Source: a bacterium (GTDB lineage Bacteria > SAR324 > NAC60-12). Taken from it: 64,000 nucleotides of DNA. Positions within the stretch are counted from its first letter, which is position 1; every line of letters begins with the position of its first letter. This document shows positions 1 through 64,000 of this stretch, one piece after another. Location of the stretch: the NCBI GenBank assembly GCA_965233585.1, contig CBDDTI010000745.1, positions 96,001 through 160,000 on the forward strand, read 5' to 3'. Below the pieces are notes generated by a model. That model made no database searches. It saw nothing but the letters and a program-made list of their open reading frames with translations, and was not told where the DNA came from. A program made the position numbers and the translations under genes.

Positions 1-916
1 AGCAATCAAGACGGGTCACTTTGAATTGCGTTCAGAAGCTCATGTTTTAAAAATCACACATGATCGTCAAGGCAAGGTGAATGGAGTGATTTATGCGGAC
101 AGTCAAGGGAAACAACATTTGCAAAAAGCAAAAGTAGTTTCTGTTGCAGCCAATTCTATTGAAAGCCCAAGACTGTTGCTCAATTCTGCTTCTAATATGT
201 TCCCAAATGGTTTAGCCAATTCATCAGGTCAAGTTGGGAAAAACTACATGAGGCACATGACAGGTTCGGTGTATGCCATTTTTGAAAATCCTGTTCATAT
301 GTACCGTGGAACGACGATGGCAGGCATCATCACTGATGAATCTAGGCTAGATACCAAACGTGGTTTTGTGGGTGGTTATGAGATGGAAACTCTTTCACTA
401 GGAGTGCCTTTCATGGCGGCATTTCTCAATCCCGGAGCATCAGGAGCTTACTTTGCTCATCTGATGGACGGTTATGAAAATATGGCTGGAATGTGGTTGG
501 TCGGAGAAGACATGCCACAAGAAAGCAACCGAATCACCTTGCATGCTACCGAAAAAGATCAGTATGACATGCCTATTCCCAATGTTCACTTTGACGACCA
601 TCCCAATGATATTGCGATGAGAAATCATGCCTACCGTTCAGGGTCCGGCATTTATCAAGTGTTGGGAGCAAAAGATGTCATTGAAACTCCTCCCTATCCT
701 TCAACTCACAATTTAGGAACAAATCGTATGTCTAAAAATCCTAGAGATGGCGTGGTGAACCAATGGGGGCAGAGTCATGACATTGACAATTTGTTCATCT
801 CCGATGGCAGTCAATTCACCACAGGAGCCGCTGAAAATCCTACGCTGACGATTGTTAGTTTGGCAATCAGACAAGCCGAATACCTCAGTGCTGAATTGAA
901 AAAAGGCAATATCTGA
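1..916 (+). CDS. GMC family oxidoreductase, C-terminal part (5' end outside window)
   Basis: Motifs ESPRLLLNS, GLANSSGQVGKNYM, HNLGTNRM, DNLFISDGS and NPTLTI are typical of the GMC C-terminal domain. Confidence 0.9.
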   Translation, partial: AIKTGHFELRSEAHVLKITHDRQGKVNGVIYADSQGKQHLQKAKVVSVAANSIESPRLLLNSASNMFPNGLANSSGQVGKNYMRHMTGSVYAIFENPVHMYRGTTMAGIITDESRLDTKRGFVGGYEMETLSLGVPFMAAFLNPGASGAYFAHLMDGYENMAGMWLVGEDMPQESNRITLHATEKDQYDMPIPNVHFDDHPNDIAMRNHAYRSGSGIYQVLGAKDVIETPPYPSTHNLGTNRMSKNPRDGVVNQWGQSHDIDNLFISDGSQFTTGAAENPTLTIVSLAIRQAEYLSAELKKGNI

Positions 917-938
917 AACCTAATTAGTTTGAAAACAT

Positions 939-968
939 AGCTAAGCCACAATTCAAAGTGGTTTAGCT
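939..968 (+). terminator. Stem-loop after GMC gene
   Basis: AGCTAAGCCAC-aattcaaa-GTGGTTTAGCT, 22 nt after the stop; no clear U-tract. Confidence 0.5.
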
Positions 969-1183
969 GTAACAAAGGCTTCGGTATCCCTCTTTAGAGA
1001 CCCTAAGTTTAAAATCCAGATTATTCTTTAGAAAGCCTTGCAATATAAGGATTTTCTTGATATAAGGGTGTTTTATTTGTCCATTGAAGCCAAACAAAGA
1101 ATCATTAAAAGCTAGAATATTGACAGGTTCAAATATGGGGTTTAGGATATTTCCTAATAGTTATCAAATCGTAGGTGAACTTT

Positions 1184-1387
1184 ATGGTCAATCTGGAATC
1201 AAAAATGACTTGTCCTCATTGCCAGCATTCAAAAGTAGAAACGATGCCCGAAGACTCTTGCATGTTTTTCTATGAGTGTGAGGCGTGCGAAGAGGTTTTG
1301 CGACCTCTGGAGGGAGACTGCTGTGTTTTTTGCTCGTACGGCAGTGAAAAATGCCCACCAATTCAACTGGGAAATGAGTGTTGTTGA
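1184..1387 (+). CDS. GDCCVxC domain small Cys-rich metal-binding protein
   Basis: TCPHCQH..MP..C..FYEC..C..LRPLEGDCCVFCSYG..CPP; ATG at 1184 preferred over GTG at 1175. Confidence 0.9.
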   Translation: MVNLESKMTCPHCQHSKVETMPEDSCMFFYECEACEEVLRPLEGDCCVFCSYGSEKCPPIQLGNECC

Positions 1388-1403
1388 ATATGGTTTCCAA
1401 GCG

Positions 1404-1424
1404 AAGCACTCCTCTGGAGTGCTT
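1404..1424. terminator. Hairpin between convergent genes
   Basis: AAGCACTCC-TCT-GGAGTGCTT, perfect 9-bp stem. Confidence 0.55.
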
Positions 1425-1431
1425 GATGAGG

Positions 1432-1863
1432 TTATTTGACTGTGATGTTTATTTTTTTAGACATCACTGGTTTGCTGTGTGGAATATGGACGAAGTTACC
1501 TAAAAGCAACTGGAGGGTATGCTTTCCTTTGGGAAGTTTCAACATGACTTCTGTTTGACCCTTACCAAAATGTCTGATTTGTTCAGTTGTTGGCAATGGT
1601 GTTGTAAAGTTAACCGTTGAGACATCTACATTGATCAGTAAATGATGATGACCCGTGTCTTCCGCATTCACACCGGCAGGTGCAATTCCCATCCCCTTCA
1701 GACCAAATTGAACTTTGAAGTTTTCACTCACTGTCTGCCCATCTTTCAGGTTGATGAAATAGACCTCTGCCCCTTTGGGAGCTTTTGAGATCAACTCGTT
1801 TCCAAACGCAGTCATTGAAGCAAATCCCATCAAGACAGCGGCAATTATACCAGATTTTTTCAT
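1432..1863 (-). CDS. DUF4399-like exported protein
   Basis: Signal peptide, VYFINLKDG, FGLKGM..APAG, TGHHHLLI, HFGKGQTE, GKHTLQLLLG; GAGGAG RBS before ATG 1863. Confidence 0.85.
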   Translation of the reverse strand: MKKSGIIAAVLMGFASMTAFGNELISKAPKGAEVYFINLKDGQTVSENFKVQFGLKGMGIAPAGVNAEDTGHHHLLINVDVSTVNFTTPLPTTEQIRHFGKGQTEVMLKLPKGKHTLQLLLGNFVHIPHSKPVMSKKINITVK

Positions 1864-2097
1864 ATCTAACTCCTCAAGCATTGCGTCCTATTTATGAAAG
1901 CCAGATTTCCACGGACGTGAACAGAAATCTAACGATTAAAAAACTAGTTCCAGATTATAAGCTATAAATTTAGAAGTCAATAAAAAAATGTTAATACTAC
2001 TTTTTTAACTATCAATTTCAAAACTCCAGACCTCCTTAACTATGGAAAGGATTGACAAGATTTAAAATTCAAGATGAGCGAAGTCAAAAATTTTTGT

Positions 2098-2124
2098 TCA
2101 AGATTTTTGAGCCGATGCCGATAC
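2098..2124 (+). promoter_or_regulatory. Sigma-28 (FliA) promoter of flagellin
   Basis: TCAA-N15-GCCGATAC, 60 nt upstream of the flagellin ATG; matches the FliA consensus and spacing. Confidence 0.85.
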
Positions 2125-2184
2125 AAAGACAAAAGGGCAATCAAGCCATTATGAGTCAATCATTCACCAAAGAAGGAGTACATT

Positions 2185-3789
2185 ATGGGAATGAGTATTA
2201 GAAACAACATCTCTTCGTTAAATTCTTTGAGACATACAACAGAGAATTACAAAGGGATCAAAGGAAACATTGAGCGACTAAGCTCTGGATTGAAAATTAA
2301 CCGTGCATCAGATAGTCCTGCAACATTGATTGCATCGGAACGTCTAAGAAGCCAAGTGGTCAGCATGAAACAAGCACTTGAGAATGCAGAAAGCTCTGTG
2401 ACGATGGTGCAAACCGCAGAAGGTGCCTTGAATGAAGTCAGCGCCATGCTAATCAATATCAGACAGCTTGCAGTGCATGCAGCAAATGAAGCCATTAATG
2501 ACCGTGCCATGTTAGCGGCAGACCAAAATGAGATTTCTCATCTGTTGGAGTCTATTGACAGAATTGGGGCAAACACCATGTATAATTCCAACAACTTGTT
2601 AGATGGTAGCAATGGTGCAAGTGGTGTGGCAGTTGGTCCGCATTTGGAGTTCGTGACAGCAACTCCTGATACAGCCACCTCACCTGAAGAAGGCTTTAAA
2701 GTCAACATCACTCAAGTTGCAACACGTGCCAATATTGAAGGCACACAAGCGATTGACCTGAACAACATTGAAAATGGTGTCAAGTTGATTGTCACTGAAA
2801 AAGGAAGAAGTGCTGTTTTAGACACGAGCAAAGGAGATTTGGGAGAAGGGATTCAAAAACTCATCAAGAATGCCAAACTTGACCCACAAACTTTCCCGCC
2901 TGAGGAAGCATCTGTGAAAATCAGAAACATGGTGGCAAGATCACTTCAGAAAAAAATCAACGAAGCGAATATTGAAGTTGATGTGTCTCTCAATGCTCAA
3001 GGATTGATCAAGTTGAGGCATCGTGAGTTTGGAGACGACCCCTCTTTTTCTGCAACAAGTTCTCTTGCTCAAGTGCTTTCTCCAGAGGCAAATGTTGCCA
3101 AGTCTTCTGTACCGGGTAAAGATGTTGAAGGCACAATCAATGGAGAAACCGCACTGGGAGAAGGGCAATTTTTAAATGCAGTAGAAGGCACAACCATTGA
3201 GGGACTCAGCATTCAATATACCCGCACGCTTGGTGATACCGTCAAACCTGTTTTTGACCAATCAGGAAATTTGATGGGAATGGAAACAGTGTCAGAAAGC
3301 AATGCAGAGGTGGCATCTAAACCCATTGAAGGCTATGTGCATGTCAATCAGTCTTCAATCAATTTTCAAATTGGACCACAAGAAAAGCAATTTACACAGC
3401 TTTCTATTGGCTCAACACGAATCAACAAGCTGGCTCGTGGACTCCAAAATAACAGTGGTTTTGAAAGCCTTGAAGATATTGATGTCAGAACGATGCAAGG
3501 CGCCCGTGATGCGATGAAGTTGGTTGACCGTGCGATTGATGAGGTTTCAGACGCCCGTGCAGAATTGGGGTCGTTTCAGAAAAATGCACTGGAAAGCAAC
3601 ATGAACAGCTTGCGTATTGCAGAAGAAAACTTGACCCAAGCAGAGTCAACCATTCGCGATGCTGACATGGCAGAAGAGATGTCAGAACTCACAGGTGGAC
3701 AAATTTTGCTTTCCTCTAGCACCGCCATGCTAGCACAAGCCAATCAAGTACCTCAATCTGTGCTTGGGTTGGTAACAGGTCAGGGATAA
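2185..3789 (+). CDS. fliC: Flagellin with large central variable domain
   Basis: N-terminal ERLSSGLKINRA..VQTAEGALNEV; C-terminal RAELGSFQ..ENLTQAESTIRDADMAEEM..MLAQANQ; AAGGAG RBS. Confidence 0.93.
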   Translation: MGMSIRNNISSLNSLRHTTENYKGIKGNIERLSSGLKINRASDSPATLIASERLRSQVVSMKQALENAESSVTMVQTAEGALNEVSAMLINIRQLAVHAANEAINDRAMLAADQNEISHLLESIDRIGANTMYNSNNLLDGSNGASGVAVGPHLEFVTATPDTATSPEEGFKVNITQVATRANIEGTQAIDLNNIENGVKLIVTEKGRSAVLDTSKGDLGEGIQKLIKNAKLDPQTFPPEEASVKIRNMVARSLQKKINEANIEVDVSLNAQGLIKLRHREFGDDPSFSATSSLAQVLSPEANVAKSSVPGKDVEGTINGETALGEGQFLNAVEGTTIEGLSIQYTRTLGDTVKPVFDQSGNLMGMETVSESNAEVASKPIEGYVHVNQSSINFQIGPQEKQFTQLSIGSTRINKLARGLQNNSGFESLEDIDVRTMQGARDAMKLVDRAIDEVSDARAELGSFQKNALESNMNSLRIAEENLTQAESTIRDADMAEEMSELTGGQILLSSSTAMLAQANQVPQSVLGLVTGQG

Positions 3790-3808
3790 ATCCAGATGTA
3801 CTCCTATC

Positions 3809-3839
3809 GGTGAGGGTCTCAAAATCAGGGACTCTCACC
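3809..3839. terminator. Stem-loop after flagellin
   Basis: GGTGAGGGTCTC-N7-GGGACTCTCACC, 12-bp stem with G-U pairs, between convergent genes. Confidence 0.65.
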
Positions 3840-3961
3840 ACCTCCTTTCAAGTCTTTTATCAAAGACAATCTTTTGAAATCAGAAAGACAATCTTTCTAC
3901 ACCAACTCCCTCAATTTGCTTTTTCTAATTCTTGCTTTGGATTTGATTGCGTTTCATCAAA

Positions 3962-5257
3962 TCAAACTAACTGACCAATCAGTGTCTCGCCCTCTATGCT
4001 AACTAATTGTGTCGCTTTGATTTGCCTTTGAAGACTTTGAGAGTGTCCTTGTTGGAGTTTGACCTTCATGTAGTTATCGGTATATCCATAAAGGCTTCCG
4101 TCAGGTTTGAGACTTTCCCAAAGGACTTGTTTCGTTTGACCCAAAAATTGAGCATAAAACTGGCTTCTCTTGACTTGGCTGAGGTTGCGGAGTTTTAACG
4201 TCCGTTCTTTTTTCACCGATGCAGGAACGGGATTTTCCATGCGTGCGGCTGGTGTACCTCTTCTTTCAGAAAAAGGGAAGACATGAAAATAAGTAAAGGG
4301 CAAAGATTGTAACAAATCAAAAGTTTGCTCAAACTGTTGTTCTGTCTCGTCTGGAAAGCCTGCCATGACGTCAGTTCCAAGTCCCAAATGGGGTACCAAA
4401 GATAAGGCAAGTTGGACTTCTTCAAGATATTCTTTTGAGGAATAACGTCTTTTCATTTTTGTCAAGATGTCATCAGAGCCTGACTGCAAAGGTAAGTGTA
4501 AAAACGGCACAAGATTATGATGCTTGTCAGCCATACGTTCAAAAAGTTCTTGAGGCACTGTTGTTGGTTCAATGGAACTAATCCGAAGCCTTTTGAGGTT
4601 GGGAAGAGAATTTAAAACATCAAGCACATCAAGTAACGTCTTTTCTTCTTCATGGTAGTCTCCAATGTTGACACCTGTTAGCACGACTTCCTGAACACCT
4701 TGTTTGACCAGCTGTTTCGCTTCTGCCAGCAAATCCTGAAAATCTCTTGCACGGCTTCTACCCCTTGAAAAAGGAATGATGCAAAAAGAACACATGAAGT
4801 TACAACCATCTTGCACCTTAAGATGTGCGCGGGTGGTTTGGTGAGGAAAAGAAATGGCAGGCTGAGTGAAGTTTGTTTTGGAAATTTTAGGAACAACAAC
4901 AAGAGTCTTCTCGCGATGAAGAGATTGCTGTAAATAGTTGGCAAGTTGCATTTTTTCAGCATTGCCAAGCACAAGACGCACCCCCTCTATTTCTTGGACA
5001 ACCTTTGCCGCAACCTGTGAATAACAACCAACGACGGCAATCATGGCATTTGGATTTTTACGATGCAAAGAACGAATCCATTGACGATTTTTTGCATCGC
5101 TCAACGACGTGACAGTGCAGGTGTTGATGACGTAGATGTCAGCGGGCGATTCAACAGAAACAAGTTGGTATCCTCGGTTGAGAACACTTTGAATCATGGC
5201 GTCTGTTTCAGAGTGATTCAGACGGCAGCCAAAGGTGTGAAAGGCAATGGTCTGCAT
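3962..5257 (-). CDS. mtaB: tRNA t6A37 methylthiotransferase (radical SAM)
   Basis: TFGCRLNHSE, INTCTVT, VVGCYSQ, KVQDGCNFMCSFCIIP (CxxxCxxC), RISSIEP. Confidence 0.92.
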   Translation of the reverse strand: MQTIAFHTFGCRLNHSETDAMIQSVLNRGYQLVSVESPADIYVINTCTVTSLSDAKNRQWIRSLHRKNPNAMIAVVGCYSQVAAKVVQEIEGVRLVLGNAEKMQLANYLQQSLHREKTLVVVPKISKTNFTQPAISFPHQTTRAHLKVQDGCNFMCSFCIIPFSRGRSRARDFQDLLAEAKQLVKQGVQEVVLTGVNIGDYHEEEKTLLDVLDVLNSLPNLKRLRISSIEPTTVPQELFERMADKHHNLVPFLHLPLQSGSDDILTKMKRRYSSKEYLEEVQLALSLVPHLGLGTDVMAGFPDETEQQFEQTFDLLQSLPFTYFHVFPFSERRGTPAARMENPVPASVKKERTLKLRNLSQVKRSQFYAQFLGQTKQVLWESLKPDGSLYGYTDNYMKVKLQQGHSQSLQRQIKATQLVSIEGETLIGQLV

Positions 5258-6411
5258 CAGTTTTCTCGCAGGAAAACAAGGCGGTTGCCTGCTGATTCTT
5301 GTGAGATGATAGGAATGTTTTTTTTGATAAGGCTACGTCTGATTTGTCTTCTCAAACGGCTTTTAGAAGTGGCAGAAAAAAGCTCAATTTCTAAGTATTC
5401 TGGTGAGTTTTTAAGTTCGCTCAAACTTTTAAAACCCTGCATGCTTTCCAGATAGTCTAAAATTTCATCTTCTTCATCTTGGTTAAACTTACGAAAAACC
5501 ATCAAATAGGCAAATCCTTGGTCTCCAAGCTGTTCGTAATAATCGGTAATTTGGAAAATGGCATCTGATGCAGACTGCTTTGCCGCACGGCTTCCTGCTG
5601 TTTTTAAGCCACGATGCACATCAAAGTCTCCTGCGTTCCCTGCAAACAATTCTTTTTCTTGGCCTAGTGAATCAGCAATTTGACGACCTGAACTGACATC
5701 ATAAACGCTGAGCCTGACGTCAGCTTTCACCGCATTAAACATACCTGTTAATTTTCCACGTTTGCCTGCAATGACTTCCACTGCCACCAAAATCTCTGCA
5801 CGATGTTCTAAGGCAATCGCTAAAAGGGGTTCTGCAGGTCGGTCAATTTGTGCAGAAAGCTCAATCGTTCGGTAAACATCTTCAGAAATTTGTTCATTGA
5901 AAACACGGAAGCCTGATTTGTTAAATTCTTGACGCAGAACAGAAATGATGGTAGGGATTCCTTGAAACTTTCGCTTGAGTGCCTTAGGGTCTTTTTTATG
6001 GTAGATGATCATCAGACGTTTGTTGCCTACTTTTTTGTGTAAAAGTCTCATGGCAGAAAGTTTGTCAGAAATATTTTTTGTAGAGACTTCTGCCTTGATG
6101 GTGACATAGTACGTGATGCGTTGGGCGTCTTGCCCTTCCTCTACGATTTCATAACTGGTGATGAACCCACGGCTGGCGCTGTAAATCTCATCTCGGATAA
6201 TCTGAAAGTTTTCTGAAAGCGTTCGGGAGTCAATCAATGCACCAACTCCTTGCTCTACCGCTTGCCTCTGTGCATTGATGAGTGCTTGGTCTCTTGCAGA
6301 ATTGATGTTGCCTTGATAGATTTCTGCGCTGCCTCTGACTGTCACCGTATTGGCAAAAAGAGAAGCTACGCTTAAAAAACCTAAAATAAAAATGCCAAAG
6401 ATTGTTTTCAT
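5257..6411 (-). CDS. Exported protein with FlgT N-terminal-like domain
   Basis: Signal peptide, then V.G.A...ARDQAL.NA.RQAVEQGVG..I.S; 1-nt overlap with mtaB. Confidence 0.6.
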   Translation of the reverse strand: MKTIFGIFILGFLSVASLFANTVTVRGSAEIYQGNINSARDQALINAQRQAVEQGVGALIDSRTLSENFQIIRDEIYSASRGFITSYEIVEEGQDAQRITYYVTIKAEVSTKNISDKLSAMRLLHKKVGNKRLMIIYHKKDPKALKRKFQGIPTIISVLRQEFNKSGFRVFNEQISEDVYRTIELSAQIDRPAEPLLAIALEHRAEILVAVEVIAGKRGKLTGMFNAVKADVRLSVYDVSSGRQIADSLGQEKELFAGNAGDFDVHRGLKTAGSRAAKQSASDAIFQITDYYEQLGDQGFAYLMVFRKFNQDEEDEILDYLESMQGFKSLSELKNSPEYLEIELFSATSKSRLRRQIRRSLIKKNIPIISQESAGNRLVFLREN

Positions 6412-6448
6412 AAATTAAAAAATAGTGAAGTGATCCTTTGAGGTCAAT

Positions 6449-6754
6449 TTATTCTTTTTGATACCAATCATCGTATTCTCCAAGTGGACGTCTGAATGTA
6501 AATTCAAATGGGTCAACAACAAGAGTCTCCCAAACTTCTCCTGTGTTTGAGAAAATTGTAAAGGGTAGGGTGACAACAAAAATAGACCCACCTAAAACAG
6601 TAGCGACCAGACTGAGCGGACGTATCACCAAGCCATCAAGTGCCATACCTGTCGCACTAGGGGCATCTATGTTGTCTTGTTGTGCAAAAGCTGTTGTCCA
6701 CAGGAACAAGCAGACCACAACCCAAACCAAGAGACGAGAAAAACGAAGACGCAT
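6449..6754 (-). CDS. Small conserved membrane/exported protein
   Basis: Signal peptide, D.LVIRPL.L.ATVLG..FVVTLPF and FTFRRPLG pattern. Confidence 0.75.
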   Translation of the reverse strand: MRLRFSRLLVWVVVCLFLWTTAFAQQDNIDAPSATGMALDGLVIRPLSLVATVLGGSIFVVTLPFTIFSNTGEVWETLVVDPFEFTFRRPLGEYDDWYQKE

Positions 6755-6857
6755 GAGTTACCTTTTTATTTCACACCAAATCCGATATAGTAAACATGCC
6801 AAACAGATTGGCACAAGCTAGATACTCTACCAAATTGTCCTGACAAACTCAAGAATT

Positions 6858-8270
6858 ATGACGCTCAATAAAAAAAATCTTTTGATCTTCTTCATCCTTG
6901 TTTTTTTTGGAACTTTCTTGCTTTCGTTTGCAGTTGTAGGAATCCATGACTCAGACCATGTGATCTCTACCAAACAGCTGACACAATTGAGTCAATTAGG
7001 CAATAAAGTGACAGACCTTCTGGAAATGGAAGAAGCAGAAAAGACCGAGTCTTTAAATAAGATGATAGACAAGCAAGAATCTGGATTTGTCGGTATGCTT
7101 TACAGGAATTGGGAAGTGAAACTTGGAGAAAATGGCAAGAAACGTTCTCAATTTTTTTCATGGAGTGGAGACTCAGAAGTCGCTATGCTCATTCCTGTTG
7201 GGAAAGCTGAAATCAAAGGGGCTGTGGTGGTGCAAATTCCAACACAAAATCCTGTTTCTATCATCATGATTGGTCGCCTCATGGTGGCTTTTGCTGTTGC
7301 CTTATTTGGAGTGGTGTGTGTGATATGGTTCAAGGTCGGGCAGACCACCAAGGAGATTGACCACCTATGCCAAGAATTTACCAGATACCGCCGTCAACAT
7401 GATTCATCAGACCTTGTGGTGCTACAACAAAAATTTGCAACCCCTTTTCAAAAACGCACTTATATTTTGCAGCAGATTTGGGAACAGTTTCTTTCAACAC
7501 AGAAACTGCTCAAAGAACAGGTCAATAAACTTGAAGAAACTGTTGAAGAACTTGAAGTGGCAAAACGCAAAGAACAACGTTTTGCTGTCATCGGACAAGC
7601 TGTTGCCAAAGTAGGACATGACATGGGTAATTCTAATGCGGCATTGAGTTCGTATGTGGAGTTAATTTTGAAAAGTCTTAGTAGAGAACCTTCATTGTCA
7701 AATGAAATGCAGAAAGTGCTTGCATTCGTGCAACGTATGCAGATTGTCGTCAGCACTTTGAATGCACTCAAAAACAATTTAATGGACTTCATCAGTGGCA
7801 ACAGCAACGTCAATCCTGCCCCGTACTATTTGGAAGAATTGCTGCATAAGGTAGATGCTAATTTGGGGTTCATTGACAAACAAAGAGACCAAATTGACAT
7901 TCAGCTCAACATGCCCGAAAAATTACAGGTGCGTCTTGACATTGAGCAAATGACGCGAGTCATCGTCAACTTGGTCAAAAATGCTTGGCAGAAGCTCAAT
8001 GCGACAGGGGGGCAAATTAAGGTTGCTTTTGTCCAGCAAGGGCAAAGTCTTGTCATCTCAATAGAAGACGACGGTGATGTGATTCCTGATTCCATTTTTC
8101 ATTCATTGTTTCAAGTGCTAGCCACAGAAGGTAAGGCAGAGGGCGTTGGCGTTGGGCTTTCTGTTTGCAAACAAATCATTGAGGCTCATCAAGGAAAGAT
8201 TACCGCAGAAAATCTGTCTGATAGCAAAGGCGTCAAGTTCTCTATCCTCATTCCTGACTCTGTGGTTTAG
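6858..8270 (+). CDS. Membrane sensor histidine kinase
   Basis: Two TM segments, H-box (VGHDMGN), N-box (NLVKNA), D/G boxes (IEDDG, GVGVGLSVCKQIIEAHQG). Confidence 0.9.
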   Translation: MTLNKKNLLIFFILVFFGTFLLSFAVVGIHDSDHVISTKQLTQLSQLGNKVTDLLEMEEAEKTESLNKMIDKQESGFVGMLYRNWEVKLGENGKKRSQFFSWSGDSEVAMLIPVGKAEIKGAVVVQIPTQNPVSIIMIGRLMVAFAVALFGVVCVIWFKVGQTTKEIDHLCQEFTRYRRQHDSSDLVVLQQKFATPFQKRTYILQQIWEQFLSTQKLLKEQVNKLEETVEELEVAKRKEQRFAVIGQAVAKVGHDMGNSNAALSSYVELILKSLSREPSLSNEMQKVLAFVQRMQIVVSTLNALKNNLMDFISGNSNVNPAPYYLEELLHKVDANLGFIDKQRDQIDIQLNMPEKLQVRLDIEQMTRVIVNLVKNAWQKLNATGGQIKVAFVQQGQSLVISIEDDGDVIPDSIFHSLFQVLATEGKAEGVGVGLSVCKQIIEAHQGKITAENLSDSKGVKFSILIPDSVV

Positions 8271-8342
8271 GCTTGATGAAAAAATGCAAAAGTGCTAGGG
8301 TTAGCCCGAATCATTCAATTTATTCAAGAACAAATTTTCAAG

Positions 8343-10397
8343 ATGAGCAATGTAAGAAATGCAAGAAATGCGATAATTCTGATTTTTTGTCTCATCAGCT
8401 TCCCTTTGCCTACTTTGGCGCAATCCCAGCTCCAGTGGAAAAAATCCTCAAACATCAATTTTGCTGAAGCCTTTGAAAGTTTGACGCTTTACGATGCCTT
8501 GACTCAACTCACCAAAAACTATTTGCAAAATCCTCAAGTCGTCAAAGTTGACCCAAGCCTTGCCGAAGAAGCCTTTGACTTACAAGGGGGGAGTTCTAAT
8601 GCCGAAACTGCCTTTTACTGGATTTTGGGCAAGTATTCACTTGGCTTGATTTGGGAAGACCAACAGGCAACAATCCTACCAAAATCATCGCTTTGGACAC
8701 AACAACCTTATCAAAAAACAATCATCTCTCCTATTGAATTGGGTGAAGTTTTAGATGAAATGCAAGAACAAGGTCGCGTCACAATCATTCGTGCCACACA
8801 AAATATTGACAATGTTTTTGTCAGTGAAAGTCTTGACTTCAAATCTATTCAACAGGGCTTACAAACGTTTGCCAAGCAGTATCAGTGGAAAATGAAATAC
8901 AGCTCTGATGAACATATTGTTTATTTTGAAGACCTTCCTGCTACCATTCTCAAAAGCATTCAGCTCCAAAATATCCCACAAACAGAAGCGCAAGAAATCC
9001 TTAAACAAGCCACTGAACTATTGGAAGAATCTGCCTTGCCAAACATCATCTATCCCAGCAAGAACCTTGTCATTCTCAAAGGTGAGACACAAGCTGTTGA
9101 AACTCTTGCAACTATGCTTAAAGAGTTAGATGCTCAATATCAAAAACCTGTTTCTTTGGAACAAGAGACATTAGATTCTATCTATTTACAATCTTTGACG
9201 GAGTCAGTTTTTCAAGACCAAATTTTGCCAATACTAGAAGAAGATGAAAACTTGAAGCAGGTCAAATTGCGTTGGCAAAAGCTGGAGGCAGGCAGTTTAT
9301 TAACGCTTTATGGTCAGAAAGAAGATGTCTCAAGGCTGAAAGTTTTGATGCAAGGCTATGATGAAGTGAAGTATGACAATCCGTTGCAAGTTGTGCATCG
9401 GTTGAGTTTTGACTATGTTCCTGTTTACGATAAAAAATTTATGAGCGAGGGCGAATCAATCACGCAAGTTGGAGCAGGTCAAAAACTTCAGAATTTACTC
9501 TCATCTTCATTCAGTCAAACTTTAGAAGATGACACCCCCGAATTTACGCTTTCTGTTGAACCTGCCAGCAATGCGTTGATCTTTCAAGGATCTTCGCAAG
9601 TCTTTTCTCATCTCAGGCAAATCAAAAATGTGTTAGACCAGCCTCCCCAACTTGTGGAAATTGAAGCCTACATCTTTGAAACATCAGAGAAATTTTCAAG
9701 AAGAATTGGCTTTGAAATGAGGGCTACGGGAGCAGGTCCCAATATTCAGTCTGCGGAGATACCCAGTGAGTCTTTTGCTGTGAGGAACATCATTGGGGCA
9801 AAGTCGTTGAGGGTGTCAACGCTACTTCAACTCATGGAACAGGAAGGCAAAGGCAGGGTGCTTTCACGACCAAAAGTGATTACTTTGAACAACAAAGAAG
9901 CAGAAATTCAAAGCGGAGATGTCATCCACATTAGACATAAAACATTGTCAGGCAAAGAAGCGTTTCAGAGGTTCAATGTTGGCGTCACGCTCAAGGTCAC
10001 CCCACGTGTGATAGAAACAGACAATCCCCAAAAAACTGCAATTAAGCTATTTGTTTTTGCAGAAAGCAGTTCGTTTGTAGAAGGTGTGCCATTGGGTGAT
10101 TTGCCAAGAACCAATAGCCAAAGTGCCAAAAGTGAAGTCATTGTTAAGAATGGCGAACCTTTTTTATTAGGGGGGTTGATTAGACAACATGCTAGAGAAT
10201 CAGAACAAGGAATCCCTTTTTTAAAAGATATTCCAATACTCGGTGCTTTTTTCAGGAACTCTCAATCTGACAATCAGCTCAATCATATCATGGTTTTTGT
10301 CACTCCTACTTTAGTCACCAAAACATCTCAACTACTGCCTAAAGTCAAAGATTTCATTCAAACAGAATCTGAAGAAGAAACAAACAAAAACGATTAA
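8343..10397 (+). CDS. Outer-membrane secretin (type II/III/IV pilus family), no cognate system nearby
   Basis: C-terminal secretin motifs LVEIEAYIFE, LSRPKVITLNNKEAEI, GVTLKVTPRV, GIPFLKDIPILGAFF; start could be 8292 or 8343. Confidence 0.85.
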   Translation: MSNVRNARNAIILIFCLISFPLPTLAQSQLQWKKSSNINFAEAFESLTLYDALTQLTKNYLQNPQVVKVDPSLAEEAFDLQGGSSNAETAFYWILGKYSLGLIWEDQQATILPKSSLWTQQPYQKTIISPIELGEVLDEMQEQGRVTIIRATQNIDNVFVSESLDFKSIQQGLQTFAKQYQWKMKYSSDEHIVYFEDLPATILKSIQLQNIPQTEAQEILKQATELLEESALPNIIYPSKNLVILKGETQAVETLATMLKELDAQYQKPVSLEQETLDSIYLQSLTESVFQDQILPILEEDENLKQVKLRWQKLEAGSLLTLYGQKEDVSRLKVLMQGYDEVKYDNPLQVVHRLSFDYVPVYDKKFMSEGESITQVGAGQKLQNLLSSSFSQTLEDDTPEFTLSVEPASNALIFQGSSQVFSHLRQIKNVLDQPPQLVEIEAYIFETSEKFSRRIGFEMRATGAGPNIQSAEIPSESFAVRNIIGAKSLRVSTLLQLMEQEGKGRVLSRPKVITLNNKEAEIQSGDVIHIRHKTLSGKEAFQRFNVGVTLKVTPRVIETDNPQKTAIKLFVFAESSSFVEGVPLGDLPRTNSQSAKSEVIVKNGEPFLLGGLIRQHARESEQGIPFLKDIPILGAFFRNSQSDNQLNHIMVFVTPTLVTKTSQLLPKVKDFIQTESEEETNKND

Positions 10398-10524
10398 AAT
10401 TGGTTTCAATGTTCCCCCTTTTTTTCTTTTCTGGTCAAGTGGTGGCTTTTAGTGAAGTGTCAAATATGATACAATCCTACAACCTTTGCAAAAACGCCAG
10501 AACAGCAACATTTTTCAATCAAGA

Positions 10525-10833
10525 ATGACCTCCATCAACTTCTTAGAACAACTTTTTGAAATCATCAAAGACCGAAAACTCAAACAACCAGCAGGGTCTT
10601 ACACCACCTCTTTATTTCAGGAAGGAGTGGAAAAAATACTTGCAAAGGTAGAAGAAGAATCTGGTGAGGTTTTACATGCAACACGCAACGAGACGGCACA
10701 AAGGCTGGTAGAAGAAAGTGCAGATTTGCTCTTTCATTTGTTGGTCTTATTGGTCAATCAGCAAATAGAACTTCAAGAAGTCATTGAGGAATTAAAGAAA
10801 CGTTCTGGAGCTTCTGGTGCGAATCATTCTTAA
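10525..10833 (+). CDS. hisE: Phosphoribosyl-ATP pyrophosphatase
   Basis: GSYTTSLF.EG..KILAKVEEESGEV, EESADLLFHLLVLL. Confidence 0.92.
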   Translation: MTSINFLEQLFEIIKDRKLKQPAGSYTTSLFQEGVEKILAKVEEESGEVLHATRNETAQRLVEESADLLFHLLVLLVNQQIELQEVIEELKKRSGASGANHS

Positions 10834-10958
10834 TATCTCAAAGACTAATTTAACAAGGAGAACTTGCAATTTTGTGTTGGGCTGTGTTAGCTTTGTCAAG
10901 TTTATTTTCAACTTTCTTTAAAAGAACAACATGTATGAGTTTTTAACACTTCTTTCAT

Positions 10959-11759
10959 TTGGAGGCATTTCTGCTGTTTATCTTGCCATCTTTTGGTTTT
11001 GCGAAAAAAAGCTTATTCCAAATCAGTCAACTTGAGTTTAAAAGTCTCTGTGTCTTTGCTATCGTTTCTTTTTTGACAGCTTGCTCTCAAAGCCTTCCTG
11101 CACTAAAGAAACAAACCTTTTTATCCTCCGAATCACTGACTCCATACTTTGCCAAAGGAAGGGTGTTTTTAAGGGTGGACAAGAAAAAGATTTCTGGGGA
11201 GTTTGAGCTAATGATTGTGGAAGGGCAGATGCTCTTTCGTGCAATCCGTCCCGTGATAGGTGGCACAATTTATGAGGTGCGTGCAAATTCTGAAAAGTTG
11301 ATGATCGTTGATTTTTCAGAAGAAAAGTATCTTCTGACGCAAAATACTCAAGAGGTTCGCCAGCGATTTCTAGGCATAGATATTGAGATTAAGGAGCTTT
11401 TTTGGCTCTTGCATGGTCAGATTGAGTCAAAGCACTTTGCAAGTTATGGAGGGCAACAGAGGAGTGACAACTCATTTGAGTTGAGTCAAAGAAACACTTG
11501 GCTTCATCTCAATCAAACACAAGATGCTCTCCAAGAGATGAAAAAATTTTCTCAAAGCGGTCTGATTTATTCTGCAAAAATTAGCCAGTATCAAAATTTT
11601 TCTGGCAAAAAATATCCTGCATTGATTGACATTCAGCAATCTCGCCAGAACCGTATGAAACTTGCCATTACCGAAGTTTCTTCAGAACCTCCTCCATTCC
11701 CAGACTTCTCACCTCCTCCTGATATTTCTGAAGAAATTCTGTTTTCTTCAGAAGAATGA
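10959..11759 (+). CDS. Putative lipoprotein, LolB/DUF4292-like
   Basis: Lipobox-like LTAC, beta-rich body, P..I.I motif near the C-terminus; start uncertain. Confidence 0.5.
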   Translation: MEAFLLFILPSFGFAKKSLFQISQLEFKSLCVFAIVSFLTACSQSLPALKKQTFLSSESLTPYFAKGRVFLRVDKKKISGEFELMIVEGQMLFRAIRPVIGGTIYEVRANSEKLMIVDFSEEKYLLTQNTQEVRQRFLGIDIEIKELFWLLHGQIESKHFASYGGQQRSDNSFELSQRNTWLHLNQTQDALQEMKKFSQSGLIYSAKISQYQNFSGKKYPALIDIQQSRQNRMKLAITEVSSEPPPFPDFSPPPDISEEILFSSEE

Positions 11760-11832
11760 GAGGCAACGATGTTGGAGGGAGGGTTAACTTTGTGGGAAGA
11801 ATTGTTGCAGGACTAAGCGGTTGGTGTTTCAG

Positions 11833-12321
11833 TCACAACGCTTCAGAAATTTCTTGGAAGGGGTCATTTTTTGTGTCAAAAAACGTTTCAGGAACACCTA
11901 ATGCTTTGGAGATACGACCCAATGATGAGGTGTCCACTTCAATCGTATGAGACTCCCAACTTTTGACTGTTTGAATGGCAAAACCAAACTCGTAAGAAAA
12001 TGATTCAATAGACAAACCCCTCAAGAGCCTTGCATATTTAATTCGGTCTCCAATTCTGTCTAAATCAAGGTTTGAATCAAGCCCGATGTCTTTGATGTCC
12101 ACACAAAGAACTTTGGCGATTTCACTGTATTTGGTGAGCTTGGGGGTAGAATGTCCTGTCTCCCAATTTTTGACAGCAGTGAGAGAGACTTTGAGTTTCC
12201 TCGCAAAATCTTTACGACTCAAACCCGCTTTTTCTCTCCACTGAAGAATCTTTTGACCTAGCGACTCCTGTTCATCATTCTCTTGAGTCTTGATTTCTTC
12301 CTTTGCAATGTTTTGATTCAT
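11833..12321 (-). CDS. XRE-family regulator with two HTH domains
   Basis: LGQKI..WREKAGLS..FARKL.VS..AVKNWETG and IGDRIKYARLLRGLS..QTVKSWE. Confidence 0.88.
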   Translation of the reverse strand: MNQNIAKEEIKTQENDEQESLGQKILQWREKAGLSRKDFARKLKVSLTAVKNWETGHSTPKLTKYSEIAKVLCVDIKDIGLDSNLDLDRIGDRIKYARLLRGLSIESFSYEFGFAIQTVKSWESHTIEVDTSSLGRISKALGVPETFFDTKNDPFQEISEAL

Positions 12322-12454
12322 GGGGATAATCTCCGTTTGGTAACGATGTGAGACTAGACATTCTATCGTTTTACCAGATATTGGTCAACATCAGGTCAAA
12401 TTGTAGTAATTTGTGTTGGACTTTCTACAACTTCTTGATAGAATTGTCCGATTT

Positions 12455-13132
12455 ATGTCTGTTGCTCTTGTGATTCTCGCAGCGGGAAAAGGGACTCGCA
12501 TCGGGGGCGTACAAAACAAAGTTTGGATAGAGTTAGATAGTAAGCCTCTGTGGCAGTATTGTTTGGAAGTTTTTTTGCAATACGATGTCATTGAAGAAAT
12601 TTACTGGGTTTGTTCTCAAGTAGATTATCCCGCATTTGAAAACAAACTTTCTCCCTACAAAAAAGTAAAAATTGTGATTGGGGGTCAAAATCGCCAAGAG
12701 TCTTCCTACCAAGGTGTGCAACAGATTGAAGCCAGTCAGTTTCAGACCACCTTGATTCACGATGCCGCACGTGCATTTTGCCCGAATTCTGTTGTGAGTT
12801 GTGTTTTAGAAAAATGCCGTACTGCGAAAGCTGTGGTCCCTGTGATTCCAATGCAGGATACGATTCGTCAAATGTCTCATCATCAATCTAAACTCTTGGA
12901 CCGCAACACCCTTTTTGCCGTACAAACACCTCAAGGGTTTGATACAGGTGTTTTGAAGCATGCTCATCAAGTTGGTTTTCAGCATTCGGAATCTGCCGCC
13001 ACAGATGATGCCAGCTTGGTAGAGCGTGTAGGAGTGCCAATTATCCATGCAGAAGGAAGCCCATTTAATTTGAAGATTACAACTCATTATGATTTAAAAG
13101 TTGCTCAATGTTTTTTACAAAATTCTGTTTAA
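12455..13132 (+). CDS. ispD: 2-C-methyl-D-erythritol 4-phosphate cytidylyltransferase
   Basis: LAAGKGTRIG..NK, GGQNRQESS, IHDAAR, VQTPQGF, TDDAS, NLKITT. Confidence 0.92.
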   Translation: MSVALVILAAGKGTRIGGVQNKVWIELDSKPLWQYCLEVFLQYDVIEEIYWVCSQVDYPAFENKLSPYKKVKIVIGGQNRQESSYQGVQQIEASQFQTTLIHDAARAFCPNSVVSCVLEKCRTAKAVVPVIPMQDTIRQMSHHQSKLLDRNTLFAVQTPQGFDTGVLKHAHQVGFQHSESAATDDASLVERVGVPIIHAEGSPFNLKITTHYDLKVAQCFLQNSV

Positions 13133-15741
13133 AATTATTCATTTTATTGATTTTATTTTACTCCAGTTTATTCGCACAAGAAAGCAGTCTCAACTTCCCC
13201 TCCACTGTGACACTTAAACAATTTTTGGATATTGTTGCCCGTGAAACTAACACAGTGTTCATTTACGATGGGTCTTTGTTGAGAGGAGAGCTTGCTATCA
13301 CTGCTCCGCCAAATCTTTCTGCAAGCCCCCAAGACATTTTTGTTGTCTTTGAAAAATTATTGAGAAGTCAAGGGCTGACACTTTCACGCAAAGAAAACAA
13401 TATGGTGCAAATTCTGCCAGTGCAAGAAGCCCGTTTTTTCAAGACACCTATTGAATTGGAATACAACAAGGAAGGCAACCCTGCAGACTATGTGGTGCAG
13501 ATGGTCAAGCTCAAGTATGCTGATGTGAACCAAATCAAGGGTGTCATCACTCCCTTTACACAGACGACAACGATTTTAAATTACGACCCTTTAGATTTGC
13601 TCATCTTGGTTGACACTCGTGCAAACATCAATAGACTGATGGATTTGATTGAAACTTTGGATGTTGATGAGGGAGAAGATAAGCTGATTGCCACGTTTAG
13701 AGACCTCAAGTATGTTTCTGTTGGCGATGCACAAAATCTTTTAAATACCATCTCTTCTAACTTGACTGGCAAAGGGCGAAAAGACATTATTCATCTTGTG
13801 CCTGTGAATGCAAAAAATCAGCTTGCTCTCATTGCGACACAAAAAACGACAGATCGCTTGATGGCGTTACTTGATGAAATTGATACCCCCAATGCCAAAG
13901 GAGTGATGATTTCATTTCATCAAGTCAAGAATGCTTCTGCTGCACAAATTGCAAATTTGTTGGGGCAAATCTTTCAATCGCCCCCGGCGATTCTAAAAGA
14001 TGGTCAGCTCAAAAACCCAGATTTTCAGCCAATCCCCCCAAAAATCATTCCCATTGCCGAGGCTAATATCCTTGTGATTTTGGCAACACCTTCTTTAACT
14101 CAAGACATGGTTCACTTGATAGAACAAGTGGATATTGTCAAAGAAAATGTTCAGCTCAAATTGCACCCGCTCAAATATGCCTCTGCACAAGTCTTAGCCC
14201 CCTTACTTTCTAATATTTTCACAAATCAAGTCGTTGCAGGTCAGGACAAAGGAGCAACAGCACCCAATAGCCCTACTAAAATCATTGCAGAATCCAGAAT
14301 CAATGCACTGATTATGATTGCCACACAAAAAGTGATAGATAAAGTCTTGATGCTGGTGTCAGAGCTTGATATTCCAGAAGGAGATGCAGAGTTGAAGGTT
14401 GTGCCTTTGAGGTATGCGACTGCATCTAAAATTCAAACTATTATCACTCAAGTCCTCAATCAAGCCAATGTTGCCCAAGCAGGGCAAGAAGGAGGCGGTG
14501 CTACTTCTTCTCAAAAACTTGTTGTCACAACTGACACCCGCTTGAATGCCCTGATTATTTATGCCAATTCAACTCACATGCAACAAGCCTTAGAGTTGGT
14601 GAAGCAGTTAGACGTTGATGCAAGGGAAAGTCGTGGAAATTTTAAAATTTATGAATTGCAATATGCAGTTGCAGAAAATGTGGTCAAAACGCTTTCAAAG
14701 TTGACTGGTAATATTGCAGAAGTCTCTAAAACTGGCAAAGCTCCAAACCCTGAAGCCCAACCCAATAACAGTCAAATTTCAATCAGTGAAGACCAATCTA
14801 CTAATTCTTTAATCGTTTTTGGACCTTCAGAAATCTTTTCTACACTTGATAAAATCATTGCACAGCTAGATGTGCCACGGGTGCAAGTTTACATTGAAGC
14901 ACTGGTCATGGAAACGAATCTGAATAAAAGCCTTGATTTTGGCATTGATTGGACTAGCACGACTCCTACTCCTTCAGGTGATGGACTTGTGACCACAGGA
15001 TTCCCTAATGGCTCGCCATTGACATTGGAAGGTGCAACACAGAAAGCAGGTGGTCATGCAATCGGAGTGATAGGAGGGGGAGCATTGAAGTTTGAAGACA
15101 AAACTTTTTTGAGCTTTGGGGCTTTTATCAGGGCATCGCAAAATGACTCAGACATCAACGTCCTAGCACACCCTGAATTGATGATGCTGAACAATCAAAA
15201 ATCACTCATCAATGTCTCACGTGTCATTCCCGTTGCAACCAATACCACCATTGATGCTGGTGGAAGGGTCACAGACCAAATAGAGTTTCGTGACGTCGGT
15301 GTCATCTTGAGTATCCGCCCTCAAGTCAGCGGAGACAATCATATCCGTTTAGAAATTGAGCAAAAATCAAGTGACGTCTCGCCTGTTGCCGTGGGGCAGT
15401 CCAATGCGATTACAACATTCAAAAGAGAACTCCAAACCACTGTCATTAGTGAGAATAACTCTATTATCGTTTTAGGTGGTTTGTTAAATGAGCAAATTAC
15501 ACAAGCAGAAAATAAAATACCGGGGCTGGGAGACATTCCTTTGTTGGGCTGGTTCTTCCGTTCTGAAAGAAACACCTATCAAAAAACAAATCTACTGATG
15601 TTCATACGTCCCAGAATCGTACGAAATCGCAACGATATGATTCAGGTCACAGAACAAGCAAAGACACGTTACAAACGAGCCAACGAAAGCAAAAAATCTT
15701 TCAGAGAAATGCTTGATGAACTGCAATCTACTACACCTTAA
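13108..15741 (+). CDS. gspD: Type II secretion secretin with extra N-domains
   Basis: Signal peptide, N0 domain, repeated L.YA.A N-domains, LDVPRVQVYIEAL, KIPGLGDIPLLGWFFRS, KTNLLMFIRPRIV. Confidence 0.9.
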   Translation: MFFTKFCLKLFILLILFYSSLFAQESSLNFPSTVTLKQFLDIVARETNTVFIYDGSLLRGELAITAPPNLSASPQDIFVVFEKLLRSQGLTLSRKENNMVQILPVQEARFFKTPIELEYNKEGNPADYVVQMVKLKYADVNQIKGVITPFTQTTTILNYDPLDLLILVDTRANINRLMDLIETLDVDEGEDKLIATFRDLKYVSVGDAQNLLNTISSNLTGKGRKDIIHLVPVNAKNQLALIATQKTTDRLMALLDEIDTPNAKGVMISFHQVKNASAAQIANLLGQIFQSPPAILKDGQLKNPDFQPIPPKIIPIAEANILVILATPSLTQDMVHLIEQVDIVKENVQLKLHPLKYASAQVLAPLLSNIFTNQVVAGQDKGATAPNSPTKIIAESRINALIMIATQKVIDKVLMLVSELDIPEGDAELKVVPLRYATASKIQTIITQVLNQANVAQAGQEGGGATSSQKLVVTTDTRLNALIIYANSTHMQQALELVKQLDVDARESRGNFKIYELQYAVAENVVKTLSKLTGNIAEVSKTGKAPNPEAQPNNSQISISEDQSTNSLIVFGPSEIFSTLDKIIAQLDVPRVQVYIEALVMETNLNKSLDFGIDWTSTTPTPSGDGLVTTGFPNGSPLTLEGATQKAGGHAIGVIGGGALKFEDKTFLSFGAFIRASQNDSDINVLAHPELMMLNNQKSLINVSRVIPVATNTTIDAGGRVTDQIEFRDVGVILSIRPQVSGDNHIRLEIEQKSSDVSPVAVGQSNAITTFKRELQTTVISENNSIIVLGGLLNEQITQAENKIPGLGDIPLLGWFFRSERNTYQKTNLLMFIRPRIVRNRNDMIQVTEQAKTRYKRANESKKSFREMLDELQSTTP

Positions 15742-15801
15742 TTTGTTCTTTGGTTAGCTTCTAAAATTCAATCCTTGCTTTAACATTTTTTCTCTTTTTA
15801 A

Positions 15802-16959
15802 ATGCCTTTCAGCTTACCTATCCCCTTACTTGACCTTCATTCTCAACTAGCCCCAATCCGTCAAGAACTTCTTGATGCCATGACAGAAGTGCTAGATTCT
15901 GGTCAATATATTTTAGGTCAAAAAGTTGAGGCTTTAGAAGAAGCTGTTGCTGATTTAGTTGGCACTCGTTACGCAGTGGGTGTGTCATCTGGGACAGATG
16001 CGTTATTGGTGGTTCTTGATGCACTTGGTGTGGGTCATGGCGATGTTGTCCTTACTTCAGATTTTTCGTTCTTTGCGTCTGCTGGTGTGATTGCAAGACT
16101 TGGAGCAACTCCTATCTTTGTTGACATTGATCCAATCACTTATAATCTTTCACCGATTCATCTGCAAAAAACACTTGAGCAACTTCCTGATGTCAAGAAA
16201 GTGAAAGCCATCATGCCTGTCCATTTATACGGACAATGTGCCTCAATGCAAGAGATTTTAGCGATTGCCAAGTCATACAACTTGCCTGTCGTGGAAGATG
16301 CGGCACAAGCGATTGGTGCAACAATGAATTTAAAAGGTCAGCTTGTTTCTGCAGGAAGCATGGGAATTTGTGGGTGTTTTTCTTTTTTTCCAAGTAAAAA
16401 TCTGGGAGTGTTGGGAGATGGTGGCATGGTCACGACAAACGATCAAGCACTGGCAACATTGATTAAACAAAAACGTATGCACGGAGAATCACAAGCCTAT
16501 CAACATGAAACGATTGGGGGAAACTTCCGTCTTGACCCACTTCAAGCCGCTGTGGCATTGGTCAAACTTCCTCATCTCAAAACATGGCAGAACTCACGGG
16601 CAGACAACGCCAACTACTATCGCCAACTTTTCTTGCAAAACAATTTAGAACATCTCTGTCCAACAGAAGTACATCAAGGAGGACATGTTTACAATCAGTT
16701 TGTGATTCGCACACCCAAACGTGACGCACTTCAAACATTCTTACAAAACAAACAAATTGCCTCACGCGTTTACTATCCAATCCCTTTCCACAAGCAACCT
16801 TGCTTCCAAAAGTTTCAACAACTTGACGGCATCTTTCCTGAATCTCTTCGTGCATCGCAAGAAGTCCTTGCACTGCCTGTTTATCCCGAATTATCAAAGG
16901 ACGCACAACATTATATTGTAGAAAGCATTGCTGGATTCTTTGCCTCCCACCCAGATTAA
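15802..16959 (+). CDS. DegT/DnrJ/EryC1/StrS sugar aminotransferase
   Basis: SSGTDAL, PVHLYGQ, EDAAQAIGA, SFFPSKNLG..GDGG (PLP lysine). Confidence 0.92.
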   Translation: MPFSLPIPLLDLHSQLAPIRQELLDAMTEVLDSGQYILGQKVEALEEAVADLVGTRYAVGVSSGTDALLVVLDALGVGHGDVVLTSDFSFFASAGVIARLGATPIFVDIDPITYNLSPIHLQKTLEQLPDVKKVKAIMPVHLYGQCASMQEILAIAKSYNLPVVEDAAQAIGATMNLKGQLVSAGSMGICGCFSFFPSKNLGVLGDGGMVTTNDQALATLIKQKRMHGESQAYQHETIGGNFRLDPLQAAVALVKLPHLKTWQNSRADNANYYRQLFLQNNLEHLCPTEVHQGGHVYNQFVIRTPKRDALQTFLQNKQIASRVYYPIPFHKQPCFQKFQQLDGIFPESLRASQEVLALPVYPELSKDAQHYIVESIAGFFASHPD

Positions 16960-18299
16960 TGTCTCCATTTGTCAAAGAATTTACAGGAGTTTTGATTCCT
17001 GTGTTGATGATGATTGTGTTGCATCTGACAACCAACATCATTGACGGCTTTTTCATTGGTAATTTTGTTGGTGAAATTGCATTGGCAGGAGTGCAGTTTG
17101 TCGCCCCTGTGATGAGCATGATTTTTGCCACGTCGCTAGTTATCGCAAGTGGTTGTGCCACTATGGTTGGCATTGCAATAGGTGCTAAAAAAGATGACGA
17201 TGCCAATCAAGCCTTTGCTCATGGCTGGTTCTGCTGTTTGTTGCTCAGCTTTTTGTTAATGATTGTTGGAACATGGGGTATTGAATGGATTCTTAACCTG
17301 CTTAATGCAACACCAGTCATTTGGAATGATTCACATGACTATCTAGCTATCAGACTGAAGTACAGCGGTTTTTTTGCAGGATTGGTCTTGTTGGAAAGTG
17401 CGTTGCGCAATGACGGACAAGCCAAACAAGCCTCATGCTGCGTCGCCTTTGGGGCATTAATCAATTTGATTTGCACCTATTTTTTTGTGAAAAATTGGGG
17501 GGTGTCAGGTGTGGCAGCTGCAACAATCTTGTCCGAAGTCTTGACTGTGTTGATGATGGTTGTGCTGATTTTGAGGAAAAAAGGAGTGCTTCAGTTCGTT
17601 AAGCCTATTTGGAATGTCAAGCAAATATGGAACATTGTCTATAATGGCTCATCTGATGGAATGACAGGAGTTTCAAACAGCATTGTTTTTTATGCGTTTA
17701 ACTTGACCTTGCTTGAAAATTTTGGGGAGTTAGGAGTGGCTTCTTATGCAGTCATCAACTACCTTTCACTTAGCTTTTTTATGATCAACATTTCCCTTTG
17801 CATCACCATGCAAACCTTTGTCAGTCGTTCTTATGGTGCAGGGGACTATCAACAAGTTTTAAGGTCTTTTTATTTTTCTTTCAAAGTTTCTGCAGCGGTG
17901 AGTCTGATGATTTATCTCTTCATTGCATGGCAAGGAAGAAGTCTTGCAGGGTTGTTCGTCAATGACCTTGAAATGATTGAGATGATCTATCAAGGCTTTT
18001 TAATTTATGGCATCGGTTTTGGATTTTTAATTTTTAGCTATTTGGCAACTATTTTTTTGACAGCACTACACCAGCCTTTGCCTTCTCTTGTGATTGCTCT
18101 TTGTGAAAATTTGATTTTCATTTTGATCGCTCTACTCGTCTTGCCTTCCTTGTTAGGAAGTGTTGGAGTTTGGGCAAGTCTTCCTGTTGCAGAATGTTTA
18201 GCACTTGCTGTCAGTGTTCCCCTCTTTTTGAAGCAGAGAAAAAGATTAAAACTTAAAAGGCAAGAAACAACATGCCTGAGGGGGCAATCTTATCCTTAG
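16959..18299 (+). CDS. MATE family transporter
   Basis: NIIDGFFIGNFVGEIALAG, about 12 TM segments, GV.G.A.AT, GVWASLPVAE. Confidence 0.88.
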   Translation: MSPFVKEFTGVLIPVLMMIVLHLTTNIIDGFFIGNFVGEIALAGVQFVAPVMSMIFATSLVIASGCATMVGIAIGAKKDDDANQAFAHGWFCCLLLSFLLMIVGTWGIEWILNLLNATPVIWNDSHDYLAIRLKYSGFFAGLVLLESALRNDGQAKQASCCVAFGALINLICTYFFVKNWGVSGVAAATILSEVLTVLMMVVLILRKKGVLQFVKPIWNVKQIWNIVYNGSSDGMTGVSNSIVFYAFNLTLLENFGELGVASYAVINYLSLSFFMINISLCITMQTFVSRSYGAGDYQQVLRSFYFSFKVSAAVSLMIYLFIAWQGRSLAGLFVNDLEMIEMIYQGFLIYGIGFGFLIFSYLATIFLTALHQPLPSLVIALCENLIFILIALLVLPSLLGSVGVWASLPVAECLALAVSVPLFLKQRKRLKLKRQETTCLRGQSYP

Positions 18300-18323
18300 A
18301 ATCTACCCCTCTTCTTGTCAAAG

Positions 18324-19709
18324 TCATGCAACCTCAATGACTCCCATCATGCCAGACACCTGATGCCCCAAAATATGGCAATGAAACATCCACAAACCTT
18401 CATTATCTGCAACAAAAGCGATGTCAGCACTTTCACGTGGGTTTAAAAACACAGTATCGCTCCAGTAAGGGTTTTTCAATGCTTTTTGATTGAATGACAA
18501 CACTTGAAAAGTATGCCCATGAAAATGAATAGGGTGAGCAAAGCTAGTGTCATTGACCATCTTAAAAAGATAGGATTGATTCTTCTTGAGCGAAAGAATG
18601 GGTTTTTTGTTATCTGATGACTCCTTCATAGAAAAATCATTGATTGACCAAAAGACTTGGCTCATCATTCCTCTCATCATGCCAAGCCCCATCATTCCAC
18701 CTTTTAGAACGACTTCATGTTCTTTGGCAAGATTCAGATTCGGCTTGGCAAGAGGGTTTTCAGGCAAAGCGGGTGGAGGTGTTTGCAACCTAGAAGCACG
18801 GATTGCACGACCTTTGGGCTGAATACTAAAAAGCTGTGCGGTCATTTGATTGTTGAAAACTCCATTTGTTCGGTCAACAACAATCAAAGGCTTTTGGGTG
18901 GCTGGAACATCTACTACAACATCTATACGCATGCCAGAGCCAATTAGCCACGGTTTGTAAGGTTGCGGGGGAACAGGGTGTCCGTCAATGGCAATGAGTG
19001 TTGCATGCTCAAACTGACTAAAATCGGGTGTAAAATCTCTGGCGGTACAGCCATTAATGATTCGCAAACGTACGCGTGAATGAGGTGCAAAAGAAAAGGC
19101 TGGACGATAAAGCCCATTGGCAGTTGTGACGTTTCCCCAACGTCCTGCGTGTGACATCTCGTGCCAGTTTTTAAAGTCATCATCAATTTGAAAACGACGA
19201 TCCAATAGCCAATCTTTAATGACGATAGTCTGGTCTGCATCAACAGGGTATGCCTTCGGTTCTTTGATAATCAATGCACCCAATAATCCCCGCCCTAATT
19301 GTTCAGCACTGTTGGTGTGAGGGTGATACCAGTAAGTTCCTGCATCGTGAGACGCAAATTGGTAGCGGAAACTTTCACCTTCCAAAATTGGTTTTTGTGT
19401 CAGATGAGGTACTCCGTCCATTGCATTTGGAACACGCACTCCGTGCCAATGGACAGTCATGTTTTGGTCTATGTCATTTTTGACCAAAATTGAAAGCTCT
19501 TCTCCTTGTTCTGCCACAAGGACAGGGGAAAATGCGTTCTTTTGAAATGACCAAACTTCTGTTGCAGATTCACCCGGTATCAGATTGAGGCGTGTCTTTT
19601 GAGCATGCAGTCTGCTGGTGGGGCTTGCAAATAACATTTGCGAAAAAGGTGCGGTTGTCAACATTGCAGAAGAGGCAACGGCTGTTTTTAAAAAAGTTCT
19701 TCGTTTCAT
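18324..19709 (-). CDS. Multicopper oxidase, Tat-exported
   Basis: KRRTFLK Tat motif; HWHG, WYHPH, HPIHFHGH, HCHILGH..M copper ligands. Confidence 0.93.
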   Translation of the reverse strand: MKRRTFLKTAVASSAMLTTAPFSQMLFASPTSRLHAQKTRLNLIPGESATEVWSFQKNAFSPVLVAEQGEELSILVKNDIDQNMTVHWHGVRVPNAMDGVPHLTQKPILEGESFRYQFASHDAGTYWYHPHTNSAEQLGRGLLGALIIKEPKAYPVDADQTIVIKDWLLDRRFQIDDDFKNWHEMSHAGRWGNVTTANGLYRPAFSFAPHSRVRLRIINGCTARDFTPDFSQFEHATLIAIDGHPVPPQPYKPWLIGSGMRIDVVVDVPATQKPLIVVDRTNGVFNNQMTAQLFSIQPKGRAIRASRLQTPPPALPENPLAKPNLNLAKEHEVVLKGGMMGLGMMRGMMSQVFWSINDFSMKESSDNKKPILSLKKNQSYLFKMVNDTSFAHPIHFHGHTFQVLSFNQKALKNPYWSDTVFLNPRESADIAFVADNEGLWMFHCHILGHQVSGMMGVIEVA

Positions 19710-19756
19710 AATATGATTGATAGTTTGGGGGTTAAGAGTAGTTTCATGGTCAAAAT

Positions 19757-20986
19757 CTAACGTATGATAAAATCTTTAATCTGAATGTTCTCAAATTTAG
19801 CAAGACCATTCTTGTTTCTTGGGACGTAAACCACCGCTTGAATTTCTGCCTGAATGCCATCAGCTTCTGCAATCAGACGAATGTCATACCATTGGCTGTA
19901 AAAAATAAAAATGTTGCGGAGGAATCCTTCATTCGTCACTTGGTTAGTGACTTGGTCAATCTGAGAGTTTTTCGTATAGCGAGGGCGTACCCCTTTGTTG
20001 TCTTTTTTCAAAAGTTCTGACGCAATGCTGTCTGCAAAGGGAATCAAATTTTGTAAAGTTTTAGGGGGAGGGCGTTCTCTTTGTTGACGGTAGTATTCAG
20101 AATTTTCGTCAAATCTCCTGATAAATTCAGCGATTTCTCCCTCCGTCGCAAGATTGATATTGATGCGTGGCTCGGCTTCTCCTGTTCTGCTGGTGTCTCC
20201 TACCTCATGCACTGTGAAGTATTTTTGCCATGTTTCATCAGGCACTTGGCTTTCTGCCACTCCTTGAATCAGCCGAATTTCAGATAGGCGGTCAAGCCTG
20301 CGGTTTTTAATGGTCAGGTCAGGTGCAGGTCTAAACTGAATGTATGCCTCTCCTTCAACCCCTGTAATCCCAATTTCTGACTGATAAGGGCTTCCATTGT
20401 CCTTCGCATCCATCCAGTCAAAGATGGCGGCATACATGCTTGTAATTTCTTTAAAACTCAAATACCGACTTCTCTCACGTTGGGAATCCTCGCTTGTGAT
20501 AGAGACAGGAATCTGCCGCATGATGTTATAAAACTCATTGAACACTTTGCGATCGTCAGTGGTATCACTGTCTCTTGTGTTGCCTCGTGTCTGCATACGG
20601 TTCAGGTTAAAGAGGTGATCAATGGGTCTGATGTAAGGTGTGTAAAGAATGGCATCATCAAGGTCTGGAATGACGCCTTGAGGCAGGGCAATTAAGTCAG
20701 GGGACGGATTTAAAATGGAAGGGTCTTGAATACCAGCAAGTTTTTGAATTTGTGACATGCCTGTAAAAAGACGCCTTTCATCTTGTGCCAAGGCAACTAA
20801 AACCGCTTTGAATAATGACTTGACCACAGAACGTGCTATGAAGGCAGAACGGTAGTTGTAAATTGTTCTGTTTTCCAGCGAGGCTTCGTAAAAGAATGTT
20901 GTTGACAGAAGTGAGATTAACGCCAAAATGACCATAGCCATAATCAAAGCAACCCCTCTTCTTGTCCGATTAGTGAGCATCATCAA
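19757..20986 (-). CDS. gspK: Type II secretion minor pseudopilin K-like protein
   Basis: RRG|VALIMAMVILALI prepilin-like N-terminus, FNLN, AIFDWMD, SEIRLIQG, RININLA. Confidence 0.8.
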   Translation of the reverse strand: MMMLTNRTRRGVALIMAMVILALISLLSTTFFYEASLENRTIYNYRSAFIARSVVKSLFKAVLVALAQDERRLFTGMSQIQKLAGIQDPSILNPSPDLIALPQGVIPDLDDAILYTPYIRPIDHLFNLNRMQTRGNTRDSDTTDDRKVFNEFYNIMRQIPVSITSEDSQRERSRYLSFKEITSMYAAIFDWMDAKDNGSPYQSEIGITGVEGEAYIQFRPAPDLTIKNRRLDRLSEIRLIQGVAESQVPDETWQKYFTVHEVGDTSRTGEAEPRININLATEGEIAEFIRRFDENSEYYRQQRERPPPKTLQNLIPFADSIASELLKKDNKGVRPRYTKNSQIDQVTNQVTNEGFLRNIFIFYSQWYDIRLIAEADGIQAEIQAVVYVPRNKNGLAKFENIQIKDFIIR

Positions 20987-21539
20987 TCATCTTTAAATTA
21001 ACACCACTGAGCCAGTCATGGATTCCTCTTTTCTCTTTAGAAAAAAAGATCAACAGCAAAGGCAGTGCAAAAAACATCATTAACCAAGCAAAACAGGATT
21101 CTCGCAACAAAAATCTCCAAAAAATTAAAAAAGAAGAGCGGGAAGTAAAGGTCATACCATAAACCCACTTCCCCGGTGAAGTCCCACATAAACTGTGAAA
21201 AATGACAAAATACAAAATGCTGACGAATAAATAAGGCATCAGCAGTAAGAATAAATCATCTTGCGGTATATATTCAATCCAAATAATAAATTTTTGTTGA
21301 TAAAAAATTTTATTAAAAATTAAGAACCAGAGACCAATGATGAGATAGTCCAACAAGCAGGCAAGGAGTCGTCTGAAAAGAGAGGCAGGAAGGTAGGAGG
21401 TCTCAATTTGCAATGGTGAAAGGGCTTGGGATTGCCTTGCTTTGCCACAAAGAGAACAATGTTTTTGAGAGCTGTATAAGGGGTTTGCACAAGCCTTGCA
21501 AATCCCTGTTTGTGTCAAGAGATGGATTGGGACATTCAT
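20970..21539 (-). CDS. RDD family membrane protein with N-terminal zinc ribbon
   Basis: CxxC..CxxCG, RRLLACLLDY, GTSPGK, RGIHD. Confidence 0.85.
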   Translation of the reverse strand: MNVPIHLLTQTGICKACANPLYSSQKHCSLCGKARQSQALSPLQIETSYLPASLFRRLLACLLDYLIIGLWFLIFNKIFYQQKFIIWIEYIPQDDLFLLLMPYLFVSILYFVIFHSLCGTSPGKWVYGMTFTSRSSFLIFWRFLLRESCFAWLMMFFALPLLLIFFSKEKRGIHDWLSGVNLKMIDDAH

Positions 21540-21548
21540 GGGGTTGTT

Positions 21549-22841
21549 TTAGTCTGAAAGACGTTCAATGGACGCACCAAGTGCATTGAGCCGAGTGTCA
21601 ATGGCTTCATACCCTCTGTCAATTTGATGCACGTTGTGGATCGTCGTTTGACCTTCTGCACACATTGCCGCAATCAACAATGCCATACCTGCACGAATGT
21701 CTGGAGAGACCACAGTAGAACCATGCAACAGAGTCGGTCCAGAGATGACGGCACGATGAGGGTCGCACAGCACTATTTTTGCCCCCATTCCGATTAAATG
21801 GTCAATCCAGTATAAACGGCTTTCAAACAACCTTTCGTGAATCAGCAATGTCCCATGACATTGTGTTGCAAGGACTAGTAAGATGCTCATCAAATCAGCA
21901 GGAAAGGCAGGCCAAACAGAATCTGAAAATTGAGGAATAGAGTTTGACCAGCCTGTCCTCACGGACAAACCTTGTTTGGCAGAAATATGCAAAGCATTTT
22001 CATCAACTTTGACCTTCACACCAAGACGCTTAAAATACTCTAAAATCAGATGCAAATGATGCACACCCGCTTCTTTGATGAGTAAATCGCTGGACGTAGC
22101 TGCTGCCAAACCAATGAATGACCCTACTTCAATGTGGTCTGGTTGGATGGTGTATTCCCCACCGTGTAAGGTATTCACACCAATCACTTCCAACTTGTTT
22201 GTCCCAATGCCTGAAATCCTTGCACCCAGTGAATTGAGAAAATGGCACAACCCTTGTACATGAGGTTCACAGGCGGCATGATAAATCGTTGTTCTTCCTT
22301 CTGCCAGAACTGATGCCATCAAAAGATTTTCTGTTGCCATGACACTTGCCTCGTTCAAATGTAAATCGCAACCCGTGAGTTGTGTGCAACGCATGCTGTA
22401 AATTTTGTCTTCTGAAAAAGTAATCGTTGCACCCAGTTTTTCTAAAGCGTCAAGGTGTGTGTCAAGAGGTCGTATGCCAATCCTGTCCCCGCCTGGCACA
22501 GGAAGTTTGACAGAACCAAGCCTCGCAAGCATAGCACCTGCCAGCAAAAATGACCCGCGAATCCTTGAGGCATGTTTGAGTGAAAGCTGGTCTTGTGTCA
22601 CTTCTTTGGCATGGACTTCAAGCGTGTGTGTGTCAACTGGTTTGATGCACACCCCGAGCTGAGTCAATAAATGTTGCAGGTCTTGAATGTCTTTGATGTG
22701 AGGAATGTTTTTCAGCAGAACCGCTTCTTTCGTCAAGAGACACGCTGCCAAAATTGGCAGGGCTTCATTTTTGTTGCCTGATGGCGTGATTGCTCCTTGT
22801 AAACGATTTCTGCCTTGAACAATAAATTTTTGATAAATCAT
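21549..22841 (-). CDS. murA: UDP-N-acetylglucosamine 1-carboxyvinyltransferase (active-site Asp variant)
   Basis: SGNKNEALP, RIRGSFL, PGGDRIGIRP, EPHV, SPDIRAGM, IDRGYE. Confidence 0.95.
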   Translation of the reverse strand: MIYQKFIVQGRNRLQGAITPSGNKNEALPILAACLLTKEAVLLKNIPHIKDIQDLQHLLTQLGVCIKPVDTHTLEVHAKEVTQDQLSLKHASRIRGSFLLAGAMLARLGSVKLPVPGGDRIGIRPLDTHLDALEKLGATITFSEDKIYSMRCTQLTGCDLHLNEASVMATENLLMASVLAEGRTTIYHAACEPHVQGLCHFLNSLGARISGIGTNKLEVIGVNTLHGGEYTIQPDHIEVGSFIGLAAATSSDLLIKEAGVHHLHLILEYFKRLGVKVKVDENALHISAKQGLSVRTGWSNSIPQFSDSVWPAFPADLMSILLVLATQCHGTLLIHERLFESRLYWIDHLIGMGAKIVLCDPHRAVISGPTLLHGSTVVSPDIRAGMALLIAAMCAEGQTTIHNVHQIDRGYEAIDTRLNALGASIERLSD

Positions 22842-22920
22842 AAGGTGTTGTCAAGCAATAGTCTTACGTCAAGAGTATTACAAAAAGTCTGTTTTTTCCA
22901 ATTTTTTATACCCTTTCCCC

Positions 22921-23748
22921 GTCATTTCTTACCTTGACCCGCAATCTCTCTACTGCCGTCATTCGGAGCGAAAGCTCCGAATCCATGCTATGTTGACGAT
23001 AGATTCCGTGTCAAGCACGGAATGACGGGAGCATCATTGCTCATTTTGAAAACCGTCATTCCGCACTTGATGCGGAATCTCAAAAGAAGTGAACGAAGGA
23101 AAAAAGAGAGATTGCAGGTCAAGCCCGCAATGACATTTTTCAAGGTGAACCATGACGAAAAGACAAGCCTGCAACCTCCCTGTCATTCCGCACTTGATGC
23201 GGAATCCACTAGCAGTTAGAGGATAGATTCCTGTCGTGCCTCTCTCAGTCATTCCGCACTTGATGCGGAATCTCAAACGCCCTCCGTCATTCCGCACTTG
23301 ATGCGGAATCTATTACCAAACCAAGCATGGATTCCTGCTTGCGCTCCGAATGACAAAGACAGAGGCAACAATGACCAAAGGCAAAACTGCAACACTCACG
23401 TCATTCCGCACTTGATGCGGAATCTCAAAAAAAGTGAACGAAGAAAAAAAGAGAGATTGCGGGTCAAGCCCGCAATGACGCGGGAATGAGAAAAAGAGCA
23501 AAATCCCCTGTCATTCCGCACTTGATGCGGAATCTCAAAAAAAGGCGTTGTTGGCAAAAAGATAAGGAAGATTGCGGGTCAAGCCCGCAATGACTTTTTT
23601 CAAGGTCAGCAATGACGAAAAGACACGCCTACAAAACCTCTCAGTCATTCCGTGCCTCTCTCAGTCATTCCATGCTTGATGCGGAATCTCAAAAAACAAA
23701 AGTTGTTTAGGAAAAAAATAAGAGATTCCGTGTCAAACGCGGAATGAC
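22921..23748. repeat. Cluster 1 of GTCAT-tagged palindromic (REP-like) repeats, about 15 units
   Basis: Many copies of GTCATTCCGCACTTGATGCGGAATC and GTCATTGCGGGCTTGACCCGCAATC in both orientations. Confidence 0.92.
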
Positions 23749-23796
23749 TTGAACACAAGCCATCGGTGACTCAAAGAGTAGATTGCAAAGTGTTGG

Positions 23797-24765
23797 TCAC
23801 TTGTTGTGCAACTTGACTTGTTGTTCAATCCAATAATATGTTTTTTGGAGACCTTCTTTGAGGGGTAAGGTGGGTTGCCAGTTGAGTGTTTGTTGAATGA
23901 GTCGGTTGTCGGAGTTCCTGCCCCTGACGCCGAGAGGTCCTGAAATATGCTTGAGTTTCAGGTTTTTGCCTGCAATGTTCATAATGAGAGAGGCTAGTTG
24001 ATTGATGCTGACCATTTCTTCAGAGCCGATGTTGACAGGACCTTGAAAGTCAGAACGCATGAGACGGATTGTGCCTTCTACACATTCATCAACATAAAGA
24101 AAAGAGCGAGTTTGCTGACCATCTCCCCAAATTTCAATAGAGCTACCATCGTCAGCTTGTGCGATTTTTCTACAAAGTGCAGCAGGTGCCTTCTCACGTC
24201 CGCCTTGCCACGTTCCGTAAGGTCCAAAGATGTTGTGGTAACGTGCGATGTGGCATTGCATGTGATGACAGCGGTTGTAAGTCAAAAACAATCGTTCGCT
24301 GAACAACTTCTCCCAGCCATATTCGCTGTCAGGTGCGGCAGGGTAGGCGCTTTCTTCACTGCAAATGGGATTGTCAAGGTCTTCTTGGTTGTAGGCGGGG
24401 TACATGCAAGCGGAGGAAGAATAGAAGACACGTTTGATGTTGCGTTGGTGGCAGGTTTTAAGAACGTTGAGGTTGATTAAAGCGGAGTTGTGCAAAATCT
24501 CAGCATCGTTGTCGCCAGTGAAGACAAAACCTGCACCGCCCATGTCCGCTGCCAGCTGATACACTTCATCAAATCTTCTATCCACAACTTGTTGCACGAC
24601 TGACCAATCACGTAAATCTCCCACCAAAAAGTCATCTGCTTGCGTGTCTTGAAATTCAGGAAATTTGAGGTCAACACCTCTCACCCAACTGCCTTCTGCT
24701 TTGAGAGTTCTGACAAGTTGATTGCCAATAAAACCACCTGCACCACAAACTAAGATTTTTTTCAC
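23797..24765 (-). CDS. NAD-dependent epimerase, GDP-mannose 3,5-epimerase-like
   Basis: GAGGFIG, LAADMGGAGF, YSSSACMYP, YGWEK, GGREKAPAALCRK. Confidence 0.88.
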   Translation of the reverse strand: MKKILVCGAGGFIGNQLVRTLKAEGSWVRGVDLKFPEFQDTQADDFLVGDLRDWSVVQQVVDRRFDEVYQLAADMGGAGFVFTGDNDAEILHNSALINLNVLKTCHQRNIKRVFYSSSACMYPAYNQEDLDNPICSEESAYPAAPDSEYGWEKLFSERLFLTYNRCHHMQCHIARYHNIFGPYGTWQGGREKAPAALCRKIAQADDGSSIEIWGDGQQTRSFLYVDECVEGTIRLMRSDFQGPVNIGSEEMVSINQLASLIMNIAGKNLKLKHISGPLGVRGRNSDNRLIQQTLNWQPTLPLKEGLQKTYYWIEQQVKLHNK

Positions 24766-24819
24766 TGCAATTCTCCTTCAATTTTCTAAAAAAAGTCTGA
24801 AACGTCCAAAAATTAAATT

Positions 24820-25860
24820 TTACTTTTTAGACTTGGTTGGCGGTTCTTGTTCGGCAGGTTCTGCTTCAGGTTGAACAAGATGATGTTTGAGTTGAATTTC
24901 TTTGAAGATTTGGTCAATCATGTCTGGATTTTCAAGGAGGAATTTCTCAGAGTTGTCCTTGCCCTGACCAATCCTTGTTTCTTGATAAGAATACCAAGTG
25001 CCGCTCCTTTGAATGACTCCTGAGGTGACACCCACGTCTAATAAACTTCCAATTTTAGAGATGCCTTGCCCGTAAATTAGGTCAAGTTCTACTTCTTGAA
25101 AAGGGGGAGCGACTTTGTTTTTGACAACTTTGATCTTCACTTTGTGTCCAACTGCTTGGTCTCCCTTCTTAATGAGAGTGGACTTTCTGACATCAAGTCG
25201 GATACTGGAATAAAATTTGAGTGCATTGCCCCCTGTTGTTGTCTCAGGGTTTCCAAACATCACGCCAATTTTCATACGTAGCTGATTGATAAAAATAAAA
25301 ATCGTGTTGGACTTGGCAACAGAGCCTGTGAGCTTTCGCAGTGCTTTTGACATCAGGCGTGCTTGAAGACCAACTTGATTGTCCCCCATCTCTCCCTCTA
25401 GCTCACTTTTGGGGACAAGAGCTGCCACAGAGTCCACGACGACAATATCCACTGCATTACTGCTGACCAGCATGTCTGCAATTTCAAGGGCTTGTTCACC
25501 AAAGTCAGGTTGGGAGACGAGCAAATCTTTAATGTTGACACCCAATCGTTTGGCATTGGCTTTGTCAAGGGCATGTTCTGCATCAATAAAAGCAGCAGTG
25601 CCTCCTTGTTTCTGGACTTCTGCCACTGCGCACAAAGCCAGAGTTGTCTTGCCAGAAGATTCAGGACCGTAAATTTCTGTAATCCGTCCTTTGGGCAGCC
25701 CACCAATTCCAAGCGCAACGTCCAAGCCGATGATTCCCACACTGCAACACGGAAACTGCACCGTAGAGTCATCTAGTTTCATAATAGAACCCTTGCCAAA
25801 TTGACGGTCTATTTGAGAAATTGCCGCTTCCAACGCCTGTTGTCTTTCTTGTTCAAACAT
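24820..25860 (-). CDS. recA: Recombinase A
   Basis: [63 protein letters not shown] before ATG 25860. Confidence 0.98.
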
Positions 25861-26131
25861 AAAACTCCTTTGAATATCAGTCATCTCCTTCTGTCTCAAT
25901 ATGACTTGCTGACTAAAAGCGAATCAGTATAACACATCGCAACTCCAATGAAAAATGATAACTTCCTTGCTTTTTTTCTTGTTGTGAGTCAGCCTGCTTG
26001 CTGATTTTGGAGGTTCTGAATCAAGCACGCCATGACGTGAAAATTGAGGAGAATGAGAAAAAACAGCCTACAAAGTGGGGAAGCCACGTCTGAAATGATT
26101 GACTTGAACGTTTTTGAACTGGTGAAGAAGT

Positions 26132-26416
26132 TTATTTTTGGGGTAGGGCAGACACAGACCTGCCGTGAAAAATATAGAAGGACTTTTTGAGGTCAAAATG
26201 GCAAATCAGCTCATAGATTACCCGACCGTGATTAAAAACTGTGATTTTCTGCTTATCTGGATGAAAGGGAGTCACCTCAAACTTAATAGATTTGACAGCG
26301 ATTGCATAACAAACTCTTGTAACCCTTTGAATTTTAAATTTATCTGATTTGAGCAGAAAAGATGGAGCGAACTCAACAGAAACTGACTGGATTTGTTGAT
26401 AAAACTCCCTACACAA
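26132..26416 (-). CDS. Hypothetical 94-aa protein, candidate toxin of the Panacea antitoxin
   Basis: TTG start overlaps the upstream stop by 8 nt; no recognisable motif. Confidence 0.5.
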   Translation of the reverse strand: MCREFYQQIQSVSVEFAPSFLLKSDKFKIQRVTRVCYAIAVKSIKFEVTPFHPDKQKITVFNHGRVIYELICHFDLKKSFYIFHGRSVSALPQK

Positions 26417-26960
26417 GACCTAGCTCCCTATCAAGTTCTGCAAGTTGTTCAGGAGTCATGGCATGGTATTCATCAATGGCTTGTTGGCTTGTTTTCTTAG
26501 CTTCTTCAAGAATGGGTTGAAGATGTTTGATGTAGTATTTGGCAATGTGGTCAATTTCAATGACACCGTGTTTTTTTCTATTCCATGTACTTGTCCACGG
26601 AGTGTTTTGCTTATGAGTAAAGTCTGAAAGAGTAAAGCCATGAAATATACCATACTTACTATACACAAGGTCTATGATATTTTGATGATCTATGTCGCCA
26701 ATAGAATCGTAAGATTGAAGTGGCAGAGTCACAGGCTGGCTGCCATAATGCCCCAGTTCTTCGTAAAGACTTGGAATGACGGGACCGTGCCTCCACGCTT
26801 GGGTGTCATCAAAGTAAATCGGGCTATTGAGCAATGCAAGAGAAAACCCTTGAGCAATATAAACTAGCTTTTGCAACTGCATGTTGGTCAACTGCCTGCC
26901 TTCTTTCCATGCGAGGTCAAGAAACGCATTAGCCACAGCATGTGCAGATACAGGCGTCAT
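26409..26960 (-). CDS. Panacea-domain (DUF4065/SocA-like) antitoxin
   Basis: VANAFL, LTNMQLQKLVYIAQG, AWRHGPVIPSLY, LS.FTH..NTPW. Confidence 0.9.
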   Translation of the reverse strand: MTPVSAHAVANAFLDLAWKEGRQLTNMQLQKLVYIAQGFSLALLNSPIYFDDTQAWRHGPVIPSLYEELGHYGSQPVTLPLQSYDSIGDIDHQNIIDLVYSKYGIFHGFTLSDFTHKQNTPWTSTWNRKKHGVIEIDHIAKYYIKHLQPILEEAKKTSQQAIDEYHAMTPEQLAELDRELGLV

Positions 26961-27011
26961 ACACTCTTCCGATATTGGTCAAACAGTGAATTGAATTTTT
27001 TCATAAGACGG

Positions 27012-27040
27012 ATTATATCGCTTTTTGATATGTTGGACAA
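27012..27040 (-). promoter_or_regulatory. Sigma70-type promoter of the Panacea operon
   Basis: TTGTCC-N17-TATAAT on the minus strand, about 50 nt upstream of ATG 26960. Confidence 0.65.
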
Positions 27041-27332
27041 CCATTGTCAAACCTAAAGTTCTAAGAACGCCATTGATTCAAATTTAAAAGTACTGCAAAA
27101 GACTTTAGGCATTAAATTTGAAATGCAGACATAAAAAAGACTTGCCAAGCGGGGTTGCTAGAGTCTTCAATAAAAACAGACTGGTTGTAAAAAACTCTGA
27201 TATGCCATCATTTTTTGAAGAAGGCAAACAACCATCAAAATTTTCAACTTCACGCAATGTCATTCGCATTGAGAATTGTGCTGTTTGGTCAAATGAGACA
27301 CAAACGAATTTTTAAAATTATTATGAGGTCTA

Positions 27333-27992
27333 GTGCAAACATTATCATTTAATGAATACTTGAAATTAACAAATACTCTGTCAGCATTGGTCTTAAATGA
27401 GACAAGAGTCAATACTGTTTTTGTAACCTTCCCCAGAGGTGGGGCTGTGTTGTTAAAGTCTGTGGAGCAAACTTTGATGATGAAAGATATTGTCTTTGTG
27501 GATTTGAGAAAACAAGTGGACTACAAAAAGTTGAATGATTCATTGTGTCCTTACGAAGCAATCTTCATTGTAGATGACATTCTTGACACTGGCAAAACAA
27601 TCGCAAACTTTTTAGAGGGCATTGAAAGTCCGATTAGGAATAGAATGAAGATGTTCACTCTGCACAAAAATATCCATGCACCTGATTTAGATTTCCCTCA
27701 TTTTTATTTAGAAAAGTCTGCTGAATGGATTGCTTACCCTTATGAACTAGGTGAAGAAAGTCGTCATCAGCTTTATGAATACTCTAAACAAGACTCCAAT
27801 CCCCTAGAAAATCTGTCTTCTTGGGAATTGGTAGAAGAATTTAGACGTGTTGCACCTGAAGATGTCCCCGATTCTTTTGTCATTCAATGGCATTCTAGTT
27901 TTCAAGAGTTTGTCAGAGATGTTGCATTTTCACATTATTTCAACACAAATTACGCGATGACTTCTTCCCAAAAACAATGTGTTTTTATTTAA
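27333..27992 (+). CDS. Type I phosphoribosyltransferase-family protein with C-terminal extension
   Basis: PRGG and PRPP-binding loop FIVDDILDTGKT, WIAYPYE. Confidence 0.8.
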   Translation: MQTLSFNEYLKLTNTLSALVLNETRVNTVFVTFPRGGAVLLKSVEQTLMMKDIVFVDLRKQVDYKKLNDSLCPYEAIFIVDDILDTGKTIANFLEGIESPIRNRMKMFTLHKNIHAPDLDFPHFYLEKSAEWIAYPYELGEESRHQLYEYSKQDSNPLENLSSWELVEEFRRVAPEDVPDSFVIQWHSSFQEFVRDVAFSHYFNTNYAMTSSQKQCVFI

Positions 27993-28040
27993 AAACCAAA
28001 AACTTTTGATATTCTGAAAAAGAGTTGCTACGAGAAAGTT

Positions 28041-28252
28041 GAGATAGCGGGTCAAGGTGAGCGATGACGGTTTTCAAGATGAGCAGAACCCTCCCGTCAC
28101 TTGAGTGCTTGACACGGAATCCATCGTCAACATAGCATGGATTCCTAAATTGACTGGATTCGGGGCTTTGGCAGGAATGACAATCCTGTCATTCCGTGCT
28201 TGACACGGAATCTCAAACGTCCTCCGTCATTCCGCACTTGATACGGAATCTC
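28041..28252. repeat. Cluster 2 of GTCAT-tagged palindromic repeats
   Basis: GTCATTCCGTGCTTGACACGGAATC, GTCATTCCGCACTTGATACGGAATC and variants. Confidence 0.9.
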
Positions 28253-28463
28253 AAAAACAAGAGTGAGGACAGAATGCCATGCCACGATTGAATGAAATGA
28301 AATGAAATGATTGGTTGGTTTTCTTGGAAGAGCTAACTTGTGCAAGGTCAATTCTGAAAGACAGCACCCCACACAAGCCAGAGAAAGGTAAGAGTTGACT
28401 TAAGCGCAAGGAGCAATTTCACAGAGAGATTGCCCCCACACGCACAAGCCAGAGAGAGTCAGC

Positions 28464-31400
28464 TTAGTTCTGCTCTGTGTAAAACCACTCTATTCCGTGA
28501 TTTGAAAAATAGTTGCCAGAGGCACTATTAGCCAAGAAATAAAGTTTGTTGCCAACAACAGTGGGGTGAGTGATGTAGTCATTGGTTTGTTTGGTAAACC
28601 CATAACGTTTGAGGTCAGTTTCTTTAAAAACTTCCTTCGCACCCTCTTTCTTCACAAACACCTCAAACTTGGTAATGACAAACAAGTGTTCTTTATCATC
28701 ACTATTTTTGACCACTGCCAAGTTGACACCACTATCAGCACCATAATCTACAACCGTTGCCTTGCCTTCATTACCATTGGTCATGTCAACAGAATACAAC
28801 TTGCCTGCAATCAGCACATAGTATGAACTACCCACTTTGGCGGCTTTGAATGCTGCATCAGCTTTCACAGCAGTACCACCATCATCCTTGACTTGTGTGG
28901 CTGTTGTGCCTTTGGTCACAAAGAGTTTTGTGGTTGTATGTTGTACGACAAACAACGCATCACCAGCAAGAACTGGCTTTGCAGTGGTAACGTCTGGTTT
29001 GAGAGTTGCGCTGTTGCCTTTGATTTCTGTTGCTCCATTTAGTGTTGTGCTTGTAGCATCAGCTAATTTAGCAGCACCAACAGCAATGATTTTATTACCT
29101 AGCACATGTAAACCTGATACATCACCAACCTTGTCACCAGCATTATCATCATCATCTGCAACAATGACTGGATCTAAATTACTACCAGTTCCCAGATAAA
29201 CAGCATTGTCATTGTTGTCAATACCATACAATTTACCACCAACAACGGTTAGACCACCAGCACCAGCCTTTAATGTATGAGAAGTAGTACCATCAACTTT
29301 AAAAATTTCAGAAATCACCACAGGGTCAGCTGTGACATCAGCAATTTTGTATAACTTGCCAGCGTAAAAATAGACCTTGTTACCATCTGCCGCGATAGAC
29401 GTAACAGTGTGCTTGCCAAGAACTTTGGTGTTTGCTTTTGTTCCGTCACTTTCCCAGAGATACGAACCGCTGCCAAAATACAACTTGCCTCCAACATGCA
29501 CTGCTTGCCCATCGACGATTGTGACGTGTTGTGGATTGAGTAAGCGATGTTTGGTCTCACCACTTGAAAAGGCAATACCAGGGTTGTCTTTATAGGTTGG
29601 ACTTACAGCACCTTTGACTACAAAAAGATGTAGCTTGTCTCCTGTAGCTTTGCCTGCATTGTCATAAGTACTGACAACTTGTTTTTTTATTTGTTCCTTA
29701 TTACCTAATAAACCTCTGCCTTTGAAATTTATGCCATCACTGAGGATTGTTTCATTTCCTTCTTTGTCAATAAAGGCAAGATCGCTGGCATCAGATTTGG
29801 CATCAATTACAAAGATTCCCGTCTTTGCTTCCACAAGGGTGACATCTGTTTTTGCAGCAATGGTGATTGATGAAACTCCTTTTAGTTTGACTGCAGCAGA
29901 ATCTGATGCTGTTGCTTGTGCTGCTGCTGCCATTGCAACGTTTGCCAAAAGGTCTTTACCAGCAGTTGTTTTGGTCTTTGGAGCTGTTCCTCCACCATTG
30001 AGAAACAAAACATCACCAACTGCCACTGCTTGAGGGGCTGTATCATCAAAGTTTAAAGTTGATTCGCCTAGATCTTCAACATCGCCATTTTCTTTAACAA
30101 AGTACAGGTCGCTTTTGCTGACACCAGCTGTAAAACCAATGACAAAGATTCCTGTCTCTCCTTTCTCAAAGGAGACTTTGTCTTTTGTTACTGCCATAGC
30201 AACGGTATTGAGTTTAACTAGATCCATTGCCGTTGTTTTTTTGACTATGGCGACTTCTTTTTGACCATTGCCACCAGTATCAGTGACCAATTTACCTGAG
30301 TTTCCACCACCAGTAAGAAGCAACGTATCACCAATAACAGCAGTAGTTGGGGCTGTGCCATCAAAGTTCGTATTTGAGTGTTTGACGCTTGTAGCATTAT
30401 TGCCTGTTGTGGGAGCAAAAAACAACTTGCTCTTAGCTTTTAAAGCTGTGTGATCAATCACAAAGATTCCTGTCTTTGCTTTGACAAAAGAGACATTTGC
30501 TGGTGTGGTAATAGACGAACTTCCAACTAATCCTAGTTTGGTTGGTTGAACTTGTGGTGCAGCTTGTCCTGGTTTGAGCACCGATACTACTTTGGCTCTT
30601 CCGACCTGCTTTTCAAGGTCAACTTTGTTACCTGCACCATCATCGGAGATTGTTGCATTTGAACCACCACCACTGAGAAACAAAGTATCATCAACTACTA
30701 CTGCTTGGGGGGCTGTATCTTTGAAGTCCATACCTGTTTCTGCTAGGTTTTGAACATCGCCTGTTGTGGGAACAAAGGCGAGAACGCTTTTAGCACCTCC
30801 AGCTGTTGCAGTTGCATCAATCACAAAGACGCCTGTCTTTCCTTTCACAAAGGAGGTTTTAGCACCTACCACGTTGAATGCAACTTTGGCTGGTAAAGTA
30901 ACAGCATCTATTTTTCCTCCTGCTGTGACTCTTGCGACATGTGTAATAAGAGACGTTGCGCCTTTGATAATTGCAGATGCATTATCTTCATGGAGAAACA
31001 AAGTATCGCCAATGACTTCTATGTTTTTAGGATTTGCGCCTTTGAACTCCAACTTGTCATCTGCTGCTAGGTTTTCAACAGTGCCATCGTTTTTAACAAA
31101 GAAAAGTTTGCTACCGCTATCAGTATTGTCAATGACAAAGACGCCTGTTGCTGCTGGCTCAATTTTGTCTATGGTTGCAGTTAAATCTACTTTGACAGCC
31201 ATATCGTCAGCATTGACGAAATAGAGGTCATTACTCACATTGAAGAACACAGTTGGAGGTGTGCCTGCTGTTGTTTTGTAATAGTTAGTTACTACACCCA
31301 AAGCGCTCCAGTTTTCCAACTCACTAGCTTTGCCATCATTCAACACTCCGATATTGGTAAAGGTACCGTTAGCATTTTTATCAAGGTCAAAAATGACACG

Positions 31401-32174
31401 GTCATAGCCTGCAACCTCTCCAGCTTTGGCTTTCTGAATCACATTGACATCACCAACTTTAATACTGGCAGTTGTCGCTCCTAAATTGTCAGTAAATTTA
31501 GCTTGATAGGCAAGTTGAGCAGGGGCGTTGTTGCCAGCTTGTCCAGCCTGTCCATTAGAACCATCAGCACCGTTACAGACGTAAGTGGTTTTGAGGACGG
31601 TGTCTTTGGCATCAAACTTTGTTTTGTCATCTTTTCCAGTTTCAGTGTAGAAGTTGACTTGGACGCCTCCGACAGTTTTGCAGTAGGCGGCTGATGTGCC
31701 TGCATTAGTGACGGCTGGTTTGACTTTCGTGTTGTCTTTGACTAGCAGTTTGACTTGTGCGGAAGTGGGAGTTCCTGAAAAGCTGACAGTGTGGACTTTG
31801 GTGTAGTCGCCTTTTGCACCAGCAGCGCCTGCAGCACCTTTTGCCCCATCGCAGACGTATTCGGTTTTTGCGACCTCATCGCCTTCCAGCTTGCCATCAG
31901 CATTTTTGTCTATGCCCATTTTGATTTCCACCCCTGCACGCCCTTGACACTCTTTCATAGACATAGACTCTGCGTCACTGCTGGCGTCAAAGGCAGTTTT
32001 GGCATAAGCGTATGACGGCTTTGCCTCTGCCTTTTTTTGTTGTTCAGTCGTGTTTTCGGTCGTTTCAGCTTCAGAAGAAGAGCCAGAACTGCTGGAGTCG
32101 CTGGCACAAGAAGCAATCATCGCAGAAGCTAGGGCGATGGAGCTGATTTGAGCAAATCTTTTTAACAGATTCAT
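28464..32174 (-). CDS. Large surface lipoprotein with internal repeats
   Basis: Lipobox MIASC, Ser-rich linker, G-X-Y triplets, five ~100-aa repeats (TG[IV]FVI..G?D[TV]L[FL]L), LWESDGT motif. Confidence 0.85.
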   Translation of the reverse strand: MNLLKRFAQISSIALASAMIASCASDSSSSGSSSEAETTENTTEQQKKAEAKPSYAYAKTAFDASSDAESMSMKECQGRAGVEIKMGIDKNADGKLEGDEVAKTEYVCDGAKGAAGAAGAKGDYTKVHTVSFSGTPTSAQVKLLVKDNTKVKPAVTNAGTSAAYCKTVGGVQVNFYTETGKDDKTKFDAKDTVLKTTYVCNGADGSNGQAGQAGNNAPAQLAYQAKFTDNLGATTASIKVGDVNVIQKAKAGEVAGYDRVIFDLDKNANGTFTNIGVLNDGKASELENWSALGVVTNYYKTTAGTPPTVFFNVSNDLYFVNADDMAVKVDLTATIDKIEPAATGVFVIDNTDSGSKLFFVKNDGTVENLAADDKLEFKGANPKNIEVIGDTLFLHEDNASAIIKGATSLITHVARVTAGGKIDAVTLPAKVAFNVVGAKTSFVKGKTGVFVIDATATAGGAKSVLAFVPTTGDVQNLAETGMDFKDTAPQAVVVDDTLFLSGGGSNATISDDGAGNKVDLEKQVGRAKVVSVLKPGQAAPQVQPTKLGLVGSSSITTPANVSFVKAKTGIFVIDHTALKAKSKLFFAPTTGNNATSVKHSNTNFDGTAPTTAVIGDTLLLTGGGNSGKLVTDTGGNGQKEVAIVKKTTAMDLVKLNTVAMAVTKDKVSFEKGETGIFVIGFTAGVSKSDLYFVKENGDVEDLGESTLNFDDTAPQAVAVGDVLFLNGGGTAPKTKTTAGKDLLANVAMAAAAQATASDSAAVKLKGVSSITIAAKTDVTLVEAKTGIFVIDAKSDASDLAFIDKEGNETILSDGINFKGRGLLGNKEQIKKQVVSTYDNAGKATGDKLHLFVVKGAVSPTYKDNPGIAFSSGETKHRLLNPQHVTIVDGQAVHVGGKLYFGSGSYLWESDGTKANTKVLGKHTVTSIAADGNKVYFYAGKLYKIADVTADPVVISEIFKVDGTTSHTLKAGAGGLTVVGGKLYGIDNNDNAVYLGTGSNLDPVIVADDDDNAGDKVGDVSGLHVLGNKIIAVGAAKLADATSTTLNGATEIKGNSATLKPDVTTAKPVLAGDALFVVQHTTTKLFVTKGTTATQVKDDGGTAVKADAAFKAAKVGSSYYVLIAGKLYSVDMTNGNEGKATVVDYGADSGVNLAVVKNSDDKEHLFVITKFEVFVKKEGAKEVFKETDLKRYGFTKQTNDYITHPTVVGNKLYFLANSASGNYFSNHGIEWFYTEQN

Positions 32175-32305
32175 AAATTATCCTTTGGATAGAGGTTTAA
32201 AGAAAAGCCCCTCATGTGAGATGCGACTCACGGGAAGGGACTCATAACATTTGCTTGTTTCACACTGCAACACTCAAAAATCACAACAAAGACCTGATGA
32301 CAGCC

Positions 32306-32503
32306 GTCATTGCGGGCGTGGATTTTGGTCATTCCGTGCCTGACACGCCATCTGACGTTCCCCGTCATTCCGTGCCTGACACGCCATCTCCACAAAACCG
32401 TCATTGCGGGCTTGACCCGCAATCTCCACAAAACCGTCATTGCGGGCTTGACCCGCAATCTCATTGCGAGTTTTGAGACCCCGCATCAAGCACTCAAAAT
32501 GAC
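32306..32503. repeat. Cluster 3 of GTCAT-tagged palindromic repeats
   Basis: GTCATTCCGTGCCTGACACGCCATCT x2 and an exact 36-bp tandem CCACAAAACCGTCATTGCGGGCTTGACCCGCAATCT x2. Confidence 0.9.
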
Positions 32504-32749
32504 AAAGGTCGTCAGCAAGCCACCATCACCAAACACCCAAGCTAGCAGACTAACCAAGATTTATTTCATAAAAAGGGTATCTTTGTAACAAGATGAGATT
32601 ACAGTCAAACAAGCAGAAGAGATTATGCACGTACAAAAAAAAAAACCAAGCCCCGCCTCAGAGAAAGCGATCATTTTTTGTGAAAAAACGTGGCAAATTC
32701 AGCAAATTGACAAGTCTATGAGACAATAAAATCAAACACTTCCAACCAA

Positions 32750-32860
32750 ATGAAAAAAGTTGAAAAAATTTTGAAAAAAGTTGAAAAAAGTTGGGAAAAG
32801 GGAGGAGAATTGGGGAAACTGGAAAGGAATTGAGAAAAAGGGGGAAAGAAGAGGAGAAAA
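32750..32860. repeat. Purine-rich low-complexity tract with ~10-bp period
   Basis: TGAAAAAAGT-like units repeated, decaying into G/A-rich units. Confidence 0.75.
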
Positions 32861-32870
32861 GACGTTCTTA

Positions 32871-33277
32871 GTCATTCTGCACTTGATGCGGAATCTCAAA
32901 AAAAGGAGTTGTTGGCAAAAAGACAAGACAGATTGCGGGTCAGGTCCCCAATGACGTTTTTCAAGTCCTGCAATGAGGAGAAAAAACGAGCCTGCAACTT
33001 CTCTTAATCATTCCGCACTTGATGCGGAATCTCAAAAAAGGAATTGTTGACAAAAAGACAAAGGAGATTGCGGGAAAGTGAGAAAAGTGAAGAAACTAGG
33101 AAAAAGAATGAGATTGCGGGTCAGGTCCCCAATGACTGCTACTGTCATTCGGAACGAAAGAACGTCACCTTTGTGAAAACAGGGGCAGGAATCCAGTCAT
33201 GTAGGAATCTGTGCTTGGTTTTGAGATAGATTCCGTATCAAGCACGGAATGACAATTTTCAAGTTCTGCCATGACGG
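32871..33277. repeat. Cluster 4 of GTCAT-tagged palindromic repeats
   Basis: TCATTCYGCACTTGATGCGGAATCTC x2, GATTGCGGGTCAGGTCCCCAATGAC x2, GATTCCGTATCAAGCACGGAATGAC. Confidence 0.9.
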
Positions 33278-33329
33278 GGTAGTGAGAGAATGAAAAATTT
33301 TTAAAAAGAAATTTTTTATTCGAATGGCT

Positions 33330-33920
33330 TTAAAGCACTCTTTTCATTTCTGCAACGAGTTCTTCAATGGGTGTTTCATGGTCAACGATGTTGTAAAAGA
33401 CTCCGTTGGAGTGCATCAGATAAAAAGAGCTTGTGTGAGCCATCGCATAGTAATCGGGGGCATTGGCAGGAGCTTCTAGCTTGGAATAATAGGCGCCATA
33501 AATTTTAGCAACATGCTTGATTTGTGCAGGTGTCCCAGTCAATCCTACGATGTTGTCATGGAAGTGACTGACATACTGTTTGAGAATCTCTGGGGTGTCC
33601 CGTGCAGGGTCAATGCTAATGAAGAGGACACGCCACGTCTGGGAGTCTTCACCCAAAGCGTTCAAGGCTTGCGAGATAGTAAACAAAGAAGTTGGACAAA
33701 TGTCAGGGCAAAACGTGTATCCAAAAAAGACGACCGTTTTTTTGCCGTTGTAGTTGCGTTCTGTCACGTCCTGACGATTGAAATCTGTCAGCTCAAACTT
33801 TCCACCAATGGGAACGCCAGAACTTTGGGGAGGTTGGGGGTCTTGCGTTAAAACCAAAACAGCACTGACCACCATCAACCCAATGGGTAACCCAAGATAA
33901 ATTAGGATTCTTGACATCAA
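33330..33920 (-). CDS. SCO1/SenC family copper chaperone
   Basis: FFGYTFCPDICP (CxxxC), SIDPARDTPE, Y.MAH. Confidence 0.93.
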   Translation of the reverse strand: MMSRILIYLGLPIGLMVVSAVLVLTQDPQPPQSSGVPIGGKFELTDFNRQDVTERNYNGKKTVVFFGYTFCPDICPTSLFTISQALNALGEDSQTWRVLFISIDPARDTPEILKQYVSHFHDNIVGLTGTPAQIKHVAKIYGAYYSKLEAPANAPDYYAMAHTSSFYLMHSNGVFYNIVDHETPIEELVAEMKRVL

Positions 33921-33978
33921 ACTCCTTTTTTCATTTTTAATTGAAAACGTTTGTTAATTTAGAACATTGAATGAATTT

Positions 33979-34800
33979 TTAAGAACTTACTGACAACTCT
34001 TGCGCCCTTTGAAGTCCTTTTTGAAATCCTTGTTTGAAAAGAGATTGCAAGCCAGTTTGGTCATCAAGCAAGGGATTCAAGACTTCAAGAGTTGTTCCAC
34101 CCGGACTACAAACTTGCTTTCGCAATGTTTCTGCTGTCAAATCGCTTTGCTGAATCAACGATGCAGTGCCAAGCAAAGTGTGTTCAACCAATGTCTTCGC
34201 TTGGTGTGGGTTGATTCCCAATGCAACCGCCTCACTTTGCATGACTTCTGCCAACAAGGCGATGTATGCAGGGGCGCAACTTGAAACAAGCATGCCAACA
34301 TCTAAAAGCCTCTCTGTCTCCATTTCTTCAACAAGTCCTGTGGACTCCAACAACTGCAACACGAACGCTTTTTGCTCATCACTCACTTTTGGTGACGCAA
34401 CAGATAACGTGACGCCTTGACCAATCTCACAAGGTGTGTTTGGCAACGCACGCACGAGGGGGACATCAGAAGACAAAATGTTGTGATATTCGCGGAAGCA
34501 CACTCCTGCTGCAAAAGTTAAAATAAATGTTTGGGACGTCACCCAGTGTTGATAGCAAGGCAACACTTCTCTTAATTTCTGCGGTTTGATGGCAACAACC
34601 AGACAATCATAAGTTTTTTGACTGGGGAGTTCCTCAACACAAGAGTAGGTTGACAAATGTGAATGGCTAGGAAGTTGTTTGGCGCTGTTGGGAGACACAA
34701 CAGAAATGGATAAATTTTGAAGCAGAGTGTCAGATTGAAGCCAGCCATTCAGCATGACTTTTGCCATCCGACCGCAGCCGATTACAAGAAGATTTTTCAT
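33979..34800 (-). CDS. proC: Pyrroline-5-carboxylate reductase
   Basis: IGCGRMA, AIKPQ, RALPNTP, VCSPGGTT. Confidence 0.9.
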   Translation of the reverse strand: MKNLLVIGCGRMAKVMLNGWLQSDTLLQNLSISVVSPNSAKQLPSHSHLSTYSCVEELPSQKTYDCLVVAIKPQKLREVLPCYQHWVTSQTFILTFAAGVCFREYHNILSSDVPLVRALPNTPCEIGQGVTLSVASPKVSDEQKAFVLQLLESTGLVEEMETERLLDVGMLVSSCAPAYIALLAEVMQSEAVALGINPHQAKTLVEHTLLGTASLIQQSDLTAETLRKQVCSPGGTTLEVLNPLLDDQTGLQSLFKQGFQKGLQRAQELSVSS

Positions 34801-34935
34801 CAGTTCATCTCAATCAATTTGAAAAGAAGAATGTATTTTACACGTATTTGGCAGGCTTGTCAGACAATATTTTATTTTTGAGAAAAAGCTCAAAAATAGG
34901 TATCCTGTATTATTTTTTAAGCCAAGGGTAAGCCT

Positions 34936-36234
34936 ATGACAATCGTTTATGTGGGAATGACAGCTGACATTTTGCATCATGGTCATATCAATATTTTGGA
35001 AGAAGCCGCAAAGCATGGAGAAGTGGTAGTCGGTTTGCTGACAGACCGTGCAGTTGCAGAGTACAAAAGACAACCTTATTTAGATTTTGAACACCGCAAA
35101 AAAATCCTTGAACAACTCAAGTCTGTGCATCGTGTCATTGCCCAAGAACAATGGGATTATGCCCCAACTCTTCAACAACTGAAACCCGATGTGATGGTTC
35201 ATGGGGACGACTGGCAACATGGAAATTATCGCCTGATGCGTGAACGTGCTTTGGAGGCGATGGCAGAGTGGGGAGGTAAGGTGATTGAAATCCCATACAC
35301 TGAAGGGGTGTCATCAAAACGTCTGAAATCACAACTTCAGGCATTAGGCACAACAGCTGACATCAGAAGAGCCAGTTTAAGAAGGTTGATTGATGCCAAA
35401 GGGTTGGTGAAAATGATGGAGGCGCACAGCCCCTTGTCTGCTTTAATCATTGAACAAGCAGAGGTAGAAGTTGGCAGTTTAAGCAGAAGTTTTGATGGCT
35501 TTTGGGCGTCTTCTTTGACTGATTCCACACTTCGTGGCAAGCCTGACACTGAAGCTGTAGATTTGTCAACACGCATGAAAAGCGTTGATGACATCTTTGA
35601 AATTACAACCAAACCACTGATTTTTGATGCAGACACAGGCGGGCAAGTGGAGCATTTTTGCTTGAATGTTCGCACCCTTGAAAGGTTGGGAGTGTCTGCT
35701 GTCATCATTGAAGACAAAACAGGACTTAAAAAAAATTCTTTGTTTGGTAATGACGTCCCACAACAACAAGACGACATTGCCAGTTTTTCAAAAAAACTTT
35801 CTGCGGCAAGGCAGGCTAAAATGACAGAAGACTTTATGATCATTGCACGCATTGAAAGTTTAATCCTTGACTCAGGAATGGATGATGCCTTAACCCGTGC
35901 CAAGGCTTATGCAGAAGCAGGGGCTGATGGCATTATGATTCACAGCCGCCAAAAAAAACCTGATGAAATTCTTGAGTTTTGCTCTCAATTTAGACAATTC
36001 AGCAAAACGTTAGACCTTGTTGTCGTGCCAACCAGCTACAACTCCATCACTGACACAGAACTCATGCAGGCAGGGGCAAACATCTCTATCCATGCCAATC
36101 ACATGCTACGTTCCTCTTATCTTGCGATGCAAAAAGTCGCTCAATCTGTCTTGAAACATGACCGTTCTCTTGAAGCATCAGAGTTCTGCCTCTCTATCAA
36201 AGAAATTTTAAATCTGATTCCCGGCACCAAGTAG
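34936..36234 (+). CDS. pepM: Phosphoenolpyruvate mutase fused to an N-terminal cytidylyltransferase domain
   Basis: DILHHGH and VHGDDW (cytidylyltransferase); diagnostic EDKTGLKKNS (EDKx5NS); ARIESLI. Confidence 0.95.
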   Translation: MTIVYVGMTADILHHGHINILEEAAKHGEVVVGLLTDRAVAEYKRQPYLDFEHRKKILEQLKSVHRVIAQEQWDYAPTLQQLKPDVMVHGDDWQHGNYRLMRERALEAMAEWGGKVIEIPYTEGVSSKRLKSQLQALGTTADIRRASLRRLIDAKGLVKMMEAHSPLSALIIEQAEVEVGSLSRSFDGFWASSLTDSTLRGKPDTEAVDLSTRMKSVDDIFEITTKPLIFDADTGGQVEHFCLNVRTLERLGVSAVIIEDKTGLKKNSLFGNDVPQQQDDIASFSKKLSAARQAKMTEDFMIIARIESLILDSGMDDALTRAKAYAEAGADGIMIHSRQKKPDEILEFCSQFRQFSKTLDLVVVPTSYNSITDTELMQAGANISIHANHMLRSSYLAMQKVAQSVLKHDRSLEASEFCLSIKEILNLIPGTK

Positions 36235-36356
36235 CTTTGGTTTTTTAGGTCATGTCGTGTTAGTCACTTGGCAACAATCAAGTCATCAATAACTAAATTG
36301 CTGACTATACTATGATAACTGATTTGTTTAATCATTTTTATTTTTAGGATTTTGTT

Positions 36357-36662
36357 ATGAGTATTACATTAAATTTGCCAATAGATATTAAGAATGCTTT
36401 GCTTAAAGAAGCAGAAGCAAAAAAACAAGATTTAGAAAGTATTATTATTGAATGCTTGAATACTAAAGTAAATAATGATGTCAATGAAAGTTTAGATTTA
36501 AAGGGTATGCTTGCAGAAGTAGAACAGAAACTTGAAGAAGTTAAGAAAAGACCTAAAACAAATTTATTATCAATGGTTGGTTCAGGTGATCATTGTAGAA
36601 GTTTTAAATCTACGCAAGAAGCTGAACGATTTATTCGTGATTTAAGGAACGAATGGGGTTAA
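36357..36662 (+). CDS. Putative VapB-type antitoxin
   Basis: N-terminal ITLNLP..LLKEA (RHH-like), C-terminal FIRDLRNEW; abuts PIN gene; very AT-rich. Confidence 0.7.
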   Translation: MSITLNLPIDIKNALLKEAEAKKQDLESIIIECLNTKVNNDVNESLDLKGMLAEVEQKLEEVKKRPKTNLLSMVGSGDHCRSFKSTQEAERFIRDLRNEWG

Positions 36663-37108
36663 AAATGAACTTTGAAAGTGATGATAAAATTTACTTTGAT
36701 TCAAATATTTTTATTTATTCTATTGAAAATTTAGATGATAGTAAATCAGTGTTTATAAATGATTTTTTGAAATCACTTGATTGTCGTTTAAATCAAATTA
36801 TTACAAGTCAGTTAACACTTTTAGAATGTCTTGTAAAGCCTAGAAGAGATAGAAATAAAGAACTTGAAAATAAATATTTGGATAATATTGTAAATAACGA
36901 AAATATTTTTTTAGATGATATTGATACAAAAACTCTTATGTTAGCATTAGATATAAGATCCAAAGAAAATTTTCAAATTCCTGATGCAATTCATATAGCA
37001 ACAGCAGTCAAAAATGAGTGTTCTGCTATTTTAACAAATGATAAGCATTTTAAAGTATTAGAAAGTCAAAATATGAAAGTTTGGTACTTAGATGATTTGC
37101 TAAATTAA
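36653..37108 (+). CDS. vapC: PIN-domain VapC toxin
   Basis: IYFDSNIFIY, LTLLECLVKP, PDAIHIATA, LTNDKHF; start 36653 or 36665. Confidence 0.9.
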   Translation: MGLKMNFESDDKIYFDSNIFIYSIENLDDSKSVFINDFLKSLDCRLNQIITSQLTLLECLVKPRRDRNKELENKYLDNIVNNENIFLDDIDTKTLMLALDIRSKENFQIPDAIHIATAVKNECSAILTNDKHFKVLESQNMKVWYLDDLLN

Positions 37109-37239
37109 ATAAATACACAACAAGCAAAATAAATCTGAATCAAAAACGTGTTTGATAAATTAGGTGACAGTCCAGCGAAAAAGGAACGACCCGCTCAATA
37201 TTATCAATCACGAAAAAGTAGAATAAAAAACAGTCCACT

Positions 37240-38367
37240 ATGAAAGCACAAGAATTATATCAAGCACTGACTGCTCAAGGCATTGACTTTTATGCAGGAG
37301 TTCCAGATTCGTTGTTGAAGCATTTTTGCTCATACATGACCAGCAAATTGCCCAAAGACCAGCATGTCATTACTGCTAACGAAGGTGGTGCTGTCGGATT
37401 GGCAATAGGCAGGTATTTGGCAACGGCAAAGCCTGCTGTGGTCTATATGCAAAACTCTGGATTGGGTAATGCAGTCAATCCAGTTGTTTCATTGGCAGAT
37501 TCGTTGGTGGCAGGGATTCCAATGGTGTTGCTGATTGGCTGGCGTGCAGAAAGATTGGAAGACGGCACACAGCTCAAAGATGAACCACAGCACCTCAAGC
37601 AAGGGCAAATCACAACTTCTTTGCTTGAGACCATGGGGGTAGAGTATCAAATCATTGATGCCGAAACACCCAATCTTGCAGAAATTGTTTCCCAGCTTGT
37701 GCAAAAAACAACAGCTTCACAACAGCCTGTCGCTTTGCTTGTTCGCAAAAATACGTTTGAAAGTGAACCTTCGCTTGACTTTTCAACACCCTATCATTTG
37801 AAAAGAGAAGAAGCGATTGAACAGATTTTACAAGCCATTCCTTCAGACACTCCTGTCATTTCTACAACGGGCATGATTTCAAGAGAAGTGTTTGAGTTAC
37901 GGAAAAAACACAAGATGGGACATGAAAAAGATTTTTTGATTGTTGGGGCGATGGGGCATGCCTCGCAAGTAGCGATGGGTGTTGCCAGTGCATATCAGGG
38001 GAAGGTGTTATGTTTAGATGGCGATGGAGCTTTTTTGATGCACTTGGGGTCTTGTGCTTTGACAGCAAGATGCTCAAATCTCATTCATGTTGTGCTGAAC
38101 AATGCCGCACATGACAGCGTTGGGGGACAACCCACACTTGGCTTTGACCTGAAAATAGATGCCCTTGCCGAAACACTAGGTTATCAATCTGTCAAAACTT
38201 TGCATGAATTAGGAACGATTCAAGACTCCTTACATCAAGCCTTTCAAGCAGAAGGAAACACGTTCATTGAAGTCCGCATCATACGAGGCAACCGACCCGA
38301 CTTAGGCAGACCGACAAACTCCCCTTCACAGAACAAAGCACTTTTCATGCAAGCCTTCCAAAAATGA
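37240..38367 (+). CDS. ppd: Phosphonopyruvate decarboxylase
   Basis: GVPDSLLK, ANEGGAVG, YMQNSGLGNAVNP, DEPQH, DGDGAFLMH, HDSVGGQPT. Confidence 0.95.
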   Translation: MKAQELYQALTAQGIDFYAGVPDSLLKHFCSYMTSKLPKDQHVITANEGGAVGLAIGRYLATAKPAVVYMQNSGLGNAVNPVVSLADSLVAGIPMVLLIGWRAERLEDGTQLKDEPQHLKQGQITTSLLETMGVEYQIIDAETPNLAEIVSQLVQKTTASQQPVALLVRKNTFESEPSLDFSTPYHLKREEAIEQILQAIPSDTPVISTTGMISREVFELRKKHKMGHEKDFLIVGAMGHASQVAMGVASAYQGKVLCLDGDGAFLMHLGSCALTARCSNLIHVVLNNAAHDSVGGQPTLGFDLKIDALAETLGYQSVKTLHELGTIQDSLHQAFQAEGNTFIEVRIIRGNRPDLGRPTNSPSQNKALFMQAFQK

Positions 38368-38738
38368 ATGAAGCAGAAAATGACCCCCAAAAAACAGAAT
38401 CCAATAAAGAAACCCTGACCCAATCTGCTCAAACAGAGTCTTTAAGTGATTTTTTAAGCCGTCATCAAGATGAAGTAGAATCAGACCCGCTGCACTTTGT
38501 CAGTGATGTCTCACTTCGTCTGGAAGCAGAGCTTGCTAGAATGGAGGTGCCTCTGCATGAATTGCTGGCATGGAAGACTCAACATGTTGTCAAGTTTAGG
38601 CGAATTGTTGGTGAACCTGTTGACCTTGTTATCAGAGACCGTTTGATTGCAAGGGGTGAGGTAGTGATTGTTGAAGACCATTTTGCAATCCGTGTTGTAG
38701 AGATTTGCAACGTTGATGAAAAAATTCAAAGTGATTAA
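38364..38738 (+). CDS. fliN: Flagellar motor switch FliN-like protein
   Basis: SpoA domain: DVSLRLEAEL..GEPVDLVI..LIARGEVVIVEDHFAIRV; ATGA overlap with ppd. Confidence 0.8.
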   Translation: MNEAENDPQKTESNKETLTQSAQTESLSDFLSRHQDEVESDPLHFVSDVSLRLEAELARMEVPLHELLAWKTQHVVKFRRIVGEPVDLVIRDRLIARGEVVIVEDHFAIRVVEICNVDEKIQSD

Positions 38739-38873
38739 AACGTCAGCTTCATTGACTAATCTCAAAAATTTTTCAATACTTGTCTAAGTTTATTTTTTAA
38801 AAACACGAATTATTTTGGCAAAAATTCAACTCAATTTCATTGACCTTTTCACAAATTAAACAAAGAAACCGCT

Positions 38874-40580
38874 ATGTTAAATTTTTTAAATCAAGCCAGA
38901 GAATGGGCTACTTCAACATGGTTTGATTCAAACACACGCCAAGAAGTACAGGACTTACTTGACAACAATGACACTCAAGAGCTAGAAGACCGCTTTGGCA
39001 AATCACTGGAATTTGGGACTGGTGGCATGCGTGGAATCATGGGCGCTGGCACAAATCGTCTGAATCGCTACACTGTCAGGAAGGCAACAGCAGGGCTTGC
39101 AAGCTATCTAAGTTCTCACTTTGGGGAAGGTGTGGCGTCTGCTGTGATTGGATATGATTCACGCAATCGTTCATACGATTTTGCATGCGAGGTGGCATGT
39201 ACTTTGGCAGGTTATGGAATCAAATCCTTTGTGTTTCAAAAAGTAGCACCGACTCCGCGTGTCTCTTTTGAAATCTTGCAAAGGCAGGCACACACGGGCA
39301 TCATCATCACGGCAAGCCATAATCCCCCTGAATATAACGGCTATAAGGTGTACTGGCAAACAGCGGGGCAAGTTCTCCCTCCTCACGATACCAAAATCGT
39401 TGCATTGGCAAATTGTATGGTGTTGCAAGAGGTGCAACGTCTTTCTTTGGAAGAAGCCGTCAAGCAGGGTTTGATTGAATGGATTGAAGACGTTGCCAGT
39501 CCTGATTACATGAATGCTCTTGAAAAAGTGTCATTTGGAAACAAGGCGTCTAACGCCAAGCTGTCTGTGATTTATACACCTTTGCATGGAACTGGAAAGG
39601 AATGCGTTGAAGCTGTTTTTCAAAAAAGAAATTTTCAGCAGGGACGTGTTCTGCCTCAACAAGCAGAGCCTGATGGCAACTTCACTACCCTCAAAATTCC
39701 CAATCCTGAAGAACCCAAAGCCTTTGAGCTGGCAATCTCACAGGCACAACAAGATGACCACTTAATCCTTGCCAATGACCCCGATGCAGACCGTGTGGGG
39801 GTGATGGTTCGTCATCATGGTCAGTGGCAGTATCTCAATGGCAATCAAATTGGGGCTTTGCTTTTGGAACATTACCTTAAAACTCATCAAAATCAAAAAG
39901 GGTCTTTGGTTTATAGCCTTGTTTCTTCTCCTCTTCTGGCAAAAATTGCAAAACATTATCAATGGAGTGTGATTGAAACCTTGACAGGCTTTAAATGGAT
40001 TTGGGAGCAAATGCACCAAATTCAAAATGACAATCATTTAGTTTTTGGTATGGAAGAAAGTCATGGTTATTTGATTGGCAATTATTGTGGAGACAAAGAT
40101 GGAATCTGGGCAGTGATGGCGTTTGCTGAAATGACCGCACTTTTTCAGGAACAAGGCACGGATCCATGGCAACAACTACAAGCGATCTATGAAACCTACG
40201 GTTTTCATTTGGACTATCAACATAACTTCGCTTACTCAGGAGTAGAAGGAGCGAAACAAATGAACAGCATCATGCAGGAATTGCAAGACAATCCTCCGCT
40301 GAATTGGGGGGGTTTTAGGCTTCAAAGGCAGGTGGATATTCAGAAAGGCATTGCATGGAACTATGACACGCAAACGCAAGAAACGATTGACCTCCCTGAA
40401 TCCAAAGTTTTAGTTTTTGAACTTGAGCAAAATGCGAGGGTCATTGTCCGTCCTTCAGGAACAGAGCCTAAAATCAAATTTTATGTCAGTTTGAGTGGGG
40501 CATCGCAGCAAAACATTCTTGAACAAAAGACACTCTTATCTGACGAAATTTTAAAATATCAAAACGTTGCAAATGTTTGA
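38874..40580 (+). CDS. Phosphoglucomutase/phosphomannomutase
   Basis: FGTGGMRG, TASHNP, NDPDADR, GMEESHG, RPSGTEPKIK. Confidence 0.93.
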   Translation: MLNFLNQAREWATSTWFDSNTRQEVQDLLDNNDTQELEDRFGKSLEFGTGGMRGIMGAGTNRLNRYTVRKATAGLASYLSSHFGEGVASAVIGYDSRNRSYDFACEVACTLAGYGIKSFVFQKVAPTPRVSFEILQRQAHTGIIITASHNPPEYNGYKVYWQTAGQVLPPHDTKIVALANCMVLQEVQRLSLEEAVKQGLIEWIEDVASPDYMNALEKVSFGNKASNAKLSVIYTPLHGTGKECVEAVFQKRNFQQGRVLPQQAEPDGNFTTLKIPNPEEPKAFELAISQAQQDDHLILANDPDADRVGVMVRHHGQWQYLNGNQIGALLLEHYLKTHQNQKGSLVYSLVSSPLLAKIAKHYQWSVIETLTGFKWIWEQMHQIQNDNHLVFGMEESHGYLIGNYCGDKDGIWAVMAFAEMTALFQEQGTDPWQQLQAIYETYGFHLDYQHNFAYSGVEGAKQMNSIMQELQDNPPLNWGGFRLQRQVDIQKGIAWNYDTQTQETIDLPESKVLVFELEQNARVIVRPSGTEPKIKFYVSLSGASQQNILEQKTLLSDEILKYQNVANV

Positions 40581-40589
40581 ATTTGAACG

Positions 40590-40702
40590 CCGAATGAGTT
40601 ATAAGAATCTGTTTCACTGATATTTATAGTAACCACTGTCGGCTTTATGCCTATGAACTCGTAAGAGTAAGATTTTTGTACTGTAGCCACTTTGGCAGAG
40701 AT
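40590..40702 (-). pseudogene. Remnant 3' end of a paralog of the 41980-42389 gene
   Basis: Aligns with 41955-42073 (ATVQKSY..PTVVT..YK.Q) with a 7-nt deletion. Confidence 0.75.
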
Positions 40703-40722
40703 TTTGGAAAGAGAATATTGAC

Positions 40723-41832
40723 ATGTCCACAACCCACTTTTTATATGATGAGAAAGTCTTTTGGCATACAACCCGAGATGCCGTTTTGTCTTTGCCCCCC
40801 CATGGATATTTGCAACCGCTGACGTCCTTGGGGCATGTGGAGAATGCGGAAACCAAAAGACGATTTTTGTCCTTGGTGCATGTGACGGGTTTGATGAAGC
40901 ACTTGCATACCTATGATGCCCAACCCATCACCTATGAACAGGCCAATCTGGTGCATACCCAAGACTACCTGAACGCAATCATAGAATTTTCCCAAGGCGA
41001 GGGTGGAACTTTTTCAGAGGACCTACCCTTTGGTCACAAGGGGTACGACTATGCTTGTGTATCTGCTGGCTTGGCGGTGCAGGCATTATCTTTGGTTCTG
41101 GATGGCAAGGACCAGTCCGCATATGCACTAACCCGTCCACCCGGTCACCACGCAGAATCTAACGAAGGTACGGGATTTTGTCTGTTGGCTAATATTCCTA
41201 TTGCCATTGAAGTGGCAAAACAAAACAATCCTGATTTAAAAGTACTGGTCTTGGATTGGGATGTGCATCACGGTAACGGTACGCAGAATATCTTTTACAA
41301 TCGTGACGATGTACTGGCTCTATCGTTGCATCAAGACGGTTTATACCCCCTTGATTCTGGACATACTCACCATGTGGGGCAGAGCAAGGGATATGGCTAT
41401 ACCATCAACGTTCCATTACCTGCTGGTACAGGTAATGGGGGGTATATGTATGCCGTGGAAACTATTTTTGTGCGTGCAGTGGAAAAATTTAAACCCGATG
41501 TTATCATTGTGGCATCAGGGTACGATGCGGGGTGGACAGACCCTTTGGGACGCATGTTGGTGACTTCTAAAGGATTCGTCAACATGACCCGTGTAGTGCA
41601 ATCGGTGGCATCCATCAGTCACGGGCGATTGATGTTCACCCACGAGGGAGGATATTGTCCATGCTATGCTCCCCTGTGTGCCTATAAAACCTTGGAGACC
41701 CTAGCGGAAGTGGACTTGGATGTGCAAGACGACTTTGACCCCGATAGTCGTCAGTTGCCTGATTTTGACCTGCAACCTCATCAGAAAAATCGCATTGATG
41801 ACCTATATGCCAATCATCCTTTTTTTAGGTAA
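40723..41832 (+). CDS. Class II histone deacetylase-family amidohydrolase
   Basis: RPPGHHA, GFCLLAN, DWDVHHGNGTQ, SLHQ, ASGYDA..DPLG, HEGGY. Confidence 0.93.
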   Translation: MSTTHFLYDEKVFWHTTRDAVLSLPPHGYLQPLTSLGHVENAETKRRFLSLVHVTGLMKHLHTYDAQPITYEQANLVHTQDYLNAIIEFSQGEGGTFSEDLPFGHKGYDYACVSAGLAVQALSLVLDGKDQSAYALTRPPGHHAESNEGTGFCLLANIPIAIEVAKQNNPDLKVLVLDWDVHHGNGTQNIFYNRDDVLALSLHQDGLYPLDSGHTHHVGQSKGYGYTINVPLPAGTGNGGYMYAVETIFVRAVEKFKPDVIIVASGYDAGWTDPLGRMLVTSKGFVNMTRVVQSVASISHGRLMFTHEGGYCPCYAPLCAYKTLETLAEVDLDVQDDFDPDSRQLPDFDLQPHQKNRIDDLYANHPFFR

Positions 41833-41979
41833 AGGCCAGGTCAAATCAAGTAGAAGATTTGATTCCCAACAACTATGACAAAGTAAAAAATTAAATCTTC
41901 AAAATTTTCTCTTCTGTCAACTATCCTGCCAAATACTCCATTCTGAAACTTAAAGCCAAATGAGTTGTAAGTATCTGTT

Positions 41980-42389
41980 TCACTGGCATTTATAATAGAT
42001 AGTAACTACTGTGGGTTCCTCGCCCAGTAACTTGAAATAATAAGATTTTTGTACTGTAGCCAATCTTGCAGAGGGAAAAATAGTGTATAGAACAAAAATT
42101 GTTCCCCACCCAATAGTCTCTAAAAACTGTATAACCTCTGTATCTTGATCAATATTCCTAGTGATAAGCAATAATGGATTTACCCCCAAGGAACCGATCG
42201 TAAAAAATTCACCATTTTTTTGTAAATTTTTAAGGGTATAGAAGGATCATCATTAATAATAAATTCGTTTTTGGTTAAATTCATAAAATCATCTCTATAG
42301 CTAGTACAAGATGCAATAAGTTGTTCTGCCATGACGTCAGTTGTTAAAGCAAATAAGCAAGTAAAAAACAAAACTGCAATTTTTCTCAT
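41980..42389 (-). pseudogene. Secreted hypothetical protein split by a frameshift
   Basis: Two 69-aa ORFs join into one if the A7 run at 42215-42221 gains one base; signal peptide at the N-terminus. Confidence 0.7.
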
Positions 42390-42521
42390 AACAAACTTCT
42401 AAATTTAAATGAATTGATAGTAAAAATTTTCCAAAAGATGTGAAAAACTGATGAAGGGTACACAAAACCAATCACTCCTGTCAATGCCTGAATTTAAAGT
42501 CTATGGCATTCGCAAAATGTG

Positions 42522-44552
42522 TCAAGACCTGATTTTCTGGGAGCAAAACACGGTGGCGTACAATCCGATTCCGATGAGGTAGCACCAGTTTTGATTGCCT
42601 AACCCGATAACAGGCGAGACAATGTTAGGTAAAAACATCAGGGGAATGATTGCAAACAGCAAGGCGCTTTCAAAAAGGTTGTTTCGTTTGATGAAGTAAC
42701 GTTGTGTCAGGCAAGAAAAGGCAAACATTCCAACAATGGCAGTTCCAAAGATGACAGCAATTCGGAAAGGGTCGGTTATCCAGACCCACGTTGAAGGTGA
42801 TGTTGGGACTCCCACACTTTCAATCAAAATGAGTTCATTGTTAAAAAAGAACATAAACGGTAAAATCGCTGTCCTTATGTCGTATGAAAAACCCTGTATT
42901 CCTGTTTTAATAGGTTCAGACCGAGCAATGCCACTTGCTGCATAAGCTGCTAATCCAACAGGAGGTGTGTCATCAGCTAAAATTCCAAAATAAAAGACAA
43001 ACAAATGTGCGGCAATCGCTGGCACGATGTAGCCGTTGTCTTCTGCTAAAATCAAAATGACAGGAGCTGTTAAACTTGCCATCACGATATAGTTGGCAGT
43101 TGTTGGCAATCCCATTCCCAAAATCAACGAGGTCACACCCGCTAAAATCAAGATTAAAATAATGTTGTTACCTGCAATCGCTTCTACCACTTCCACCAAG
43201 ACTTGACCGATGCCTGTGAGAGTGATTGAACCAATCACGATGCCTGCAATTCCTGTTGCCACAGCGATTGGAATTGAGTTTTTTGCCCCTGTCACGAATC
43301 CGTTTAAAATGTCATAAAAGCCTTGTAGAAAAAGTGCTTTGGTCAGAGGAGTTTTTGTGAGCAATGCTTTAATGGGGTGTTGAAGCAACATAATGAGTAG
43401 CAAGAACATAATCGCATTATATGCGGCTAGTGCTGTGGACTGCCTTGCAAACAAAAGGCTGTACAGGAGAAAGAAAATGGGGACTAGGTAATGGATTCCA
43501 CTCAAGAAGGTTTTGACAAATGCAGGTAATTGTTTGCGGTCCATGCCTTCTAATCCCAATTTTAAACTTTCCAAATGCACAATGTAAAAGAGCGCAAAAT
43601 AGGAGACGAAAGCAGGAATGAATGCAGAGATGATGACGTCAGAATAGGCAATGCCTAGAAATTCAGCAATGATGAATGCTGCCGCTCCCATAATCGGGGG
43701 CATCAACTGACCGTTGGTGCTTGCTGCCACTTCTACTGCTGCTGCTTTTTCAGGTGTGAAGCCTGTCTTTTTCATTAAAGGAATTGTGAACGTTCCTGTT
43801 GTGACAGTGTTCGCAATGGAACTTCCTGACATAATTCCAGTGAAACCACTTGCGACAACACTTGCTTTAGCTGGTCCTCCCCTGAACGTCCCAAGCAGCG
43901 CATAAGCTAAATCAATGAAGTATTTGCCTGCCCCTGCTTTGTCAATCAAAGCACCAAACAAAACAAACAAAAAAATAAATCCTGCAGACACTCCCAATGA
44001 CACACCAAAAATCCCTTCTGACGTTAAGAACAGATGCCCTGCTAATTTGTGAAGGCTTGCTCCTTTGTGTGCAATCATATCAGGAAAGTAGCGTCCAAAA
44101 AGGTCATACAAGATGAACACAATGGCAATACAGCTCAATGCCAATCCTAAAGAACGGCGACCTGCCTCCAACAAAATGACAATTCCTACTAAAGCAACAA
44201 CAATGTCAAGGGTGATGTAAGCCCCTGGACGCAGCGAAAGCTCTTCGTAAAAAATGGCAATATACAGCATGACCATTGAGGCAACAACTGCCATGATGAA
44301 GTCATACCAAGGAATGCGATGAAGTAACTGAGTGTTTTTGTAGAGAGGATAAAGCAAAAATGCTAAGAAAATAGCAAAAGCAATATGAATGGAACGAATG
44401 ATGTCATTGGTGATGGGTGCTAAAACGACAAACAGCTGAAAACAAGACCAGACCAATGCAACACCAGAAGTCAGCCAAAACTCATAAGATTGAGGTTGAA
44501 AACTCCTGACACCCTCTAATTCAGTGAGTAATTGTTCCTCTTTCTGTTCCAT
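42522..44552 (-). CDS. TAXI-type TRAP fused permease (4TM/12TM)
   Basis: GGPAKASVVASG, SGSSIANTVTTG, ASTNGQLMPPIMGAAAF, GMGLPTTANY, ADDTPPV. Confidence 0.93.
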   Translation of the reverse strand: MEQKEEQLLTELEGVRSFQPQSYEFWLTSGVALVWSCFQLFVVLAPITNDIIRSIHIAFAIFLAFLLYPLYKNTQLLHRIPWYDFIMAVVASMVMLYIAIFYEELSLRPGAYITLDIVVALVGIVILLEAGRRSLGLALSCIAIVFILYDLFGRYFPDMIAHKGASLHKLAGHLFLTSEGIFGVSLGVSAGFIFLFVLFGALIDKAGAGKYFIDLAYALLGTFRGGPAKASVVASGFTGIMSGSSIANTVTTGTFTIPLMKKTGFTPEKAAAVEVAASTNGQLMPPIMGAAAFIIAEFLGIAYSDVIISAFIPAFVSYFALFYIVHLESLKLGLEGMDRKQLPAFVKTFLSGIHYLVPIFFLLYSLLFARQSTALAAYNAIMFLLLIMLLQHPIKALLTKTPLTKALFLQGFYDILNGFVTGAKNSIPIAVATGIAGIVIGSITLTGIGQVLVEVVEAIAGNNIILILILAGVTSLILGMGLPTTANYIVMASLTAPVILILAEDNGYIVPAIAAHLFVFYFGILADDTPPVGLAAYAASGIARSEPIKTGIQGFSYDIRTAILPFMFFFNNELILIESVGVPTSPSTWVWITDPFRIAVIFGTAIVGMFAFSCLTQRYFIKRNNLFESALLFAIIPLMFLPNIVSPVIGLGNQNWCYLIGIGLYATVFCSQKIRS

Positions 44553-44565
44553 TGGTTTTTTGTGG

Positions 44566-44805
44566 TTAGGAAAATTCTAAAATTGGAATGGCATCATTTC
44601 CTCCTGCCGTAGCTTTTGGAAGAGGTTGACCATCTGCTTGATAGAGTGCAATGATTTCTTCAACCATTTGACATAGCTCCGCAAAAACTTGGTATTCATC
44701 TGTTCCATGGCATCCTCCATAAAAAAGCCCGGGGCAACTTCCTATAAAACATTGATCTTTTTCCGACCACTCCACAATTTTGATGTAATTCAAACTTGAT
44801 TTCAT
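44566..44805 (-). CDS. hicB: HicB family antitoxin (short form)
   Basis: IVEWSEKDQCFIGSCPGL..GCHG..E..AEL, G.PLP. Confidence 0.85.
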   Translation of the reverse strand: MKSSLNYIKIVEWSEKDQCFIGSCPGLFYGGCHGTDEYQVFAELCQMVEEIIALYQADGQPLPKATAGGNDAIPILEFS

Positions 44806-44999
44806 TTTTTTGCTTCCTGAATCGCTAGTTTCACTGCTTTTTCTTGATAATGTTTTGCATCGGCATTCAGATTTCCAGATATAGTAATAGGCATGGAAAC
44901 TTTGATGTGGGTGAAATTTCTATGACTTCCTTTGCCTCCTCTATTGACAAAACCTGCCTGTTCTAAATCTGTAATCAATTCTCTAACCTTACGAGGCAT
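44802..44999 (-). CDS. hicA: HicA family toxin
   Basis: MPRKVRELI.DLE.AGF..GGKGSHR.F.H; ATGA overlap with hicB. Confidence 0.9.
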   Translation of the reverse strand: MPRKVRELITDLEQAGFVNRGGKGSHRNFTHIKVSMPITISGNLNADAKHYQEKAVKLAIQEAKK

Positions 45000-45038
45000 C
45001 GCTCCAATACAACAAGTAATGAATGTTTTGTCTTTCCT

Positions 45039-45241
45039 TTAATACGAACAATAAGTACTACCAAAAAAAACTCTATAAATCTGTCCGTCCGAACCTTTAT
45101 AAGTTCCTATATATCCATGTTGTAACCATATTTTCCCCAATCACAACTAATTAGTGTGGCGTACATTCCACCTATAGTATATGCTTGCAATGATACTGCA
45201 GTAAGCCAGCAGATAAAAAATAAACTCACAATTTTTTTCAT
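45039..45241 (-). pseudogene. Small secreted Tyr/Gly-rich two-Cys protein with a frameshift (absent from the ORF track)
   Basis: MKKIVSLFFICWLTAVSLQAYTIGGMYATLISCDWGKYGY, then a frame change near 45120, then HGYIGTYKGSDGQIYRVFFGSTYCSY-stop. Confidence 0.65.
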
Positions 45242-45288
45242 AATGTACCCTAAAAAATTTAAATCATAACGTTAAGTCATTGTAAAAT

Positions 45289-45310
45289 ACCTCCCTAGTC
45301 ATAGGGAGGT
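45289..45310 (-). terminator. Intrinsic terminator after the TAXI binding-protein gene
   Basis: ACCTCCCTA-N4-TAGGGAGGT followed by ATTTT on the minus strand. Confidence 0.7.
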
Positions 45311-45330
45311 TGTTCAAAACAAGAAGTCAA

Positions 45331-46275
45331 CTAAAGTAACCCTTGTTCTTCATAATACTTTTTAGCTCCATCATGGAGGGGAGCGCTCAAGCCTTCAAGC
45401 AAAGACTTTTTGGTGATTTTAGAATAGGCAGGGTGCAGTTTTTTGAAGGAGTCAAAATCATTTAAAATCGCTTTGGTGATGGTGTAAACAGCATGGTCGC
45501 TCGTGTTAGTGCTAGAGACTAATACTGCTTTGACCCCAAAACTTTCTACATCGTTAGAAATCCCCTTATACAAACCACCTGCAATGACTCCTTTGGCATA
45601 GTAAGGATACTTCTTGATTAGACCATCTACTGTCTTTCCTACGATTGGCACGATTCTAATTGGTGTGGAGTTTGCCGCATCTTTGAGATTAGCTGCAGGG
45701 TGTCCAACAATGAAAAAATAGCCGTCAATTTTTTGGTCTCTTAACGCATCAGGTGCTTCAGATGACCTCAAACTTCCTGCTAGCTTTAAATCATCTTCAA
45801 CAATTCCATATTCTTTGAGCAAGATTTTGGAAGTTGCCCGTGTTCCACTACCGAAGTTGTCAAGGTTAATTTTTTTCCCTTTCACATCTTCAATCTTACG
45901 AATCCCAGACCTTTGACTTGCAACAAAAGTCACAATTTCAGGATAAATTGCCATGACAGACCTTAAACCTTTGTAAGGCTTTCCCTCAAATTTTCCTGTC
46001 CCTTGATGTGCCTGATACACAACATCACTTTGTGCCATTCCCAAATCAAGCTCTTTTGATTTGATGTTGTTGATGTTGTAAACTGAACCACCTGTTGACT
46101 CAACACCGCATCGGACTTTGGACTCCTTTTTGTACTTGTTGACCAAACGGCAAACCGCCCCACCAGTAGGATAATACGTTCCCGTCACCCCACCCGTTCC
46201 AATCGTCACAAATTCAATGGCAAATGCAGGCAGAACAAACCCCAACATTGAAACCAAACTCACTATTCTCTTCAT
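45331..46275 (-). CDS. TAXI family TRAP solute-binding protein
   Basis: TIGTGGVTGTYYPTG, ESTGGSVYN, AQSD, PLHDGAKKYY. Confidence 0.93.
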   Translation of the reverse strand: MKRIVSLVSMLGFVLPAFAIEFVTIGTGGVTGTYYPTGGAVCRLVNKYKKESKVRCGVESTGGSVYNINNIKSKELDLGMAQSDVVYQAHQGTGKFEGKPYKGLRSVMAIYPEIVTFVASQRSGIRKIEDVKGKKINLDNFGSGTRATSKILLKEYGIVEDDLKLAGSLRSSEAPDALRDQKIDGYFFIVGHPAANLKDAANSTPIRIVPIVGKTVDGLIKKYPYYAKGVIAGGLYKGISNDVESFGVKAVLVSSTNTSDHAVYTITKAILNDFDSFKKLHPAYSKITKKSLLEGLSAPLHDGAKKYYEEQGLL

Positions 46276-46292
46276 TATGAACTCCTAAATTG

Positions 46293-46395
46293 AAATGAAT
46301 TGACCATCAAAATCTTCCACAGAATTATGAAAGATTTGGCAAGGATACACAAAACTCATCACTTATGCAAGTCTTTTTTTTAATCTTTGTGAGAT
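46293..46395 (-). promoter_or_regulatory. Promoter/leader copy P1 (upstream of TAXI binding protein)
   Basis: TTGCAT-N17-TATCCT (46370-46342); near-identical to 54762-54860 and 56823-56925. Confidence 0.75.
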
Positions 46396-46532
46396 TTAGT
46401 CTTGAACTAGCTTTTTGAACTAGCATTGATGACAAATCAAATGATTAAAGTTTTTGTGTAAACCAGTGATTTTTTCAGGGATCCAAACTGCATTGCCAAG
46501 ACAATGAGTTTGCCCCCCTTCAAAGACTTGAC

Positions 46533-47618
46533 TCAACCGTAGCGATACGGACGACCTGCTTTTTCCATATCAGCGTTGTATTGTTTGATGATTTTGACAA
46601 TTTTCGCTTTGGTTTCTGATTCTTCAGCAATTTCGTCCCAGAACTTATAAGCGGCTTGTTCTACTTGACTCCATTCTTCATCAGGGATACTTGTGAGTTT
46701 CATCTTTGTCCCGTTGACTCGCAATGCTGCCTCACCTCCCCAATACCACCATTGACGGTAATAGTGAGAGCTATCCATCGTCACTTTTAAAAGTTCTTTC
46801 AAGTGTTCAGGCAGTTCTTCATAACGTTCCATATTGGCAAAGAAAGAGCCTACCCAAGCCCCTGAAATGTTATTTGTGAGAAAGTAATCCGTCACATCTG
46901 CCCAGCCAACTGTGTAGTCTTCAGTGATTCCAGACCAAGCAATTCCGTCTAATTCTCCCGTTTGTACAGCGACTTCAATGTCTTCCCAAGGCAAGGTGAC
47001 AGGCACGACTCCAAATTGGCTAAGGAAACGTCCTGCTGTAGGAAAGGTAAAAACACGTTTGCCTTTGAGGTCTGCTAAACGATAAATTGGTTCTTTAGTC
47101 GCAAAATGACAAGGGTCCCAAGAACCTGCAGAAATATGTTTGATTCCCACTTTGCTATATTCTTCTTGCCAAATTTCATTGAGTCCATACTGATTGAAAA
47201 GCACTGGCACATCTAAGGAATAACGTGAGGCAAAGGGAAAGTATCCTCCAAATACCGTCACCTCCGTAGGAGACGCCATAGAATCATCATCAGATTGAAC
47301 AGCATCAATGGTGCCGCGTTGCATGGCACGGAACAATTCACCAGTGGGAACTAATTGGTCAGCAAAGTACAACTTGATTTCCATTTCATCACCAGCAATT
47401 TTATTGAAACTTTCAATAGCAGGTTTGATGACGTGTTCTGCCAAAGATGCCCCAGCGTAAGTTTGCAATCGCCAAGTAATTTTTGATTTTGCAATGGCAG
47501 GAGAGGCAATGCTTGTCCCCACTGCAGTTGCTGCCGCAACTCCCGTTCCTTTCACAAAATTTCTTCTTGTGACAAGGTCGTTTTTTTTGGTATCGCTACT
47601 TTTGATTGAATCACTCAT
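46533..47618 (-). CDS. dctP: TRAP DctP-family binding protein, Tat-exported
   Basis: TRRNFVK, SPAIA..ITWRLQT, DLKGKRV, EVAVQTGELDG. Confidence 0.9.
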   Translation of the reverse strand: MSDSIKSSDTKKNDLVTRRNFVKGTGVAAATAVGTSIASPAIAKSKITWRLQTYAGASLAEHVIKPAIESFNKIAGDEMEIKLYFADQLVPTGELFRAMQRGTIDAVQSDDDSMASPTEVTVFGGYFPFASRYSLDVPVLFNQYGLNEIWQEEYSKVGIKHISAGSWDPCHFATKEPIYRLADLKGKRVFTFPTAGRFLSQFGVVPVTLPWEDIEVAVQTGELDGIAWSGITEDYTVGWADVTDYFLTNNISGAWVGSFFANMERYEELPEHLKELLKVTMDSSHYYRQWWYWGGEAALRVNGTKMKLTSIPDEEWSQVEQAAYKFWDEIAEESETKAKIVKIIKQYNADMEKAGRPYRYG

Positions 47619-47822
47619 AATTTTCCTTTTGAGCTAAAAGTTTAAAAAAAGTGTCACAACTGAAACACTGATGTAACACGAAAAATAACAACATTTTGAA
47701 AGATCCTATTTCAGTCTCTGTGAGTTAAGAGTCTTTGCACAACCCACTTCAAATGATTGACTGCGTCTTCCCTGTCAGGTACGAAAAGGGTGCAAATCTG
47801 TTTCAGTCAACATGACTTCCAG

Positions 47823-49145
47823 CTATCTGCCGTAGAATTGTTCTGGTAGCCAAAGAGCAATTTGTGGAAAAATCATCACTAAGGCTAAAGCAACAATCAT
47901 AATCACGACAAATGGACTAATAGAAGCATAAATATCTCTAATGGTGATGCTTGGTGGTGCCATAGCACGCATCAAAAAAAGATTGTATCCAAAAGGGGGC
48001 GTCATGTAAGCAATTTGTGTGGTAATGGTATAAAGCACTCCGTACCATACTAGGTCAAAACCCAGTACCTTGACCAAAGGAATGTATAAAGGCGCTACGA
48101 TGACCAACATGGCAGTATCGTCCAAGAAAGTCCCCATGATGATAAAACTCAGCTGCATCAGAATTAAAATCATCCAAGGGTTAAGTTCTAATTGCTGTGT
48201 GAAGAATATTTCAATAGCCCGCACTGCCCCTAATCCATCAAAAACTGCCCCAAAGCCTAAAGCTGCCAAAATGATCCACATGAACATACAAGAAATCCCT
48301 AAAGTTTGCTTGAGACAAGTTTGAAACACTTCTTTTGTCATACGTCTTTTGACAAAGGCAGTGAGTAATGAAGCTAATGCGCCAATGGCAGATGCTTCAA
48401 CCAAAGAAGCCCAACCGTTGATAAAAGGGACAATCATCACAGCAAAGATTCCAATCGGTAATAAACCAGCTTGAAGCAGTTTTATTTTTTCAGACCAAGA
48501 CACTTGACGATGTTCTGAACTCATTGCAGGAGCTAAGTGGGGGTAAATTTTGCAAATGACTGCAATGTAGATGATAAACATGGCTGCCATCATCAAACCC
48601 GGAAGTATTCCAGCTAACCATAATTGACTTACAGGTTGACGAGCAATCATCGCATACAAAACCAACACCACTGACGGAGGCACAAGAATCCCCAAAGAAG
48701 AACCTGCTTGAATGACACCAGTCACCATGCGCTTATTGTAACCACGCCTTAGTAATTCTGGTAAAGCGATGGTTGAACCAATAGCCATACCTGCCACAGA
48801 AAGTCCATTCATCGCAGAAATCAAAACCATCAAAAGGATCGTGCCAATGGCTAAGCCTCCATTCAAAGGTCCCATCCAGACATGCAACATTTTGTACAAA
48901 TCATCAGCAATCTTAGTTTCTGAAAGCACATAGCCCATGAAAATAAAGAGAGGCAACGTCAACAAAGGGTACCACTTCATCAATTTCATGGCTGCAGAAA
49001 AAGGAAGACTACTGCCTCCAGTCCCCCACAACAACAAGGCTGCAATCGCAGCAGTGAAACCAATTGCTCCAAAAACACGTTGCCCTGTGAATAAAAGAAG
49101 CATCATGCAAGAGAACATGAAAATGGCTATCATTTCATAGGACAC
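47823..49145 (-). CDS. dctM: TRAP large permease
   Basis: LPLFIFMG, GSSLGILVPPS, GILPGL, YMTPPFGYNLF. Confidence 0.92.
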   Translation of the reverse strand: MSYEMIAIFMFSCMMLLLFTGQRVFGAIGFTAAIAALLLWGTGGSSLPFSAAMKLMKWYPLLTLPLFIFMGYVLSETKIADDLYKMLHVWMGPLNGGLAIGTILLMVLISAMNGLSVAGMAIGSTIALPELLRRGYNKRMVTGVIQAGSSLGILVPPSVVLVLYAMIARQPVSQLWLAGILPGLMMAAMFIIYIAVICKIYPHLAPAMSSEHRQVSWSEKIKLLQAGLLPIGIFAVMIVPFINGWASLVEASAIGALASLLTAFVKRRMTKEVFQTCLKQTLGISCMFMWIILAALGFGAVFDGLGAVRAIEIFFTQQLELNPWMILILMQLSFIIMGTFLDDTAMLVIVAPLYIPLVKVLGFDLVWYGVLYTITTQIAYMTPPFGYNLFLMRAMAPPSITIRDIYASISPFVVIMIVALALVMIFPQIALWLPEQFYGR

Positions 49146-49663
49146 ACCATCTCCTTTCCATAGAGTTTGTAAACATCTTTAATGAAAATTGCAATAGCTT
49201 GCAAGATCATCAAAAAGATACCAAGAACCATAATGATTTTGATTGGGTACAAATAAGGACGCCATGCCGTAGCGCTTCGTTCATTGTATTCTAAAGCGTA
49301 CATGGTGCTGTCTATTGCGCCGTAAAACAAAACACCTAGATAAAAAATCATAAAAAAAATAGTCATGCAGTCTAGTTTAATCTTGTTCCGTTCTGAAAGT
49401 TTTTCATAAAAAACGTCCATACGAACGTTAGCGTTCATTTGCAAGGCGTAAGGACCTCCTAAAATATAATAAGCCACCATCGCAAACTGCGCCATTTCCA
49501 AAGTCCAAAGAGAAGGCACAAAAAAAGTTTTAGAGACAGAAGACCACACCAAAATGAGAAGCATGACAAAAATACCATAGCCCACCCATTTCCCAATGAG
49601 TTGATTCAGCTTGTCAACAACTTGAACATAAAAACAAAAAAATTGATTCATCAAATCACTCAA
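49130..49663 (-). CDS. dctQ: TRAP small permease
   Basis: Four TM segments, WTLEMAQF, ANVRMDVFY; overlaps dctM. Confidence 0.9.
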   Translation of the reverse strand: MSDLMNQFFCFYVQVVDKLNQLIGKWVGYGIFVMLLILVWSSVSKTFFVPSLWTLEMAQFAMVAYYILGGPYALQMNANVRMDVFYEKLSERNKIKLDCMTIFFMIFYLGVLFYGAIDSTMYALEYNERSATAWRPYLYPIKIIMVLGIFLMILQAIAIFIKDVYKLYGKEMVCPMK

Positions 49664-49743
49664 TAAATTGTAATTGCCTCATCATCTAAAAAAAGATTAA
49701 AAAAATCAAATCATTCAGCTCAAAGTATAAAAACTCTTTCGCA

Positions 49744-51180
49744 TCAAATAATCTCAAAATAACGTTGCAAATGCCAAATTTCTTTTTGTTGTTTTTCAAA
49801 CCCTGCTTTGTCAGTTGAAAGACTATTGGAGTTTGTCATAGATTCCAAAAATTTTTGCTGTCGTGTCTCTTCCCAGAGTCGGGTGTAAGCAAAATGTTTA
49901 ACAAAGGGAGTTCCAAACCACTCATGCGCCATTTCAGATTGAAGCAAAAGTTCAGCAGCTTGTGTTAAAGAACTGGAAAGTTTCAGCTCTTGAGGAAACT
50001 TTTGAGCGTAGGCATTGCCAGCAACGGGAGAAGAAGGGTTTATTTTGTTCTTGATTCCCCACAATCCAGAGGCGATGGCAGCAGAAAGAGCAAGATACGG
50101 ATTCATGTCTGCACCAGCTATGCGATACTCTACCCGTTGAGAAGCAGCTGAACCAGTGATTGCACGTAAAGCACAGGTTCTATTTTCAATGCCCCACGTT
50201 GCGTCGGTTGGCGCCCAAAACCCCGGAATAAGACGTGTGTAACTATTGCAGTTGGAAGCGACTAAAGCAAGCAGTTCTGGCATCAGTTTTTGTTGTCCTC
50301 CAATAAACCAAAGCATTTCTTGGGAAAGCGTCCCGTCAGTTGATTCATCATAAAAGACAGGCTTTTCATCATGGTCTTGGAGAGAGAGATGCAAATGTCC
50401 AGATTGTCCGGGGTAGATTGGCGACCATTTTGCCATGAAGGTTGCCATCATCTCTTGTTTCTGTGCCAGAACTTTCGTAAAAGTTTTAAACAAGGTCGCA
50501 TCGTCTGCCGCTTTGAGTGCTGGCTGATACTTCAATGCCGCCTCTATCACTCCGGGACCAGTTTCTGTATGAATGCCTTCTAAAGGCATGTTCATCTCCT
50601 GACAAAGATCCATCAAATCATGGTAAAACGCATCATGTACTGACGAACGCAAAACGGAGTAGCCAAACATTCCCGGTGTGAACGTTTTAAGGTTTTGGTA
50701 GTTTTTTCCTCGCACACTTTCAACAGTTTCTTGAAAAAGAAAAAACTCAAATTCTGCAGAAGCCAACACCCTAAACCCCGTAGATTCTGCTTGCTTTAAA
50801 ACCCTTTTGAGCAAGGAACGTGGACACACTTCTGCAGCAGAACTTTCTGAAAAGTCAGCCAGACAAAGCGGGGTCATCTTTTTCTCCAAAGGAAGCATTC
50901 GGCAGGTTGTCAAATCCAAAGTCGCCCAAGCATCAGGGAATCCTTTTTGCCAGCCCGTAAAAGAGTCTTGCTCGTAAAGCTCATCAGCACTATCCCAACC
51001 AAAAATCACATCGCAAAAACCCAGACCTTTTTGAACAGCAGAAAGGAATTTTTCAGAACTCACATACTTCCCACGCAAAACTCCATCTAAATCAGTGATT
51101 GCTAGCTTCACTCTGTCAATCGCTTGTTGTTCCAAAAACGTTGCCGCTTCTTCAACAGTTTTTAATTCAAGTGGAATCAT
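49744..51180 (-). CDS. Glutamine synthetase-like gamma-glutamyl-amine ligase
   Basis: DLDGVLRGK, EFEFFLF, HTETGPG, ATFMAK, SGHLHLSL, WGIENRT, VEYRIAGADMNPY. Confidence 0.9.
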   Translation of the reverse strand: MIPLELKTVEEAATFLEQQAIDRVKLAITDLDGVLRGKYVSSEKFLSAVQKGLGFCDVIFGWDSADELYEQDSFTGWQKGFPDAWATLDLTTCRMLPLEKKMTPLCLADFSESSAAEVCPRSLLKRVLKQAESTGFRVLASAEFEFFLFQETVESVRGKNYQNLKTFTPGMFGYSVLRSSVHDAFYHDLMDLCQEMNMPLEGIHTETGPGVIEAALKYQPALKAADDATLFKTFTKVLAQKQEMMATFMAKWSPIYPGQSGHLHLSLQDHDEKPVFYDESTDGTLSQEMLWFIGGQQKLMPELLALVASNCNSYTRLIPGFWAPTDATWGIENRTCALRAITGSAASQRVEYRIAGADMNPYLALSAAIASGLWGIKNKINPSSPVAGNAYAQKFPQELKLSSSLTQAAELLLQSEMAHEWFGTPFVKHFAYTRLWEETRQQKFLESMTNSNSLSTDKAGFEKQQKEIWHLQRYFEII

Positions 51181-51189
51181 AAGAATTTT

Positions 51190-52008
51190 TTAAGTCATTT
51201 GAGTAGTGGTCATTGATGACATAGTGAAGTGCAACCAATTTCTGATTTCAACACTATGTTGTGGATAATGAAGAACCTCTTCAGGTAGATTGATTTCTTT
51301 TTGAAGGTTTTGCATGAAGTCTTCTATTCCTTCATCGGTGTCCATGTGTTGTTCTGTCAAAGTGTTCCCCATCTCTTTCAAAAGACCAAGCATGTCTTGA
51401 CATTGAAACTCGGGATGATACTGCACCCCTACAAAAACCCCTCCTTCAAATTCTATTTGTGCCGCTTGAACTGAACTATGTTGATTGCTTGCTAGTACAG
51501 TAGAACGTGCAGGGAGCTTTTCCACTTCGTCATAATGAACACAGAAACTTTGAAAGTTATCAGAACGTTTCTTCAAAAGAAAATGCTTTTTCCCTTTATC
51601 AGTTAATTTGATAGGAGTCGTGATTCCTATTTCAATGCCATTTGGTGAATCTCTTACTTGACCTCCTGCTGCCACTGTTGCCACTTGTAGCCCCCAACAA
51701 CTTCCGTAAAACGGAACGTGACTTTTAAAAACATCTTGAGCAAATTCAATTTGACGCAAGACCTCTGTTTTTTGATCCATCACACGCAGAGATGAGCCTG
51801 TCCACAAGACTCCAGTATATTGTTGCAATTCACGCACTGAGGGCAATTTGAAGTCAAGCTGTGCAGGAAAAGCAACATCAATCGCCGCATGAGGCACTTC
51901 TTCCATGACCAAATTGGAGAACTGCTGATGATAAACAGTTCGTTGCAAGGTCTGCATCTCCTTCAACCTAGCAGGAGTCTGTCCCTCTACTATTAAAAAT
52001 TTTTTCAT
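51190..52008 (-). CDS. Type 1 glutamine amidotransferase-like hydrolase
   Basis: WTGS, GSCWGLQ (Cys nucleophile), GVQYHPE (His-Glu). Confidence 0.88.
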   Translation of the reverse strand: MKKFLIVEGQTPARLKEMQTLQRTVYHQQFSNLVMEEVPHAAIDVAFPAQLDFKLPSVRELQQYTGVLWTGSSLRVMDQKTEVLRQIEFAQDVFKSHVPFYGSCWGLQVATVAAGGQVRDSPNGIEIGITTPIKLTDKGKKHFLLKKRSDNFQSFCVHYDEVEKLPARSTVLASNQHSSVQAAQIEFEGGVFVGVQYHPEFQCQDMLGLLKEMGNTLTEQHMDTDEGIEDFMQNLQKEINLPEEVLHYPQHSVEIRNWLHFTMSSMTTTQMT

Positions 52009-52052
52009 TCTATTACTAAAAATTTTTGCATTCGGTGGATTGACCTGCTTTT

Positions 52053-53225
52053 TTATAAACGATTCAAATCTCCAAGCACCGCCGCAGAAAACAACTTGGT
52101 CAAATCGTCAGCACAAAGCGGTTTAGCATTGGTTGGTGTAGAAGGGTCAGCTTCTGCCAAATCTCCAATGGATTCTGCTTGATCCAAAGGAATCTCAATT
52201 TCTCCAAGACTATGGGGAATGTTCAATTCCTGACGCAACTTCAAAAAAAACTCCAAAACACCTGATGTTCCTTGCCCGGGCAACTGAAGATAATTGCTCA
52301 AATAATCCATTTTTTCTCCAATGGCATCAGCATTTTGTTTGAGTGCATAAGGTAAAAGAATCGCATTGGTCAGTCCATGATGTGCATTATAGATTGCACC
52401 AATAGGATGAGCTAAAGAATGGACTGACCCCAATCCTTTTTGAAAGGCAGTAGCTCCCATCGTTGCCGCAACAAGCATCTGTCCACGTGCTTCCAAATCC
52501 TGACCATTTTGAAAAGCACGAGGCAGATAAGTTTTGACCAAACGCATTGCTTCCAGTGCAATCCCATCTGCCATAGGGTGATAACTCGGTGAACAAAATG
52601 CTTCCCAAGCATGAGTCATCGCATCAAGACCTGTCCATGCTGTGAGGTGAGCAGGCAGTGCCAAAGTCAATTCAGGGTCAGCAATGACAAGTGACGGGAG
52701 CATAGTAGGGTGAAAAATAATCACTTTACGTTGGCTTTGTGTGTTCACAATCACTGATGCACGCCCCACTTCAGAGCCTGTTCCTGCCGTAGTAGGAATG
52801 GCAATGACAGGCGGGAGGTTGGTTGCTTTGGCTTTTTTCCAATTTTCTCCTACATCTTCAAACTCCCAAAGTGGCAAGTCTTGTTCTGCCATCAAGGCAA
52901 TGGTTTTTCCTGCATCAAGACCTGACCCTCCACCCAAAGCGATGACTCCATCATGTTTTCCTTCCCTATAAACTTCAACACCATTGAGAACATTTTCCCC
53001 AGTAGGATTTCCTTGAACATCAGAATAAAGACTCACTTGCAACCCTTGACTGGTTAGTAGTTTAAGTGTGTTTTGAACAACTGGAAGATGAGCCAATCCT
53101 GCATCGGTGACCAATAACGGCTTTTGGATATTCTTATCACGGCAAGCTCTTGGCAGTTCTTGGATACGACCACGTCCAAACCAAATAGTGGTGGGATAAT
53201 TCCAATTAGCTTGTGGTAAAGTCAT
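52053..53225 (-). CDS. Iron-containing alcohol dehydrogenase
   Basis: GGGSGLD, PTTAGTGSE, DAMTHAWE, HSLAH..HHGL. Confidence 0.92.
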   Translation of the reverse strand: MTLPQANWNYPTTIWFGRGRIQELPRACRDKNIQKPLLVTDAGLAHLPVVQNTLKLLTSQGLQVSLYSDVQGNPTGENVLNGVEVYREGKHDGVIALGGGSGLDAGKTIALMAEQDLPLWEFEDVGENWKKAKATNLPPVIAIPTTAGTGSEVGRASVIVNTQSQRKVIIFHPTMLPSLVIADPELTLALPAHLTAWTGLDAMTHAWEAFCSPSYHPMADGIALEAMRLVKTYLPRAFQNGQDLEARGQMLVAATMGATAFQKGLGSVHSLAHPIGAIYNAHHGLTNAILLPYALKQNADAIGEKMDYLSNYLQLPGQGTSGVLEFFLKLRQELNIPHSLGEIEIPLDQAESIGDLAEADPSTPTNAKPLCADDLTKLFSAAVLGDLNRL

Positions 53226-53252
53226 CTTGGTTTTTGGAACGAGCAAAAGGTT

Positions 53253-54635
53253 TTAGAGTTTCAAGTGATAAGATTTAGGGCGTGTGAGGTGTTGATAACC
53301 AAGTGCGGAAAGCGTCACGCCACGTCCAGTATTTTTGACTCCAGTCCAAGCTAATGCTGGGTCAAGATAATCACAACGATTCATAAACACAGTGCCTGTC
53401 TCTAGGAATTGTCCCAGCTGTTTAGCACGTTCTACATCTTGAGTCCAAAGCGAAGCTGTCAATCCATACTGGCTGTCATTCATCAGCTGAAGGGCTTCTT
53501 GGTCATTGCTCACTTTCATTATGCCAACAACGGGTCCAAAACTTTCTTCTTGCATCACTGCCATCTCGTGATTGACATTCACTAAAACGTGAGGTGCCAG
53601 ATAAGGCGTGCCAGCACATGAGTTTTTAAAATGACTTTCATCAATCAAAGATGTTGCCCCTGAATGAACAGCCTGTGCAATTTGGCTTCTGACAAAATCT
53701 GCCGCTTGAGTTTTCACCATTGGACCTAAATTGGTGTCCTCTTCTAGTGGATTTCCAAGACGATATGCTTTGGTTTCTTCTACAAAACACTCTACAAATT
53801 CCTTGTAAATTGCTTGTTCCACATAAATTCTCTCAATACCACAACAAGATTGTCCAGAATTGAAAAATGCACCATCTACCAAACTTGCTACTGCTTGATT
53901 CAAATTGGCATCTGAACAGACGTAAGCAGGGTCTTTCCCCCCCAATTCCAAACCACAGGGAATGAACTTTTCAACAATGTTTTTTTGGACAACTTTTCCT
54001 CCTTCTACTGAACCTGTAAAAAACACTCCACAGGTGTCTTGATGAGCGACTAAAACGGCAGCCAGTTCGTGATTCAAGTGCAAATGTTGAAAGACTCCTT
54101 GAGGAAACCCTGCTTGTTGTGCCGCCTGACTGTAACGTTCTGCAACCAATGGAGTTTGGAAAGAATGCTTCAAAATCACAACATTTCCTGCAACCAATGC
54201 GGGTATGATGGCATTCACCGATGTCAGCCATGGATAATTCCAAGGACTCAAAACTACGACAACCCCTAAAGGTTCATGGGCAATCCAACGTTCAAAACCT
54301 TTCTTTTGATTAGGCAAGTCAGGGGCAAGGGCTTCTTGGGCAATCTCAATCATGTAGCCAGCACGTTCTGCAAAGCCGTCAATCTCAAAAGGGGTTTGAC
54401 TGATGGGTCTCCCCATTTGCCAAGTGATTTCTTCTGATAGTTGTTTTTTTTGGTCAATAAGAATCTCAACAAAACGTGTGACAGATGCAATCCGTTCTTC
54501 CAGCAAAAGTGATTTCCATTCAAGAAAACCCTGCTTTGCTTGTTTCAAAGCATTTTCAATGTCTTGATGGGTCTGTTGTTCTCCTTCTTTGTAAATTGAC
54601 TGGTCAACAGGGCTAATGGTTTGATAACGTCGCAT
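53253..54635 (-). CDS. Aldehyde dehydrogenase
   Basis: PWNYP, FTGSVEGG, LELGGKDP, NSGQSCC, EESFGP. Confidence 0.93.
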   Translation of the reverse strand: MRRYQTISPVDQSIYKEGEQQTHQDIENALKQAKQGFLEWKSLLLEERIASVTRFVEILIDQKKQLSEEITWQMGRPISQTPFEIDGFAERAGYMIEIAQEALAPDLPNQKKGFERWIAHEPLGVVVVLSPWNYPWLTSVNAIIPALVAGNVVILKHSFQTPLVAERYSQAAQQAGFPQGVFQHLHLNHELAAVLVAHQDTCGVFFTGSVEGGKVVQKNIVEKFIPCGLELGGKDPAYVCSDANLNQAVASLVDGAFFNSGQSCCGIERIYVEQAIYKEFVECFVEETKAYRLGNPLEEDTNLGPMVKTQAADFVRSQIAQAVHSGATSLIDESHFKNSCAGTPYLAPHVLVNVNHEMAVMQEESFGPVVGIMKVSNDQEALQLMNDSQYGLTASLWTQDVERAKQLGQFLETGTVFMNRCDYLDPALAWTGVKNTGRGVTLSALGYQHLTRPKSYHLKL

Positions 54636-54772
54636 GTGGCGTCTTTTGTGATGAGAAATTGATTGACAGTTGGTGTAAATCACTTTTTTTCATATCTCTC
54701 GCACTTCTGATTCTTTCAAGGGGTATGATGTTCTCTGTGTTTTAAAAAATTGTTTTCATTTAAATGAATCAT

Positions 54773-55313
54773 CAAAAACCTTTCACAGAATTATGAAAGA
54801 TTTGGCAAGAATACACAAAACTCATCACTTATGCAAGTCTTTTTTTAATCTTGGTGAGATGAGTTGAAAAATACCAAATCATTTTTGGAAAAGGTGTGAT
54901 AGCATTTTGCTGTTTTTTGACTTCTGACAAATTGACTGATGAATCGTCTCATTTACTACACATATTTTGCCTTCTTTGCCTTGGGTGCAGGAGTCGCAGA
55001 AGCAGGGATTACACTAGTTTGGTTTGATGAATTTTTCCCTTTATGGAGCAAGGAAACCATTTTATTCACAAGGTTTGCAGGGTCGTTGATTGGTGGGGCT
55101 TTCTTGATTGCCAAATTCAATCTTTCTCGGTTTTGTTATGTCACACTAGGTCTGGCTCATTTGCTGTTGCTTGTTCCGTCTGATGAAACAGGGATTTTTG
55201 CTTTTTTTATACGTGGCGTAGTGGGAATCATCTTGGTCATTTTTCATAACACACAGATTGGCATTTTGATTGAGAATTTGGAGAGGCGTCAGAAGGTGAT
55301 GAATCTGGCACAG
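54773..55313. repeat. Direct repeat copy A (541 bp): promoter P2 plus 5' third of the MFS gene
   Basis: Matches 56838-57378 at offset 2065; minus-strand TTGCAT-N17-TATTCT at 54836-54808. Confidence 0.95.
54939..55313 (+). pseudogene. Truncated copy of the MFS gene (frame runs on through attC to 55409)
   Basis: First 125 codons match 57004 onward, then unrelated sequence. Confidence 0.88.
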
Positions 55314-55333
55314 ACGGTGGGACGTTATTCAAT

Positions 55334-55411
55334 GCCTAACGCCAAAAACCAGAGGCTGACAGCACAGAGCGAAGCGGCGTTTTGGCAGTCCGCTGGAGTA
55401 CCTTGTTAGGC
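55334..55411 (-). mobile_element. Integron attC site (78 bp)
   Basis: Minus strand GCCTAAC...GTTAGGC (RYYYAAC/GTTRRRY), imperfect internal inverted repeat, upstream ORF stop lies inside GCCTAAC. Confidence 0.85.
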
Positions 55412-55513
55412 TTTTTTGTCTTTTGGTGATTTGTGATTTATGGCTTGATACGCAACGACACCAAGACCAGCGATAAAGAATAAGAATGTGAATATAAATA
55501 GGTATTGTCCCAT
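55406..55513 (-). CDS. 35-aa single-TM peptide (absent from the ORF track)
   Basis: MGQYLFIFTFLFFIAGLGVVAYQAINHKSPKDKKA; TAATG overlap with the upstream ORF; stop in the attC inverse core. Confidence 0.7.
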   Translation of the reverse strand: MGQYLFIFTFLFFIAGLGVVAYQAINHKSPKDKKA

Positions 55514-55737
55514 TACAATTTCAGACGGTCCAAACATTTAAAAACCTTGCGATTTATAGCCGCAATAATGACAGTGATAAAAACAATAGACATTGAGCAA
55601 AGAAGTAAAACTGCTATATCTTGTTCTTGAAAGTTTTGTACAAACCAAGCCAACAACGATAAATCGGTTGCTACAAAAATGGCAAAAACAACTTTATACC
55701 AACCAATTTCTTCTTTGATTCTAGCTTCCTCAGACAT
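55513..55737 (-). CDS. 74-aa two-TM hypothetical protein (cassette 2)
   Basis: Starts about 45 nt after the preceding attC core; two hydrophobic segments. Confidence 0.75.
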   Translation of the reverse strand: MSEEARIKEEIGWYKVVFAIFVATDLSLLAWFVQNFQEQDIAVLLLCSMSIVFITVIIAAINRKVFKCLDRLKL

Positions 55738-55783
55738 GGTTTTGATTTTATCAAGTCTGCGGTGAAAAGCAAAATTTGAACGA

Positions 55784-55843
55784 ACTTAACGCCCAAATAA
55801 GCGGTGGCTTTTTGATGTCCGAGTAGCATTTGCCTTGTTATGC
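55784..55843 (-). mobile_element. Integron attC site (60 bp)
   Basis: Minus strand GCATAAC...GTTAAGT starting 2 nt after the endonuclease stop; CAAAT/ATTTG inner arms. Confidence 0.8.
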
Positions 55844-55845
55844 AC

Positions 55846-56796
55846 TCACTCAACCCCAATTAACAATTCTGGAGCATGCCGAATTACAAATCTAGCAACA
55901 TCAGAGCCAGCTATTATATCTATGGCTTTACCTATTTTTTCTGAGGCTTGCCTAACACAATCTTCTAACTCTTCTGTTTTTTCTGCGGTAGTAATAAGCA
56001 GTCCACCATCAGCCTCGTACTTTTTAATACCATTCACAATTTGATCTACAGCATTTAAATCATAGTGTTTCCCTTCATAGGATTTTGCCTGCACTATCAA
56101 TCTACTGGTAAAACTAACCCCTATTATTGGGTTTTGAAACTCTACAATTAAATCCGCTCCATTATCAGTCTTCCACCCAAATCCGTTTTGTATGGATTCA
56201 ACATTGGGCATATTATCAAAAATTCTATGTAAAAACCTTTCAAACTCCTTGCTCTTATTCATTTCGTGAATATAACCACTAATTTGTGGTAGCAATTCAC
56301 TCACCTTTTCTTTGAGGTGAATAACCCCTCGAGACTCGTCTTGATTCTCTGAAAATTGATTCCTTTTGATGTTATCCAATGATTGTAAAAAATCTTTCAC
56401 CTGCAACACTCTCTGTCCTCTGCGCATGGGTGCCAAATTAACAGATGGCAGAATATTCACATCTTTACGATTAAATTCGACAATAGTTTTAGGGTCAACA
56501 GGAATGTAATTATTGAAATCACGACCCCAAGAACATTCTACTCCATCATCAAAATCATACTCCCCAGTAGATTGAACCGCCACACAATTGTCATAGCTTG
56601 GATTATTGATATGGACTATCCAGTCTCCTTTTTTGATTCTCAGTAAAAAAGCATTTTTTCCAAGATAGTTTTTTCTTAAGTCACCGCCTTGTGCCCATCC
56701 AAAACGAGATTTACCTAATTTGATTGACTCATAAACTTTTTTACGAGCGTCTTCGCAATTATCTATTTTTGCAAAAGCATAAACTTGTGTTTCCAT
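55846..56796 (-). CDS. Mrr-like (type IV) restriction endonuclease (cassette 1)
   Basis: EFERFL..IF, DNGADLIV, LIVQAKSY, GLLITT (Mrr_cat-type motifs). Confidence 0.82.
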   Translation of the reverse strand: METQVYAFAKIDNCEDARKKVYESIKLGKSRFGWAQGGDLRKNYLGKNAFLLRIKKGDWIVHINNPSYDNCVAVQSTGEYDFDDGVECSWGRDFNNYIPVDPKTIVEFNRKDVNILPSVNLAPMRRGQRVLQVKDFLQSLDNIKRNQFSENQDESRGVIHLKEKVSELLPQISGYIHEMNKSKEFERFLHRIFDNMPNVESIQNGFGWKTDNGADLIVEFQNPIIGVSFTSRLIVQAKSYEGKHYDLNAVDQIVNGIKKYEADGGLLITTAEKTEELEDCVRQASEKIGKAIDIIAGSDVARFVIRHAPELLIGVE

Positions 56797-56837
56797 TTTA
56801 TTCCTTCATTACTATTGAATTTAAACGAATTGACCAC

Positions 56838-57378
56838 CAAAAACCTTTCACAGAATTATGAAAGATTTGGCAAGAATACACAAAACTCATCACTTATGCA
56901 AGTCTTTTTTTAATCTTGGTGAGATGAGTTGAAAAATACCAAATCATTTTTGGAAAAGGTGTGATAGCATTTTGCTGTTTTTTGACTTCTGACAAATTGA
57001 CTGATGAATCGTCTCATTTACTACACATATTTTGCCTTCTTTGCCTTGGGTGCAGGAGTCGCAGAAGCAGGGATTACACTAGTTTGGTTTGATGAATTTT
57101 TCCCTTTATGGAGCAAGGAAACCATTTTATTCACAAGGTTTGCAGGGTCGTTGATTGGTGGGGCTTTCTTGATTGCCAAATTCAATCTTTCTCGGTTTTC
57201 TTATGGCACACTAGGTCTGGCACATTTGCTATTGCTTGTTCCGTCTGATGAAACAGGGATTTTTGCTTTTTTTATGCGTGGCGTTGCAGGAATCATCTTG
57301 GTCATTTTTCATAACACACAGATTGCCATCTTGATTGAGAATTTGGAGAAGCGTCAGAAGGTGATGAATCTGGCTCAG
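56838..57378. repeat. Direct repeat copy B: promoter P3 plus 5' part of the intact MFS gene
   Basis: Matches 54773-55313; minus-strand TTGCAT-N17-TATTCT at 56901-56873. Confidence 0.95.
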
Positions 57379-58134
57379 TTGATGTTTGGTTTAGGTGCTG
57401 CCTTCTTTCCATTGATGATGTTTGTCCTCAGCTGGCTTGGCACACAGCTTTCTACAATCATCACTTTGAGCATGATTTGCCTTGCAACTACCTATTTTGT
57501 CTTAGCCTTTTTATTTAAAGGCTGCTACGACTCCCAAACAGAAGAAAAAAGAAGCCAGCAAGAAGGTCAAACCAGCAAGCTCAATCTTGCTTTTTTAGGA
57601 ATTTACGTCAGCGTCTTTTTCATGTATGCAGGCATAGAAAACGGGTTGGCGGGATATTTACACTCGTGGGTTCTGGAGTATTTGACCTTTGATGCAGAGT
57701 ATGAAACGTATTTAATTTATTCGTTGTTTTGGCTATGCCTTGCGATAGGCAGACTTTGGGGGTATTTTTTGGGTTTCAGAATGTCTTCCTTTCAGATTGT
57801 CATGCTGAATAGTGTTGGAATGCTGGCAGGGGCAGGTTTAGTCATTTCTGGGCAAATTGTTATAGGTGTCATGTTGCTTGCTTTGAATATAGGACCAATG
57901 TTTGCCAACCTCTATTTATTGGTATATCGCACTTGTGGAACAACTGAGCAAATTTCTGCTTCTACCATGACTGCCAGCGGTTTAGGGTCTATGTTGATTG
58001 GCTCACAACTCAATCGCGTCCTAGATTTCTTTTTCCAAACAATTATCCTGCTGATTGTGATAATGACCTCCCTGATTCTTTTTGCAGAGATGAAGTATAA
58101 GCACAAAATGGCATCAACGCACAGAGGTCATTGA
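57004..58134 (+). CDS. MFS transporter (divergent, FucP/TsgA-like)
   Basis: About 12 hydrophobic segments, FGLGAAFFP, FFMYAGIENG, FW..LAIGR. Confidence 0.8.
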   Translation: MNRLIYYTYFAFFALGAGVAEAGITLVWFDEFFPLWSKETILFTRFAGSLIGGAFLIAKFNLSRFSYGTLGLAHLLLLVPSDETGIFAFFMRGVAGIILVIFHNTQIAILIENLEKRQKVMNLAQLMFGLGAAFFPLMMFVLSWLGTQLSTIITLSMICLATTYFVLAFLFKGCYDSQTEEKRSQQEGQTSKLNLAFLGIYVSVFFMYAGIENGLAGYLHSWVLEYLTFDAEYETYLIYSLFWLCLAIGRLWGYFLGFRMSSFQIVMLNSVGMLAGAGLVISGQIVIGVMLLALNIGPMFANLYLLVYRTCGTTEQISASTMTASGLGSMLIGSQLNRVLDFFFQTIILLIVIMTSLILFAEMKYKHKMASTHRGH

Positions 58135-58335
58135 CAGGTCAAGGTGAGCAATGACTAAAACGCAACCTCTCTCGGTCATTCCGTGCCTGACGCGGAATCT
58201 ATCACCAAACCAAGCACAGATTCCTAACATGACTGGATTCCTGCCTTCGCTCCGAATGACAAAAAAAGAGGCAAGAATGACCAAATGCAACACAGCAAAA
58301 TCCTCCTGTCATTGCTCACCTTGACCCGCAATCTC
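58135..58335. repeat. Cluster 5 of GTCAT-tagged palindromic repeats
   Basis: GTCATTCCGTGCCTGACGCGGAATCT, GGATTCCTGCCTTCGCTCCGAATGAC, GTCATTGCTCACCTTGACCCGCAATCT. Confidence 0.9.
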
Positions 58336-58583
58336 TTTTTTGTTCTTGTTTTATTTTTTTCTTTGCTTTGTTTCAACTTCTTCCTCTATCTTCCTTCAAA
58401 AAATGCTAGGGTTTTATTTTTTGAGTATTTTCAATTTAGGGGTAAAGATGTCAAAACGTTTAGATAGAGTAGAAAAAATCTTGGAAGAAGCTAGTGCCTT
58501 TGCTAAAGAGTACAAATGAAGGTTGAACAATGCAGTGAAATGCTATAGATTGTAGATTTTCTACTTTATTTATGGAGGTGTCT

Positions 58584-60158
58584 ATGCTGAACGCTATGTC
58601 TTTGGATCAAAAAATTGGTCAGTTGTTTATTCTTGCCTTTCCGACTAAGCAAATAGAACCAGTTTTACCTTTGATTCAAAAGTATCAAATTGGAGGTTGC
58701 TACATCAGTCAGGATAATGCGGCTACTTTTGAAGAAGCCAAACAACTCACACAGCAAATTCAAAGTGAGGCGTTAAAAGCTGACCCTAAATTGCCTTTGC
58801 TTTTAGGGGTAGATCAAGAAGGTGCATGGGGGATACTCATTCCTGAGTCAACGATAGGTCCCGGGAATTTAGCTCTGGGTGCTGGAAATGATTTGGAAAC
58901 GACCAAGAAAATGTACCAAATCTTTGCAGAAGAAATGGGGTCAGTAGGCTATCAAGTCAACCTTGCTCCTTGTTCAGATGTCAACTTAGACCCTAGAAAC
59001 CCAATTATTGGCACAAGGTCATTCGGGCAATGTCCAGAGTTAGTTGCAAAGCATGTGGCTGCTGCAGTAGAAGGAACTAAAAAAGGTGGGGGCATTTCTA
59101 CTGCCAAGCATTTTCCAGGACACGGGGACACTCATCTTTGCTCTCATAGAGAATTGCCTCAAGTGGATAAACCAAGAGAAGAGTTGATGAAGAATGAGTT
59201 TCTTCCTTTTCAAGCGGCAATAGATGCAGGTGTTGACCTCATTATGACTAGCCATATTTTATTTCCACAAATAGACCCAGACTATCCTACGACCCTTTCA
59301 TCAAAAATCTTGACAGACCTTTTGAGGCACAGCATGGGATTCAAAGGATTAATCATTACAGACAGCATGAACATGGGAGCGATGAAAAAAACGTATGACC
59401 CCCATAAATCTACACTTCAGGCACTTCAAGCTGGTGCTGATTTGGTCATGTTTTCTGAAGAGCATTATGACCATTCAGATGACTACTTTCAAAAACAAGT
59501 GGACACGATTGAAAGTGTGATTCATGCAGTCAAGAATGGAGAAATTTCATTGTCTTTGATTGAAAGTAAGGTAGAAAGAATGATTGATTTTAAACTCAAA
59601 AATTTACAAAAAAGAGAGTCTTTGAACTTGCTTTCAAAAAAAGAAAAACAAGAGATTGAGCAAAGGGCAGCGGTTAATGCCATTCAAGTTGTCAAAAATG
59701 AGAATCATTGCTTGCCTATTCGTTGGGAGGCGTCTGTTGCTGTTGTCAATGCAACACCTGTCAGTTCTTACAGTCGCCTAGTCAATTCTCGGGGTATTGG
59801 TCCTAATCAAGCTCAACCAGCTTATGAAGCCTTAAAAGAAACTTTGCAAACTTTCAAAACTGATGTTGCTTTTCTAAATTATGAGAAAATTATCGCAGAC
59901 TTGTCTTGCTTAGAACAATATCAAACTGTCATTGCAGTCACAGAAAACTACCCTTTACCAGGTGAAGATTTTGAGACAAAGGAACAGGTTCAGTTGATTC
60001 AAAAATTGGTCAGTCAGTACAGCCAAAAACTGGTTGTTGTTGGTTTGAGAAGCCCTGATGAGTTAATGGATTTTGAAGATGTTGCTTGCTATCTGACTTC
60101 GCATTCTAGTCGCACTTGTTCTGCTCAAGCTGTAGCCCGTTTTTTACTTGACAATTAA
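58584..60158 (+). CDS. GH3 beta-N-acetylhexosaminidase-like protein (two-domain)
   Basis: VDQEG, APCSDVN, RSFG, KHFPGHG, IMTSHI, ITDSMNM; GGAGG RBS before ATG 58584. Confidence 0.9.
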   Translation: MLNAMSLDQKIGQLFILAFPTKQIEPVLPLIQKYQIGGCYISQDNAATFEEAKQLTQQIQSEALKADPKLPLLLGVDQEGAWGILIPESTIGPGNLALGAGNDLETTKKMYQIFAEEMGSVGYQVNLAPCSDVNLDPRNPIIGTRSFGQCPELVAKHVAAAVEGTKKGGGISTAKHFPGHGDTHLCSHRELPQVDKPREELMKNEFLPFQAAIDAGVDLIMTSHILFPQIDPDYPTTLSSKILTDLLRHSMGFKGLIITDSMNMGAMKKTYDPHKSTLQALQAGADLVMFSEEHYDHSDDYFQKQVDTIESVIHAVKNGEISLSLIESKVERMIDFKLKNLQKRESLNLLSKKEKQEIEQRAAVNAIQVVKNENHCLPIRWEASVAVVNATPVSSYSRLVNSRGIGPNQAQPAYEALKETLQTFKTDVAFLNYEKIIADLSCLEQYQTVIAVTENYPLPGEDFETKEQVQLIQKLVSQYSQKLVVVGLRSPDELMDFEDVACYLTSHSSRTCSAQAVARFLLDN

Positions 60159-60210
60159 AAAATGTGTGATACACTGCTCATTTTTAACGCTAGAAGAGGT
60201 TGAGAGTATA

Positions 60211-61317
60211 ATGGATAAGTTATCGTACTTGTTAATGGTTGCAGGAACATTGATCAGTTTTGTTGGCTGTGGAGTCAGTGATACTAGCAAAGTAGAAACA
60301 TTGACTTTTCAATCTGAACGCACGGTTTCTGATTACACAACGTCAAGAGATGGTGACGTTACTGCATCTTTTTCGGGTCTTGAGAAAAATCTTGACCATG
60401 CAAATGGTGTAAGTGAATATAGCCAAGGAAGTCTTTTGAAACGTGGGACGTATGATGATTTTTTAACACAAATCAGGGTGTTTGAATCAAGCATTGATCC
60501 TAAAAAAGCTCAGTATTATACAGATAATTATGATAACCCTGCAGCGGTTCCATATCCTGAGGTAGAGTATCCCGGCAGAGTCATCAGAGATAACGCGGGT
60601 AATCCTGTCCGAAGCACAACTTCTATAAAAGGCTATTTTGAAAAATTAGGAATAGATCACCTTTACCAGAAGGGAACAACAGACCCAGAAGTTTTTAGAC
60701 AGATGCAATATGCTGTCATTAATTACTTGGGGTTTGTTGGCTATCAGTTTAGTGAACAAGATTTGTGGGTGTTGGGGTATTATGAGCATACAACGCCTCA
60801 TGGAGACCTTCCGATTATTTACTCAGATGTTCCTAATTCTGTTTGGGCAAATGGTGTGCGTTCTGTCATGAGGGAGGTGCCAGACTTTGGGCTGTCTATT
60901 GTTACAGATGTTAATACATGGGAGGGTATTTGGTTGGGTAAGCACGGAATCAACTCTTTCAAAGATTTGATAGACCCAGTCAAACAAGATTTTGTAGCCA
61001 AAGATCATTTCAAATATAAATACGATAGAATTGTTGAGTTCCTTGCTAAACATGAAAAAACAATTCAACAATATCTTGGAACAAAGTTGTACTGGGATAG
61101 ATGTATCCCCCCAGTTTCTCCGCCTCCGGGAGGAAGAAGTAATGAAGTGGTTGTGACTATGTCTGGTTTATTGGCTGGGGCGCATCTTAGAGGTGCGGCT
61201 GGAGTAGAAGCGTTGTTGATTGACCATGAAAACCATGCTGACGAAAATGGGACGACTATTTTGCAATATGTTCAAGATTTTGGAGGTTACCAGACCCCGT
61301 TTGGTTCAACTCATTAA
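60211..61317 (+). CDS. Lipoprotein with putative lysozyme-like domain
   Basis: Lipobox FVGC; FES, INYLGFVGYQF, SGLLAGAHLRGAAGV, DENGT..YVQDFGGY. Confidence 0.65.
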   Translation: MDKLSYLLMVAGTLISFVGCGVSDTSKVETLTFQSERTVSDYTTSRDGDVTASFSGLEKNLDHANGVSEYSQGSLLKRGTYDDFLTQIRVFESSIDPKKAQYYTDNYDNPAAVPYPEVEYPGRVIRDNAGNPVRSTTSIKGYFEKLGIDHLYQKGTTDPEVFRQMQYAVINYLGFVGYQFSEQDLWVLGYYEHTTPHGDLPIIYSDVPNSVWANGVRSVMREVPDFGLSIVTDVNTWEGIWLGKHGINSFKDLIDPVKQDFVAKDHFKYKYDRIVEFLAKHEKTIQQYLGTKLYWDRCIPPVSPPPGGRSNEVVVTMSGLLAGAHLRGAAGVEALLIDHENHADENGTTILQYVQDFGGYQTPFGSTH

Positions 61318-61391
61318 AAATTTCAACTTTTGTTATTTGCTCACATCACATGTGTGATGTGCTATTTAATCTTTCAATCAAAGAGGAAAAA

Positions 61392-62459
61392 ATGATGGAA
61401 ATCAAAAAATTGGTAGTTGCCACGTTCGCATCAGCTTTGGCTAGCTTTTCTTTTGCCCAAGGCTTGTTAGAGACTGAAGGACCCAATGGCAACAGTCCTG
61501 TGTCTCATTATACGATTGCTTTGTCCAGTTCCCAAAAGCAAAAAGTAGCCAAGAAAAACCTGAAGGCAGCAATCTTGATGCACGCTAGCTCTGACTTTTC
61601 TAACGCACTTGTTTCGGGGGCGAAGCAGGTTTTTGAAGATTTGGACATAGAAGTTGTTTTGACAACAGACGCAGGTTTTGATGCAAATAAGCAAAGAACA
61701 GACATTGAGAATGCACTTATTTTGAACCCAGACATCATTGTGACTTTGGTACTTGACCCCGTTTCAGGTGCAGCAGCCTTGAAACCTGCCATTGATGAAG
61801 GTGTCAAAGTTGTTTTAATCAGCAATTTACCTAAAGACTTTGTGCATGGAAGAGATTATGCTGCGATTGTCACAGACGATTTATTTGCAATGGGAAAGTC
61901 AGTTGCAGAATTGATGAACGACCATCTTGGAGGCTCTGGAAAAGTTGCTTTGCTGTACCATGATGCAAATTACTACGTCACTAACCAAAGAGACCAAGCT
62001 GTTGAAACTGTCTTAAAACGAAATTATCCAAACATAGAAATTGTTGCTAAAAGAGGAATTGCTAACCCCAATGATGGAGAAACGATTGCCTCAGCAATTA
62101 TTACTCAAAATCCAGATGTGGAAGCAATTTATGCCCCATGGGATACCATAGCAGAAGGCGTTGTTGCCGCTACTCGTGCCGCAGGAAGAAAAGACATTAA
62201 GGTTTACACAATGGATTTAGGAGAAAATAATGCTTTGGATTTAGCTAAAGGTGGGAATGTTGCAGGCATTGTTGCAGATTTACCATACGATCTTGGAGCG
62301 ACTTTAGCGAAAATTGGTGCATTGAGTGTGCTTGGACAAAAAACTCCGGCATTTGTGACCGTTCCTGCAGTCAAAGTGACTCAGGACAATTTGGAAGCCC
62401 GATGGGAACAGTCTCTACAACGTCCCCTTCCTATTGAAATCAGGAAAGTCCTAGACTAA
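61392..62459 (+). CDS. Sugar ABC transporter substrate-binding protein (RbsB-like)
   Basis: Signal peptide, TDAGFDANKQ..DIE, NPDVEAIYAPWD; upstream of a sugar ABC ATPase. Confidence 0.9.
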   Translation: MMEIKKLVVATFASALASFSFAQGLLETEGPNGNSPVSHYTIALSSSQKQKVAKKNLKAAILMHASSDFSNALVSGAKQVFEDLDIEVVLTTDAGFDANKQRTDIENALILNPDIIVTLVLDPVSGAAALKPAIDEGVKVVLISNLPKDFVHGRDYAAIVTDDLFAMGKSVAELMNDHLGGSGKVALLYHDANYYVTNQRDQAVETVLKRNYPNIEIVAKRGIANPNDGETIASAIITQNPDVEAIYAPWDTIAEGVVAATRAAGRKDIKVYTMDLGENNALDLAKGGNVAGIVADLPYDLGATLAKIGALSVLGQKTPAFVTVPAVKVTQDNLEARWEQSLQRPLPIEIRKVLD

Positions 62460-62470
62460 CTACTTCAAAA

Positions 62471-62493
62471 AGCCTCTCTTTGCCAGAGAGGCT
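62471..62493 (+). terminator. Stem-loop between binding protein and ATPase
   Basis: AGCCTCTCT-TTGCC-AGAGAGGCT followed by a pyrimidine-rich run. Confidence 0.6.
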
Positions 62494-62527
62494 CCTCCTT
62501 CCTCTTTTTAATTAAGCCTCTTATTCC

Positions 62528-64000
62528 ATGAATGCTCTAAGACTTCAAGATGTCAGTATTGGTTTTGGTGGTGTCCCTGTTCTTAAAAATATTTATTTTA
62601 GTTTAGAATCTGGGGAAGTACATGGCGTAGCAGGAAAAAACGGAGCAGGCAAATCTACCTTAATGAAAATTATTACTGGGATCAATCAAGTTGATACAGG
62701 TTCTATTTCCTTATTCGGGCAAAAGTTAGAAAAATTTTCTCCAGAGATTGCTATCAAAAAAGGGGTCGCTATGGTTTATCAAGATTTAAGCCTAGTGAGT
62801 TCGTTAACTGTCACTCAAAATATTTTCCTTTCTCATCACCCCTTCCAAAAATTCGGCATATTAAACGATAAAAAAGCAGACCAAGAAGCAATTCGTCTTT
62901 TGGAGATGCTTGGAGTGAGTTCTATTGACCCTAAAGCTAAGGTAGAAAGCCTGAGTGTAGGGCAATCTCAATTAGTTGAAATTGCCAAAGCACTTGCTAG
63001 TCAGCCAAAAATCTTGATATTAGATGAGCCTACTGCATCGCTTTCTTCTATGGAAATAGAACAACTCTTTCAATCTATACATGCCCTAAAACAAAAGCAA
63101 ATTTCCATTGTTTACATTACACACTATCTTGAAGATATTTTAAAAATCTGCGACAAAGTGACCGTTTTAAGAGATGGGGTTAATATTTTTACAAATGAAG
63201 TCAAGGAGACCTCCATCAAAGAGATTGTAGATGGAATGCTTGGTGAACAAGAAAATCTACAACAAAAAAACTGGAACAACCAAGAAACGTCTCACACAAA
63301 TCAAAAAATCTTGTTAGAGTTAAAAGAGGTCTCTAACCAGTCTATTTCTCAGGTCAATTTAAAAGTTCATGCAGGGGAAATTATTGGGTTAGCTGGTCTT
63401 TTAGGGAGTGGTAGAACAGAAATTTTAGAATTGATCTATGGTTTGGAGAGTCCCCAAAGCGGGCAAATTTTACTAGAAGACCAGAGTATTGCTGTTGCCT
63501 CTCCTAATCAGGCTTTAAATTATGGTATTAGCTTGTTGCCTGAAGAAAGAAGGACGCAAGGATTGGTTCTTGATTTTAGTATTGAACACAATCTAATTCT
63601 GCCTATCCTCAGAAGACTCAAAAAGTTACTGTTACTAGATGCTAAAAAAAGTAAGGATTTAGTTGATTATTACATTGATTACCTCAAAGTGAAAACGACA
63701 GGAAGAAACCAAGTGATTCGTTTTTTATCAGGAGGGAATCAACAAAAAGTGGTCATGGGAAAATGTCTGGCATCAAAGTCCAAAATCTTACTGCTTGATG
63801 ACCCTACCTTTGGTATTGACATCATGTCTAAAATTGAAATTATGAAAATTGTCAAAGAGTATGCTTTGAAAGGACATGGTGTGATTTTTGTCTCCTCTGA
63901 ATTTAAAGAAATTGCAGAGTTTTGCGACCGCACTTATATTGTGAAAAAGGGAAAAATTGTTAAAGAAATGTCTAATTCTTCTCTAACAGAAGAAAAAATT
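62528..64000 (+). CDS. Sugar ABC transporter ATP-binding protein (RbsA-like), 3' end outside window
   Basis: Translated by hand: GKNGAGKSTL, LDEPTASL, LSGGNQQKV, LDDPTFGID; no stop seen before the window end. Confidence 0.92.
   Translation, partial: MNALRLQDVSIGFGGVPVLKNIYFSLESGEVHGVAGKNGAGKSTLMKIITGINQVDTGSISLFGQKLEKFSPEIAIKKGVAMVYQDLSLVSSLTVTQNIFLSHHPFQKFGILNDKKADQEAIRLLEMLGVSSIDPKAKVESLSVGQSQLVEIAKALASQPKILILDEPTASLSSMEIEQLFQSIHALKQKQISIVYITHYLEDILKICDKVTVLRDGVNIFTNEVKETSIKEIVDGMLGEQENLQQKNWNNQETSHTNQKILLELKEVSNQSISQVNLKVHAGEIIGLAGLLGSGRTEILELIYGLESPQSGQILLEDQSIAVASPNQALNYGISLLPEERRTQGLVLDFSIEHNLILPILRRLKKLLLLDAKKSKDLVDYYIDYLKVKTTGRNQVIRFLSGGNQQKVVMGKCLASKSKILLLDDPTFGIDIMSKIEIMKIVKEYALKGHGVIFVSSEFKEIAEFCDRTYIVKKGKIVKEMSNSSLTEEKI

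Follow-up and report, generated by a model that had tools for sequence, protein, structure and literature searches.

Organization of the repeat locus

The window, the whole 64,000-nucleotide stretch of bacterial DNA that was analyzed, contains a promoter-and-leader repeat that is present in four to five copies over 15 kb of chromosome, with a different gene block behind each copy (Table 1). The repeated region is a control region that consists of a sigma-70-like promoter, a leader in which an inverted repeat of 10-12 bp precedes a T-run, the 8-bp palindrome ATTTAAAT (the octamer), a ribosome site and a start codon. The original prediction named three copies in direct orientation (c1, c2 and c3), and BLAST of the 103-nt copy c1 recovered each of them in place (E 6e-48, 3e-35 and 3e-32). 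They follow one another in direct order, and each heads an unrelated minus-strand block, as had been claimed. Two further, older copies, c4 and the partial c5, were located, and all five copies stand in direct order.

Table 1. Positions of repeat copies, genes and sites in the window
Feature	Position	Strand	Remarks
c4	~42366..42490	-	~73% identical; promoter-like arm TTGACA-N17-TACCCT, octamer 42403-42410, ribosome site, ATG, ~8 codons
69-aa ORF headed by c4	42180..42389	-	signal-peptide-like N-terminal start; no match in family search
TAXI-type TRAP fused permease	42522..44552	-	TIGR02123, 651 bits
79-aa ORF overlapping hicA	44566-44805	-	no family match; putative antitoxin by position
hicA toxin gene	44802-44999	-	PF07927, 30.6 bits
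44-aa ORF	45107-45241		begins with c5 codons
c5, partial	~45195..45264	-	start-proximal arm only: octamer 45257-45264, ribosome site, ATG 45241, ~13 signal-peptide codons
Hairpin CCTCCCTATGACTAGGGAGG	45290-45309
TAXI family TRAP solute-binding protein	45331..46275	-	TIGR02122, 338 bits
c1, full copy	46251..46395	-	start-proximal arm, octamer, leader inverted repeat/hairpin, -10, -35, A-tract
c1 sites			octamer 46289-46296 (ATTGAAAT on + strand); -10 TATCCT 46342-46347; -35 TTGCAT 46365-46370; ATCTCAC boundary at 46395
X1, seven genes, 8.4 kb	46396..54757	-	ALDH first, DctP last along - strand
DctP	46533-47618	-
DctM	47823-49145	-
DctQ	49130-49663	-
Glutamine-synthetase-like	49744-51180	-
Class-I amidotransferase/peptidase C26	51190-52008	-
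Fe-ADH	52053-53246	-
ALDH	53253-54683	-
c2	54758..55313	-	octamer 54758-54765, leader, -10 54808-54813, -35 54831-54836, upstream region, truncated membrane-protein gene copy
Truncated membrane-gene ORF	54939-55409	+	runs on into attC1
X2, two integron-type cassettes	55314..56818	-	~20 nt more, then joint with c2
attC1 (attC-like site)	55334-55411	-	X2
Small membrane ORFs	55406-55737	-	X2
attC2 (attC-like site)	55785-55851	-	X2
Mrr_cat nuclease	55846-56796	-	X2
c3	56819..57378	-	octamer 56819-56826 (ATTTAAAC on + strand), leader, -10 56873-56878, -35 56896-56901, upstream region, 5' part of intact gene
Intact membrane-protein gene	57004..58134	+	376 aa, polytopic

In the TAXI operon, the hicA pair (44566..44999) separates the binding-protein and permease genes, which are adjacent and ~250 nt apart in seven of eight relatives' loci. 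The binding-protein gene is followed by the hairpin and then by c5, which precedes the hicA module inside the operon. The divergent plus-strand gene had been labeled MFS. Its product has no Pfam or NCBIfam match of its own, but the single homologue found (71% identity) carries PF07690 (MFS_1), so that the label is supported only indirectly.

The block behind c2, X1, is provisionally labeled as a gamma-glutamyl amine catabolism and TRAP operon because all enzyme matches fall under the equivalog cut-offs. Its composition is not foreign (GC at the 73rd percentile of same-length background, with 46% of background at least as far from the genome trinucleotide profile), and inspection by eye and an nhmmer profile detect no attC site in it. 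The block behind c3, X2, was predicted to contain integron cassettes, and its two attC-like sites support this assignment through their homology to an inter-cassette site of plasmid NZ_CP129023.1 that follows a cassette next to dfrA1. The alignment between attC1 and this plasmid site extends over 74 nt (score 33 versus 8.0±1.5 for shuffles, reached by 0 of 2000), and attC2 aligns with both attC1 and the plasmid site. Both X2 sites display RYYYAAC...GTTRRRY cores and are located at the 3' ends of ORF groups in the correct orientation. X2 is likewise not foreign in composition (GC at the 11th percentile; 24% of background segments at least as far in trinucleotides).

Relationships among the copies

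c1 shares 91 nt with c2 and c3, with four mismatches and two one-base indels. The three copies are 94-100% identical over these 91 nt, which lie 30-177 nt upstream of the TAXI binding-protein, ALDH and Mrr-family nuclease starts. A length of ~100 nt, as first proposed, is wrong for c2 and c3. These two copies belong to a ~545-nt repeat (54770-55313 versus 56835-57378, offset 2065) that comprises the promoter region and the first ~125 codons of the plus-strand membrane-protein gene. The truncated protein fragment encoded at c2 is 94% identical to the product of the intact gene over residues 1-127. c2 and c3 differ at 14 positions, all within the last 182 nt, and at none of the preceding 362 nt (P about 2e-7 under an even spread); this mosaic fits gene conversion on an older duplication.

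The similarity of c1 and c4 extends through the first ~24 nt of the coding region (score 29 versus 8.9±1.8, 0 of 2000 shuffles), and c5 aligns locally with c1 (score 23 versus 13.6±2.4, reached by 4 of 1000 shuffles) and with c4 (25 versus 14.1±2.4, 1 of 1000). The full leader, ribosome site and start are kept only in c1 and c4. The layout with the TAXI operon and the membrane-protein gene diverging from one promoter, which had been proposed as ancestral, is also the most ancestral-looking arrangement in our analysis.

Could the copies be the remaining 5' ends of paralogous secreted- or binding-protein genes that once formed a tandem array, shared the promoter, leader and signal-peptide start, and later had their bodies deleted or replaced? 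c1, c4 and c5 share a ribosome site, an ATG and 8-13 signal-peptide codons (MKRIVSL, MRKIAVLFF, MKKIVSLFF), and in this family a genome often encodes several paralogous TAXI binding proteins. However, no remnant of a mature binding protein is detected by tblastn downstream of c4 or c5 (E>=6), and c2 and c3 have no start arm at all. Furthermore, a tandem duplication of a binding-protein gene would not explain why the divergent membrane gene is part of the c2/c3 repeat. We therefore consider such an origin unlikely.

The minus-strand promoter predicted in each of c1, c2 and c3 is present as TTGCAT-N17-TATCCT or TATTCT in all three, but these hexamers match only 7 of 12 consensus positions and are absent from the promoter-scan list. 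The scan itself returned 26 matches, with no excess over shuffles (33.1±5.8). A search for RNA runs that contain the locus found none, and promoter activity of the copies is a prediction from sequence.

Genomic context and assembly integrity

The repeat is private to this locus and is not a dispersed element. BLAST of c1 against its own 12-Mb assembly produced 40 matches at E<=10, which are the three copies, one further match in the same locus (E 1e-3) and 36 matches of 15-28 nt (E>=0.007). Neither arm of the repeat is copied elsewhere in the assembly, and no relative of the locus was found in any collection searched. The genome is rich in local direct repeats of low copy number (222 pairs), and in at least one more of them (C745:208604-210938) the duplicated 5' end of a gene flanks two inserted ORFs. 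A promoter-bearing MITE or IS-derived repeat was rejected as an identity for the repeat, given that it has no copies outside the locus and no inverted repeat at its ends.

An assembly artefact is a highly improbable source of the repeats. The assembly is fragmented (747 contigs), but the copies differ from one another at fixed positions, and the c2 and c3 variants are both seen in sequencing runs, one contig that was aligned to c3 having c2 letters. Short-read contigs (Logan) from three to four runs bridge each of the four young joints. The four runs belong to one study with at most two samples and are possibly the source data of the assembly itself, in which case their support is not independent. 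These contigs span 46351-54802 and 55231-56867 without differences.

Breakpoints at the leader octamer

Similarity among the three copies had been reported to stop at a common point of the leader. This holds for c2 and c3, whose similarity to c1 beyond ATTTAAAT(T) is no better than that of shuffles (285 and 266 of 2000 shuffles, respectively, score at least as high), but not for c1, which stays similar to c4 past this point. The coincidence of breakpoints is strengthened by a third junction, that of c5, at the same octamer; the homology breaks of c2, c3 and c5 are independent and lie no more than 1-2 nt from the octamer edges. In contrast, the opposite end of each repeat differs between copies and varies by event (ATCTCAC at 46395, codon ~125 at 55313 and about -50 in c4), which argues against a defined element end. 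No terminal inverted repeats are present at the ends of the repeat copies.

The shared breakpoint raises the idea that the octamer is a true recombination site for an unlinked or lost enzyme, which would make the locus a promoter-linked capture platform, an array that has no integrase. The segment from octamer to octamer would then be a cassette that ends in its own promoter copy. Each insertion would lead to expression of the incoming genes, and the trailing promoter arm would provide the displaced gene with a promoter again, an integron-like logic that merges the roles of attC and Pc. In line with this idea, three junctions coincide with a single 8-bp palindrome, c1 and c4 retain intact sites, and all five copies share one direction. 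Both kinds of product are present, namely promoter arm, octamer and cargo (c2 and c3) and foreign 3' end, octamer and start arm (c5). In addition, the c2 joint creates a perfect 14-bp palindrome, TTCATTTAAATGAA, as read from the sequence, and in one run a loose-end contig joins 249 other letters, the last 30 of which are absent from the assembly, at 56824 inside the c3 octamer; this single contig may be an amplification chimera. However, the original prediction saw no recombinase, and a family scan of 51 ORFs of the window agrees; in the 12-Mb assembly, no transposase and no integron integrase over the cut-off was found. The octamer occurs 974 times genome-wide, no binding-arm inverted repeats surround it in c1, c3, c4 or c5, and no boundary motif is common to the locus and 15 other local repeats. 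The promoter arms are of arbitrary length, one of them including a truncated gene, and neither arm of the repeat occurs elsewhere. Both the site-specific role of the octamer and the platform built on it are therefore improbable.

A second possibility concerns X2, which may have entered through an integron integrase that used a secondary site, either within the octamer or next to it, behind the resident promoter, in an integrase-bearing ancestor or donor, with the duplications and X1 arising later by general recombination. Recchia and Hall are said to have described cassettes fixed at secondary sites behind foreign promoters. The two correctly oriented attC-type sites and their plasmid homologue are consistent with this route, as is a G at the first octamer position that is found in c3 alone and creates GTT. 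However, c3 matches c1 and c4 for 6 nt beyond this G|TT, so that this GTT was not the crossover point. The distal joint, ~20 nt past the attC1 core, falls well inside the membrane gene and has no GTT, and attC1 folds no better than shuffles (z -1.1). No integrase over the cut-off was found in the assembly, which is 92% complete and in which the best TIGR02249 match (51 bits versus the 265-bit cut-off) lies on another contig and is of a below-cut-off kind also obtained in 14 of 14 control genomes. An nhmmer profile of the X2 attC family recovers only the two X2 sites across the assembly at E<1e-6, the next match having E 0.9. We regard the integrase route as doubtful.

Proposed origin of the locus

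We propose, with a probability of about 0.5, that the locus arose by serial, duplication-flanked Campbell-type insertions through general recombination, followed by gene conversion; such a history would be an instance of promoter reuse. The repeated unit would be the former control region between the minus-strand TAXI-TRAP binding-protein gene and the divergent MFS-type membrane gene. Blocks would have been added to it several times, each block ending up between two direct copies of a part of the control region; the new block would thus read from one copy while the displaced gene retains another. We infer that a fragment running from an upstream point through promoter, octamer and cargo circularized via an illegitimate end join and that the circle entered a resident copy through ordinary homologous recombination. 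The fragment with the 8.4-kb operon would have begun ~25 nt upstream of the -35 box, giving the 91-nt repeat, and the fragment with the two cassettes at codon ~125 of the membrane gene, giving the 545-nt repeat and the truncated gene copy. Later gene conversion would have rendered 362 nt of c2 and c3 identical, and c4 and c5 would reflect earlier rearrangements of the same region.

Campbell-type insertion is the one mechanism found that reproduces all four young joints. c1 and c2 bracket X1, and the truncated c2 and the intact c3 bracket X2; a truncated 5' end in one flank and an intact gene in the other is the classical product of a single crossover. The proposal that a promoter copy was set at the 5' end of incoming DNA does not match these flanks, which are resident duplications of 91 nt and ~545 nt, the latter with a truncated gene. 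Such unequal duplications point to single-crossover or duplicative insertion and not to a defined cassette end. Three points weaken the Campbell-type reading. Illegitimate breakpoints scattered at random over ~100 nt would seldom coincide in this manner (below 1-3% by a rough post hoc estimate), and the recurrent 8-bp breakpoint is the one feature that general recombination does not predict. The donors would already have to carry promoter, octamer and cargo, and no such allele was seen in any collection searched. Finally, a homology of 91 nt is on the short side for RecA-dependent integration. As for the promoter part of the reading, the low hexamer match and the absence of these hexamers from the scan list weaken it.

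Overall, the locus looks like a small hotspot scarred by repeated recombination rather than like a new gene-capture machine. If general recombination is responsible, the locus is a clear natural example of insertions that avoid polar damage, as the duplicated control region leaves old and new genes a promoter, and of integron cassettes becoming fixed behind a chromosomal promoter in an integrase-free genome. If the octamer proved a real site, it would represent a new way to stack genes behind copies of one promoter.

Comparison with known systems

The statement that no named element works in this way overlooks putative mobile promoters and promoter reuse (PMC3575422). Putative mobile promoters were described by Matus-Garcia, Nijveen and van Passel (2012, NAR), as cited in PMC3575422, and a family requires >=80% identity over >=50 nt upstream of non-paralogous genes in one genome; more than 4000 families are known in which unrelated genes share highly similar upstream sequence (PMC3575422). 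c1, c2 and c3 qualify as such a family, and the likeness extends to near-identical upstream regions before non-homologous genes that are untied to a known mobile element (PMC3575422). Unlike putative mobile promoters, the copies here are all serial, in one orientation, within one 15-kb stretch and with a common 8-bp breakpoint, and one pair carries a truncated flanking gene that exposes the rearrangement behind that pair. The locus also resembles promoter-bearing miniature repeats, such as Correia elements, ERIC and REPINs (listed in PMC3575422), in that a short repeat supplies promoters to its neighbors. However, those repeats are dispersed and have terminal inverted repeats and often target duplications, whereas the present repeat is confined to one locus and lacks both terminal inverted repeats and target duplications.

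Another parallel is offered by Campbell-type insertion and by the rnk-citT junction of Cit+ E. coli, a promoter capture by duplication (Blount et al. 2012, as cited in PMC3575422). The shared features are direct repeats of resident DNA that flank the insert, the coexistence of a truncated gene 5' end and an intact gene, and a resident promoter that ends up before new genes. The present locus differs in that it is no simple tandem duplication, since its cargo is present once, and in that one site was the target of at least three events.

Integrons share with the locus a promoter that reads into captured units, and X2 is made up of two cassettes with attC-like sites and likewise has no integrase in its vicinity, as in some attC clusters. 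attC clusters without an integrase are reportedly called CALIN, a name attributed to Cury and colleagues in 2016. In the locus, the octamer lies downstream of the promoter-like hexamers, but there is no intI by which an attI could be defined, the 8.4-kb operon carries no attC, and the border repeat is a promoter region and not an attC. Furthermore, an integron array shares one Pc, whereas each block here has its own promoter copy.

Results

Five direct copies of a putative promoter/leader region

The original prediction described one promoter/leader reused three times in front of unrelated modules and read the arrangement as a gene-capture locus. The observation is borne out and extended by our analysis, and the interpretation holds in part only. 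The best reading of the locus is Campbell-type insertion, which would account for all four young joints, that is, the novel borders of the 8.4-kb block X1 between copies c1 and c2 and of the cassette block X2 between c2 and c3.

Three direct copies (c1, c2 and c3) are present, far beyond chance. A BLAST search of copy 1 (103 nt) against its own assembly of 12 Mb and 747 contigs returned the copy itself, the other two copies (E of 3e-35 and 3e-32) and one weaker match 4 kb leftward (E of 1e-3). The other 36 of the 40 matches span merely 15–28 nt at E≥0.007, so that the segment is private to the locus and not a genome-wide dispersed repeat. The predicted length of about 100 bp does not hold for c2 and c3, which form a much longer repeat: in addition to the promoter region, it covers ~140 nt lying further upstream and the initial ~125 codons of a plus-strand membrane gene. 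The truncated copy of this gene is open for 156 codons, the last ~30 of which are the antisense of the cassette site attC1; with six amino-acid differences from the intact copy, it looks like a decaying fragment.

The weaker match represents a fourth copy, c4, which carries TTGACA-N17-TACCCT and the same leader, and in which a ribosome site precedes the start codon of a 69-aa ORF whose N-terminus resembles a signal peptide. A 130-nt local repeat of 75% identity (41944–42073 and 40578–40700) flanks the histone-deacetylase-family gene (40723–41832) that adjoins c4. The partial fifth copy, c5, consists of the start-proximal part only: ATTTAAAT, the ribosome site and the ATG of a 44-aa ORF with ~13 of its signal-peptide codons. 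Its local alignment score is 23 against c1 (shuffles 13.6±2.4, reached by 4 of 1000) and 25 against c4 (shuffles 14.1±2.4, reached by 1 of 1000).

Table. Positions of the repeat copies, the genes that they head and the cassette sites
Feature	Position	Strand	Description
c4, fourth and older copy	~42366–42490		~73% identical; weak BLAST match left of c1
69-aa ORF		minus	headed by c4
c5, fifth and partial copy	~45195–45264		directly after terminator-like hairpin of TAXI binding-protein gene
c5-headed module		minus	44-aa ORF, hicA (PF07927), overlapping 79-aa ORF; TAXI fused permease next
TAXI binding protein		minus	headed by c1
X1		minus	headed by c2 (with truncated membrane-gene fragment); aldehyde dehydrogenase, iron alcohol dehydrogenase, class-I amidotransferase/peptidase C26, glutamine-synthetase-like ligase, DctQ, DctM, DctP
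c2/c3 repeat	54770–55313 and 56835–57378		~545 nt, offset 2065
Membrane gene, truncated copy as ORF	54939–55409	plus	
attC1	55334–55411		
attC2	55785–55851		
X2	Mrr_cat nuclease at 55846–56796	minus	headed by c3; Mrr_cat nuclease, attC-like site, two small membrane ORFs, second attC-like site
Membrane gene, intact	57004–58134	plus	

Genes of the locus

Minus-strand transcription would pass, from right to left, through c3 and X2, c2 and X1, c1 and the TAXI binding protein, the c5 module, the TAXI fused permease, and c4 with its 69-aa ORF; the intact membrane gene is encoded on the strand opposite to the c3-headed block. The X1 enzyme matches all fall under the NCBIfam equivalog cut-offs, and the domain set suggests amine catabolism of the gamma-glutamylation type, in an operon that also supplies its own TRAP uptake system. 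The Mrr protein of X2 gave weak PADLOC matches and has plasmid homologues at 30% identity. The MFS label of the original prediction is plausible by an indirect route: neither Pfam nor NCBIfam gives a match for the 376-aa membrane protein itself, and its sole homologue among 5.8 billion clusters (P0001, 71% identical, from a 40-kb contig) carries MFS_1.

Several further features were observed in the window. In the c5-headed module, hicA (30.6 bits) and the overlapping 79-aa ORF occupy 44566–44999 on the minus strand between the TAXI binding-protein and permease genes, which are adjacent, ~250 nt apart, in 7 of the 8 relatives examined. Small defence/addiction-type genes are located at 36357–37108 and 26409–26960 (a PIN-domain gene preceded by a 101-aa ORF, and a gene with a SocA/Panacea domain). 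Directly after the intact membrane gene, short dispersed repeats that contain small hairpins (for example ATTCCGTGCCTGACGCGGAAT) are clustered at 58140–58370, with up to ~84 BLAST matches per position genome-wide and a contig depth of 36–65 compared with ~5–10 nearby.

Putative promoter and leader elements

On the minus strand, the full copies contain an A-tract followed by TTGCAT-N17-TAT(C/T)CT, with the variant hexamers in c4. The inverted repeat AAATCTTTCA-N8-TGRAAGRTTT starts at about +1 and is followed by a T-run. It is kept with wobble in all four full copies, with a two-sided change at just one of its 12 pairs among these four sequences, and could be an operator or a leader hairpin. An operator that serves a wider regulon was considered and rejected because CTTTCA-N8-TGRAAG has only two other occurrences in the genome. 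An Rfam search over 41800–58600 gave no match. The promoter hexamers match the consensus at 7 of 12 positions only. A promoter scan, whose total is not above that of shuffles, does not list the minus-strand hexamers; it lists, on the plus strand of c1 and c3, TTGACC-N17/18-AATTAT, a possible promoter of the membrane gene. We infer from conservation and position that the copies are active promoters.

Breakpoints at the leader octamer

The upstream ends of the repeat vary between copies, with c1 ending at ATCTCAC ~25 nt upstream of the -35 box (46395), c2 at codon ~125 of the membrane gene (55313) and c4 at about -50; the downstream ends coincide. A common stop of similarity had been predicted, and c2 indeed diverges directly after ATTTAAAT and c3 one base further. 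Past this point, c2 and c3 resemble c1 at shuffle level (266 and 285 of 2000 shuffles), and the c1/c4 similarity extends past the ribosome site to ~24 nt into the coding region (score 29 versus 8.9±1.8, 0 of 2000 shuffles). c5 is the mirror case, as its alignments to c1 and c4 both start at the first base of the octamer, an 8-bp palindrome in the leader. Because the similarity ends of c2 and c3 and the similarity start of c5 coincide at the octamer, three separate junctions are located at one 8-bp palindrome. Both recombinant product types are present at the octamer, and two intact sites are left. The octamer occurs 974 times in the genome and four times in the window, where three of the four occurrences are these sites; no boundary motif in common with these sites was found among 15 other local repeats of the genome.

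Three breaks at one octamer, which the ordinary reading leaves unexplained, keep alive the idea of a true site-specific process acting at this sequence, improbable as we consider it. The copies could alternatively be what is left of an old, decayed tandem array of signal-peptide genes, an equally improbable history that is weakened by the absence of a mature binding-protein remnant after c4 or c5.

Integron-type cassettes in X2

The predicted integron cassettes of the third module are supported by attC-like sites that are homologous to a plasmid site. attC1 has the exact core pair GCCTAAC...GTTAGGC, which no window shuffle yields, and its fold is no better than shuffles (z -1.1). A distant BLAST search against plasmids gave only a weak match (E of 0.1), which sits at the expected attC place in NZ_CP129023.1, at the 3' terminus of a hypothetical gene located after dfrA1 and in the same orientation. 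The plasmid site folds into a long imperfect hairpin (z -3.2), and its 74-nt core-to-core alignment with attC1 scores 33 versus 8.0±1.5 (0 of 2000 shuffles). The 3' half of attC2 aligns with both sites (0 of 1000 shuffles for the plasmid site and 4 of 1000 for attC1). This homology of attC1, together with the location of each site at the 3' end of its own ORF group on the ORF strand, argues that X2 is a fragment that came from an integron and comprises two cassettes, with decay of at least one attC.

A profile built on attC1, attC2 and the plasmid site detected no other member in the assembly (next match at E of 0.9), a strict hairpin screen and motif counts revealed no attC family elsewhere, and X1 contains no attC-type site. 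The earlier statement that no recombinase is visible holds for integron integrases, none of which is found at the family cut-off in the assembly. For X2, an integron integrase could have acted at a secondary site; this event is unlikely and is weakened by the finding that neither X2 joint lies at the G/TT crossover point.

Age, assembly support and relatives

c2 and c3 are identical over their first 362 nt, and the last 182 nt hold 14 differences (7.7%), of which seven affect first or second codon positions; this pattern has a P of about 2e-7 under an even spread. Each young copy has private changes (~25 nt beside the octamer), and c1 differs from c2/c3 by four substitutions and two indels in 91 nt. 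These data fit duplications of c1–c3 of similar moderate age, with the central tract homogenised later by gene conversion. At 72–80% identity, c4 and c5 are older.

Four public runs contain the stretch; they come from one study and at most two samples, possibly the assembly's own source. Their contigs cover 41800–46374, 46351–54802 and 55231–56867 with zero differences and thus bridge all four novel joints, and the c2 and c3 sequence variants are both present in the run data. In no run contig is c1 linked to c2, or c2 to c3, without cargo in between; this says nothing about loop-outs because contigs drop rare variants. One run contig switches exactly within the c3 octamer, at 56824, to 249 letters of different sequence. 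Its last 30 letters are absent from the assembly with up to three mismatches allowed, and by eye they include 11-nt and 6-nt matches to the opposite strand of the first codons of the Mrr gene. This loose end may represent a chimera from amplification or a different neighbour.

A DNA search detected the repeat in none of 40 related genomes, of which 24 belong to the same family and 16 to the same order. The membrane protein was likewise found in none of 44 family genomes. Relatives do keep the TAXI pair, with no other window gene beside it in eight loci. X1-like genes occur in two relatives in an order different from that of X1, which is uninformative. No match was obtained with an exact 25-mer in metagenome contigs, with a degenerate 24-mer in genome contigs or in protein-guided collection scans.

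Discussion

In the Campbell-type insertion that we propose, the starting fragment would already read from an upstream point through promoter, octamer and cargo to the cargo end. Joining of the fragment ends would generate a circle, and the end join would become the 46395/46396 joint for X1 and the ~55313/55314 joint for X2. The circle would then recombine by homology with the resident control region through a scarless crossover, and the pre-existing octamer–cargo joint would constitute the second novel joint of each block. The product would place the cargo under one promoter copy and leave the other copy with the displaced gene. The same insertion would also explain the truncated membrane-gene copy.

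The genome contains 222 low-copy local direct-repeat pairs. At 208604–210938 of the same contig, beyond the window, a direct repeat of 258 nt (94% identity, spacing 2078) takes in the start of a 459-aa gene together with the 37 nt upstream of it and occurs again ahead of two ORFs that lie in between, so that the same layout, with the 5' end of a gene duplicated around an insert, exists in at least one other place. These repeat pairs, this second case and the composition of X1 and X2, which bears no sign of foreign origin, provide general support for Campbell-type insertion. The weak point of the model is that it moves the question back one step: cargo–octamer molecules must have pre-existed, and the threefold formation of a joint at the same 8 bp is not accounted for. 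For this reason, the three alternative explanations are retained.

Among known systems, the locus differs from an integron in that it has no integrase, no attI and one block without attC. X2 qualifies loosely as an integrase-less attC cluster, and the locus is not a promoter-bearing miniature repeat. The original prediction knew of no named element that works in this way. However, the locus falls under the published operational definition of a putative mobile promoter family, which requires an identity of 80% or more across 50 nt or more upstream of genes that are not paralogous and which yielded over 4000 such families in a survey of 1,362 genomes that left the mechanism open (PMC3575422).
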